A DNA stretch of 64,000 nt, from assembly GCA_964247055.1 (NCBI GenBank), contig OZ176053.1, positions 11,222,001 through 11,286,000 on the forward strand, in the 5' to 3' direction. This DNA is from Paragordius varius. Its lineage: Eukaryota; Animalia; Nematomorpha. A program made the position numbers and the translations under genes. The notes under the pieces are model-generated. The model had not been told where the DNA came from. It saw nothing but the letters and a program-made list of their open reading frames with translations, and ran no database searches. Numbering within the stretch: the first letter of the stretch is position 1; each line of letters starts with the position of its first letter. Shown here one piece after another: positions 1 through 64,000 of the stretch.

Positions 1-3000
1 TTTGATATGCTTCCTGCATTTTAATACGTTCAAAATCAAATTGCCCAAGAATCTTATGATCAGGGTATTCTTTCGTGTTAAAATCGACATGTAGGTCTAC
101 GTGGGAATTCAGTTGTCTAATCGAGTCTTCATCATCATCATAGGGATTATGTCCTTGGGCATTTGCGTAGTTTTGAGATCGTTGTGCGCTCTGAGCCTCA
201 TTGTCCCGTTCTATGTGTATTTTGACGATAGCGTTCCCATTAACCTTTTCGTCTTCAGACGAATCATATTTTACGTCTATATGTAAATTTTGATCAGCTA
301 TAGAACCATGATTTGATGAATCATTTCTCACAGACACAGTGATATTCGACCATTTTGCATCATCGTTTGTTGAGTAATGGCCATGAAATTGATAATTTTT
401 AAGCCCATTTCCCAAACTGCCGTCATGATCGGCTAAAATAAGAAAATAAAATGGACCCCATTAAAACAATTCCTTAGAATATATTGCTAAATAAAATAAT
501 TTAATTACTTGTTTTTAACTTCATATTACATAGTTAAAAGAAGTATAAAATAACCTGTGTCTAATTGAGAAGATATATCAATCTCATGATTTAGTGCTGG
601 GAATTGCGTTGATTCCATTTCGGATTTATACCTCATATTATGTGCAACTCTCTTTCGATCATATTGCATATATTTCTTAATAAACAACCTAATATATTTA
701 AATATTTATTTATAAATGGAAGAAGGCGTGATGGTATAGTAGGTAGGGCGCGAGACTCTTGCACTGCGTGCCAGAGTTTGAACCCCGAAACTACGCAATT
801 TTTCCATCATCACTGTCAGACCTGGGCAGACGAGTGTTTGTTTAAGCTTTCACAACTCCGGGTACAATTTAAGTCCCTACATATATTAAAGGAAAAAAGA
901 GATTTTAAACTGTATATTATTTTGGTTTATAAATGGAAACCTTATAAAACTCAAAGTAAGAATCATATTGTAGAAATAAGTGTATTTGATAATAGAGTTT
1001 AAACTTTAAACCACAAAACGGAAATTTTTTCAAAAAATATTTAGAATTCCAAAAGACGTAAAACAGTTTTCTTGCATAAAATTTAAGGAGGATTAGATTA
1101 GATTATGCATAACGTTATGATTATTCTAGATTTGTTTATACAGTGTTTGATTTTTCTAAAAAAATAAGCAATTTAATATTGTATTCATCGAAAAAGCTAT
1201 ACTATTGATTCCGTCCTAAAATATGGCAAACGTGATCCTAGTAAAACAATTTGCATTCAGAGCAAACTAAATTATAATTATTTTGTGGCTTTTCGATATA
1301 TTTTAGTGATATTTTTTGCTGCAATCGGAACAGAATTACGTTCACAGGGATGTTTTTTCGGTTTTTAAAATCAACATCAATATTTAGTGGTATGTATAAT
1401 ATAAATTCTAATTTTTGGATAAATTTATAATTTAGACTGTTTAATTTGTAAACACAACACTATCGAAAGAACAAAAATAAAAATATCTCTAAAATATTGT
1501 TCATTTAAATAATAATTTTTGTTTCAATAAAATAATGTTGTTTTCGGACAATAATGCTTATCACATAATTACAACATTTTAATTTAATACTATTCTTTGC
1601 AAGAGGTTACTAATCCCAAATTTTAGTAAATAGTATGCCCCAAATTCAATACATATCAATAAAAAACTAAAAATATGGAATATGAAATTTCCAATGCCGA
1701 ATAACAATAAAGGTAAACCTTTGATTTTGTAATGTTTTTGTTGAATATTCCGTTTCGAATTTCAGGTCATAACTGGTAAGAGATTTTACGGTTGAACCCT
1801 CAAACGTTGCTTGAAAAGTGTTTGGTCTTATGATTGCACCTTTGAAAGAGCGTGAATATTGACTCAGCAGATCTAATTGAAATTAATAATAAATGTTACG
1901 GTTATATAACTCTAATTTTTAGTAAAGGTTATATTTACAAGTTTTAGCCGCAGGTCGTTTCATGAGATCGTTATCAAGGGTACTCGACATTTTAAATATG
2001 TAATGCGCTGGTGCATTTTTATTGGGATAAGTGATGTCATAAACGAAACCAATATCCTCTGTCCATGTTTCCTTATTTTCATTAATTTCGATAGCCATTT
2101 TATGATCGTAAACTTGCTGCTTACCATTAATAAATGTTAAATGAGTAGTTGTACGTTTAGGCGATTCTTCCCTATATTGACCTAATTAAATATTATATAT
2201 TTTCTTAGTTAAATATTATGTTTATGCAAAATAACATTTATAATTATTTATCCGACCGGTTATGTCCCAAATTCCTAGTTCAGACTTCAAGTCAACTTTC
2301 ATTGTCTTTTGGTCCAAATCAAATCTTCCATCCAAATCCGTTGTATGACTATTTTTAGATCCAGGTGTTTCAACGTGTACTTTAACTCTATATTTTGCCT
2401 CATCCTAAATAGCATAATTAATCAAAAGGTGTGCTCTTTAACAATAAAAGTAAATTTATTAACTACACTATGTCATAAATTTCATATAAAAGATTGGGAA
2501 CCTGTTTGGATGATTTTACACTAATTTCATAATGTTCTATGGTTGGATCAATCTTTTCAAGCGTTACGCCAGCCCCAAAGATTCCGGTTGGGAATTGGCC
2601 CTCCTTCTTGAAGGCAGATCCGGTGACTAAAGCCGATGGATATTGGTAGGACAAACATGCTTCCAAGCCAAATACCTTCTCAACTTTAGGTCCCGTACAA
2701 GCTTCGTTTGAATGCAAGCGGGTTGTGTCCAGCATTTCACCGTTCGATGCGATAGAAAATACCCGATTTCTAGTGATTATAAATTAATTTGGTTTTAACC
2801 TTAACCTATGTAAAATCAATGTGGCTTCTTTTCTAAATGAAAATGTGTGAATATTAATAAATACTTTTAGGACATGTCATAATGTTTCGTACTCACTGTA
2901 AATACGGGAATCTTAATTAAATATGTGATCAAATATTTTATAATTTTACATATCTTACCACAAACCGAAATAAAATGAGCTCAAAGGGTGCTATACCCTA

Positions 3001-6000
3001 GGATTTAAACATAGAAATTGAGGCTTTAGTTTATTAGCATCACACATACTAAACCTATGTTAATATATTTATAGCCCAATACATATAGAGTTTCATAACA
3101 TACTGTATTTGAAGGACGTCCATTTTGCGATCAGGTAACGTAAGTTTGTATTTCATACCACTTGATAAACTGTAATGCATATGGATGCCCAGCTCTGAGT
3201 TTGTGTGAATCAAAGTTGAAACTCCCACACCCGATAGACTTATGCCCATAAGAGATACCGAAGCTTGAACATACACGGCAGCGCTATTATTTTAATTACA
3301 TAATTTATTTGAATCGTAATTTTTAAAAAAATAAAATGAGAGGTTTAGTATCAACCTGGGTTTAATGGTTCCTTTCAATTGAATTTCTTGATTAAGGACC
3401 AAGTTATTCATATCGACGTATCCCATGATACCAATGTCCGTCACTGCGGCAGATTTTATAGTTATGTTTAGTGGGAACCCCAATCCGGTTGTAACTATAG
3501 CAGAATTATCTGCCAATAAAGTTGACTCCGTAAAACTTGTTTCCTGAAAATTAATGACAAAAATTATATGAAAAAATAAATTTTCTCCATAATGTTATTT
3601 TATGAAGGAAATAATTTTTTTATACCCGATATTTGGAAAACTGTTTGAGTTTCTGGAGAGCGGAAACAGGATCGGACATAATATTTTGAATATCACTACC
3701 CAAAATATCCCAAAATAAAATTTCTTTCCCACCCAACTTTAGAGATCCTAAGGCTTGAGCTTTATCGAGGTTCGGATCAGTTAATATTTTTAACATGGAG
3801 CTAATTAATTTTGAGCCCACTTCTGGCAAGCTTTCTTCCAAGCGGTTAGATCTATCATTGTTTTTCTGGCCTGCATTTTGTCTAATTTATGCAGAGTAAA
3901 TTAATTTCAATTCCAATATAAAAAATAAAATTCTCTAATATTTCAAAATAACACGATAGTGTCGCTTATACCTTTTTCTTCGTTGAATATTGTTGGACAA
4001 CTGATTTTGTTGTTGGGAAGACTGTGCAGACTGCAATTGGAGTAGGTTTAAAAGGGCATTTTGGTTTAGATTATTTTGTTGAGATGATTGGCTATTAGCT
4101 TGAGCAGCAAGGACATTTAGTTCATTGGTTAAAAGAGCTGTGGTCTCTAAATCCAAAGCAACCTAAACATAACAAAGCTCTGAAATAGTTTTACTAAATA
4201 AAAAATTATCGTTCAAGTTTTTTTCATTCATTTAATAATTGATATATTCAGGTTATTATAAATCTTACATCAATAAGGTTGTAATTGATCCCAAATACGT
4301 TAGCTTTTAATGCTAAACGGGCACTATTTATTCGGTCTTGATGGTAAAAGATGTGACCCTCACTGACGAACCCAGAATTAACTAATTCGTTGTGGAAAGA
4401 TTGTTCAAAATATTTTGAGAAGTGATGAGGATTTTCAGATTGTTGTCTATAAATTTTTAAAAATAAATAAAATCTATTTATTAAATATATGAATTAGAGT
4501 GACGAGAACGTTAGAAACATGTGTCAGAATCTATTTTTAACCTTTGGTTTCCATTATTTTTATTATTAGCATCATTTGCATCTGTATAGTAATTTGCATT
4601 GTTTAAAATTTGCTCTACGTGCGGTTCAATGGCACCCAACATATTCATTTCGCCAACCATTAATCGTAACTTTTCTTTTTGTGGGTCGGTACTTTCATTT
4701 ACATTTTTGTAAAAGGAATACACAAGAGTGGCGACTATTAGTTTATTGTGTAGATATAATTAATATAATTTTAAGTAATATTAATGGGTCTGCCTAAAAC
4801 TGTAGTTAAAATATTTGTAGTCTGTATAATATTACCGTCTCGATTGGCTTCATGTCTTAACGTTTCCCTAATCTCGTGCAAAGCCGCAGGGGTAGGGCAT
4901 TGATGAATCAATAAAAATGCACGCATTCTTATTTCGGCATCATTCCCTTGACTGAACAAATCTAGTAAATGTTTTTGGGCCTGACAAGGCATTTTTCTCA
5001 AAGATTCAACGGCTGCCACTTTTAGCTTGTGAGGAACGTATTGGTTTTGGAAGCATGTCACAACATGCGGAATTAGATTTGGAGAGAATCCTAGGTTCCC
5101 GAGTGATTTAAGTGCCGCAAAAGCCTTTTTGATAATTTTTTTTAAGTTATTATATTCAATGTCATTTATTAGTTATATATAATTATTATACGATTCTTAC
5201 TTTTTCCGCATTTCGGTCAGTGTAACTCGAACCACTGCAGGAATGCGTTAATGTTTGGGCAATATAATTGTGTAATTCCCTAGCCTCTGGGACATTTTGT
5301 AGATCTTGATAAAAAGGATTTGTTCTCGCCAGGTTATTTAGTAGGCTGGAGTATGCCAATGTAACGCTATCATCGCTTGAAAAAGCATTCATCAAAGGCT
5401 AATTAGATGAAACCGTAAAAAACGATATTTTGCGCCCAAATTAAAATCAAATATGTAATTGGAAATCAATATGTAGTTAATACAAAATTAAAATTAAAGA
5501 TAAAATTAACATAAAATACATTTAATGCATTGATCATTTCTATAGTTGGTTCAGGAATGAAAGATAGCGCAATTATCCAGTATTTAGCATGTCCTCTGGT
5601 AACAGCTCCACTTTCATATAATTTAACTATGGCTCCTATAGACTCCAAGGTTTGGGCCATAGGAACGGCATCAATGTAATGTTTGCTAAAATATTATTAC
5701 ATTGTCAAACTTTGGGTAAAAATTAAATTTAAAAATTTTGGCAGTTTATATTATCAGGTTTTATGCTTAAATATTTTCTGTTTGATTATCCAGTTTAAGT
5801 AATATAAGATCATTATGTTACACATCAATTTGTATACATGCGTTTTACTTAGCTTTACATTAATATAGTTAGGCATTTAAAATTTAATTAAAAAAAATAA
5901 TATTTATTATTTAACTTTACATTAATATAGTTAGGCATTTAAAATTTAATTAAAAAAATAATATTTATTATTTAGCCATATGAACGAATGATTGCGTCTA

Positions 6001-7698
6001 TTTAATGTAACTTAAATAGAGAAAACCTCGTATTGCTTAATATAATAGATAAATCATTCATTTATTTAGCCTATATAGTGTCCAATCTCCGATATTTAAT
6101 TGGAGCAGACTAATTTTATTTAAGTCACAATATATATATATACTAGGCTTTTTCGTGGAGGGATTCTGTGGACCATTGTGCATGTGAGTTACCATGGCTA
6201 TTTCTATTTCGATTTTTCGAATTCTCATTATTTTGTCTAAAAGAGGATCGTGATTGACTTCGGGCAGAGTCATCGGCATCCTGATTATTGTTTGGATTAC
6301 GATTTCGGTAATTATTGGACTTTTTTGCGTCTTTTGATGCCAAACTCTTTAATTCATGGTATAAATCTTGTATGGCCTGAGTTGATAAAGTGCGAACCGA
6401 TTCAACAAGTCGCAAAAATTTATGCGGGCTTTCCGGTTGAATTCCTACATCCTTGGTGTCTTGTGCCATGTCATATAATATATCTTTGGTCGGTTGAGTG
6501 TCGGATTGTTTTATCGAATACCTTTCTTCGTAAAATGATGATGATGCAGCCAAGTCAGATTCGATCACTAAAATGGGGTAAAAAATAATCTTAGCTTGAC
6601 TCTTTCACATTCTTTTACGTTAAGGAAAACGATATATTATTGTAAAATATACTTAATGATCATTTTGCTAAATAATAATTTAATCTAATCATTTTATATC
6701 ATTGTCAGAACAGCCCAATTTAATTTATGTATGCAAATATTAAAAAGTAAAAAATTAGTACTTTATAATGTTTATGCTAAATAATGAACTAGAGGGAATT
6801 AATCACTTTAAAAATATTCTTTGCCCGTATCAGTGGTAATCAAAACCAATGCCCACGGGTCGCATTAAAAGTGCTTTTTTATGACCTTGAATTGATTAAA
6901 TGAATTTATTCTCCTATTTAGAGAATAAATATCCGAAAATGTGTCAAACAATTATGAATATTTATCGGTATTATATAGTTCTCTTTGAGACAAGAAATAT
7001 ATATTTTTAGCCATTTAAAAGGCCTATTTTATGCATAATAAAACCGTGTTTGTCCTCCACAAAATAATACCAGATGAAAATATTTGACTAAATTTTGGAT
7101 AAAAAATAAAATAAGGCAATGCATCCCTGCATTTTGGGGCGTCTTTTATATAATCACATGTAATTTATAAAGTTACAATTACATTATCGATAAATTATTT
7201 ACTCGGTATATTCTGGGGTCTAGTTTGAGGTGCATCGATTGACATCCATAAATTTCGGTTGTAATAATTGCCATTTCTATTTTCATTTTTCCCATAATTT
7301 GCATTATAATTTGTGTCAAATCGTTGGTGACTAACATAATCCAAAGTTTGGTACATATCAGTTACAACCTTACCCGTTTCCTGACCCAAAACCCCGTTCA
7401 ACGTTAACTTTTCACGACATTGTGATTTGGCCAACACGTTATCGTGGCTCATGAATTGTTCACATTCTTTTTTACCCTTTAGCAATGATAGCACGTTGGC
7501 TTCTCCCTTTTAAAGGAATTATAAATAAATTAACTCTACGAGCTTTACTTTCTTAAATAATTTATTTAATATTTTGTGTTGTTTTGGTTCTCTCATTGAA
7601 AGAGATACTACAAATGATCAAAAAATTTTAATTAGTTTCATTTAATCTAATTTTTTTATTTATAACTTACATTATTAGTTGGTATCATTAATAGTAAA

Positions 7699-7739
<41 letters not shown>

Positions 7740-9033
7740 TAAAATTTAAAAAATAATATACTCCATGCGAAACGGATGGGTTATAACCAACACTTTGAGT
7801 ATCGTAACGGTCATGTGAACATTGAGATAAATCTTTAGATTTTTGAATGCGAACTTTAAACTGTCCCGTTGGTTGCTGTGCCCTATACACAGTTTGGCAT
7901 CGCCCAGTAGTATCCTCCTAAATATATATTTTTAGATTGAAATCCCTACAAACACTAAACAGTTACACATGGTAAATCAATTAACAAATTTAATGGAATA
8001 CATATACTCTTAAAAAGTATTTGTTTGAGGCAAATTTAACCTACCTCTGTTATCGTTTCTTCTCCATTTTGATCAAAACGGCTCATTGTATTTAGAAACA
8101 GATTCAGTATACCCTTCTTAATATTTACGGCTAATGGATCATCATCTGTTGCACTGCAAACTTTTCCAATTTTTCCATCATCAAAATTGAACAATATTGC
8201 GTTTCTAAGTTAAACAGATATATTCATTTATTTTATTTAATTTTACATTTATATGGTTGATATGAAACGTATTTTAGGAGGGTAAAATAAATAGTCAAAA
8301 AGCATATAACGCTTAAAAACTAAAAGAATAATCGAAAACCTTTGCAATTCTCTCTCTAATGCTTTGTTTCTATTCGCATCGCCAGAAGAGGAGCTATCAG
8401 AAAGAGGGGCAATATGTGCATTTGTTATCTAAATGGAAATATGTCATTTATTATCCAAAAATTTTGATTTTAAAATATAACCTAATGTTTTTCTTACCCA
8501 TAGTTGATATTTACATTGATCCAAGACTCTTATATCAACATCTGCCTGGATTCTATGGCCCATCATTGGGGCCGAATTGGATGCTTGATTATTTGCGTCA
8601 ATTCGAGTATCGATATTTGCATCGTATTTGTATTGATAAATGAAATTATTTTTATAACCAAACTTTTGATTTGATTCTATATGGGATATTATTTACATTG
8701 CATCAAGTATGTAACTATTTAATCCTAATTAACACAACATTGTATTTTTTCATACTATATTAGCGTAAATCATAAAATTAAGTACATACGTGAACAATAA
8801 GCATTACAGGCTGGACCTAAATACATATAAAAGTGTGAACACAAAATTTAATTTTAAAATTAAACAAATTATTTATACCTTGTTGCAAGTTATTGGCACG
8901 ATCAGTATCGTATGATCTCTTTCGTCTTCTTTTAGATTGTCCTAAATAATGTTTTAAATTTTAAAGTCAAACTAATACAATACTATCTCTAGTGTAATTT
9001 TTGTTATTACAATTCAATTTGACATTTATATAT

Positions 9034-9069
<36 letters not shown>

Positions 9070-12000
9070 ATATAAAATAATATTAGATGGAATAAGTAAT
9101 GTTTTTTATTAGATGGATCCCTAAACTTAAAAAACTAATATTAAGGTAAGTTTTTTTCGTTTTTGTATTCTACAGTCATGTTGTCTAAAATTATGTTAAA
9201 ATATAAATATAAACACTTTAAACCTAATTTAGTTAATTCAACCATAATACCAGCAGTATTTTAAACGATTTAACAAAGAATCCAAAAAGCGGGAAAGAGT
9301 TTAAGATTTTTTACGATTTTACATTTATTTAAAAATATTTTCGTAGATAGAATGCATATTTTTAAATATGTCCCAATATTAAAGATACTTCTAATAAGTC
9401 TATATTGCAAAGTGAAGGAAAAATTAGTTTAAAAAATAATGAAATGGTAAATACCGTAAGGTGCACATGTTTGTAAGCACTCTGCTTTGGTTATAAAATT
9501 ATTGCCATTTGAATGACAACCGCCATAAATGAATTGTTTGCAATCTTTAGCCATAGGATCGTAATAATATCGTGGCATATATGCTTCACATGGACCCGAA
9601 TACGGTGGCAAGTGACAAATGTCGGGTAGTTGTCTTTTTTTAAGGGACTGAATATTAAGTCCAAATATTTTATACATAAACTATTTTTGATAATACGTTA
9701 ACTACTCATATAGCATATCGGGCAAATATTTTAAATATACAAGTTTTTAAGTTGCAAAATTTTCTTTTTATAAGGTCTACATATATAGCAAAAATAAGCA
9801 CAATCATATAATTATAAATATGCCTAAATAGATTAGTTATAGAGATTAATGTTAAAGTTATCATTATAATTAAGAACATTTAATTTTTTTTGCATTACTT
9901 CAGATAAATCATCTTGATAATTGGATGAACTTTCTTGGTTTTGCTCATAACGTCTGGAATTTATATAATCGTTCTGTTCATATCCCTGGTTTTTCTCATT
10001 GTCGTATAAATCTTGATTGGAGGTGCGGTACGCAGAGCAACGAGTGTCTTATTAATGAAAATTATTTTTATATAAACCTTACGTATATACTTTTTTCTCA
10101 AATAGATAAAATAATTTTATATTTGAATTCTTAAATAGTCAAAAAAGAGTTCCCGCGTCCTTCTACTATTTCTATAATTTTTTTGATCCTTGCGTATATG
10201 ATATATATGGTTTTTAACAATAGTTTCAGTGGATCTATCAATTGTTTAAATATCTTACTTTAATCATTAAAACTACATTCGACTCTAAGGAATAGTTTGA
10301 TTAAAAAGTTCTTCCCTCGACCACATAGAGGCGTAGCTTGCATTTTTGGTGCCTGGTGCATGAATCCGTGATGGCGCCCCTCCCTTACCATGCTTTGCAT
10401 TTTAAAAAAATACTCAAATTCAAACCTTGATCATGACCACTTATGAAGAGGTAATTTTTTCTATTACAGTAAATATTGAAATTATACGGAAACGTTAAAA
10501 TATAAAGACAATTGTTTTTTTCTAAAAGAAATCATACTATTTTAACCTTAATATATCCCCTATAAAACTATTTAATTACAATTGTGAAATATAGTGATTG
10601 CGTTACCAATTATCATCTCTATTTTAAACTTTGCAGTTTAAAACAACCAGTTAGTTAAAAAAAATCCACTTTTAAAAAGTATGGGTGTCTTTTGAAAAAA
10701 AATATTTATATTTTATTTTTACATTTTGTCCGTATAATTTCAATTTTTATTGCATTCAAAATAATAACTTCTAAATACCTATTTTAAATAAAAAATTTAA
10801 ATCCGGCCCCCTTCCCCCCTCTAGCTACGCCTCTACGACCACACAAAAAATATTTTTTTACTATGCTCAAAAATTGCCAACTACTGTTTTCCATTTTAAT
10901 TAACCTATAAAGCATTAAATCCGGAATCGTTTTCTGTGAAACTATATCTGGACTCGGCATAGTTATAGAGTAAACTTTTCACACTGTTTTGGGTTTATAA
11001 ACCGGACCCGCTGTTTCAATGAGAAAAAACTCCTATTTTATCAAAATCACAATTAGATCTTTCACTGAACAAGTGGCATACAATAGTCTGTGGTTCATAA
11101 ATTTATTTTTATGCGGCCGACATTTTATCAGAAAAATAGGATATCTTCTTCTAATAATAAAAACGTTTGACCGAAAAACAATGGAATCAAACTCAATTTT
11201 TTTACTAGAGCTGGAATTTGCCAAATCGCTTTTTTAAATACATAATATGTAAAACCAAAAATTTTTTAACAAAACCGAAACCAAAAACGTTTAATCCATA
11301 ATATATATATATATATATGTTGGATTGCATTGAAAACACTTAAATTCTTGAAAAACAATTTTCACAAATTTGTGTTATTCATTCACATGTAGCAAATATT
11401 TCATATTTTGCGAAACAAGATAGCTAAATCTTGTGTTTGCGATATGGGCTACTTACCGGGTATGGGGCCTCCATACTGGAGCTCTGATTAAAAAATCTTT
11501 ACCATTAAGCTATTTTTAAAACTAGTTTTTATCACATATACGGTGAGAATTTAAGGGATTATGGTAAAATCAAAGTATGGTAATCAACAATTTCAATTTA
11601 TTTGATGGCTGAAATTTAACGTTTTTCATTTAACCACCAACTCTATATCTTTCTTTTTATGTATTTAGCCAGAGTCACCTATGGTTTTATAATTTTGTAC
11701 ATTATATGCAAAATCATGGGTGGTTATATTAATAAAAACATACATATGTAAAAAAACTGGTGTAGCCCGTATTCAAGTTTATTTTACTTGTATTAAATTA
11801 TTTGCATAACAAATATAATATAATATAATTTTTTATTGAACGATACGTTATTGAGATATCGCAAGAGCATAATATAACACTAGCAAGTTATTTTAATTAT
11901 AAAAGTAGGGATAGTCCTATAACAAATAAAATAAATAATTTTTTGTTGATTATTAAATCTAGATTTTCTATACTAAGCCAATTTATAAACTTTTTTAAGA

Positions 12001-13348
12001 AAATAAAATTTTTTGTTTTTTCCTTTGAACTAAAAGAGATATTGTTGAGGACCCTAACATTAAGAAAACAGTGTTAATGTTATTTGCAATTTTTATTGTT
12101 GATATTTGCCTTAGTACGGCTATTTTAGGTAAAACATTTTACTTTTTTTTCCTAAGTTTGTATATTTAAGATTTAAGTAACTCGTTGACTTTTTGGATTT
12201 TGTTACTTTTAAAGTAATCTACTACGCTATACGTGCGATTTTCCCCGAAATAGACATTTTTATATAGCCCCTCTACCGAGCAGTCATAGTAAATTCTTGT
12301 GAATAGACCGATTGCCCTATTCTTTGACGATATTATAGGAATAATTTATACTTTCACAAGCGTTGCGGCATTCTTCAAGAGTATCAAATCTGTTGGGCGT
12401 ACCCACACATCCACCATACACAAAAGAAACGCACTTATTTTTTCGGGCATCAAAACCATATTGTGTCCTATATGCTTGGCATGGACCACGCTTTAAGGGC
12501 AGGTGACATACTAAAATATTTAATTGAATAATTGAAAATTGTATTTAACTAAAACACTAAATTTTGGGACTTTATATATTTCAGATAGATTATAACCTTT
12601 TGGTCTTGGTGCACAGATGTTAGTATGTTTGTTAAGTCTATTAGATAAAAGTTCCCGCCGATCTAGGTTATTTCCCTCATCTGTAAAATTATATTATGAT
12701 TTTATTGAAAAATAAAGAAAATTATTGGTTTTACCTCTACGGGTACTCCATTTATAGCTATTTTCATCTTCATTCCATAGTCTATCTTGTAAATTTTGTG
12801 AAGCTCGCTTTTGACTATGTTCTGAACAATAAACATCTTTTTAAGAACAAGTTATTAATTCACCAAAAATATTTTATTGTCACAATTATCATATTTTTTG
12901 GTAAGACTAGTGCTTATTACTAACTTAGGGCATATCTTCGATAAATTTAGACAAAATATGTGTTTTATGAAAAAATCTTTCTTAAAAGCTTTTCAAATAT
13001 ATTATGAGATTAAATGCTTGATTGGTTTAGATTTGATAGACGCCCCCTAAGTGAGCGCAAAATAACTAATATGGGAAATAAAAAACCTTATTATTGATAA
13101 CCTATGCTCAGTGTTTGGATTTTACGGTAAGAAAAATATAATTCAAACAAACAAATCAATTAGTGTCTTAGATGAATTATAAACCTCTATATTAAGCATA
13201 AATCAAGCATATGTTAAGATTTTAATATATCTTTTTCGTTAAAAAACCTTTATAAATAATCATGTAATGAAATATTTTTACTTGTAGAGATCGCAATTCC
13301 AACAAAACAAAGCAAGGGTAAGATTATAAGCGGCTTAACGTTAGCCAT
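1..13348 (-). CDS. Multi-exon large lipid transfer protein (apolipophorin/vitellogenin-like, Vitellogenin_N plus DUF1943-like region) with N-terminal signal peptide and two Kunitz domains; 3' end lies beyond position 1
   Basis: Manually spliced GT-AG exons, all in frame: 13348-13282 (MANVKPLIILPLLCFVGIAIST), 12680-12597, 12510-12352 (Kunitz), 11483-11457, 10047-9899, 9647-9455 (Kunitz), 8941-8879 (QSKRRRKRSY), 8676-8498 (FGYKNNFIYQYKYDANIDT..VLDQCKYQLW), 8428-8340, 8204-8045 (FNFDDGKIGKVC..NIKKGILNLF), 7917-7762 (EDTTGRCQTVY). Later exons overlap the ORF-track fragments at 7195, 6143, 5466, 5186, 4771 (LKSLGNLG upstream; VAAVESLRKMPC), 4511, 3935, 3620, 3292, 3055 and 2463, and an open frame continues to base 1. 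NIKKGIL, E.D..G.C.T.Y and LK.LGN.G are hallmark LLT motifs. Confidence 0.9.
5853..5972. repeat. Intronic tandem duplication, about 62 bp x2
   Basis: ctttacattaatatagttaggcatttaaaatttaattaaaaaaa(a)taatatttattatttt starts at 5853 and again at 5915. Confidence 0.9.
7705..7733. repeat. (AT)n microsatellite (representative)
   Basis: Pure AT run; similar runs near 9036, 11301, 17905, 23671, 26948, 32238, 47797, 54293 and 63968. Confidence 0.9.
8879..8941 (-). CDS. Linker exon with tetrabasic furin-type site between Kunitz region and LLT domain
   Basis: tag|GA CAA TCT AAA AGA AGA CGA AAG AGA TCA.. = GQSKRRRKRSYDTDRANNLQQ; phase 1-1; matches the R-X-K/R-R consensus. Confidence 0.82.
9455..9647 (-). 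CDS. Kunitz/BPTI domain exon 2 of the LLTP gene
   Basis: SLKKRQLPDICHLPPYSGPCEAYMPRYYYDPMAKDCKQFIYGGCHSNGNNFITKAECLQTCAPY; cag acceptor at 9650-9648, gt donor at 9454; phase 0-1. Confidence 0.95.
10326..10835. mobile_element. Non-autonomous hAT-like element (MITE) with 12-bp TIR and 8-bp TSD in an intron of the Kunitz-LLTP gene
   Basis: TIR tagaggcgtagc (10326) / gctacgcctcta (ends 10835); flanking direct repeat cgaccaca at 10318-10325 and 10836-10843. An 8-bp TSD is typical of hAT elements. A related end (cagaggcatagctgggg) occurs near 25876. Confidence 0.85.
12352..12510 (-). CDS. Kunitz/BPTI domain exon 1 of the LLTP gene (not in the ORF track)
   Basis: tag|TA TGT CAC..: VCHLPLKRGPCQAYRTQYGFDARKNKCVSFVYGGCVGTPNRFDTLEECRNACE; six Cys in Kunitz spacing, F.YGGC and N.F motifs; phase 1-1. 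Confidence 0.93.
13282..13348 (-). CDS. First coding exon (signal peptide) of the Kunitz-LLTP gene
   Basis: ATG at 13348; MANVKPLIILPLLCFVGIAIST has a basic N-terminus and hydrophobic core; phase-1 donor gtaaaa at 13281. Confidence 0.8.
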
Positions 13349-16300
13349 AACCTCACCACAAGTTTATGCCACGAGATAGTATATGGAAAAGGTTAGATAT
13401 AAAAGTGATTAAAATAAATATTTTGATATATATATAATCGATTTATTTAAAATTTGTAATAATCAATATAAAATAAAAATATATGTATATGTTAGGAAAC
13501 AGGATTTTTTTGCTTTATATACTATTGTTCCGAATGAATCTTTAGATATTTTGAAGAAAGGCTATTGTACTTTAGTAATTTATTAAAAATGTTGCTATCA
13601 AGCTTTTAAATCAAAATTAATGAGAAATATTATGTTTCTATCTACTCAAAAAAATTAATCGAGCTTTAAAAGTGTGTATTCATTATAACTTGAAATATAA
13701 ACAGTTACTTATTTTAATAATTTATCATTTTTTTTTAAATTTTGACCAGTCATTATTTTAGGATCTGCAAGTAAAGAACATAATAAATGGTTTCTGCACG
13801 TCAAATTATGAAAAATGTTGGAATACGGTTTTCCTTTCGTTAAATAAAGTGAATTGATAAGGCAAAGCAACATCCTACCATATTGGTTTTAACCTTTTTT
13901 TTCTATTTCAAAATTACCTATTAAATTTTTAAACAATGTATGTTTTTAAATGATAAATTATACCAACTTCTTTTAATTTAGGGTTATATTTAAAAAAAAT
14001 TTATTGCTACTTAACTTTGATCAAAACACCTATTTGTTATTTGGCAGTTAAAGGGTTTTAAAGCATAAGAGAGTCGGAATCTACATAATTTTAAAAATGG
14101 AAAAAATTTGAATGCGTTTTCTATCGCTCAAATAAATATATAAAACCCTAAGAAAACATTTAATATGTCTGTTTTAATATAAGGACAATTATAAACTAAA
14201 TTTAAATAATTGCAAATAACTTTTTTGGATAATCTGTAAGATTTAAATATAAAAATGTGTATAATAAAACTTATTTACATACCATGAAATTTTTAATCAT
14301 GATGGAAACATTATATTAACTTATATCAGAATAATTTAAAAAAAATCTTTAACCCTCTGCTGAACTACGACTCTACGGGTTATTGCTGAAACTATTGACA
14401 TTGTCCGTTTGACATTTACCCTCTTTCATATAAAGCATTTATACAAGAGACTGTGCCATTAAAAATATTTTAACAACAACAATTTCGAAGCTGTTTAGTG
14501 AATTTAATAAGTTCTTGATTTTATAAACTGCTAGATAAAAATTAACTATTGGGCCTGCTATTATAAGTTTGTTACCGGTTAAAACTAAACTTGATTATAT
14601 ATATTTTCACAAAGCACGAAATCAGAACGGAACTAAATATTCTGATAGATAAATGTATAAAATATTAGTGTTTTTAATTTTGGGCCTTACAACGTTTGTA
14701 ATAATTAAAAATTTTTAGATTCGTGTTCATTATGTTATATAAAATTTTTTGGGTGGGAGCTAGATCTTTCATTTTAAAAAATATTATCATGTATAAAAAT
14801 TACATAAAAAACTATTATAAATATATATTTAGATGTGATCCCAAAAAGTGTCAAATATCGATTAACGGGCTCGTTTCATATGATAAAGTAAAAATGATGA
14901 AAATGCACAGAAAACTTTAAATAAAAAGATATCATTAAAAAAATAAAAATTTAGCAAAATTTTGCTGCCTTTTTTAAGTATTTAAATAATAGGGCAATCT
15001 TAGACACTTTTAGATATTGTTTAAAACATCTATGATATGATTAATAAGGATTAAATACCCGATAACTTTAGTAAAAAGAAACATTAGCTTCCTAATCTGA
15101 GTTTTTTTAAATATACAACTCATGATTAATATAAATTTGAAGAGTCCCTACAAAAATTCTGAGATACACTTCTTAGCAGCTTTGAATATATTAAAAGAGT
15201 ATCCCTCTATACATTAATAAGTTTTAAATCTCCGCGCAATTAAATAATAAGCTTTAATATATTAAAATTAATTTTTTTAAGGTGAAATTTAAGTAATTTT
15301 TTTGTTGTCATCAATATATATTAAACATTTTATCGGTTGTTTGGATTTTAAATTAGAAGCTCACATCTAGGATTTTTTTTCTATTTTTGGTTTTATATTA
15401 ATATATTCAATTATATTTTTGATAAAAGTTTTATTTACCCTAAAAAATTTAATAAGCTTGTGCACTATTTTGCGATTATAAAGCAGTTGGCACTATAACC
15501 TTTTAAAATGACTCGTAAGTCCTTAAAAACAAAAACCCCATTCTGATATATTTATTGGAAGCTATAAAATTCCAAGAAAATTTTTTGAGTGCATTTATGC
15601 AGTTATTTACGTAAAGAAAATACCAAAAAATACTTTTATAGTAATAATATATCTTAGCGTCGAAATTTATGGTAAATGTATTTTTTTATAACTTTATCCA
15701 AATAAATTTTTGGAGTATCACATATATGGAAAATACTCATTGAATTTGAGCAGTAAGCTGTTTTGAAATTTTTTTTATCATTATCTATAAATCAAAATGG
15801 CAAAAAGTTGGCTATTCGCAAAAATGTGCTTTATGAAGGTTTTTAAATGGAAAATTTAACTTAAGTATCAATTGTTTTTAAAACGTTTGGTTTACACTCT
15901 GAAACCTTTTGAATAAGAACATGTGATTAACCCGCTTGTTACCTGAGATGGATAAAAGTAATATGAAAAAAGTTTTGGTTTGTTTTTTTTCTCCGTCGCT
16001 GACAAACACTTTACTTTTGTAAAACAGCATATAAATTATATTACTATTATTTATTGATTTGCAAAGTTTGGCTCATAAATAATTTTATAACGATTTTATT
16101 AAAACAACCGACCGCATCAGTTATTTATATTATTTTACTTTGTGCAAGGTCGCACTCATATATTTTCTGATTCTGAAGCTGGTGAATTTGCGCTATATAA
16201 GTTGCCACAACTTTATTTATGAGTCTAAATTTGCCACACTATGTAGGGTTACAATAAACAAAACTAATTTATTATACGGGATTTTTTGAATTGTATTAGA

Positions 16301-17903
16301 CTTTTTAAATATAATACCATTATTAATGACTGATTTTTTACAAGCGGTTGCGGTCATAATGTATTTATCATGATCTCATTGAGAATTGGCATCATTTAAA
16401 AATAAAACACCCTAAAAATCTGATCATTATATAATTTCAACAAAACTTTATAAAATATGGAAAACGTTATTTAGTTAATTGCTAAATAAGGAACATAAAA
16501 TAATTTAAAAAAGTGTTTCATATATAAAAGTGTCTTGTGCACGTTTTTAACTTTCGATACGATAGAATAATATCATCTTACCAAATATGCAGTTTAAAGT
16601 AAACCTATAATATTGGTTTGATTATTTTGTTTGTGAAATGAGAGATTAGAAAATTAAAATTTTTGGATTGGCTCAAATTTGTTTTTAAAAAATGACAAAA
16701 CGTCAATTTTAGATTTGTCTTTAATAAACGTTAAAGTGCTGTAATCAATCATGTTTTTTCTAAAAAATATTTCTTACAGAATTAAGCCACCATTTAAAAA
16801 AGTAATACTTTTACTACTCCTTTTAATGTAACGATATAACACCATTTTCTCCTTTGCGTCAAGCTTGGTAGTTTCCCGTATCTTTTTATGAGGCTATCTA
16901 GTTTTGTCATTTTCATAACCAAAATATAATTTATAGACGTGCGTTTAAAAGGATTAAAGCTGTAAAATCGAACTATGTGATTCAATCATCTTTTTGATTA
17001 GGAAGTTATATTATTTTTAATAATAACAATTAAAAATATATATTTTGACGCAGCAAAAGTTTTGATTTTTCCCTATATCCTGATTGAATAAAAGTTAGGT
17101 TAAATTAATTATGAAAGATTATTTCATAAATTAATCAAGGATTTAAGTTATAAAATTCTTTTGTCAATGATGAAAAACATATTTAAACGCTATATATTGG
17201 GTTATATTAATATGATAGTTTGTGTAATAGTCACACTCCACCTTTTTTAAATATAAAATTGATTTTTTGATTTAACAGCAAGACGGAATTTTTTTATTAA
17301 CACTATACAAGTATTTTACTAAAATAAACATTTATCCTATAATAATAATTGTAGGTTGGGTTTGTGATCGATCAAAATATAATAACCTGGCTCTTTAAAC
17401 AGTCATCGATACCACAAATGTAAAATACTAAACCCCTTCAATTTTGTATTAATGGAATCATATATATAAATATTAAGAAAAATTTAAACTTCATGAAATT
17501 CAGAAAATGTTAGCTTTAAAGATTAGATTGTTCCAGTCACGGTGATGAAAACATATGCAGCTTCATACAAGTCTCTAATTACGTTGTATTATAAATTTAC
17601 ATCGGTTACAGTCAAGTTATAAACGATCATCTCATACTAAGTTTAAAAAATATTATTAACAATAACATTTCAAGAAGTTATATAAAAATTAATAAGACAG
17701 ACATATTAATGGCTCAGTCATCATTTCCATAAAAATGACATATTTCATAATAATATTGACATTTATAAAGATTGTCTAGCATAAGTCGCTTGGAACACCC
17801 GATATTTGGTTATTGAAAGAGTCTACTAAAAAAATTATTTATAACAATTTGTGTTCTATTATAATTTAAACTATGATTTGGTTATCTTACAATTTTATAC
17901 AAC

Positions 17904-17949
<46 letters not shown>

Positions 17950-18517
17950 CGCTAGAGATTTTGTGGGAAAAGCTAACATTTCCAAAACGACTGAGTTCAT
18001 TTATGATATGAGTACAGAAATTATGATAAACTTGTGTTTGGTTCATATGTAAAATATAAATGTGTAGGAACAGATTAATCTAAAAATATTTGCACCCTAA
18101 CATACGAGTGTGCGAAAATGTTATGATGCGAGTTTTTTCGAAATTAAATTTAATTATTTCCCTTAACGAAGACAGTTATTTATACAGTTAAAACAATGTT
18201 ATTAATCATTTTTTGAGGAATTATAAACTATGAAATACATATTTTTATAATTGATAGCTAGATTTTTAATTTCACATGTGTTATGTTAAATAAAAAATTA
18301 GTTTGAATGAAATATCAATTATATCAAGATGAATGGAAAAAATGATTTATGCAATATATAAAAATGGAAAAAGAGGAGGAGTCAAAAACCTTTTTTATGA
18401 CTATATAAATATTGAAAAAATTTGTTAAAATTATAATTCATTTTGTCGGCCAATTCTTTTCTCTTCTTTAATCAAAAGTATATAAATTTTATTTTTTTGC
18501 ACACCAAAGCCTCAGAA

Positions 18518-21500
18518 ATGTTAAGAGTGTGTTTGGTTGGACTCCTTATTGCATTTGTTGCAGGTTTCATTATATTTCATTGTAATGCGTAGCCAGTCCA
18601 AGTGTACAAAAACGATCTCAATTATCTTTCCAACGTTCCCAAGATCAATCTCAGCTAAATTGGGCAAAGGATCAGGCATTATCATCTAATAAAGGTAAAT
18701 TATTTAGAATAGTTTAGTATTACTAATGTACGTGGTTATTTAAAGATTTTAATCAGAGGAGAACTGGAAAAATATGCTATTTTTCGAAACATTTTTGAAC
18801 TAAAAAGCGTTTTATCAAACCGTGTATACAACCCCAAGCTCGGTTCATATTTGCTAAATTTTTCCCACTTAAAACCCTACTTTAAAAACTTATAAAATAT
18901 GATTTTTGACTATGTCGTTAGATGCCGAAAAAAATAAAACTTTGAATTTATATTGCTTATATTAATTTTATATACTAACACAAAAAAGCAAATCAAAATC
19001 ATAGAAGTATTTAGAAGTGCATTAATATTGTTAAAATTTCAGATCCTTAAGAAAACATAGGCGTGCTTAATTTTGACTTCAAAATACAGTTGATATACCC
19101 TAAAATTTTTGAAGAATTCTAAATATTTATTGCGCATTCCCAATATAAAAAAGTAAATCGAGATCATTAAATGATATGTAATGGTTAAAATTTAAATGTC
19201 TTAGTCTAGGATATTTTAGATTAATATATTTAACAGTTTAGATGTCTATATTTTATTGAATTTTATAATAAACTTATTGAACATTTTTATAATGTTTAAT
19301 TCTGGATGCAAAAAATTAACTATCCAGTTAGTAGAAACTGCTGTCCTGCACAAATGAGTGTTGTGGGAAAGCATTATAATGTGGAATCGAATCCGGTTAT
19401 ATACCCGGATTTTTTGGCTCTATTTTCCGCCCTTGTTTAAACTTATTTTGATATTAAATTAATGCATTATTATGTTGTTTGTATAAAAGTTCATAGTATA
19501 CATTACATATGTTAAATCGAGTGAGAGTTAGGGATTTTAAAAAAATATATGTTCTAATACTTGTGTACAAAAATAACCTGAGTTTCAAACAGTTTTAAAA
19601 AAAGCAACCCAAAATGAGGAAGTTCCTGGACGGATGGAAACTGGTCTGTTTACTAAGAATTTAATATCCAACTCACCTTGCTCATTTTTTTGTTATGAGC
19701 AATTGATTATGGACGATATAGTTTATACCAGATCCTTAATTTATAAAACTGTGGCTCTCTTTAATGTTGGTAAAATATTTAAAAAAATCAACATGACTCC
19801 ATTTTAATCGGATACGAGAAAAAAATGTTAGCATATGGTAAATTTTTTAAAAAATAATATTTAAACAAAAATTTAAAATTATAATGGTCATTCCATTTTG
19901 ATAGTAAACTAGAAAAATATTTACAATTAATATTTAAAATAATTTGAATAATTTTTTTCAAAAATAAAAATATATGAAAACAATTTCTTTAGGAGGTACA
20001 ACCGAAACCGAACTAGTTTCTGTAATTTCTAAATGGAACCAGTGTGGTTCCTATTAGAATCGGGACCATGCTGGTTTCTCAAACAGAAGTCGAGCTGGTT
20101 CAGACCCAACAGAACCGGATCCTATTAAAATCTCAGAGCCGGGTTTTTGTTCAAATTTGAAGCCCTGAAATTAATTAATGGGGTGAAAATATCAATAATT
20201 ATTAAATGCAATTTGACTCATTATACTAAATCATTTATAATTCACATTACAGTTAAAGAATATTCAGATAATTATCAGCTCAATGAACAAGAAGCTGCCC
20301 ACAAAACCCAACGTAAAATATTTTAAATTCTACAAAATATCCGTAAATGTTTATGTGTAAATGGCTAATAAAAAATATTTTTAGTTGGAACCCATCCCTG
20401 CTTAGAACCAACCAAGATCGGGCCATGCTTAGCTTATATTCCAAGATATACATATAACGGAATATGGTGCACACAATTCAATTGGGGTGGTTGCCAACCA
20501 AACGGAAACAACTTTCCAACAGAAACAGAATGTAATCGTACATGTGTATGTAAGTATTTTTTAAACTTATAGATACAACTTGAATATATAATAATACCCT
20601 AACCTATAAATAAATATGATATATTTTAATACAAAGACAACGAGGATGTTTGTTCTCTTCCCACAAAAGTTGGACCATGTCGAGCTGCCATCCCAAGATA
20701 CACATATGACATAGATCTTGGAAAGTGCCGATTATTTTATTGGGGCGGATGCCAGCCTAATGGTAACAATTTTGTGTCAGCAGACGACTGCAAAAGCACA
20801 TGCGAAACGGGTATTCTTATATTTATTTTATATAAGACTGGTAACAAAATATTTATTGGATTATGTTAAAATGTTTCTTGTAAATGTGCACCCACTTAAG
20901 GCGTTTTTTTGTAGTATTTATTAAAGAATCCTATCCGTGTTAAACCAATCTAATAAATATTTAAGTTTAGTTAAATAAAACTCCTTCAAAATATTAAGGG
21001 GGTGATGTTTGTTCGTTGCCACTTAAAACTGGCCACTGCAAAGCATATTTTACACGATGGGGATTCGATACCACCAAAGGAAAATGCGTTTCGTTTATAT
21101 ATGGAGGATGTGACGCTAACAAAAACAATTTTGAAACAGAAGAAGAATGTGAATCCCAATGTGGAGGTTTTTGCATTTCGTTATAATTACGCTATGTAAT
21201 ATTGGGTTTATCGATAAGGATGAGTTCTAGAACTGGACATTGAAAATAAAAACATGTGAGCTAAATATTTTAAAATATTTGTTAATGATAGCGTAATATG
21301 ATTTGCAATAATATTGCAGAGTGGGCCTAATTTTTAGTTCGGTTGTAACTTTCATGGACTCAAATTTTAATAGTGCTGTGCTTCTATACTTAAAATAATG
21401 GTTTAAGGGCTATATAAGATGATAATTGCAAACAAAAATGCATCAAAAAGCTGATATGGATTTACTTAAGCATGAAATGTAGTTAATTTTTGAAAATTAT

Positions 21501-23674
21501 TGTTATTTGCATCCCTACCTAGGGTACTAAAAGGCGTGTCAATTTTTAAATTTTGGCTCGTATAAAAGCTAGTTTAAAATTTATCACCATGTTTATACGA
21601 GCTTTTTAAAAATATATAAAACGATTGCACAAAAAATTCAATATAATGTGGCTTAAATTTATATCATAATAGGTTTAAATTTAATTAAACTTAACAACGC
21701 TTTCTGTAAATAAATTAATATATAATTTTTCGATTGTTTTTATTGATATTAATATAATTAAAAATTTAACATTGTACTTTATTTGATAAAAATTATTAAT
21801 ATAAACACCTATTTGTACGGAAATTTTTTTTCGAATTCTAAAAGGGTATCCTAACTTTATTTAACGAAATACCAACAGATCCTGAAATTCGACTCTCTTA
21901 TATAAAAAAATAATATAAAATTTGAATAAAAACAAACCGTTGATTTAACTTAATTATATACATATTAAAATAATAATTGTAAATTTGATTCACAGATCTA
22001 ATATAGCGTCAAAAAACTCATCTTATCAATTCAATGCAATCAGATACCTATATGTAAATTTATTTAGTCAACTATATCAATGTTTTTTGTTTTGACTAGG
22101 TATTCGTTATCCAAAAATAAAAGACTTTTTTTAGGTGCATCTTTTAAGATTTATCCATTAAAAATTACTTAGATATTAATGTATTTTATAAGCTTACATA
22201 TGTATTATTGTTTTTCTCATAATGAAGAGATTAAATCAATTTACATTGTTTTAATAAAAGAAATAAACCTACCTATAGGACCATATAGCAAACACGATAA
22301 ACCTTCATCACACTATTACCAGAAAAACGCTGACGACAACGATGATGATGATAATGAAGACTCATCCCAATTTTCAAATCCACAATATGGGAATGAACAG
22401 AACGAAAATCAGAATTGGAGGTACAATCAAAACCGCTTAAGCAATAACCAAAGAAACTTGAATGAACGCAACAATGAGGAAAATGATGACGATGACCGTA
22501 ATGCTCGCCGTCTTGATTACAATGAGGATCAAAGAGGAGAAAATCGAAATTGGCAACAACAACAACAACAACGTTGGAGAAGTTCAAGCAATTCTCAGTG
22601 GCTACAAGGTTCAAACGCCAATGAAGATGAGAATGAGCCAAATGCCCCTTCGGGTTCGGAAACACGAAACCAACGATCAAAATATGAGAATGAGTATAAT
22701 GCTGATGATGATGCCCGCGAAAACGAAGATAACTTTGCAGATAATTTAGAACAAGATGAACGAGAGAATGAAAGACAGGATAGAGCAAGGCAATGGTTGT
22801 CCCCTTCAAACAATCAACAACAACCACAGCAGCAACAGCGAAACCAACAAAGTTGGAGAAGTCGGGCAAATGCTGCTTTTGATCCCACTGACGATGACAA
22901 TGATGACGATGACAATGATGATGACAATGACAATAAGCCTAATGCAGCAGCCAGACCGAGAGATCGATATGAACAACAAGCAGACAGTGACGATGACACC
23001 GACCAATATAATGAAAGGCAATACCCATATGCCAATAGAGATTCGGGACCAGATAGAAATCGGAACCAAGGTATATTACTTTACTATCTATCATCATATT
23101 TATATGATTATGCGTCCCAAGTTGCTTTTATGTTGGCCAATTGGCAATAAATATATGGGTAAAAACAACAAACGATTAAAATTACAACATAAAATGTTTG
23201 TTTAATTATATGAACAAAATTTTATATAATGCACTAGGGTATTACCAATTGGCCAGCATAAATTTCTAAGTGATAATTATTGAAACATGCTATATAATGT
23301 TATACGCATAATACACAGTGATTTTGGATGAAATTAAGAATATTGAGATTTTAATGGTTTAATTTTTGGGTAAATATCATAATTGAGCTGATAGAATATG
23401 TCATTATTTTAAAATTGACCAATATCAAAAAATATCCAAATCAAATCCGGCCATAATTTTTTTAGAAAAAAAACTAATTGTTTTAAAAATTGTAATTTTA
23501 CATGATTTTCTATTGATGAGTTCAAAATATTTTTAATAAAATACCTTACCTTACAGAACAAAAGGGATTGCGCGATAAAAATAAATATAAACTACAAAAT
23601 CTGCTTTCAATCCAAATTTAGCAACATTTTTTAACGGAGTTTGCATTATGTCCGGTTTAAAGCGTGTTATACAT

Positions 23675-23706
<32 letters not shown>

Positions 23707-25124
23707 CACTTGGAAGGCATTCATTTCAGTCCTTCGATTCGAATTGGGGTAGTTAGATCCAGGCCTGTTTAAAAAAAATACTTCAAGAAATATGGAAGGA
23801 ATTGAAACCATTGCAAAATGCACTTATAAATCATTTATAAACCGAAATATTGAAAAATTTATTAAAGGTAAAAATTTAGTGAAGACATATGTGCATTAGC
23901 AAAATTCGAAAATAATACAAATAAACCACTATTTCTGTTTCTCTCATTATAACATGTGATTTAAATAAAAAATTAGCTTTACTTTTAACTTTAAAATTAA
24001 ATAAACCCGATATTTTGCAAAAATATTTAATGACGTCGACCTAGTTTGATATGGAACTTTTTATAAAACCAAATTTTATTTAGATATTTCGACTTATTTA
24101 TATATATAATTTTTATTAGGATAGTAGCATAAATTTATATTGCTGTTTCTCTCAGTAGTTTTTTAAAATTTTCAAATTAAATAAAGTGTGGGGTATTTAA
24201 ATACCCCAATTGGAATCGAAGTGCTAAAACTTATTCTCCATTAATGTCACTGAAAATATATAAACACTCATGAATTTATTGGAAAAGCAACTGTTTTGCC
24301 TGAAAATATAAATATTTTTAATATAAGTGCGGATTAGGACATTTTTTATTTTAAACAATTATAAAATTGATAACTGTATTAAATATACGAATTTTGATAC
24401 TTTATTATTCTGCTTACTCAAGGAATTGAATACTTCCGTCGCTACAGCCGATGTTAATATTTAACTAAATCGCTTTTACCATTAAATGATTTAAAGATCA
24501 TATATATTACGTCTTAATCCAATTAACATACAGTCTATCATTTTTAGCATAATTTTTGAAGCTTTTTTTATTTTGTTTAAATATGTATCATGATCCAAGA
24601 ATTTAAATAAAATTTAAAAATGAAATGAAAAAATAATGTTTAATTGTATCCACAAGAACTCTTGTAAATTTGGCCCGTTGGTTAAGGAATTTAATTTAAG
24701 GAACCATAGAACTTATTATTATACAAAATCTACAATTATATCAACGAAACTCTTGATCTATTTAAACTATTTAGGTGATAAAATTTAGTTTTATGTTATT
24801 TAGATATTTTTAGATTGAAGAAACGATAACGCAATTCAAACATATTTTTATGTATTTAATTTAAACTATTTTTTATATAAGATATTTTCAAATAGAGTAA
24901 TAAAATAACTTGTAAAAACAGATATATGTACCCAACCGCCTAAAATGGGACCTTGTAAAGATTTTATTCCCCGCTTTTTCTACAATCATGAAACTGGTCA
25001 GTGCCAAAGTTTTATATACGGGGGTTGTCAATCTAATAAAAACAATTTCGAAACTTTTCACGAATGTCAACGGACATGCATTTTGGGTTTGACTTTAAAT
25101 AACTTTAAAATTTATAAGCCGTAA
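18518..25124 (+). CDS. Secreted multi-Kunitz protease inhibitor-like protein (4 Kunitz domains plus a long acidic N/D/Q-rich region)
   Basis: Exons: 18518-18563 (MLRVCLVGLLIAFVA), 18593-18694, possibly unassigned small exon(s), 20268-20312, 20385-20549 (HPCLEPTKIGPCLAYIPRYTYNGIWCTQFNWGGCQPNGNNFPTETECNRTC), 20637-20810 (VCSLPTKVGPCRAAIPRYTYDIDLGKCRLFYWGGCQPNGNNFVSADDCKSTC), 20999-21166 (VCSLPLKTGHCKAYFTRWGFDTTKGKCVSFIYGGCDANKNNFETEEECESQC), 22279-23070 (low complexity), 24922-25124 (ICTQPPKMGPCKDFIPRFFYNHETGQCQSFIYGGCQSNKNNFETFHECQRTC, stop TAA 25122-25124). All junctions are phase 1. The 5' end and the final exon end are less certain. Confidence 0.85.
22279..23070 (+). CDS. Low-complexity Asp/Asn/Glu/Gln/Arg-rich exon of the four-Kunitz gene
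   Basis: Internal part of ORF 22179..23150; acceptor cctatag at 22278, donor gtatat at 23071; poly-D, poly-Q and DDDN repeats. The overlapping ORFs in other frames and on the other strand are by-products of the triplet repeats. Confidence 0.85.
23127..23262. repeat. Small fold-back element (23-bp inverted repeat around an AT-rich core)
   Basis: tttatgttggccaattggcaata (23127) vs tattaccaattggccagcataaa (ends 23262); 2 mismatches to a perfect inversion. Confidence 0.7.
23706..24230. mobile_element. MITE-like element, family A copy 1
   Basis: Inverted ends ttcgattcgaattggggta / taccccaattggaatcgaa; internal sequence is clearly similar to 39520-40090. Confidence 0.75.
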
Positions 25125-28100
25125 AATAGTTGTGACATTATAACAAATGTATTTGTTTTTTGTTTAATAATATGAGTTGGAAAGAGGACTGGCTACCTTA
25201 ATTGCTTTATTCTACTCTACTGCTATTTCTCATGTATAATTTTTTTGCATTAAGCTGGGTTAATTTTTTTTCTAATTTACAATTTTACACCATATACTGG
25301 ACAGTTTATAAATTCAATCATTCATTTTTAGTATTATTTCATAATTCATATACATAATATATTCCAGCTCAACAAAGCAATTTGTGGAGAAACAATAACA
25401 ACCAAAATCAGCAATGATGCAAATAGTTTGAATTTAAAACATGTCAACATTTTATCAATCTTAGTTCATTCTATAATTTTCCCTAGTCGCTCACCCTAGA
25501 GATTTAATGTATTCATTTTTTTCTTGTGACATTTTTAATGACATTTCTGCACCCAAACACATTAATTACATTGGTTCAATTGTAATCTATTATTATTATA
25601 ATTATTACAATTATTATGATTTATAAATTATTATTTTAATATTTTTTATTTATAATATAGCAATTATTATGAATATGATGATGCATTTAAACATTTAAAA
25701 TTTCATATTTCATGTTTAACAACTTTGAGACAATATATACAACAAACATGTTGATTAAAACATTGGTTTATGATTTTTTATAATAAATTATGCGCAACCA
25801 TTCGGCCCATCTACGTTTTTCACTTATACCTATTATACAGTAATGAAATCATGGCAATTTCTGTAATTAAAATGCAGGCAGAGGCATAGCTGGGGAGGGG
25901 GGAGGAAGGGGGCTTATGCACCGGACACCATAGTGGGATGCCGGATTTTAAAATTATATATATTTCAAAAGAATAGGAAGTTATTATTTTAAACAATACA
26001 TAAAAAAATCACCCCTTTATGAGTCCTCATAACCACGGTTTGAATTTGATTATTTTTTGAAATGCAACTTAGATTTAATAATTTTATCAGTTCCTTACAT
26101 TCCTATTTCGTTGTGCTAACAGGGGCCACTGTTAAGTCTAATAAAAATTAAATATTATAATAACACATATGTGAAATCCCGTTTTATCTATTGAAATGAC
26201 CAATATGAGTTTTAATTATTGTATCAAATATATGTTTAAATGAGCCCTAAAAATTCCCATATTAAAGAGCTTCAGTTTTAAATTAATTATAGATTGTTTT
26301 CTAGTTAATTTTACACAAAAAAATATGAAATTATATTGTAGTAACTTTTAAAACTTTCTGCAGCCAAATTTTTCCAAAATGCTTATTTTTAATACTTAAA
26401 AATTTCCGAATATAGTAAAAATTTATTCAATTGATTTTAAAACCTTATTTCTTACAATATTGAACCGGAAATAGTAAGTATTGATTTAATTAGGAATATA
26501 TTGTTTAAAGATTAATGTGTAGACGATATTCAATTATAATAATTAAATTAAAAATAGATCTCTGTTGTCATTAAATTATTTTAATATAAATTGCATATGT
26601 AATAATATTTTTGAAAAAATTTAGGTAAAATTCACAAAAATATGACACAATTTCTCCAACATATAAATAATAGTTAGTTACTCTCAAAATTTATACCTTG
26701 AGCTCACCTCTAATCATTAATGTTTGTAATAGAAATTATAATAGATTAAACCATTCGAAATTATAAAGAGACATCTAACAGCTCTAACCCTATTAATCAA
26801 TTATAGACAATTTTCCGTTTAGGGTGAAATTAAGCTCAAATATTGTGACAAATTTATAAACTGACAAAATTCTCTGATATAAAACTTCCTCTCTTAATGG
26901 AGAATAAAAATTACAGAATAGCATGTAAAACTAAGCCAAACGCATCATATATATATATATATATATATATATTTAATTTATTGTTTGAAAACATTGGTAT
27001 TTGATGATATATTTATTATATAATAAAGTGCTCACTATCTCTAGTCAGATATGTATAATCTAATAGATAAATATAAAAATTAATAATCAAAATAATTTAT
27101 CAGTTTATTTGCAAACATAAACAATGCCCAACACCCAAATAACATAAGAATATAGTGTCCTTTCGGAATCTATTAAAGTATATATTCCACAATTTTAATT
27201 TCTCTCAAATTTACTAACGTCATCATAAAAAGGCTTTATGGTATTATATCCACTGATGAATTTGGATTTTATACTTCAAATAATATATTAGGATAAGATG
27301 CCAAATGTTTTTTGTAAAAAAGAGATAATCTTAATAAATAAGTATTTTCAATGATATGTAAAATTTTACTTATGGACAAAAAAATAATTTATTAAAAATA
27401 TTTGTGTAAAATAATAATATAAAGCACGACAATGCAAATAAAAATAATAATTGAATAAAACATAAAATTAATCGATCTAAGTTATTGGTGTTCAGGTATC
27501 ATCTTTTTTTGATTGATTTTCCAAACCTCAAAAATGGTATGGCAGAATCTCGCTTCCCGGCTAAATGAAATAAAATTTTATATCCATAAATTTTAAATGA
27601 TAAATACAAGCTCATTATTATAATTATCCATATCTCAACGACTTTTTTTTAGTAAAAATTTGATTTTAAATTTATTTTTGATATTTTTTGAAATTTTATA
27701 ATTTATATTGATCCAGAGTTTTTATGGTTTTTTGGGTTAAAATGACCGCAAAGTATATGATAAACATATTGGTTCGTGAATGGTTACCTGCAACTTTTAG
27801 CGGTTTAGCTTTGTAAACTAGAACTAATTTTATAAAATTCCTTTATAAGGGGAATAATATTGTTTATGCTTTAATAAAACAGAGCAAATCGGAGTAAAGA
27901 ATATCCTAATACATTTTTTGCAAGAAATTATATGAAATCTATCGTTCTTTTGACTTTGGGGTTTACAGTCATATTAAAATTGTTAAAATTCAAACAATTA
28001 TATTATATAACTTTGTGATCCTATTGATAAAATCTGTGTAATTTTTCTTCTATTTTTTACGCCACAAACCCTAAAAAAATGCTTTTAATCAAATGTTATT

Positions 28101-29573
28101 AAAAAACTAACAAAATATTTAATCTTTAAAAGGTTGTAGGAAAAAATGTTGAATTTGAATAAAAAATATTGATATTGTGTATATTAGAAATGTTGGCTTG
28201 ATATTCCACAAATTTGCATGCAAATTTGCATATGTTGTAACAAAAATATAATTTTAGCAAAATTTTGTTGTAACTTATTCCAAACAATATTTTCAAATAA
28301 ATTATATCAGAATTAGATGCCTTTAAACCTTATATAAAATCCTTCTCACAACTCCACTAAATAAAATATATATTAGAAAGAGTATTTTAGAGATTGAACA
28401 TTTAGTACAATGTTTTTAGTGTTTAGGCGTTTTCTATACCGCTTCCAGCATATGTAAAATACCTATAATACGCTTTAAGTTTTAATTTAAAACAAATTAA
28501 TTATTTAAAAATAATTTATTTTGAACTTGTTTATAGCACATAGATCAGGTAAATAGACTTTTTTAAGAATGCTTGACATATTTAACAGGTTCTAAATATG
28601 TGACATTTGCACATATCGCTCTATATATGACTTATCTATATAAGATAAAAATGTTAGCTTGAATTATAAAATATTATAACTAAATTTCCACTTTATTTAA
28701 GACTTTTAATTTTGAGTATTAAAAATCATTTATTTATTTTATTTTTTGAATAACCTGTAAGCTCCAAATCTAAAGCCCCTAATATATTTTCTACCATATA
28801 TATATAAATTTAATTTCGCACTCTGTTTATGATCCATACGCCGCAATTTAAAATCAATTATTAATATATAATTAAATAATTTGAAAGCCATTCTTTGAAA
28901 TGGGATTTCACGTCGATTAGCGAAAAATGTGACTCAAATTACACACCTCTTCCGTGTAACTAATGCCTGGCGGCTCTGACCAGAGCAAATTTTATGAATT
29001 ATGATTGAAGTTCTAATATTTTAAATTTCAAACACTAATGTAATAATTTTGATGAAAACACTTCATAAAATTATTCAAATATATATATATTTTTATAGAT
29101 TTAAAAGAAGAGAAGTTTTAGTTATAAATTCTGTTACCATTATTTAAAAATCGTTATATATATTTGCCTGATAAAACTATGTGCATAAACTTTCTAAGTT
29201 GTGCTGTATTTTAAATGTTAAAAATGATTTTACTTATCAATAATTTGACTTTAAAGTAATACTCCTTTAAATAGACATCTTGATTCAAAAGCCATAATGC
29301 CGATAAAGTTATTATAGCTCTTAAACACATTAGCATATATTATTGAATAAATATATCAAAAAATTGAATATATAATTCAGGGCCCTCACTTATAGGGTTG
29401 CATCCAGCTCGTGGGCTACAATTTAATCACTGATTTAAAGCAGAAAGTTAGACATTTCCAAATAAATTTGGTTTTGGTATGCTTTAAAAATTTGTATAAA
29501 AATCTATTGCTTTTTAATTTAGGTCTATTATAAGTTACAGATATTGTTGTACTTATAAGATAATCTTATTTAC

Positions 29574-31251
29574 CTTCTAAATCCCAATTCCTTGCTCGCT
29601 TGGACAACCACATCCTTGAATCATCTAAAAATGTTAAAATTAAATTGATAGAGTAATTGACAAAACACTAACTAGTTAGTATAATTAAAAGTCCAAAATT
29701 TTACAAATTTTTGCAATTCTCAGCAAGCAATAACAATCAGACTCCATGGAAAAGATAAATGATCGCTTGTTGCTGATCTTACGAGTAGTTGTATAAAATT
29801 TAATAAAAAAGTACTCTAAAAAAAATTAAAAATTGGATTTCAATTTACAAATATTTAGATTTTATATTCCAAAATTGGGCTCAAAATAAATTTAAAAAAC
29901 CAAAAAATATCTAAGCAGCTGCAAAAATATAGAGTTCTTATAAATAACCTATGTTAATAAATTTTGCTCAAATATTAACAAATAAAATATAGGCCTGGCG
30001 TTTTTAATAAAAATACCTTTTTTTAGTAAATTATCCAAATTTTACGTTATGAGTATTAGTTCACCTATCAATGATAATGATTCATATTTTATTATGTTTT
30101 CTGTATTATCAAAGATGCTTTTGTTTTAATCACTTAAATATTATTGTGGTTAATTATTAATTTAGAAATATTATATTATTTAAAAAATTAATTTATTTGA
30201 CATTCCCAAAAAAACAAAAATTTTTTGTTTGATATACCTTTTATGAGATATATTAACAAATAAAACGGATGCATTAGCAAAAATATATTTATACGACAGG
30301 TGCAAAAAATATGATTTTTGATTTTGTCCTATGGCAGATAAATTAATTATTAGTAATTCAATTCTTCTATATTATGATAGTAATGAATGAAGCTCCCAGA
30401 TCATACAGCCAAATATTTAATTACTCTTATCAAAATGAAGCTGAAACTAATGCCGAATCATTTGCAAAAAAAAACAAATTATAGAATTAGTTTTTATTTA
30501 GATATACTACATAGGTTGTAAATCCAAACTCTTTTTAAATATTTTATATTGGTAAAGTAAACTTAAATTAGCCAATTCATTTTGCTTTTATACATAAATG
30601 TTGAAATTACATTTAGTATCAAATGGCGTTAAATTCCAATTTTTACCTAAGTATTTAGTTTAATTTACACATCAAGCATATGTTGACTTAAATCGCGACA
30701 ACTTGTAAGACTTTTTCTCTTATTACATTGTTAGTAACTATAAACACACAATTTTAATTGATCTGGGTTTTTCATTGCTTGTTTTATAACAATATATATA
30801 TATATATATGAATTTGAAATTGTCAATAACTAAAACATATGTTAGAATTAAACTTTTTATCACTAAAGTATAATTGATTTGTTAAAGTTTAAAAATATTT
30901 TAAATAATTGATTTAACATCTGTGAACTTTAAAGTTTATCAAATTAGGCAGCAAATAACCATTAAATAAATTTAATGATAAATAATTGCCTTATATCTAA
31001 CTTGCTATGGTGAACTTTTTATTGATATGTAAACTTGGATACTTTTATAGTTTTTTTTCTAATTTATGGCAAAAAAGTTGATATTTTGTAATAATTGTAC
31101 CGTAATTAGACAAGAGAAGATCACACATCTTCTTGATATCATTCAATGTACAACTGGGGTAGCCATTCTTCCATTCCTGACATTCCGTTAAACTTAACCA
31201 GATGAACATAATCGAAATAAGTGCTATAGTTGGGAAACGTGCGGACTTCAT
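29574..31251 (-). CDS. Small secreted peptide-precursor-like gene (partial model)
   Basis: Exon 31251-31101 MKSARFPTIALISIMFIWLSLTECQEWKNGYPSCTLNDIKKMCDLLLSNY (signal peptide, phase-1 donor gtac); exon 29624-29574 (tag..gtaaat) DDSRMWLSKRARNWDLE with a dibasic KR. A tentative last exon is 28975-28917 (EPPGISYTEEVCNLSHIFR*). Confidence 0.55.
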
Positions 31252-34200
31252 TCCGAGTTTAATGGGCTAAAATATAGCAAAAAAATATTTACTTAGGCAT
31301 AGTTCATAAAAACGCTTATATTTATTTCAAGCCTTAACTTTGACACATGTGAATAATATTTTAATCTAATGCAAATTATCGTTTGATAATGTCAACTAAG
31401 TCGCAGCGACGCGTGACTTGTGATCAAAAGAGTATCTCGGATAAATTTTAAGCCTCAATGTATTATATTGAGTAAAACTTTTAACTGTTTTCTAACTTCT
31501 ACAGTCTCAAAGGATACCTCTTGAAAACATTTGAATTAAACAACTGATATTAAAAATCTCCAAAAAATGCTATACATGAACTTTAATTAAAATATGTTCA
31601 TAAGTGACTATCATTACCGATTTTATCAGTATCAAAATATTGGTGAGAAAAATGTAGAAAATATTTTGTACAATCTCCCTAAATATTTTTTAGAATGCAA
31701 GTTATAAAATCCATATTTTATAGAAGGCTAGATACATAGATATTTCTCAGATGTTTAAATATTTAATCGATTTAAGGGTTTAAGAAACTACCACAAAAGG
31801 TCATGAAATGTTTCATTTATGCCATGATTATATACTTTTTTGATTTGGCACTAATTATTATCAAATAATTATTTATGATAACATATATTGTATTACTCAC
31901 AAGTTATTTCATGATAAATGCTCATTATATAAATCATATTATATATAGGGAAAATTAACGCTAACATAATTTTTTTGGTACATGAAGATTAATCGCTCAA
32001 TATTTTGACAATCCCATTTTATTAATTTAATGTTATAATAACATGAAATATAAAAATTAATTGTACACAAATCACATAGGCATGAATTGTGCCATTTTCG
32101 ATATCTCCTAATTCAAAGGATAAATCTTTTTTAAAAAAAAAACAACTACCAAAAAACAAAACATGACAAGTTAGATAATCTAAGGATATGATATGATGTG
32201 TAAAATGAACTACCACGATTTAATTACTTAAATTGGTATATATATATATATATATATATAAATTAATGTTGGATTAGTAATAAAATAAATTTATCATGTC
32301 TTAAAGGAATTACAAAATAATTAGTAGGACTTTGGCTAAATGGCACATCAATGCTACCTCTATCTATCTATATATCTATATATGTTAGTTCTTATGTTTT
32401 ATATACATTAAATTAATTAACTTTTTTTACTTTATCAGTCATGTATGTTTTTAGATTTATATATAATAAAATATCAATTAACCTGACCTAATTTCCAGCA
32501 AAAAATCTAATAGTGATTTAAGCAAAAAATTTTGATTTAAAATTGAAACGTAATTAATTTTATAGATGTTTAATCAATAAGTTTAAGCTATTATAGTAGA
32601 ACGCCTTCACCTCCTTTATTATCAATTTCAAAAAACTGACCACTTAAAAAGAGTTTTATGTACTTGTTCAAATTTTTTAAACAATACTAGTTGGTGTTTT
32701 GGCGTTGTCATAATTAGCCCATATAAATATTGTATTTAAATAAAAAAATATTATTTTTCTTTGAAAAAAAGGACGTGATGCGGATAAGGTGCCTTTATTT
32801 TTTGTAATTGGCATTATCTTCCACTCTAACTATACTATATAATCTCAATAAAATTATACGTTTTTATCGGTAATTAAGAAAACAAAAGTTCTTTTGATTT
32901 TTACATTTATGTAGATTGGCATGTGATAGGATTAGTTAGATATTAAAAATTTGGGCTTGATTTTAAGCTGTGAGCGAATAAAGAGTCTCCATAAATAAAA
33001 TTATTGTCCGCATTCGAAATATATATGAGCATTAATAATTTATTAAATTTCAAATTTAAGACAACACTTTTTTAAACAATTTTTGCTAGTTCATTGCTAA
33101 AATTTGAAGAGACTCGATCTGAAAATTTGTTTAAGAACATTAATTTTACTTAAATTTTGTAATAGCCATTATATTTTTTTTAGTATAATTAAAAATTTCT
33201 CAGCTGCATAAATACTTTACTATAGAGTGTCTCTTTTTATATATATGTAAATAAATTAAACATTTATAACATTTTCAATTTTTGTATACCATAAAAATTA
33301 TAATCAAATGAAATATATATATATATATAATAATCTTGGAAATATTGGAAATAAATTAAAAACTACGAAACGAACAATTTTATTGGTATTGATATCATAA
33401 GTGACTGAAAACAGTTACTATAGTTGATTTCTAAGTTGCGTGTTAAAGTAATATTTTCTTTTTTTCTTAAAAAAACTGTTAGATTAATTCATTAATTACA
33501 ATTATTTGACGCCAAGGCATGCTATCAATATAATTAATCTTATTAGGGATAGTTGCGTGTCCCACACATAATTAATTACAATTAAACGATAGGATCCCAC
33601 CTTCAACTAATCTTTTTTTTATCAAAATGAAAAAATCGGTCCGATGTCTTAAAATAAGTTATAAAGCTAAATGTCCATGCTAATAGCTAAGAGATTTTTT
33701 TCGAGGTAATTTTTGCATTAACATATTTATTCTGGGTTGTTTAATTCAACTAAAATGTTAAACTTTAAACGTAAAAAATGTGCATTTATACTTATTTTTA
33801 TAATAAAATTTATGGTCTAGGAACCAAATAAATATATATATATATTATAAAACTATAAAGAATTTACTTTGCTATCTAGAGTCGGATTCCAGAGAATTAA
33901 GTTTAATAGCGAATATATTTATACAATAAAAGTTTCCAAAGTCCAAAAAAAAATTTAATGACTATAGGTGCAAATGAGGGTCTATTTATACTATTTTTCA
34001 GGATATAGAGGTGTTAATAAAACTATACACCGGCTAAATGTGGATATAATATAAAGTTTAAAAAATTATATTTAAGGTATGGCGAGCAAATGATTAATTT
34101 GTTAATTAAATTTAATGGGATATAAGTCGTGTAGGTTTTAGATAATATTTATTTTATAGACTTTTAGTTGTCGATGGGATGTTATATATATGTTTATATA

Positions 34201-36169
34201 TAAAATTGACTGGTTAATCTATACTAACAGAAAAAATTTATTTATCAACAAATGTGTATATATAAATATATATTATATATCATCTCAACACAGAGGAAAT
34301 AGCTACAGTAATGATTAATTTTATCATCCCTCAGATACCAAAACCAACCATTTGATTAAAGAAATTATATACATTACTTTTTGTATATGTACTACAAAAT
34401 ATTACCACGTTTTTTTTAGGATTCTAATCCCCGAAGATGTGGTGATGTTCTAAAGTTTAAGACTTCCGCTCCGTCCTTAATTGCAGGGTGTATGTGTATT
34501 TGTTCGTGTCTCATTTTAACATGTTTGTGTGGAAAAAAACTAATTTTTTTATAATCTATTTCTATTTTTCATCCTCCTTTGTATCTATCAGAAAGATTAA
34601 AAGCATCAATTATATATTTTATCGCTCTAGTTGTTTGTTTTTAGATTCTCTTTAATTGTTAAATGATAATGATTTATTGAGAAATGCTTTCAAGAAAAAT
34701 AAAATTTTTTTGTATCAAGAGATTTTAAGTGCTAAAGGCGCACAAATAAATCGCTATTTTCTCCCATTAGGTCATCGTATAATGGGAACGGAAATCCATT
34801 TTGATTTTTTATGTTACTTATATTGATGTTAATGCACACATGACCTGATATTTGTCATATAAATGATTATCACTTCAAATTGGCAATTTACGTATGGGAT
34901 ATTTTAAAAGGGTCCCATTTAAGAAAAACCTTAGGATATTCAAACTTTATATACCATTAAGATTTTAGTCAGTACATGATAAATGGATTCGTATAATTTA
35001 TAAACCCATTAAAGTTTCAAAACTCTTCGAATTTGGAAAAGGAGCAACTTCATATATAAAATCGCACAATTGCTGTTTAATGTCAAAATGAGTCAAAGTT
35101 TATCAACTTTAGTATGAAACGTTTGATTATTAAAAATTCCATTTTCGAATTTGTAATAAAAATTTTATTAATAGCCTAATGGTTTTATTTTCACTCAAAT
35201 GGATTTTATAAATCATAACTTGAGAGACGGGGTAGGAAGTTTTCAATAACTTTTATGGCATATATAGTTATAAAACTAAAATTTTAATCAAAAATTAAAA
35301 TGTTTTTAGCTCTAAAAAGCGGTTCAACTTCTACTGCCTTGATACTTTTTTGCGTTCGTGGTGGGTATTGATTTAAAGATTTATAAATATATGTTTTTTA
35401 ATTTTTATAATGCACCTAATTTTGGAACACATTTTACTTTGCGAGATTTTGGGGAAAGATGGAATCCGCAAAAGAACATAATTGGCAACGCCATAAATGC
35501 TATGAAATGCCCAAAATTATAATACACACTACTCATAGTATTTCGTCTATAACTTTTTCGAAAGTGCTCACAACATATGTTTTAAAAAATATATATTCTG
35601 TCACTAAATTGATGTAAACTTATGAGTTTATTAAGGTTGAATCAACTTTTATCGATGCTAATGATCAAAACACAATTTACCGCATATTATGAGAAATACT
35701 ATTTTTGTCAAAATAAATGACCAACTAACATTTTCAATTATGGATTTGAAAAGCGTTTGTATTTCATTTGAATTTTCGTTAGATAAGACTCTCAAATCAT
35801 GAGAGCGGATTGCAATAAGCTGGAATTATTGAGCAATGACATTTTAATATGGGCTGGTTCAATTCAAACGTTTTTTTTAACCAATATTTTTATTCAAAAT
35901 TTTTGTTGAAGCGTTTTATAAGTTATTAAAGCAGCTAAATTAAAAAACTTTTAACTCTTTTAGATACCTACTATTTCATAAAAATTTCAATAATATTATA
36001 CTTTTTGGTTGCCCAGAATGTTCTGGTGGCTAATGCCTGTAGCGGCATTGAATTATTCAAAAATTGTTTTTAAATAATTTCAAATGTAATTATGCATGTT
36101 TTAAAAAAGTTTAATTCAAAAAATTATATTAAAATTTAAACATATCGCTTTGAAATATTACAATTTATA

Positions 36170-36400
36170 GCGTTTTAAACATTTCGATTCCAATTGGGAT
36201 ATCTAAAGATCCAAAGTCATTTATAAACCCGTATTGCTTCTATCCAATAAATCATATAAATAAGCCAAATAGTTTCGAAAAAAAGTTCCATATCAAACTA
36301 ATTCGACGCCATTTTTATTTGCAATATTTCAAAATATCGTGTTTATTTCCGCTATATTTAGAATAAATGTTTACCTTGTTATTCATAAAATAAGTATGAT
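36170..36400 (-). mobile_element. MITE family A partial copy (inverted right end)
   Basis: ttcgattccaattggg..aagttccatatcaaacta..aaaatatcgtgtttatt is the reverse complement of the right part of the 23706-24230 element. Confidence 0.6.
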
Positions 36401-37559
36401 CAAGATTTTAAATGAATCTTTTTATACTTCTGTCATCAATGTTACATAAGTGCAAATTTTTGCATTGGTGTTTCAAAGATATTAGATATCAAACAGGCCC
36501 GAGAAGACTGAAATGAATGTACTGTAGTTAAGTGTTAATAGGCGCTTTATTAAAGGTATGGGAGCTAAAATAATACATTATAAAAATATTACCTAGTCAT
36601 AAAAAAATTAATATGATTTATGAATTATTAAAATTGAAAGGTAAAGAATAATATGCTAAATCTGTATATTAATATAAATAAATTTGTTCAAAAGTAAATT
36701 AAACACATTATTAAAAATTAGAAAAAAAAATAATTTAAATTTTTGATATTGAAACATTATATAGATGTTTGTAATCAATCAAAAAAATTTTTTGCAATAA
36801 CATTAAAAAGTTTATTTGGCGTTATATATTCTGTCAGAAAAAAGTTTGATAAATTATAAATTATTAATCATCCTGCTTTGGCTGGTTAAGGGGGCTTTTA
36901 ACACAAAAAGCTTAGGACAACGACTTGGAATTAGCCAAAAAATCCTACGCTCATTATCTTATTTTTCAGATGAATGTTTCACACCTTATTATTTTGTTAA
37001 TATATCATAAATGATATTTTAAAACGACGCTGGATGTTAATATTTAATAGGTCAAAGTTTAAATATTCTTATCTTCAATGGCAGATCCAATACGATATTT
37101 ACTGATTATGCAATTTAAAGATTTAGAAAAGAATTTCTAAAATATGTTTATAAATAATTAAATTTATTGTTTGGTATGTTATATTATGGCATATGGTATC
37201 ATATCAGAAATACTCAACACGTTCGAATATTAGAAACAAATTTGTTAAATGGGTCAAACACAATTTGAAAAACGTCAAATCTAAAATCGCCAAATGATTC
37301 GTGAAATACTGATTTAACCTTACAAAATAAAAGCAATCAGTCATATGTTAGTAATGAGAAGTGGCTTTATTTTGTAAATTCAAAATGGAAAAATTTAACT
37401 GTCACCTTGCCGAGAGGATCTCTCAGCAAACCAAATCGCTCGATTATAATCTCGGTCTGGTAGGACCACAGCGATATTGTGCATTAATTTTTAAAGCTCG
37501 GTATAACTGTTAATATATAAAGCTATATTTTAACAAATCATTAATCTTAAGTCTATACT

Positions 37560-37900
37560 ATACTATTGAAAAAGGACCGAATTAAGCTAGAAGATATGGT
37601 ATGGTAATTTACCTACTAAATAATGTTCATTCTCACACAGCAAAACCAATAAAAGCCATCTTAAAATTAATCGTTAAGAATTTCTTCTGCATCCGCCTTT
37701 CTCTCCTGATCTGGCGCCTTCTGATATTTTGCATTAATGGACACCCTCGCAGAACACCATTTTATAATTTTGAAGTACAAAAATGGTTTGAAAAATGTTT
37801 CCCCACAAAAGACAATCAGTTTTTCTAGCATAGCCTTCATATATTACCTGCGAGATGGTTGAAATGTGTAAAAGACGATATATTTTCAATAAAATATATA
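37560..37900 (+). mobile_element. Degenerate mariner (Tc1/mariner) transposase remnant
   Basis: Frameshifted fragments LLNNVHSHTAKP (cf. HDNARPHTA), LLHPPFSPDLAPSD (mariner HPPYSPDLAPSD motif), EVQKWFEKCFPTKD and LPARWLKC. Confidence 0.8.
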
Positions 37901-39514
37901 AATAACTTACCTGCAAAATTTGTTTTTACACCAATAAACTGGTAAAACCTTGTGAATACATTTAACATAAAATGGCAAAAAGTGTGATTTTTACATTCAA
38001 TAACCACATTTAAACCGCCAATTAAAGACATATGAGAATTCTGATGCAAAAATAATTATTCAACACAATAGTTATTTTGAGGGCCGTATTTATGAAAATT
38101 GATAGGCTATTTATTATGTTAGGCGCCTATTAATATTTGGTGTCATATTAGCACTATATTTATATTCTTTTTTGATGGTAATATATTTAGATTTATACTC
38201 AAGATGTACCCAAAAACATATTTTTCTTGTTTATAATTATCATCTTCTTTTTGTAATTCTGTATTCTAAAATGATTTAGGAATACGTTTGGAGATTATTT
38301 TTCTTTTTATATATGGTATTTGTAAACTTATACTATGTTTTTGGACTATGTATTAAGAAATACTTATTTTAATGTATGAATCGCTAACATAGTTTCTGTT
38401 ATCTATAAATATTCATGTACTTACACAGAGCAATTCAATTTAATTTTAGATTCAATTTTGCTTTCGTGAACTGTTTACTGTTCACATAAAAATTGCTGGT
38501 GGTTTGTCAAAATATGATATAATATCTATTTATGACCTGACACAAAATTACAACAACAAGTCATATTTTTAAATAATTTTTTTATATATAATATTTTATT
38601 TATAGACATAATTAAGTCTCCTCTTTCCAAATAATATCCTGAAAAAATAAATGGGACCCTCTCATTTTGTTGAATTCTCATTATATTTGTATGTAAATAT
38701 TGCACAGAACGAAACGAAAAACACATTAATCATAAAAGCTATTAAGCTGCTAAATTTCTTCAGAGCTTTTTATGACCAATTAACATGATAACCAAAATAT
38801 AACAAATATTGCTTTCTTCTACACTGAAAGTTATGGGAGAGTTGTCTTTTTGCATACCTTAAACAAAATAGTTTTTTCATCAAAGATATTATATAGCTAA
38901 AACATTTAATTTGGTGAAATTTAATCCTAATAATTTAGGTATGACAAAATTATATAAATTAATTTTATTGTTTATGAGCAATTAATTTTTAAACTTTGTT
39001 ATTTTATTATTTTCTTTATAGTTTACGAAAATAAATAAGGGTCCAGTTGATTTTTTGGCTCGTGATTATTTAAATTTTTATTTTCTAATTAATTCATTTA
39101 TTTCAATATGAAAAGACAATAATTCTAAAATTGTATTATATTCGTTAAATAAATGTTGCATTGATACATAGAAATGATACTAGCCCTTAACAAAAAAATT
39201 CTACACAATCATATTGGAGATTATTAACTTTTAAAGTTTTAAAAACATTTTCAATAATATCCATATATCATTAGAATTATTGACCACAAGGAAAGGGTAG
39301 ATATTTCTGATGTGTTTATTGCGAGGCTGCAGACCCATATTTTATATTGTATGAAATTTGAGGCTAATAACTTAGTTTTAATTTTGTACAAGATTTATTT
39401 AAAACAGCTGATTACTTTAAGTTTTTTAGGTTTACTTTCCTACTTTCCTACTTTCCTATTATACAATCTGGCCTAAATATTTTTAGAGAAAAAGCAAGAT
39501 TACCTATTAATAAT

Positions 39515-40088
39515 TTTAACACTTGGATACAACACACTCATTTTAGTCCTTCGATTCAAATTGGGGTAGTTGGATACCCCAGGCCTGTTTAAAATCAAAT
39601 TCTTTAAAAAGTATGGAAGCAATCAAAACCATGGCAAAATTATGCACTTATATAACATTAATAAACCGTAATGTATAAAAAATTATATTCAAAAATACTT
39701 GATATTATTTATTTTCAGCTAAAACTGAAAGGTAAAAATTTAGTCAACGTGACATGTGTCAAATTGTAAAATAAAAAAATAATACAAAATAAACCACTTT
39801 TTCTATTTCTATCAATGTTAGATGTAATTTATATAAAAAATAAGCTTTAGTTTTACCCTTAAAATTAAATGAAGACGATATTTTGCAAAATTTTTGTAAA
39901 ATAAAATGGCGTCGAAGTAGTTTGAGATGGAACTTTGTTTTCAAAACAAAATTTTATTAAGATATTTTGGCATATTTATATAATATTTATCAGGATAGAA
40001 GCATAAATTTAAATTGGGACCGTTTCCTTCAGTTTTTTAAAATTTTTAATTTACAATTAGTACCCCAATTTGAATCGAAGTGTTAAAA
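39515..40088. mobile_element. MITE-like element, family A copy 2
   Basis: ttcgattcaaattggggta / taccccaatttgaatcgaa form a perfect 19-bp inversion; shared internal blocks (ccaggcctgtttaaaa, atgcacttata, aaggtaaaaatttagt) with copy 1. Confidence 0.75.
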
Positions 40089-43000
40089 TTGTTACGCATA
40101 AATTTTGGCAAACAGACTGTATCTTAAATGATTAATTCTCCCCATACGAGAGTATTTTACGATAATTGTGAACAAAATATTATGTAATTTAATAACATGT
40201 CTCAGTTAAGGCAAATCAAAGCCAATAATATATATTATCTTTTTTGTATAAAAAATAGGTTATCGTTTTATTAACCAAAATAACTTAAAATTACCAAAAA
40301 AGAACAATTCAAGCTAAACAAATTATACAGTATTGTGATTATAATAAACTTAGTAAAGTGGTTTCCACAGGTGTAATGAACTATAAACGGATTAAAGATA
40401 ATTGTTATTAGTGAGTGAAAAAATGAGCCCTATATTTGACCGATTAAAAAAGATTATTATTATTATTAATTTTATTAAGGTACATTTGGCTAATACTTAA
40501 AAAGTTTAAATATTCTTTAATAAAAAAAACAATAAAATGGATTAGTTTAAAACATTAAATGCCGTCATAAATGTAATTAATAGATCGACGCAAGTTTCAT
40601 TTCTTTTTATAATTAATATAATGGCAAATTCCCAACCTTAGAGAATTATTTATATCCTTTTAACAGTTTGTGGATTAACAAATGCAGCAAACAGAAATAT
40701 ATGAATAGATTACCAATTTTTTAAAATATCTATAACTATAATATCCAAAAATGGCAACTACTGAATGCCAAAAAGTTTCATCATTTACTGAAAAACTACA
40801 ACAGCTTCAGATATTGTTAAACTATTTCGAAATAAATATTTACCTAATTGCATTGATAAGTATACTAGATGTGCCAGTTCAAACAACACTGTAAACTTGT
40901 GAAAACGATGATTTATGAATCATGACATATCGCATTTTCATAAAAACTAATAAAATTATGAATGAGTTTACACCTTTTCTGCCGCTTATGCCAACACCTT
41001 ATATTCACATGAGCAAAAATACTTAAAATATAATCGGCTTAAGGTAGCATGATGTTAGGTAAAATGCCTCAACGATGTGACTTTAGATAATTATTATGTT
41101 TGTTCAAAAACCACTATTTTTGATGGAATGAGGCCACACTGGGGATTATAAAAATCTTTGGTACATGTTAAAAACGGTTTAGTTAATTAACAACATACTT
41201 TTTATCTAATTATAAACTACTAAACATTATAGACTAATTTTAACTTAAAGAATCAAGTTATTTTAAAATTATGTTTCACACTTTTGAAAGTTTAGCATCA
41301 TTGATTTGTGGAGAAAAAGCGTTTTTATAATGTTTGCCTTCTGCTTTTAAATGCCACAAATACGTTATATTTTTTAAATAAAATTTAAGAATGCATGTGT
41401 TTTTCAAATATAACAAGTCGGCATTTACGTATTAAAAAAAAGTCCCATATTAAGGGGTCCAAAATCTTGATCTAGTTAAAAAAATGATAAATAGCTTGGG
41501 TTTTACATATTGTAATTATATATTTTGGGATGAAGCTTTTATCTAACTAGAAAAAATATTAAATATGCAGAGGAATTTTTGGGACTTTTTATTAATTAGC
41601 CCCTTTTAGGTTCCTTTTTTATTTTATCTATTGTTCATCCAAATCTTTAAACTGAAAGAAAGATTAATACAACTTCTCTTAATTTTCGATTCTTATTAAA
41701 AAATGCTGCAGATAAGGATACACTTATACCTTTTAAGCAGCCTGTTACTACCCCCCTGGTAATTAAATATACCCAATTTTGAGATGTTGATAACTTAGAA
41801 ACATGTGCTTTTATGCGACAAAAAAGCAAATTTAAAATTAAAAACATCATCATTTGAAAGTATTAGCCGCTAAAATTTTTATGGATTTTATAAATAGCTA
41901 AAAAACTGGCGACAATAATCTTTGTTTTAAATAAAACTGATTACTTTGACATACTTTGTATTTTGACAGAAGTTTTTTAATATTATTTATCAGGTGTTTG
42001 TTAGTTTTAATATTATTATTTTCAGACAAGCTTTTTTAAACAGTTGAAATACTTCTGAATATATACATATATATATATATATTACACATTATATACAAGG
42101 GAATTTAACCCCACTATATATTGTCTCTACTTGAAACTTAAAAGGTAATAAAGTCTTACATAATGCATCGTTAGCTAAAACCAAATGCTCCATATTAATT
42201 CTTATATATTTTTCTGTCATAATACAATTTACAGGATATTTTTTATAGCGTTCGATTTACTATAGATATGAATGATTTTAGGACGCTTGCAAAGTTCGAA
42301 ACGTATTAAATTCTAAATATCATATATTTATTGCCAATAAATATATTTATATATATGTTATACATTTAATATAAAAATTTTATAAAAATTCAATAAAATT
42401 GGTATATTTTTCAATGCTTTTGTCCCAAATCCTCGAAATGCAAAAATGCGCAGATATTTAATTCGCCATGACAAATAATTATAAAAAATATAGTTAAAAT
42501 TTATTTATTTCACATACGCAAATATTTCAATCGTCGTGACTCAAATAAATCTAAAAAATAAAGTTTTAAATGCGCTCCTACTTCTTCTAAAAAACTTTGG
42601 ATTTGCGTGCATGTTTTAGGATTTATCTAGTTTTTAAAAGAATTTCAGTGTCAAAGGATTGAAGCAACTACTCAAATCCATATAATATTTGTTAAAAATA
42701 CTTTATATATCCCCCAATTAAAGTTATGCCACTTTGAAATTTAAATAAATCTACTAGGAGCAGATTTATTATGAATGTATGTTATTTATTCAAAAATGTA
42801 AGCATAAGTAAAAAAACATAATCATAAGGATGTAAGCATAGAGGCGTAAGCATAATGACATAAGTATTACTTAGTTGAACATGGGTCATTGTTTCCTATT
42901 TAAATTAACATGGCTTAATGGCCTAATTAATTAATTACCAAAAAACTACCACGGCATGGTATGTATGTATGATTGGATATATTCGAAATTATTTATTTGA

Positions 43001-43534
43001 TAAAATACCAGTCAGTGTATTATTATAATCGATACAAAATTCATTTAAATTTACCGAAAAACCAGTCATACATATTTTATTATCGTGTTATGCTGTTAAA
43101 AAAGTGTAATTTGGCTGATAATATTAGCTTACTATTCATCAATAGTTAAATAATGTAATGTTATTATAAAAATAATTATATTACTCTGAGGCGTATTTTC
43201 GATAATTAAAATATTACATGATAATTAATGTTATTTTCTCTATATCATTTCAAATAAACCCGTATTGTTTTTTATTTTCACACAAACTTTCTTGTTTTTC
43301 TATTAAATCCAACAAAAATTTGAAGATATATATAATAATAAAAAATTGGATGTAACTCGTGAAAATAAAATAGAATGAAAAACCCTTATGTATTTTTAGA
43401 ATAAAACCGTAGGCGAGAGTTGAGAGATTATGTTTTGGATGTAAAAATTTAAAAACATATTTGTTTGTATTTCTGATATGTCCATAGTTCTTTGAATATT
43501 ATAATTATTATAAAAAACCCTTGATACCAAAAAT

Positions 43535-44536
43535 ATGTGTAAATTGGTTGTAAAACTCGTATTTAGCATAACGATTCTCATTTGCAAATTAAGACAAATT
43601 AATTCTAGTGATAATATCGAATTCTATTATCGGGACCATGATTGTCCCGAAATTTGGTACCGAAAATATCCAAGTTGTGGGACGGCAGATAGCTTAAAAA
43701 AATCTAAGCTTCTTCAATCACCTATCGACTTATCTGATCCAATATATAATGCGACAATCCCTCCCATCAAACTCAAAAATTATGACCTAACTATTGGAGA
43801 GTGGACATTAGAAAAAACTCAAACAACGTTAGTTATAAAAGTTGAGGGAATCTTACCTTTTATCGATATCCCAAAATCATATGAATTCCAACAGGCTCAC
43901 TTTCATTGGGGGATGGGCGGGAGAAGCCTCATAGGATCAGAACATGCACTAGATGGAAAATTTTATCCACTTGAAGTACATTTAGTACACAAGGACAAGG
44001 TTTCAGGGCAAATAGCTGTTTTGGCCATCTTTTTTGAGTATTCAAGCAAGAAAACTGATAAAGACAACCCTAAGCTTGATCCTATATTTGAGACACTTGA
44101 TATGGATATCAATAATAAGGATTATGGAAGGACTGGAGGTACGCCTAAACTCAAAATTCGATCCAAATTTGCGTTACAAAACTTATTACCCGAAAAATGG
44201 GGTTCATTTTACAGGTATGAAGGATCATTAACCACTCCCCCTTGTACCGAAGGCGTTATTTGGTCTATTCTCAGAGATCGTAATTACATATCGCGTAGAC
44301 AAATGTTTCTGCTTGAACGATTACAGCAGTGTAATGAACATCATAAAACATGTTACGCCAGGACTTCAATTGGACCGAATTATAGGCCAATGCAAGCTAA
44401 GAATAATCGACCCGTATATTTATATAGTCCAGAACCGGAATATAGCATATCCCTGTCAGAGTCCACATACCAAGCTCTATATGCCAAATCTATTATCACA
44501 TTATTAACGTCTGTAGTACTGTATTTCATTTTGTAA
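43535..44536 (+). CDS. Alpha-carbonic anhydrase, secreted/GPI-anchored type, single coding exon
   Basis: 333 aa ORF with N-terminal signal peptide, QSPIDL, Zn ligands QAHFHWG and EVHLVH, SEH, YRYEGSLTTPPCTEGVIW, NYRPMQ; the conserved disulfide Cys pair (YPSCG/PPCTE); C-terminal hydrophobic tail (IITLLTSVVLYFIL*). Confidence 0.95.
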   Translation: MCKLVVKLVFSITILICKLRQINSSDNIEFYYRDHDCPEIWYRKYPSCGTADSLKKSKLLQSPIDLSDPIYNATIPPIKLKNYDLTIGEWTLEKTQTTLVIKVEGILPFIDIPKSYEFQQAHFHWGMGGRSLIGSEHALDGKFYPLEVHLVHKDKVSGQIAVLAIFFEYSSKKTDKDNPKLDPIFETLDMDINNKDYGRTGGTPKLKIRSKFALQNLLPEKWGSFYRYEGSLTTPPCTEGVIWSILRDRNYISRRQMFLLERLQQCNEHHKTCYARTSIGPNYRPMQAKNNRPVYLYSPEPEYSISLSESTYQALYAKSIITLLTSVVLYFIL

Positions 44537-47091
44537 ATATGTTAAAAACCAATAGTCATATAATTTGGTGAATATTTCCGTCATTATTCAAAAATCCTTT
44601 TAAATAGAGTAACGGGATTTATTGTTATATAGGCCATTTCGGTATTTGAAATGGCTAAAAGAAGATTTACAGTATGCATTCAAATGGTTGTTTATTTATA
44701 TAACACTATATTTGGGCAATGTGCAACACAATAGTGTATGGAAAAAACACCAAGATGTTGAATAAACATTTTTTCTTTACATTACTTTGTTTATTTTATT
44801 CATTATTTTGCTGTTTTTTTCCATTTGCCCAATTAAGTTTAGAAATAAGTCAACCATTAAAATGCATACTGTATTTTACACGTCTGTTGCCATATATAAG
44901 ATTATTCATTTTATTAGCTCAATAATTAAATACAGTCTCTTTCCTTATTTTCAATAATGTAAATAGTAAAAAGGATAAATTTATACATGGCCTTTTAACT
45001 ATTAAAAATTCAAAATGGCCTTGCCTACAATAATATCTTTACTGTATAATTTACTTTGTATAACACAATATGGGATATTTCAAATTTCAAATAAAATATT
45101 AGGTGCATTAGGAAAAGAAAATTCATTATAGAAATTTATCCAAAATAATCAAAACAGCCCAAATTTTAATCTTTAAGAATATAGCAGTTGGAAAAAAGTC
45201 TTAAGGGTATTTGTTTGAAATTGTCTTCTCTCTATACAGATGGTTGTTCGTTTATTATTGGAATCAGGGCGTATTTCTCTTTTGAAAAAACAAATCAATT
45301 TACAAAACTTTTTAACTTATGTTGTTATCAATTAGAGTTTCGGGCGGATGATAAACTCAATTGAGTGATTAAAACAGTTGTCCATATATACTTAACTAGA
45401 TCGTTAAATATAACCGTCTCAGAATCTACTAAATATATCTCTGTGACTTAAAAGATATTTTTATATTCTGAGAATATGGTTTATTTTTGACCTGAAATTA
45501 TACTATAAAAGAAATCAGAGAGTTAGACAATTATATCAATTATAAACGGTGGTTTATATTGGCTCATATTTGCGACATTACCAATTGATAAAGAAGGTTT
45601 CATTCCTGTATTTTCAAACACTCAAAACCTCATAGGAATAAAATATGGAAATGGCTAGTAATAAATTTAAAAATAGATAATAATTTAAATTTATCAAATA
45701 AGAATTTATCCAGGATTTATGAAATGTAAAAAATGGCTTAAAACAAGTTGGTGAATCTATATACAAACCTGTGCAATTCGACATTGATTTGCGCATCTTA
45801 TTTAGCAATTCACCTAGAAAGGGTATTTAAGAAAAGGTGATGAGTATGTTTCGGATGTACCGAATAATCAGGCAACCCAAAAAGGCTGACACGAGCCACA
45901 TTGAATTTAAAACACAACAAATGATTTTTCATTAAATTTTAGCCTAAAAAAATGTAGCTATCAACTCTATTTAGATAAAAATGGTCAAACAAATAATATG
46001 CCATAACATGAGAACAACTTTAAAAAAGGGATTTTTTTAAAAATTTGGGAATCATTGAATTAGATTTGCACAAAATTGGTTTATATTTTGGTCTGTGAAA
46101 ATTTATTATTGGAAAATTAGGTGATAGGGATTCAACTGCATTGGATAAAGTTTAAATCAATTTTATTCTGCTTGCATATGCTTGAGTAGTGTTAGTTGGT
46201 GGAAAATCGAGTTTAATAAATTAAAATTTATAACCGCAAGACTTATTACAAACACCGAGAATAATACAAAAGTCTTACTCAATAATTAAAACAGTTTCTG
46301 TTATAAATCCAATGTGAAGGATATTGACAATTTTTGACAAGGATGAAATTAACAGTCTCAATATCCTGTCAATTTTAAAAACCAGCAGATTCATAATACA
46401 TCAAAAAATTATACTTTTGCAAAACATTTTATAATAATTTTCCATAAAACACGCCAATAGACCTAAAATTTTGTTAGCAATCTTAATTAAATTGCCTCCA
46501 GGAATCCGATTATTCAATACAAAGTCGACTTTTTTTCATACTAAGCAATGGGTCGATAATTTGAGATATTAATTTGAATTATTACAGATAATACATTGAA
46601 TAAAAATAATATTTTACATAATCAACTCATACAATAGTTTTAAGTTAACGTTTCATGGTTCCATCATATAAATAAAAAATTTTATATTAAAAAAAGTAAA
46701 TTAACACTCAGGAAAAGGCAAGGCATAAATAGTTTGCATATTTCATTACAATTAATTTGACAGTATATTTTTCCATTTTTTCTATCATCTACTATCTGGG
46801 CGGCGCTAGCAGATAAACTATGAAAGGCCTACCTAACCTAGTGTATGCTTTAAGAGCTTATTCGTCGGAGAAACTAGTATTGTGCGAAAACCGCGGTTAA
46901 GGATTGAAGATATGATTGAGTATATTATTTTATAATAGTTATGAGAGATTCTGCGATCATAATGATTGAAAATATTTGATAACAAATTTATTTATTATAA
47001 TCTTCTTTATTACATTAATTTCATGTCACTTAATTGGAATAAAATAATTGACTAGTTTTTTTAATATCACAAATAAATGTATATATATATC

Positions 47092-50000
47092 TTAATCTGT
47101 AATTTTTTCACCCGAAGCCATCAGTTGTTGATGCAAAATTTCAGCTTGAGACTGAAACTCTTTTATAATTTGTGTGTGAGGAGGATGAATATGTTTGAAA
47201 CATTTTTCAATTAAAAAATCCGTTTTAAGTCTCATTAAGTGCTCTTTAACATTAAATAAATGGTGATCTTCGTCAGGATATATCTATTGATTATAATAAA
47301 GAAGGCATTTAAGTTATAATTTTGGTATAAGCTTAGAATGCCAATAAGATAATTGAATTGACTCCCATATCTGTTTCCTAATTAACTACAAAAATGGTTG
47401 CCCAAAATGGTTTTATTTCATTTTTTAAGCCATAAGATATTTCAGTCATATATACCATATGATATATATCCGGTTCATTTACTAAATTGTCTAGCTCAAT
47501 GCCCATTCATTCACACAGCATTCGATCTTATGAAAAATAATTTTAATAAATATGAAATACCGATTGTATACTAAAATATGATAACAAATATATTTTAATA
47601 TTATGACTGCAACCACACTTTTTAAATATTAATTAAATAGATTAAACGGAACATAAGTACGAAACGTTATTTCTCTTTGCTTTTAAAAAATAATCTCTGT
47701 ATATTTAAATTCATGAAACTTTTAAATCCGGAATGTTTAATACTAATAGCTTCGCCGCATTTTTGTATCAAAAAAACCGACGGGCTGCATTCACAATATA
47801 TATATATATATATATATATATGGGCATTAACAAAGATTTTATTAGATTTAAAAGATAATATAAAAAAAACTACTTATTTTTTATCATTTTTTTTCTAGTT
47901 CATTGCTAGAATTCAAAAGGATTTACTAACAAAAGTTGTTAAAGATCATCGATTACACTTAAATTTTGTAAAATTTTGTATATGAAATTTCTCGCGGGGT
48001 GCATAAATATTTTGGTTGGTCGCCCCTGTTTCAAATTATTCGATTGTGCCCTTAAAAATAAATTTTTTTTAGTAAACAGTGATATTATTGGCATGAGACT
48101 TTTAAATTGTTAATATGGGAAAAATTAATTTGAGCAAATGCTATATACTTTTTTGTTTACGTTTTTTTCTTTGGGCATATTTAGATTTTTTCCCTAACAA
48201 TTTAAAAAATATATTTAACACCCAATATGGGTATTTAATGCAAAAAAGTATTAAAATGAGTATCATATTTAGGCATTAATTTTCCATTTCTAATTGAGTT
48301 AAATGTATATAAAATTTATACCATCATATCAAAAAGTACGTTCTTGCTCACTAATGCTTTGATCAAATGAGCTGAATGCTGAAAATGCACGTTATCTAGG
48401 ATAACAAAAAAGACATAAAAAAACAAATTATAACGACAAAGGGTCGTTGATTTTACCAATATCATTAAAATAAAAGTGATGACTGTAAAACAAAATTGGG
48501 GTTCAAAATTAAATATAATATTTATTTCAAAACAACCAACAAATAATGAGAAAAATGGCATTATTTTTTAGGGAAGGGTTAATAATTGCAATATTAATAT
48601 TGATTAGCCTTAAACAAACGCTGATTCCAAGCATATAACATGGAAAAGCAGCTAAATATTCTGACTAAAATATTTTACAAATTATATTATATAATCATCA
48701 CAATGAAAAAGATGATGGTTTTGATTGCATATTATTATATAGGAGCCGTCAAAATTAATTTTGAGTTTTATTGAAACTACTACTCTTAAAAATGGCTAAA
48801 AAAGCCGATGTTTCGCTATAATAATCCAAAATTTAAGCTAAAATTTGCCTTAAAACTAGTAAGCCCCAATAATTTTAGATTGAAATTTATGCTAAGCCTA
48901 TTTTATCAAATCCTGCATTATAAAATGAAGTTTAAAAAATTCAAATTTATATTTAACACCTGATACGATGCAACTGATGATATCTAACCTCAGAATTCTA
49001 ATATACAATGTTTTTTTTTCTTTAAATTTAGGGTAAAACGGTTATTTTATGGCAAAATTCAAGCGATTTCTGGGTGAATTATTTTTAAGGTAATATTTAG
49101 CATATATTTAAAATTTTTATTGTACAACTTCGGCTTTTTTGCGTTAATTTTAAAAGTGGAAATGTACAATAACAATTTTTAGAAAGGGGTCCATATGCAA
49201 AAAAGGAACATCATTTAGTTTTGAAACGGAATGGTATTTATAAGATATATTCACAAATATTTTATTTTGAAACATTTAGCTATTGTCAATAAAACTTAAT
49301 AACTAAATGTGCGCGGAGCTATTTTTTATTTCGGTTGATTATGAAAACGCAATATTTTTTTGAGCTGAAGTATCATAATCAAAATAATACCATACCATTC
49401 TAATCCGTATGCTCATTTAGGTCTCAAATGTTTTAACATTTTTACGAATATTTTTATTTCACATTGTTTTAATCAATGACATACCATCCAATGTTCCATG
49501 GATCAATAGATATTTATGATATTTTATATTCTCAACGTTTTTGAGTATCTTTGAAGCGTATCCTTCCTCATTCGTTTGGTAAAATCCCATGTGTTTTTCT
49601 GTGTAAGCCGCATCTATCATTATATATTTTATAAACTTTGAAAATAAATATAATAGCGAAAAATTTAGTAATATTATTTAGATACCATAACATCTCCAAT
49701 CTGTAACAGGTGCAACAGCAATGCCACATTTAATTAGGCCTAAACTTTCATTTTTGGTGAGAATTAGGGTTGTTAGATATGCACCATAAGACTGTAAATT
49801 AAATAAAAAAACAATAGTTTTTAATCAATAATATATGATAATATTTTATTAAAAGGGTAGCATTTTATACCCATCCCCATATGGCAATATTTTGAGAATC
49901 GATTGCTGGAAATGTTCCCGTTAAATACCTAAAATGATAATAGAGTTAACCCTATATTAAAGACAAAAATGTTGCAATGAATAAATATAATAAATAGATA

Positions 50001-53000
50001 TTAACACTTCATTACCTTTTCACTATTTTTCCTAGTTTATGTGAAAGTTTTATATCCCAGAGCATTTTGTAATTAAACAACAGTTTCGAAATTAAAATTT
50101 TATCAAACATTGTTCTCATGTATTAGATAAAAGCTATATTTACAGTTTTGTGAGAGTCTAAAATTGGGAACGATCGAAACGAATATACTAAAATCCTGGT
50201 AAAATGTAACCTGATAGGTTTTAAAAGTTAATTATTTACATTTTCTAACCTTAGTATACATTTATTTTTACCATTTTTAGCCATTTAAAAATTTTATAGA
50301 AAAAAATGGCAGCAAAAAAGTTAGATATGATGATTTTTATACTAATCTACATTTGTTAAAATTTTTTGTTTAAAGCTCCTAAAAGGCTAAAAAAGCATGT
50401 TGTTTAAATATTCAAATTTCAAATCGCCCTGAGGTATAAAGCTATCCAAATAAGTATTTTGAGTGAAATAGAGGAAAAATATTTATTGGTGTTTAACGTT
50501 AAACAACTTTAGCAAATGCTTTTAAAAAAAATTTAGACTAACTTTATAGCATGTATGTGATCTAAGGCTTCGATTTCACCAATCTGTTTGTAAACTGACA
50601 TGGTATACCGCCGACCGCGATATCCGGTTCCTCGAACATCAACATAAGCCACAACGACGTTATAGCGAGAACAAACGAATTCGTTCCAAGTTAAATCGAA
50701 CTGTGCATCTACTATTTGACTGTTTGGACCACCGTATCTAATATTAGAATTATTGTTAAAATTGAAACATATTTATTTAAAAATTTATTTTGGATATGAT
50801 TAATAGTAAGTAGTTTTGTTTCATAATCATTGGAATAAATAAATGGCTCAAAAAAATAAAAGGTTGTTTTAAACTAGCATCATGGTGTAATTACTTAGAA
50901 TTTAACAAATATTAATATATACCAGGGGTGGCCAACGAGGTGACCGTGGTCACTTTCGTGACCGCGACAACTCAAAAGTGACCGCCTGAAAATATTTTTT
51001 TTAAAAAATTTTATTGATTTTTTTCGGATAGTTGGCTACTTCTGAGCGAATTTAAATTTAAAATACAAAAAAATACGGTTTAAATTAAAAAAAAACGTCT
51101 AAGAAAAGGGTGTAAAAAAATTATTTTATTAATTATAATTCATATGTTTTGGAGCATTTGCATTAAAACTTAAAATCAGTCATTTCCCTTGAATATATCA
51201 AAACTTTGAGCAAAGCTTATTCATAAATCAGAAGCATAATCGTGAAGTTAGATTTGATTTGATACACCAAAAGTAGGTTTTTAAAACTTATATTTTAGAA
51301 TGAGCCAAAAAAAGTTGTACAGATACAAGAAAGATTGGGAGCATGAATACTTTTTTATTATGATAAATGAAACATGCACCTGTCTAATATGCAATAGTAC
51401 TGTTGCTTTGCCCAAAAAGTCAAATATTGAAAGACATTATAGATCTCTGCATCCACATTACTCCAAAAACTACCCCTTACAAACTCAAGAACGCAACATT
51501 AAAGTAAAGGAATTAAAAGAACAATTATCCGCCTCACAAAATAGCATACTTAAATACAACAAAGACTATAAAAATGCTATGATTGCTTCATTCAAGGTAG
51601 CGGAAATACTCATTCGGAACAATAAGCCATTCCAAGATGGTGAAATATTTAAAGAAGCCTTTATTAGCGCTTGTGATATTTTATTTGAAAATTTTGATAA
51701 CAAAAATAATATTATGACAGCTATTAAAAGCATAAGCTTATCGAGAAATACCGTTATGCGCAGGGCTGAAGATATTAGTAATAATCTTGATGAAATTTTA
51801 CATGAAGATATTAATAACTGTATTTTTTTTCCTTGCAACTCGATGAGTCCACCGATTATGTTGGAATCGCTGCAAGATCAAGCAGCCAATCTTGATCTTT
51901 CAATTCAGGGTATGAAAATTTAGAATTTTCTAAAAAAATTTCTATTTGTGGTAAAAGTTGCCTAAATCTAATTAAAAATGCGGCACGACTCAACCACCTT
52001 ACATCAGTATGTAATAAAAGTTCTCCATATTCCACGCCGCACTCATTTAACAAAATTCGAAATTGGCGGCGGGACAAGCTTTTTGTTCGAATGGCGTTAA
52101 CAATTTTAAAACAGGGGTTCATTACATGATGGTATTTTAAAACTTTTGAACATAAAACTTGATTATGGATTATACAATGGTAATCAATGAACTTGGGAAA
52201 TGCACTGTTTTTACATAAAGACATCGCTATTTTTTTATCATGCCCATTTAATAATAATAATAATGTTGAATATATTGCTCAAAAACTCAGCCACTTTCTT
52301 GGTGTACCAAATTTAGCAGAGTTGGAAGAGGAATTAATAAATGTTAAATGCGATATCCATCTAAAATCATTAGGATCAGATATATATAAATTTATAAATA
52401 AAGATAAATACCCCCATATTTGGAAAACCGCTGCATTATTCAATTCTTTTTTTGGATCCACATATTTATGTGAATCGGCTTTTTCAATTATAAATGCTAT
52501 CAAAACTAAACAGAGGTCACAATTAACTAATAAACATTTAGAATCATGTTTGAGAATTTCTTTGACTTCATTTGAACCTAATTTAGATAAACTTTCTGAA
52601 TTTTTTCGCAGTCGGGCGTTTTAAATATTTTTTTCTTTATTAAATATGGATGTTTATCGAGTTGTATTTTCGCTTAGGAAAAAGCCGATTTACTAAAAAA
52701 TATGTGGATAGAATTAAAACTGATACAATTTTAATGTACTCTTATTTATGTTCAAATTATGGTTCTAAATTGGAATGCTATTTTTTATTTCTTTTATTTT
52801 TTGTATCATAATGTATTCTCCCCTGTAATTTCAAATGCATTGTTTAAATTTTTTATTGTAAAATTTCATATAATAGAAATTTAATAAATAAATATTTTGA
52901 AGTGTTTTATGTTGGTTAAAAAATTAAGGTAGTTAATAACCCGTTGTCTTTTAATTAAAATTATTTTTGTATTTGGTTGATAGATAAAAAAATTACAATT

Positions 53001-56000
53001 TTAAAATGGTTTAAACAAGTCACTCTAATCTGTAAAGCAGGTATATACATCATTTAAAGTGTTGATTGAGTTTTTTTGATAAATATTTCTGGGTGACCGC
53101 GAACTCTTTTTTTAACAAAAAAGCCAAAAAAAAGCTCGCGACAAAAAAAGTGTGGCCACCCCTGATATATACAATAGTTACCCCTAACCCGCCACATTTT
53201 GAAAAAAATACACCTATAAACTAATTAGCTCATACTAATTATTACCAACTGAATCGATTTTTAAATTTGGTTCTAATATTTATGTTATAAAGGTTGAAGT
53301 TGAACAACCTTTTCCTATATTGAATAGTTTATGGTATAATGAAACCGTTTTTAATGAGCCAATAAAAATAAAAAAAATAAATGTAATCATTTTTTGTGTT
53401 ATTATTATTGGAATTTCTGTAGATTGTGGTTAGTTATTATCTATTCCGTGAAATTTAATTTATTATATTTTTTATTTAATTGTTAAAAAAATTAAGATGA
53501 CCCATCTATTTTATCATTATGGGGGATTAACTATAGATAACATGGGAAATTTAATATAAAAATATCTTACAAATAAATCAACAATGGGTAGCTTTGTTGT
53601 TTTTGTTCATCAAAATTTTCCGGAAAATAGAGTTTGGCTTTAAATGCTATGATAAAATTTAAAATATATATATTTTTTTTCTTTTACAAAATATTAAAAT
53701 TAAAGTTATAAGAATTAGTTATTTACAAGTTTTTTGAAACATAAAAATTTTATAATATATTGTTACAGGGCGAAGAATCAAAATATATGCATCCTAAGAC
53801 CTTTTAGGAGCAAAAAGTAAAAATTGAATTGTCGCTAAAGTGTTTTCTTTATTTTTTAATAAAGTACTGGAACAATTAAAATTAATTAACTTTCTTTATT
53901 ATTTGATAGCAAAAATTTCATTTGCTATTTTTTAAAATTAACTGTTTTTCCAATCGAATTCTGGAGCCATCCAAATCAGAATAGAAGTTACAAAACTGGA
54001 AAAATCAGAGTTATGATCAGTATAATAATATGGTGTCAGAATTTAATTTTAACCAATATGTTGTTCAAATAATTTAATAAAAAATTATCGGGATTAAAAA
54101 TTATTCTTTATATAAAAATACAAAAGGTAGTGAGGTGTTAAGAAATAAACAAATGACTTGTATGCACCTAAAACATCATTCAAATTTCACTTTGCCACTA
54201 CTTTTGTGAAAGATATTGTTTCAAATAAATAACTTTGGATTTTTGCGTTTAAATGGCCTTATATACGCGGCGTTCAAAAAAATCCTTATGATTTATATAT
54301 ATATATATATATATATTCATATGAAAATATATTAGGATTATCCTGGTCATTTTGGTTTTGTCCTTAGGAGCAATTTAAGAAGTTATTTCATTTTTGTGGT
54401 AAGTGCATGATACAAGAAATGGTAAAATTTGCGAGCACATATTTTAAGCCAATTGCTTCATTCCAAAAAATATCACTAAAATATATCATAAACTAAATAA
54501 AAAAAGTAAAATAATATTTTTAAAAAATTTTAATTTTTAGATGTGGGCTCTGAAAGTCTCAAATTTTTTTGCTCTTCAAAAATCAGCTGCTACTCTTAAA
54601 ATAAACGCAACAATGGCGGGATTGCGCTATAGAAAATTTGATATATGAAAATTTTGATGTCTAAAAATATTTTTTAAAAAGGCATACTTTTTTAAAAATT
54701 TAATTTTTACAAAAATTTTGTTGAAGCGTGCTTCATACTATTTTATGTCATGATAGAAACAGTTTAAAAATGCTTAAAATATTATAAAAACACTTTTTCT
54801 ATATAATTCGATTGAACATTTCTATCCTCTGAATTTTGATTATTTTTGGTTCGCCTTCACATTAAAAATCAATTCTGTTTTTTTTCACAAAAGTTTACCA
54901 AAATTTTAAAGCCAACGAATCTTTAAATTAAAATTCCGAAGCGATAGAAATGTTGAGCAATCTTATATAGAAAATAAGTTGGTCTTTAGCGTTTTTTTAC
55001 CGTTTCCATCGTGCCTCAAAATTGTATAAGGTACGCTTCTAAAAAAACTTGCTAAAAATTAAATTATTTTAAAAATAGGCATTTTTAAAAAATAATTTTA
55101 GCTGGTATCAAAATAAGCCCATTTTAGAAGAGCAAACTTTTTTGGGAAGAGCCCACATCTGAAAATTAAAATTATTTAAAAATATTTTTTCAAATGTAGT
55201 TTTTGATATTAGTGTATTTTTTGGAATTTAACATTTCTTTTACCAAAAAAATCATTAAAAAATAAGTGTAAATTTTACCATTTTGTGATATGGAGCACTA
55301 CCACAAAAGTATAAATAACTTTCTTATACACACATTTATAGTTTAAATATGAGAAACGATAAATATAACAGTAAGTCATACTTAAATTCTTTGAATCATA
55401 CGGTATGTCAATGAAAATAGGAGGTGGCAAAGCCTTGTTGGCAAAAAGAGCGGTTGCATCTTTGTTTTCAAAAATTTTTGGGTTTTGGATTAAGCCGGAA
55501 ACAAAACTGTTAAAGGAGGAATTTGATGTAATGTTTTCACTTTTGATTTCACCATCTTTCTCAGAAATGTAAGTTAGGTCCTTTATTTTAATAAGCGCAA
55601 TGGATGGTATTTCCGGCCCTTTGCAACTCATTAAAGCATAAGATGAAGCTGGACTAAATGTCGGTTCATAATAATCACAATTGTTGTAATATCCTGCCTT
55701 ATTCAGATTGCATGTTAGACATTTGGCTGGTTTATGAATAACATTTTGATTAAATATGTTCATTGGGGTTGAGATGGCATTTTCGGTCATATTTGACAAT
55801 TCAATAGCGCAGAGATGTCGTGAACCTGGATGCCTTATGGGAGAAATCATATAATATATGATATTCTTATCTACAGCAATTATGTCTGTTACGCTATAGT
55901 CACTATTTTGTTCCAGAAAATGTATGCTTGGTTGGATTGGTACGTGTAAATTAGTCTATTTAAAATGACATATTTTCATAAATAGAGTGAAGCCCTTCTC

Positions 56001-59000
56001 TAAATTCCTTAATGACCCCGATTGTGAAAAAAATACATATTTTAATATCCGCATCATGAATCTTGCTCTCTAAACAAATTAAAAAATTAATAAATGATTG
56101 AGAATATATATTTTTTATGATTTTTTGGGTGATTCTGCTGGCTCTAAAATACCCACAAACTCCCAAGTTTGTACAAAGGTGAATTTATTAAAAACGATTA
56201 TAACTTATTATTTTTTAAAAATCGGAAAAGTGTATGATGATTCATTTCATTAGTTTAAAAGACTTGTTGATCTTCAGGGGGTCATTAAAGGGTGTAGGAT
56301 AATGTAATCTTACTTAAAATTATAAGACAATTAATTTTATTATCTCATGATTGAACACTAAATATCATTTTTAACATGCTAAATATAACTTACGCCAATA
56401 TCAAATATAGCAAGGTGATCATAAAAATCATCTCCAATCTTAGCAGGGAGAATCGTTATTATAGACAGAGATTCATTATCGTTGTGAAGTTTGAACTCCA
56501 TATCTGAGGACAAGGATTTTATGCCTTCCTTAGAATGGGGACCGTATGAATCTAAGGGGAGGGAACTATGATAGTGATGTTGATGATACGGATACATTTT
56601 ATGAAGCATAAATTTTGGATGATTAAACACCACGTATTTTGTACGCCTTTTTATCCTTCTCAATCCTGGTCGAATAATATAAAATGATGTAGGTTCCAAC
56701 CATCCAGCGGCATATCTGGGCATGTCTTTGGTTTTCCATTCATCGCTAAACTGGTAAAATGAGTTTTTGATTTGGAACACTAATACGCATGTTCCATTAC
56801 TTATCTCACATTTATGTAATTGTATCTCGGTACTATCTCTTGATTCTAGCAATATTCCAAGCATGTTCGAATCGATCCATATAATGTCGTAAACGAAAAT
56901 ATCAATGTTACCATTCTCACTAATGTAATAAACAACATTAGTTACTCAGTTAAACAAGTTGTAGCATTTGTTTGAAGAACTAAGTAAAGGTTCATTGATT
57001 TTTTATGCAATAATAATTAAAAATATATTTTAGGCCCTAAAATATTAATTTATCACTAAAAAACCGCGTGCTGTAGCTATTAAATCAATATGTTAAATTA
57101 CGTCAAATTAACTTCTACAAAAGTTATTTGATAATTGTATACAAAAGTTTAATCATAAAATTAATTTGTAAATTTACGAAATCCATTATGTATATAGAGA
57201 TTTATATACTTTAAGAGTATATAATATGTTCTTATTATGGATCATTAATTTTTTTAATTGTATTTTCTAATAATTTATATTAGGTTAGAAAAATAGAATT
57301 TAAAGTTATAACGAAACTAATGTAATATCCCATACTTTTGATGTGAAAAAACCCATTGAAACTTCATCTCAATGGATTTAAGTGGTTCAATTAATTTGAC
57401 AACAAATATTTGAACGATGGAAATAGATTCGTTGACTTTTGGATAGGGCAGATAATTGACTGTAGGGTATATATTTTCTTGATTTCCGTAATATATCATA
57501 GGGTGCTCCTTTACATTTGTATTATCTATCCGATAATATGCAATCGCCTCATTATTTTGTGACCATTGGAAGGCACAGGCATTAACCAATATTTCTTCTA
57601 TATAAGCATGATAACTTTAGTTTTATCAATTTACAAATTTTCTAAGCACTGTAAATATAATTTATTGACAATCTAGTGTAATCTTTAGACTTATTAAAAT
57701 TATATATAAAGTGTAATAATAGTTAATATAATTAAATTATTAATATGAGTTTATCGTATTTTAAAAATTTCCCCAAAAACCTCATGATGACATATTTGAA
57801 AATATAGTGTGCCTCCAAACATAATTTAATGATAATAGTAAGGGAATAGCAAACGTTACAGTAAAAATACCTTCATATAACCAATCTGCAAAGCCATTCA
57901 ATATTTTTTCGTCGCTTGAACTGTTGGTTATTTGAATGGGTCGCACGTATAAATCAGGGACGTAATATATGTTATTTTCGTAAACGAATATCTATTAGTT
58001 ATCGAAAAGGGAATAATATAGATTCAAGAGCAGGATATTAAAATTTTTTATATTTATTTCACAATATATTTAAAAATATCCTAATTTAAGATTTAAGACC
58101 CATTAGATTATCGATTATGTTAATATCAGCACAAAATTACTATATAAACAATATTTATTATACGTTATTACGTACTTTAATGTGAACTAACTTTCTCCTT
58201 CAGGTTAAACCATAAAATAATATCAACTCATTTTTAAATATAAATATGTTGGTGCATACAGGCATGTGATCGTCCCTAACTCTTTCTTTACTAATAGAGT
58301 ATGATTCAATTTAAATGTTAAAATTTAGGATAATCATATGCGCATGACATGGAATACATTCATTATAAACGCGGTATTTTATTTTGGTTCAAGGAGGGTA
58401 TATTTATATAAAAACAATTGGCTCATTATAAGCCGATTTTTTAAACCAGAGATGTTCAACAATGGCTTCGCGGGCCAAATTTTTACCTGAGAAAAAATGG
58501 CGAGCCGTATTTAAAATATATTTTGATTATGGATAATTTATTAGATTATCATAGGATTTACAAATATTTTACATTTTTTCTAGTTTATTGTCAATTGCAT
58601 ATCTAACCCGTAGAGATTGTTTAAACGTTTAGGATAAGCTGCGTCATTATAATTTTAGGCGGCGTCACGATTTATCATGACGCCCCTTCTTTCATAAATA
58701 AATTGAGATGATTGGAAGATAATATTAAATTTAAATAAATACTAATTCATGTCCTTTGGGTGACCATGAAACGCATTTCAATTTAGCATCTGTTATTTGA
58801 TTCGGATATCGTGGGCCCAAACTTTGAAATTTTCTTATAAATTATAATTTTTAATAATATATTCAAATAAATGGCAAAAATTGGCTATTAATTTCCAAAA
58901 ATAACTAAAAACATTGAATCAAAACGAATAAAGATATTAAAGAAGTAAATTAAACCATATACGTACTTTGTCGCCAAATCGTATATTTGATATTTTGCTG

Positions 59001-60948
59001 TATAACTATGTCTAAATATCTAAAATCAAAATATTCAATTAACCTTTTCAATGTCCGATTCAATAAATAGATAATTTAAATCAGCTGACAGTTCATATCC
59101 TTGAAGTTGCGTTGAGTACTTTTGTTTTTTTAAAATATAAATAGTATAATATGTGATATTATTCACAAATACTGCAATTAATAGAATGTTATTTTTTACC
59201 AATATCTGCTTGGTCACAAGTTGAATTTGTTTAAAGTTTTCGACATCATACAATATTATGCCATCTTTATCATTATAGAAAGTGAATTGGGTGTCTATAG
59301 TTGGAAAAAAAGTTTTTATGACGATTAAATCATAAGGGGAATGCGCAGGGATTTTTAGCCTAGTCTGGCAGTGTTAATAAAATTTTGCAGTTGTCGGTTT
59401 ATAAACCGGCTGGCATAATATACCAGTCAGAGTCTACAATCAGTTTGTAACTAGGCCGACAAGCATAACACAACAAACAATTTTTAGGCCCATTCGAGTT
59501 AATTGCATTTTAAAATAACTTATATATCATTGCAACAGTTAATTACTAAGTATTTATTTTTGCCCCATCTGTATTATAAGGGTTAAAAAGATAGACATAA
59601 TTTATAATAAGTCAATCGAAAGATGAATATTAATACAAATTTATCTCTATATATAAATAATTTATATACAGATTTATAAAAATATAGTATACTCTGAGGG
59701 CATTATTCGGAAAACGTGTATGTTTTTTAAATAAAATAAAAAATATGTTTTATATAGATATGAATGAACCGAGCTTCAATCTTATTTTGGAATTACCTAC
59801 TTAATTTTTCACCTTGTATGATAATAAGGGTTTTAAAAGATTCAAATACTCAAAAGTGGCACTTTAAAGCAATAAAGCGACTTTTTAAAATAATTAGCCA
59901 CTACCGTTTCGCAAAAAACCCAAATGTCAAAAATAATTTTTAAACCAATTTTACGGAAAAAAGCGCTTGTGACATTAATTGTGCGTATTAATCTTACGAA
60001 TTTAAATATTATTGCTAAGAATTTTAGCTACACCTCGTGCAGAGCCCCACTTTAAAGTGGGCACTTTCAAACAATGTACCCATTAAGTGCGATTTTCCGA
60101 GAAACTAGTAGACCTATTTTAATTCTACGACCGATCTTGTTTAGTGTGTTTAGATCCCACCTCGTGGAAATACTCTCAGTCAAACAAAAAATTTCTATCC
60201 AACGCCAGTCGTATTTATATCGTCAATATCTGTAAATTTATATTATTATGTTTTCTCAATATACTTATATTAATGCTGTATTAACTATATATTTTTTAGA
60301 GTTTTCATGGGGATTACGTGCATAAAACATGTTTAAAAGTTTTTCATTAAACATATTTTTTTATTTATAAATCGTTGTATTTATGCGATCTCTTATAAAT
60401 TTACCAGATCATATCCTTTTTAAAACCAAAAATCTTAAAAATTATATTGATTTAAACAATTTCTACCATTTTAAGAATATTTCGCTCCATCGAAACTTTT
60501 TAGGTTATTTGTTAAACTAGGACCGAACATTGAGGTAAAACTAGAATTTTTTTGACTCAATTTTATATTTGGACAATTTATTGTTTGCATGATTATGTAA
60601 ATGAGGTACAAATTATTACATAAAATATAAAAATTACCCGAAACCCATTTGTAAGCTGGGGGAATCATTTTTTCATAGTTTAAAACATCATCTATCGTTA
60701 ATGGTTGATTTGATATAAGTTTAGCGTTTTCTATATGTGACAAAAATTAATTAAAAACGCATCAAAATTCAGGGTTTGAACTCTTTTTTTATTTAATTTT
60801 AAAAAATTAATTAATAAATGCAAAACTATCTACTTGGGGTAATGAGTATAATGGATATAACAATCAAGAAGCATATTATAAATATGACGAGCAAGGATAT
60901 AAAAATGCCCTTCCAATTATGTTGCGTCGACAAAGGATCCATCAAATC
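47092..60948 (-). CDS. Dipeptidyl peptidase IV family (S9B) type II membrane protein, DPP6/DPP10-like anchor, intact catalytic triad; first exon not located
   Basis: Exons include 60948-60834 (QHNWKGIFISLLVIFIICFLIVISIILITP), 60730-60638, 59294-59200, 59118-59044, 59019-58967 (IFRHSYTAKYQIYD), 58821-58743 (WSPKG), 57991-57871 (NGFADWLYE), 57597-57336, 56919-56394, 55955-55382, 53646-53571 (YPLLIY), 50737-50543 (YGGPNSQ..DVRGTGYRG), about 49927-49870 (IAIWGW), about 49788-49689 (SYGAY..CGIAVAPVTDW), about 49614-49490 (LLIHGTLD), about 48386-48320 (DNVHFQHS), 47283-47092 (YPDEDH..*). Confidence 0.92.
50923..53164 (+). mobile_element. hAT (Buster/Charlie, GTF2IRD2-like) DNA transposon with broken, internally rearranged transposase, in a DPP intron
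   Basis: TIR caggggtggcca (50923) / tggccacccctg (ends 53164); 8-bp TSD atatatac both sides; subterminal gtgaccgc repeats. Transposase N-terminus at 51300 (W...YFF, C.IC zinc-finger-like; SLSRNTV.RR), then FSLQLDESTD after a frameshift in a T-run near 51825; central HCIIH/HTDVRWLSR block on the minus strand; C-terminal FGSTYLCESAFS dimerisation motif at 52230-52624. Confidence 0.93.
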
Positions 60949-63900
60949 CTTAAAGATATTGTAAAGCAAATAAAACAATATAAAAAATGTTTAATGAAAA
61001 ATAACCTAATGTATTTACTATAAAATAATTTTTATAATCTGGTTATATGAGCCGTTTTCTTTTTGCCTAAATGTTTCTATTTCAACAATTTTTGTTACAC
61101 TGTGATGTCACATTACATGTGTGAAAAAATCGATGTGGCTCATGAAGGTGTTGTTGACTAGCATTAAATTAAAAATCTGGTTTTATATTATGTATGGTTT
61201 ATAAATTCACGTATAAAACAGTAACGATTTAATTTATAAATGTCAAACAAATGGTTCACAAAAATAGTTTTTTAAAACATTTAATTAACCAAAGCGCTGC
61301 GAGGGCCTTGTATATTTAAGTTTTTAAATTTTAGACGTTTTTCAAAGGATTGAGATCAAATCTTGCGGGAAAGAGAGGTCGTTTTGTCACCGACAGTGCA
61401 AATAATATCTGTGCTCATGAGCACGCCAAAAAATATATCTTTTGTATATATAAATCATAATTTCATATTTTTAGAAGGCCATTTAAAATTTTTAGGATTT
61501 ATTCCACAGTGCATCTCTCTGCATGTAGTGACAAACATCAATTAAAATAAAAAACTATGTATTATACTAAGTAATATCGTCGTTATAATTTTTCCATAAT
61601 ATTTTATGATATTGATACATATCAGCTGGAATTTTAAATGGTGGAGCTCACGTTGCAAATCATTAAAATAACCCAAAAACGTATTTGAAATATTCGACTG
61701 TTTTGAGGAATTAAAAAATTATATTTTTGCAAAAACTTTTCGATAAATAAAAAAATATATGTTTATGCGCGGTGTTTCGTGGAACTCTTCAAAAAGTATC
61801 TAAATGTAAAAAAGTAGATTTGTATCAAGTAAAAATATTTAATATGTTTAAATAAAATGAGTTTGATATTCTTCAGTTAAAAGCAACACTTTTCAAAACG
61901 CAATTTTTCAGACAAACATTTTTTCATCCAAATGCAACTTTCGAGCAAATACATTTTTAATTCCTTTGCTTTAAAATGTAGCGTTTGTGAAAAAATGTTG
62001 CGTTTTGTTGAAAAAGTGTTGCTTTTGACTAAATGGTATATTAAAAAGTAAAAAAATATATTACACTAGTCGACAAATTTGGACATTTTTAAGCACCACC
62101 ACTCAAACTTTTTAAATTATGACTAATTTCAGTGTTTTAAAACCGAATTTGAAAAAAATTTTGATCCCGCCAATCAGAATTTTGAAATATTATAGGTTTT
62201 TCAATTTTTCAAAAACAAGAGAAAATCGAGAGAAAATTAAATATAACTTTATAATAAAATGTTATTATATTATAAACTTAATATCATTTAAAAAAACGTT
62301 TTAAACTCTATCTTTTGAATATAAATATGTCATTTAAATATCAGAGAGAAAAAAATAGTACGGACTTAAACGTCAAAATTTAGTCCTTTTCTTTCAAGTG
62401 AATTTTTAATACGTATAAAATTTTTTTAAAAAATACTAAAAAAGGGATTCTATGGTTTAAACCTTCGGCTTTCAGATAGGCTATATTTATTTGTTAGTTT
62501 TCGTTCTTTCGAGTACTTATTAGACTTTTTCTCTTGAGTTGGTTCTTATAAAAAATTCTTTATTTATACCTAGTGGATATACCTTATTTTTTAAAAATTA
62601 TTGGTTGTTTTGTATTTTGAATTTCAGATGGATGTTGTTTAGCCACTTTTAGTAGAATTTACTGTTATGGGATTGGACCATTTGTATTTACCTAATTTAT
62701 ATTCAATTTAATTGTATTTATCTAACTTTATTCTGTAAATTGGTTAATTTAACATGAGAATTTGCCTGGATTTTGCTTGCAAGTCTCTCTTATCGGACTT
62801 TACGATTACTTATTGTTATCTTTGCCATATCTGGCATAATTGGATCGCTTGGGGGATATGCAGACTTTCACACTATACATAAGCCCCTTTTAGATTTTTA
62901 ATACTATGGCTCTTAGCTTGTTTAGTATCTTATTTAATGCCTAGAATTTGTTATCCATGCATGAAAAATTACTTGTATCGACTTGCTTGTTTGAATATTT
63001 AAACATATGTACACGAGGAATGATTGTTATTTTTGAATTAAATACAAATTTAAAAATTAAATTTTGGAAAAATCCTATTGGCGGCCTTAATTTTCTTTTT
63101 TGTTTTGGCCTATCCATGCCATTAGGTATCAGAAAATGCAAAAATAATGGGGTGGTGCAAAACCTTGTTGATCAGTGTTATCTATTATGCTTATTTTTTC
63201 GAAACTAGAATCCTTTCTGTACTTGGAGAAAATAATATACAATTTTTTATATAAATAGTATAGTTTTTGTAAATAGCATGACTTTTATAATCCAGTGTAT
63301 TTAAATAAACAATTATCCTATTAAACTCTCAAAACAAGTGTTTTTTAACCATATATTTTTTATGAAAAAACTTTCCAATTTTTAAAAATAAAACAAATAA
63401 TTATATTGATTAAGATATTTGAATATTATTTAAGTATCGATTCAAATAAAAAAATAAATACAACGAATTTTGAAAAAACTGTCTTTTAACAAATTTTCCA
63501 CCTTGTCCAATATAATATAACTTACTGATGCTAAATCAAAGTAATTCACCAGAACTATCCGTATTTTAGTGTGATGTGAGAAATAAGATTATAACATAAT
63601 TATTATATTCGATTCACCAATACACCTTTGAAAATGTTTAAAATATCTAACTAAAATACCTTTCTGACAAGCAAACCCCCTCCTGAATATTAACAGGTAT
63701 CAATTATGTTGTGTCATCCCAAACTATAATTAGTTTTTTGATCCTGTATAATTAGTACAATCATTATCTTATGGGAAGATTCTTAAATCAAATATCTAAA
63801 AAGTAATCAAGATATTGGATCAAATAAGCATTTTAACTTTTTAGGCATTCAAGTTTTTAAATAAATATAAAAAAGAAAATCCTCATCTCAACTGTTTCGC

Positions 63901-63964
63901 TACCATTTTATTACGATTGTATATCATCTTTAAAAAATGATAATAATTAACTTTGAATAACTTT

Positions 63965-63997
<33 letters not shown>

Positions 63998-64000
63998 ACA

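Follow-up and report, generated by a model that had tools for sequence, protein, structure and literature searches.

Few large secreted proteins of animals are as conservative as the large lipid transfer proteins (LLTPs: apoB, apolipophorin, vitellogenin and MTP). LLTPs are lipidated in the endoplasmic reticulum (ER) and need a signal peptide. Add-on modules are rare in this family, and each of those known has been informative on how lipoproteins are used. LLTP precursors with an extra module include the crustacean dLp/HDL-BGBP co-precursor and a Daphnia vitellogenin with a superoxide-dismutase (SOD)-like domain; to our knowledge, neither involves a protease-inhibitor fold. We analysed a 64,000-nucleotide stretch of the genome of the horsehair worm Paragordius varius (contig OZ176053.1, positions 11,222,001 to 11,286,000), hereafter the window, in which a preliminary description had placed two Kunitz domains ahead of a Vitellogenin_N domain. 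Pfam matches and in-frame GT-AG exons bear out this gene model, and the locus is probably a single gene for a secreted Kunitz-LLTP pre-pro-protein.

On the minus strand, between positions 13348 and 7762, twelve exons, all with GT-AG introns, could be spliced by hand into 1413 nt without a stop codon, with intron phases 1,1,1,1,0,1,1,1,0,2,0. This model, a splice prediction made from genomic sequence alone, reads in order: signal peptide, linkers, Kunitz 1, N/D/Y/Q-rich linker, Kunitz 2, KRRRKR, CxxxC, LLT domain. Exon 1 (13348-13282) provides the start codon and the signal peptide and ends in phase 1. Judged from the sequence by eye, this peptide has a Lys at residue 5, a hydrophobic core of 15 residues and A-I-S before the likely cut. 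Two phase 1-1 linker exons follow, of which exon 2 (12821-12735) encodes 29 basic and acidic residues with dibasic motifs and exon 3 (12680-12597) encodes 28 residues. The whole of Kunitz 1 lies in a single phase 1-1 exon (exon 4, 12510-12352). It is followed by the N/D/Y/Q-rich linker of exon 5 (10047-9899, phase 1-0), whose acceptor is less certain than any other exon boundary modelled, and by exon 6 (9647-9455, phase 0-1), where the motif LKKR precedes Kunitz 2. After an intron of 513 nt, exon 7 (8941-8879, phase 1-1) is an open frame without ATG for a linker of 21 residues, and exon 8 (8816-8790) is a 27-nt phase 1-1 microexon bounded by GT-AG, encoding GPACNAYCS with its CxxxC motif. Exons 9 to 12 (8676-8498, 8428-8340, 8204-8045 and 7917-7762) encode the start of the LLT (Vitellogenin_N) beta-barrel.

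The preliminary description had counted eleven exons with ten intron phases and had joined the exon at 8941 directly to the one at 8676. The microexon that intervenes had been overlooked, and there are eleven introns; the reading frame was nevertheless right, because exon 8 is itself phase 1-1. Exons 2, 3, 4, 5+6, 7 and 8 are each, as units, multiples of three nucleotides in phase 1, and any join that skips them stays in frame. The linker exons 2, 5 and 7, read in the frame predicted for them, use codons as coding sequence does. The log-odds of exon 2 (15.7) is reached by 0.4% of equal-length stop-free intronic segments, and those of exons 5 (29.5) and 7 (15.5) are each matched by none of 500 null segments. 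Exon 7 has a GC content of 0.38, against 0.25 in introns. Codon-use support is marginal for exon 3, as 5.6% of null segments score as high.

Both Kunitz domains match the Pfam profile Kunitz_BPTI (PF00014, cut-off 21 bits) over practically its whole length: Kunitz 1 with an E-value of 4e-18 (65.8 bits, profile positions 2-53 of 53) and Kunitz 2 with an E-value of 1.7e-21 (76.6 bits, positions 1-53 of 53). They are 45% identical to each other, and in both the six Cys are spaced C-x8-C-x15-C-x7-C-x12-C-x3-C. Kunitz 1 is flanked by two additional Cys, one in exon 3, seven residues before the domain, and one at the opening of exon 5, five residues past it. The best matches of Kunitz 1 among solved structures (PDB) are SmCI, bikunin and TFPI, and Kunitz 2 matches solved structures as well. 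A word-indexed protein search with the Kunitz 2 frame, tried as a route to proteins of the same or a close species, returned one match, a sea-anemone toxin. In Kunitz domains, P1 is the residue after the second Cys, and trypsin-type inhibitors have Lys or Arg there. P1 is Gln in Kunitz 1; in Kunitz 2 it is Glu in the window and Asp in other samples. Neither domain thus has the Lys/Arg or large hydrophobic P1 residue of a canonical serine-protease inhibitor, and these residues do not predict trypsin-type inhibition. It is from family membership that we infer an inhibitory role for both domains.

The downstream module appears to be an LLTP of the apolipophorin type (APO branch). Its Pfam matches to Vitellogenin_N (PF01347) are collinear, starting with position 1 at exon 9; exons 9 to 12 cover profile positions 1-47, 84-123 and 138-172, and positions 303-361, 360-413 and 476-578 follow. 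The helical part of Vitellogenin_N extends to 4774 and is followed at 4493-3295, on the same strand, by Vit_open_b-sht (PF09172, profile positions 1-57 and 177-244), so that exon-wise Pfam searches recover the LLT order of beta-barrel, helical domain and open beta-sheet. The rest of the LLTP in the window (1-7761, minus strand) has approximate exon limits and contains long N/Q-rich inserts. The gene continues past the window start, where the rough model reaches about 1,700 residues; residue numbers downstream of exon 12 are approximate, being derived from a dynamic-programming exon chain with doubtful small exons. Relatives carry C-terminal DUF1081 (PF06448) and VWD (PF00094) domains, a region that here lies outside the window. 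BLASTP matches to apolipophorins are collinear over model residues 270-1388, and model residues 270-470 align to apolipophorin residues 30-220 with 31-36% identity. Overall, identity is 25-36% to apolipophorin-like proteins of molluscs, nemerteans, annelids, priapulids and arthropods. With apolipophorin-II/I and apolipophorin-like LLTPs the hairworm protein has in common the collinear Vitellogenin_N and open beta-sheet and the CxxxC...YxYxY start.

The point of divergence is what precedes this start. In apolipophorins the LLT begins 10-30 residues past the signal peptide, whereas in the hairworm gene the two are separated by about 245 residues, which include two Kunitz domains and a polybasic site. 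This length follows from the homology, which begins at model residue 270, corresponding to residue ~30 of relatives. The CxxxC of exon 8 is the kind of motif with which mature apolipophorins begin. It aligns with a CAxxC of 12 relatives, about 10 residues past their signal peptides, and this conserved motif starts at residue 271 here, whereas in 110 long LLTPs its start has a median position of residue 31 and never lies beyond residue 137. An LLT that does not directly follow the signal peptide is the unusual feature of the hairworm gene.

Could the LLTP nevertheless have a start of its own? The preliminary description had found no ATG or signal exon for the LLT between 9455 and 8941, and our scan of that interval agrees. 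Extended over 9454-8790, the frame scan found no ATG exon that would bear a signal, with both a hydrophobic stretch and a donor in phase 1. An in-frame ATG at 8826, just before exon 8, was rejected as the LLTP start, as no hydrophobic stretch or signal peptide accompanies it. I/L/F-rich frames upstream of Kunitz 2, at 9879-9741 in intron 5, look like AT-rich noise. Because exons 7, 8 and 9 and the gap that precedes them offer no usable start, the signal of the LLTP must come from upstream of the Kunitz exons.

Motifs of the R-x-K/R-R type occur at three places: LKKR (9644-9633) before Kunitz 2, KRRRKR (8933-8916) in exon 7, and QRRKR (about 3985-3972, its last codon finishing at 3881) inside the LLTP. 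KRRRKR, followed by Ser, sits exactly at the border of the Kunitz and LLT modules. QRRKR falls between two aligned blocks, at a point where RQKR or RGKR occurs in some relatives and where, as we take it, insect apoLp-II/I is cut. Furin reportedly cuts the insect protein at the corresponding place (Smolenaars et al. 2005). The motifs at the module border and at the apoLp-II/I-type site fit the idea of a polyprotein.

Five sequencing runs were listed as containing the locus. The four examined here, which represent at least two samples, have contigs that span exons and introns alike with even depth; these runs are therefore DNA, and the genomic juxtaposition of Kunitz and LLT exons is not an assembly artefact. 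The RNA runs of the species contain almost nothing of this stretch, and no exon junctions were seen. Differences between samples support the exon model. They show coding constraint on the signal exon (three synonymous, no nonsynonymous) and on the LLT exons (ten synonymous, one nonsynonymous), and all 12 listed indels fall within predicted introns (p ~0.03), two of them in the 513-nt intron after Kunitz 2. Exon 6, by contrast with the LLT exons (Fisher p 0.005), has five nonsynonymous differences and one synonymous among those listed, the P1 residue included. These counts make no case for positive selection on Kunitz 2, as 5:1 does not depart from the neutral expectation: the probability of at least five nonsynonymous differences out of six is 0.53 at an expectation of 0.75.

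The search for precedents covered both literature and databases. No Kunitz domain was present in any of the 243 LLTP-type proteins fetched, nor among the best 120 apolipophorin-like database matches, and we found no description of a Kunitz-LLTP fusion in the literature on Kunitz domains with LLTPs or Vitellogenin_N, on vitellogenin architectures, on Nematomorpha or on hairworm apolipophorin. The earlier impression that no such protein has been described thus holds for the literature and database proteins examined, and the domain combination appears in no other LLTP among them. With the best-conserved LLT exon as query, an exhaustive HMMER search reached identities of no more than 39%, and P. 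varius proteins are not among its matches. Another hairworm was represented among the proteins searched by the proteome of Gordionus sp. m RMFG-2023, in which the match to the carbonic anhydrase ORF of the window is 61% identical; no Gordionus LLTP is among 30 LLTP matches checked by name. Synteny did not lead to it either, the Gordionus carbonic anhydrase locus having just that gene in common with the window.

A separate multi-Kunitz gene lies about 5 kb away on the plus strand (18437-25121), head-to-head with the LLTP gene. It encodes four Kunitz domains (exons 20399-20545, 20651-20803, 21010-21162 and 24927-25079) and an acidic D/N/Q-rich stretch of 325 residues. Identity is 59% between Kunitz 1 of the LLTP gene and the third Kunitz domain of this neighbour, and 55% between Kunitz 2 and the neighbour's first, so that the Kunitz exons of the LLTP gene possibly derive from the neighbour or are sister to it. 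There are many secreted Kunitz genes in the P. varius genome. Exon shuffling most likely brought the Kunitz module into the phase-1 intron that separated the signal exon from the first mature exon, with the head-to-head gene as perhaps the donor of the shuffled exons.

The predicted pre-pro-protein would consist of a signal peptide, a pro-region of about 245 residues that contains two Kunitz domains and is assembled from phase 1-1 exons, KRRRKR-Ser and an apolipophorin-type LLTP. The signal peptide would direct the chain to the ER, and lipid would be loaded onto the LLT module there. A furin-type convertase of the late secretory pathway would then cut KRRRKR, and LKKR before Kunitz 2 and QRRKR inside the LLTP would probably be cut too. 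Such cuts in a single precursor would therefore release equal amounts of the Kunitz protein or proteins and of a two-chain lipoprotein. The joining of the exons in one mRNA, the cutting at the motifs and the targets of the Kunitz domains are predictions of this scheme. The preliminary description had proposed a polyprotein that carries its own protease inhibitor. Of this, the polyprotein gains from the convertase motif between the modules, and the inhibitor loses from atypical P1 residues and a role read from family resemblance. Protection of yolk is only one of several possible functions, because Kunitz 2 is without sign of purifying selection between samples.

Since every inserted unit is phase 1-1, Kunitz-free and Kunitz-only isoforms would be equally possible in frame. 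This leads to the strongest alternative, a complex locus in which exon 1 is shared and alternative splicing or polyadenylation yields both a small secreted two-Kunitz protein (exons 1-6) and a canonical LLTP, made by joining exon 1 to exon 7 or 8, the fusion being rare or absent. We regard it as a serious but distinctly less probable reading. All the skipping joins it needs are in frame, and a join of exon 1 to exon 8 would restore exactly the signal-CxxxC layout of relatives. The very different regimes of Kunitz 2 and the LLT exons would suit separate products, and an in-frame stop eight codons into intron 6 would permit one with Kunitz domains only. Nevertheless, the five consecutive exons to be skipped have ordinary splice sites, and to leave them out would take dedicated regulation; exon 7 appears coding, and its polybasic motif makes sense only behind a pro-region. 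Moreover, a 1-nt deletion allele that falls in the T run and stop within the read-through tail after Kunitz 2 would alter that tail by 17 codons, as expected if the tail is non-coding.

It is improbable that the Kunitz exons are a recent neutral or decaying insertion, transcribed or skipped without function. The differences in Kunitz 2, with its P1 residue among them, are compatible with neutrality, and P1 is unusual in both domains; however, all six Cys are kept in both, the 66-77-bit matches span the Pfam profile, frames and splice sites are intact, and no listed indel falls inside a Kunitz domain. Diversifying selection in parasite inhibitors, too, usually shows itself as an excess of replacements around the reactive loop. 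About as improbable are two independent tandem genes, a Kunitz gene ending past exon 6 and an LLTP with an unrecognised promoter and signal exon or a trans-spliced start: secreted Kunitz genes are common in this genome, one adjoins, and the fusion is a reading of sequence, but the 513-nt gap lacks a suitable ATG exon, exon 7 is open without ATG, a start at 8826 would lack a signal peptide, and the I/L/F-rich frames of intron 5 would need to skip Kunitz 2.

If the single Kunitz-LLTP gene is real, it offers a clear case of exon shuffling into a signal-peptide intron. It would also couple a lipid carrier one-to-one to a protease-binding module, and this in a parasite phylum that lives bathed in insect haemolymph and has hardly been studied. 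Were the exons alternatively used, one promoter and signal exon would serve two secreted products. Arthropod lipophorin and other LLTPs take part in protease-driven clotting and melanisation cascades. As a speculation to which we give little credence, the polyprotein might be made by the parasitic stage in the insect body cavity, the LLTP taking up or carrying host lipid and the Kunitz proteins binding components of the host clotting or melanisation cascade. It is similarly doubtful that, within that setting, the reactive-loop residues are diversifying between populations and the Kunitz module is a built-in, one-to-one lipoprotein-associated inhibitor.

The predicted gene resembles the dLp/HDL-BGBP and Daphnia SOD-vitellogenin precursors in combining an LLTP and an unrelated module in one open reading frame, and one dLp/HDL-BGBP precursor is among the database matches of the hairworm LLTP (P0237). 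The parts of dLp/HDL-BGBP are separated by convertase cleavage, and the hairworm gene has candidate sites for it at the module border; its own add-on is an N-terminal Kunitz pair flanked by dibasic sites. With TFPI, bikunin, boophilin and SmCI, which provide the best solved-structure matches of both, the hairworm domains have in common the tandem arrangement, the fold and the Cys pattern. TFPI, the lipoprotein-associated coagulation inhibitor, travels bound to plasma lipoproteins, and one PDB entry title likewise names it as lipoprotein-associated. In function, this binding would be comparable to co-release with a lipoprotein. TFPI-type proteins, however, come from separate genes, their binding to lipoproteins is non-covalent, and P1 of their active domains is Lys/Arg, Met or Leu, whereas the hairworm Kunitz domains, with Gln and Glu/Asp at P1, would be encoded within the lipoprotein gene itself.

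The minus-strand exons from 13348 down to 7762 were joined by hand into a stop-free model of 12 exons (e1-e12) and 471 codons, in which every intron is GT-AG and the phases are 1,1,1,1,0,1,1,1,0,2,0. On that strand the model encodes, in order, a signal peptide (e1), a pair of short linkers (e2 and e3), Kunitz 1 (e4, 12510-12352), a linker rich in N, D, Y and Q (e5), Kunitz 2 (e6, 9647-9455) and a 21-residue linker containing KRRRKR (e7). Next come the 27-nt phase 1-1 microexon e8 (GPACNAYCS) and e9-e12, the four exons with which the LLT domain of a large lipid transfer protein, or LLTP, opens. The preliminary description had counted eleven exons, overlooking e8 and joining the exon at 8941 straight to that at 8676; its reading frame is nevertheless intact, because e8 is 27 nt long in phase 1-1. 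The gene continues beyond the window start, past Vit_open_b-sht.

Both Kunitz exons match the full PF00014 profile (E 4e-18 and 1.7e-21; cut-off 21 bits) and display the six-Cys pattern, their closest solved structures being SmCI, bikunin, TFPI and boophilin. Exon-wise Pfam searches gave collinear Vitellogenin_N matches from e9 on (profile 1 to 578), followed by Vit_open_b-sht. In an exhaustive profile search, the best-conserved LLT exon (4774-5172) found distant relatives only, at 39% identity or less; the named ones among them, all apolipophorin-like, come from molluscs, a centipede, a coelacanth and insects. These proteins are collinear with a rough full model, about 1,700 residues long, in which the exon borders further downstream are only approximate. 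Low-complexity inserts rich in N, Q and S, at 6146-6604 and 3972-4162, break up otherwise conserved parts of the LLT helical domain and open beta-sheet, and make up about 100-200 of the residues by which the protein exceeds other apolipophorins.

In twelve relatives aligned with MAFFT, a CAxxC motif and an F/Y-x-Y-x-Y strand lie within about 10 residues after the signal peptide, and e8 and e9 align exactly with them. By BLASTP, model residue 270-271 stands opposite residues 30-33 of the relatives, in which the first 265 model residues have no aligned counterpart. Among 110 long LLTPs fetched, the CAxxC-type motif starts at residue 31 in the median and at 137 at most. Whereas the aligned relatives carry the motif soon after the signal peptide, the hairworm model interposes two Kunitz domains. 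These positions place the predicted exons e2-e7 (735 nt, about 245 residues) at the site of the usual intron between the signal exon and the first mature exon. The inserted units (87, 84, 159, 149+193, 63 and 27 nt) are all in phase 1 and have lengths divisible by three; such units are the classical signature of exon shuffling.

Read in the predicted frame, the linker exons e2, e5 and e7 have a codon use resembling that of the LLT exons; of intronic segments that are free of stops and equally long, 0-0.4% match their scores. Support of this kind is marginal for e3, and the short length of e1 and e8 precludes a judgement. Exon GC is 0.33-0.44 versus 0.25 in the introns of the gene, in a window with the composition of AT-rich animal DNA (about 27% GC). 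Contigs of four sequencing runs cover exons and introns of the locus evenly, and the runs are therefore DNA; they confirm that the Kunitz/LLT arrangement is no assembly artefact. Among the best-supported 40 of 242 single-base differences, 10 synonymous and 1 nonsynonymous fall in LLT exons, and 3 and 0 in the signal exon, so that coding constraint acts on both in the frames predicted here. None of the 12 indels listed touches a predicted exon: all are intronic (p about 0.03), and the 513-nt intron after Kunitz 2 contains two of them.

Among the same 40 differences, Kunitz 2 has 1 synonymous and 5 nonsynonymous, the replacements including P1 (Glu in the window, Asp in other samples) and one residue of the preceding loop. 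This 5:1 ratio is no departure from neutral expectation; we therefore claim neither positive selection nor decay, and Kunitz 2 is not visibly constrained. Its exon (9455-9647) occurs in at least three haplotypes: every other sample differs from the window at 9582, 9585 (the P1 change) and 9641, and replacement changes at 9493, 9514 and 9602 are common to only some samples. The run labelled with a second organism name has the same variants in a mixed state, so this label may denote the same species.

A start for the LLTP alone was sought downstream of Kunitz 2. No usable ATG was found in e7, e8 or e9, and no exon in 9454-8790 combines an ATG and a hydrophobic stretch with a phase-1 donor, which upholds the earlier claim that the LLT domain lacks a signal-bearing start of its own. 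The sole in-frame ATG (8826) was rejected, as the resulting N-terminus would have no signal peptide, which is indispensable to a secreted protein lipidated in the ER. On this reading the primary transcript must begin further upstream than the Kunitz exons, with e1 as the simplest start, and the Kunitz exons, with their ordinary splice sites, would fall inside it. A single pre-pro-protein joining Kunitz and LLT modules is thus, in our judgement, rather probable. It is doubtful that the locus instead shares a first exon between separate Kunitz-only and canonical LLTP products: phase symmetry would let e1 join e7 or e8 directly, recreating the canonical protein, and a stop eight codons into intron 6 (9454-8942) would permit a Kunitz-only product, but e7 has the look of coding sequence, and without a pro-region ahead of it its polybasic motif would serve no purpose. 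Any other reading is, taken singly, very improbable. Of the fusion first proposed, the in-frame gene model therefore stands, while the single message keeps the likelihood just given: the runs that cover the locus are all DNA, a run search having found next to none of it in RNA runs of the species, and the protein collections searched had no P. varius entry.

A multi-Kunitz gene lies head to head on the plus strand, about 5 kb upstream of the Kunitz-LLTP gene. This neighbour (18437-25121) appears to encode a secreted protein. Its start, near 18500, is signal-like; three exons at 20399-21162, on inspection all in phase 1, carry one Kunitz domain each, and are followed by a stop-free acidic D/N/Q-rich stretch of 325 residues with no Pfam match (22173-23147) and a fourth Kunitz exon (24927-25079). 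Identity is 59% between Kunitz 1 and the third domain of the neighbour and 55% between Kunitz 2 and the first, versus 45% between Kunitz 1 and Kunitz 2. These values, from a comparison confined to the adjoining gene, are suggestive of local exon duplication as the source of the LLTP Kunitz exons.

Intron 4, between e4 and e5, contains a very high-copy repeat (10320-10950), with a summed contig word depth of 250,000-790,000 in three runs versus about 400 in the flanks, and of about 2,300-4,200 versus about 5 in the low-coverage run X3. Its nested inverted arms (10442-10490 and 10729-10777, 78% complementary) and G-rich ends resembling terminal inverted repeats suggest that it is probably a MITE-like foldback element, and it explains part of the 2.3-kb intron. 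Fragments of a hAT-type transposase at 51300-52624, spread over several frames and both strands and including a Spin-doc-type zinc finger (51300-51920) and a hAT dimerisation region (52187-52621), are probably a decayed or intron-bearing transposon copy. An uninterrupted plus-strand ORF of 333 residues (43535-44536), signal-like at the start and hydrophobic at the tail, encodes an alpha-carbonic anhydrase whose three best matches are all from Gordionus sp. m RMFG-2023 (top 61% identity). For the Gordionus counterpart the annotation gives a gene of 1.8 kb and a product of 255 or 315 residues, with ends that disagree with our ORF. The 22-kb Gordionus locus and the window have no gene in common beyond carbonic anhydrase, and no Gordionus LLTP was among 30 LLTP matches looked up by name. 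The Gordionus genome has a GC content of 26.9%, close to the window composition (bioRxiv 10.1101/2023.06.26.546503). The carbonic anhydrase match and the composition thus mark the window as nematomorph DNA from a genus or family other than that of Gordionus.

The fusion had been put forward as one with no known description, and our sample agrees: a Kunitz-like motif is absent from all 243 LLTP-type sequences fetched, and precomputed Pfam lists show PF00014 in 0/120 best apolipophorin-like matches (including priapulid, nemertean, annelid, mollusc, arthropod and hemichordate sequences and many transcriptome-derived proteins), these sets being a sample and not an exhaustive architecture query. 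Literature searches brought up no account of it. Few modules of the proteins that animals secrete are as mobile as Kunitz exons, and a new combination is therefore no surprise in kind.

The convertase-type motifs are LKKR ahead of Kunitz 2, KRRRKR (then Ser) where the two modules meet, and QRRKR between two aligned blocks of the LLTP. Cleavage there would release a lipoprotein of two chains together with either one free Kunitz protein or two, in equal amounts and from the same cell. At the place of QRRKR, RGKR or RQKR stands in a protein of a horseshoe crab and in a metagenome-derived relative (P0194); it is here that furin cuts insect apoLp-II/I. The P1 residues, Gln in Kunitz 1 and Glu/Asp in Kunitz 2, argue against trypsin-type inhibition; Kunitz domains with such residues are often non-inhibitory or have other targets. 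The P1 residues of the neighbouring gene are different, namely Leu, Arg, Lys and Lys. TFPI, a Kunitz inhibitor, travels on lipoproteins, and lipophorins have a role in arthropod clotting; by analogy with both, a host-directed function of the hairworm Kunitz domains is conceivable, as a speculation.
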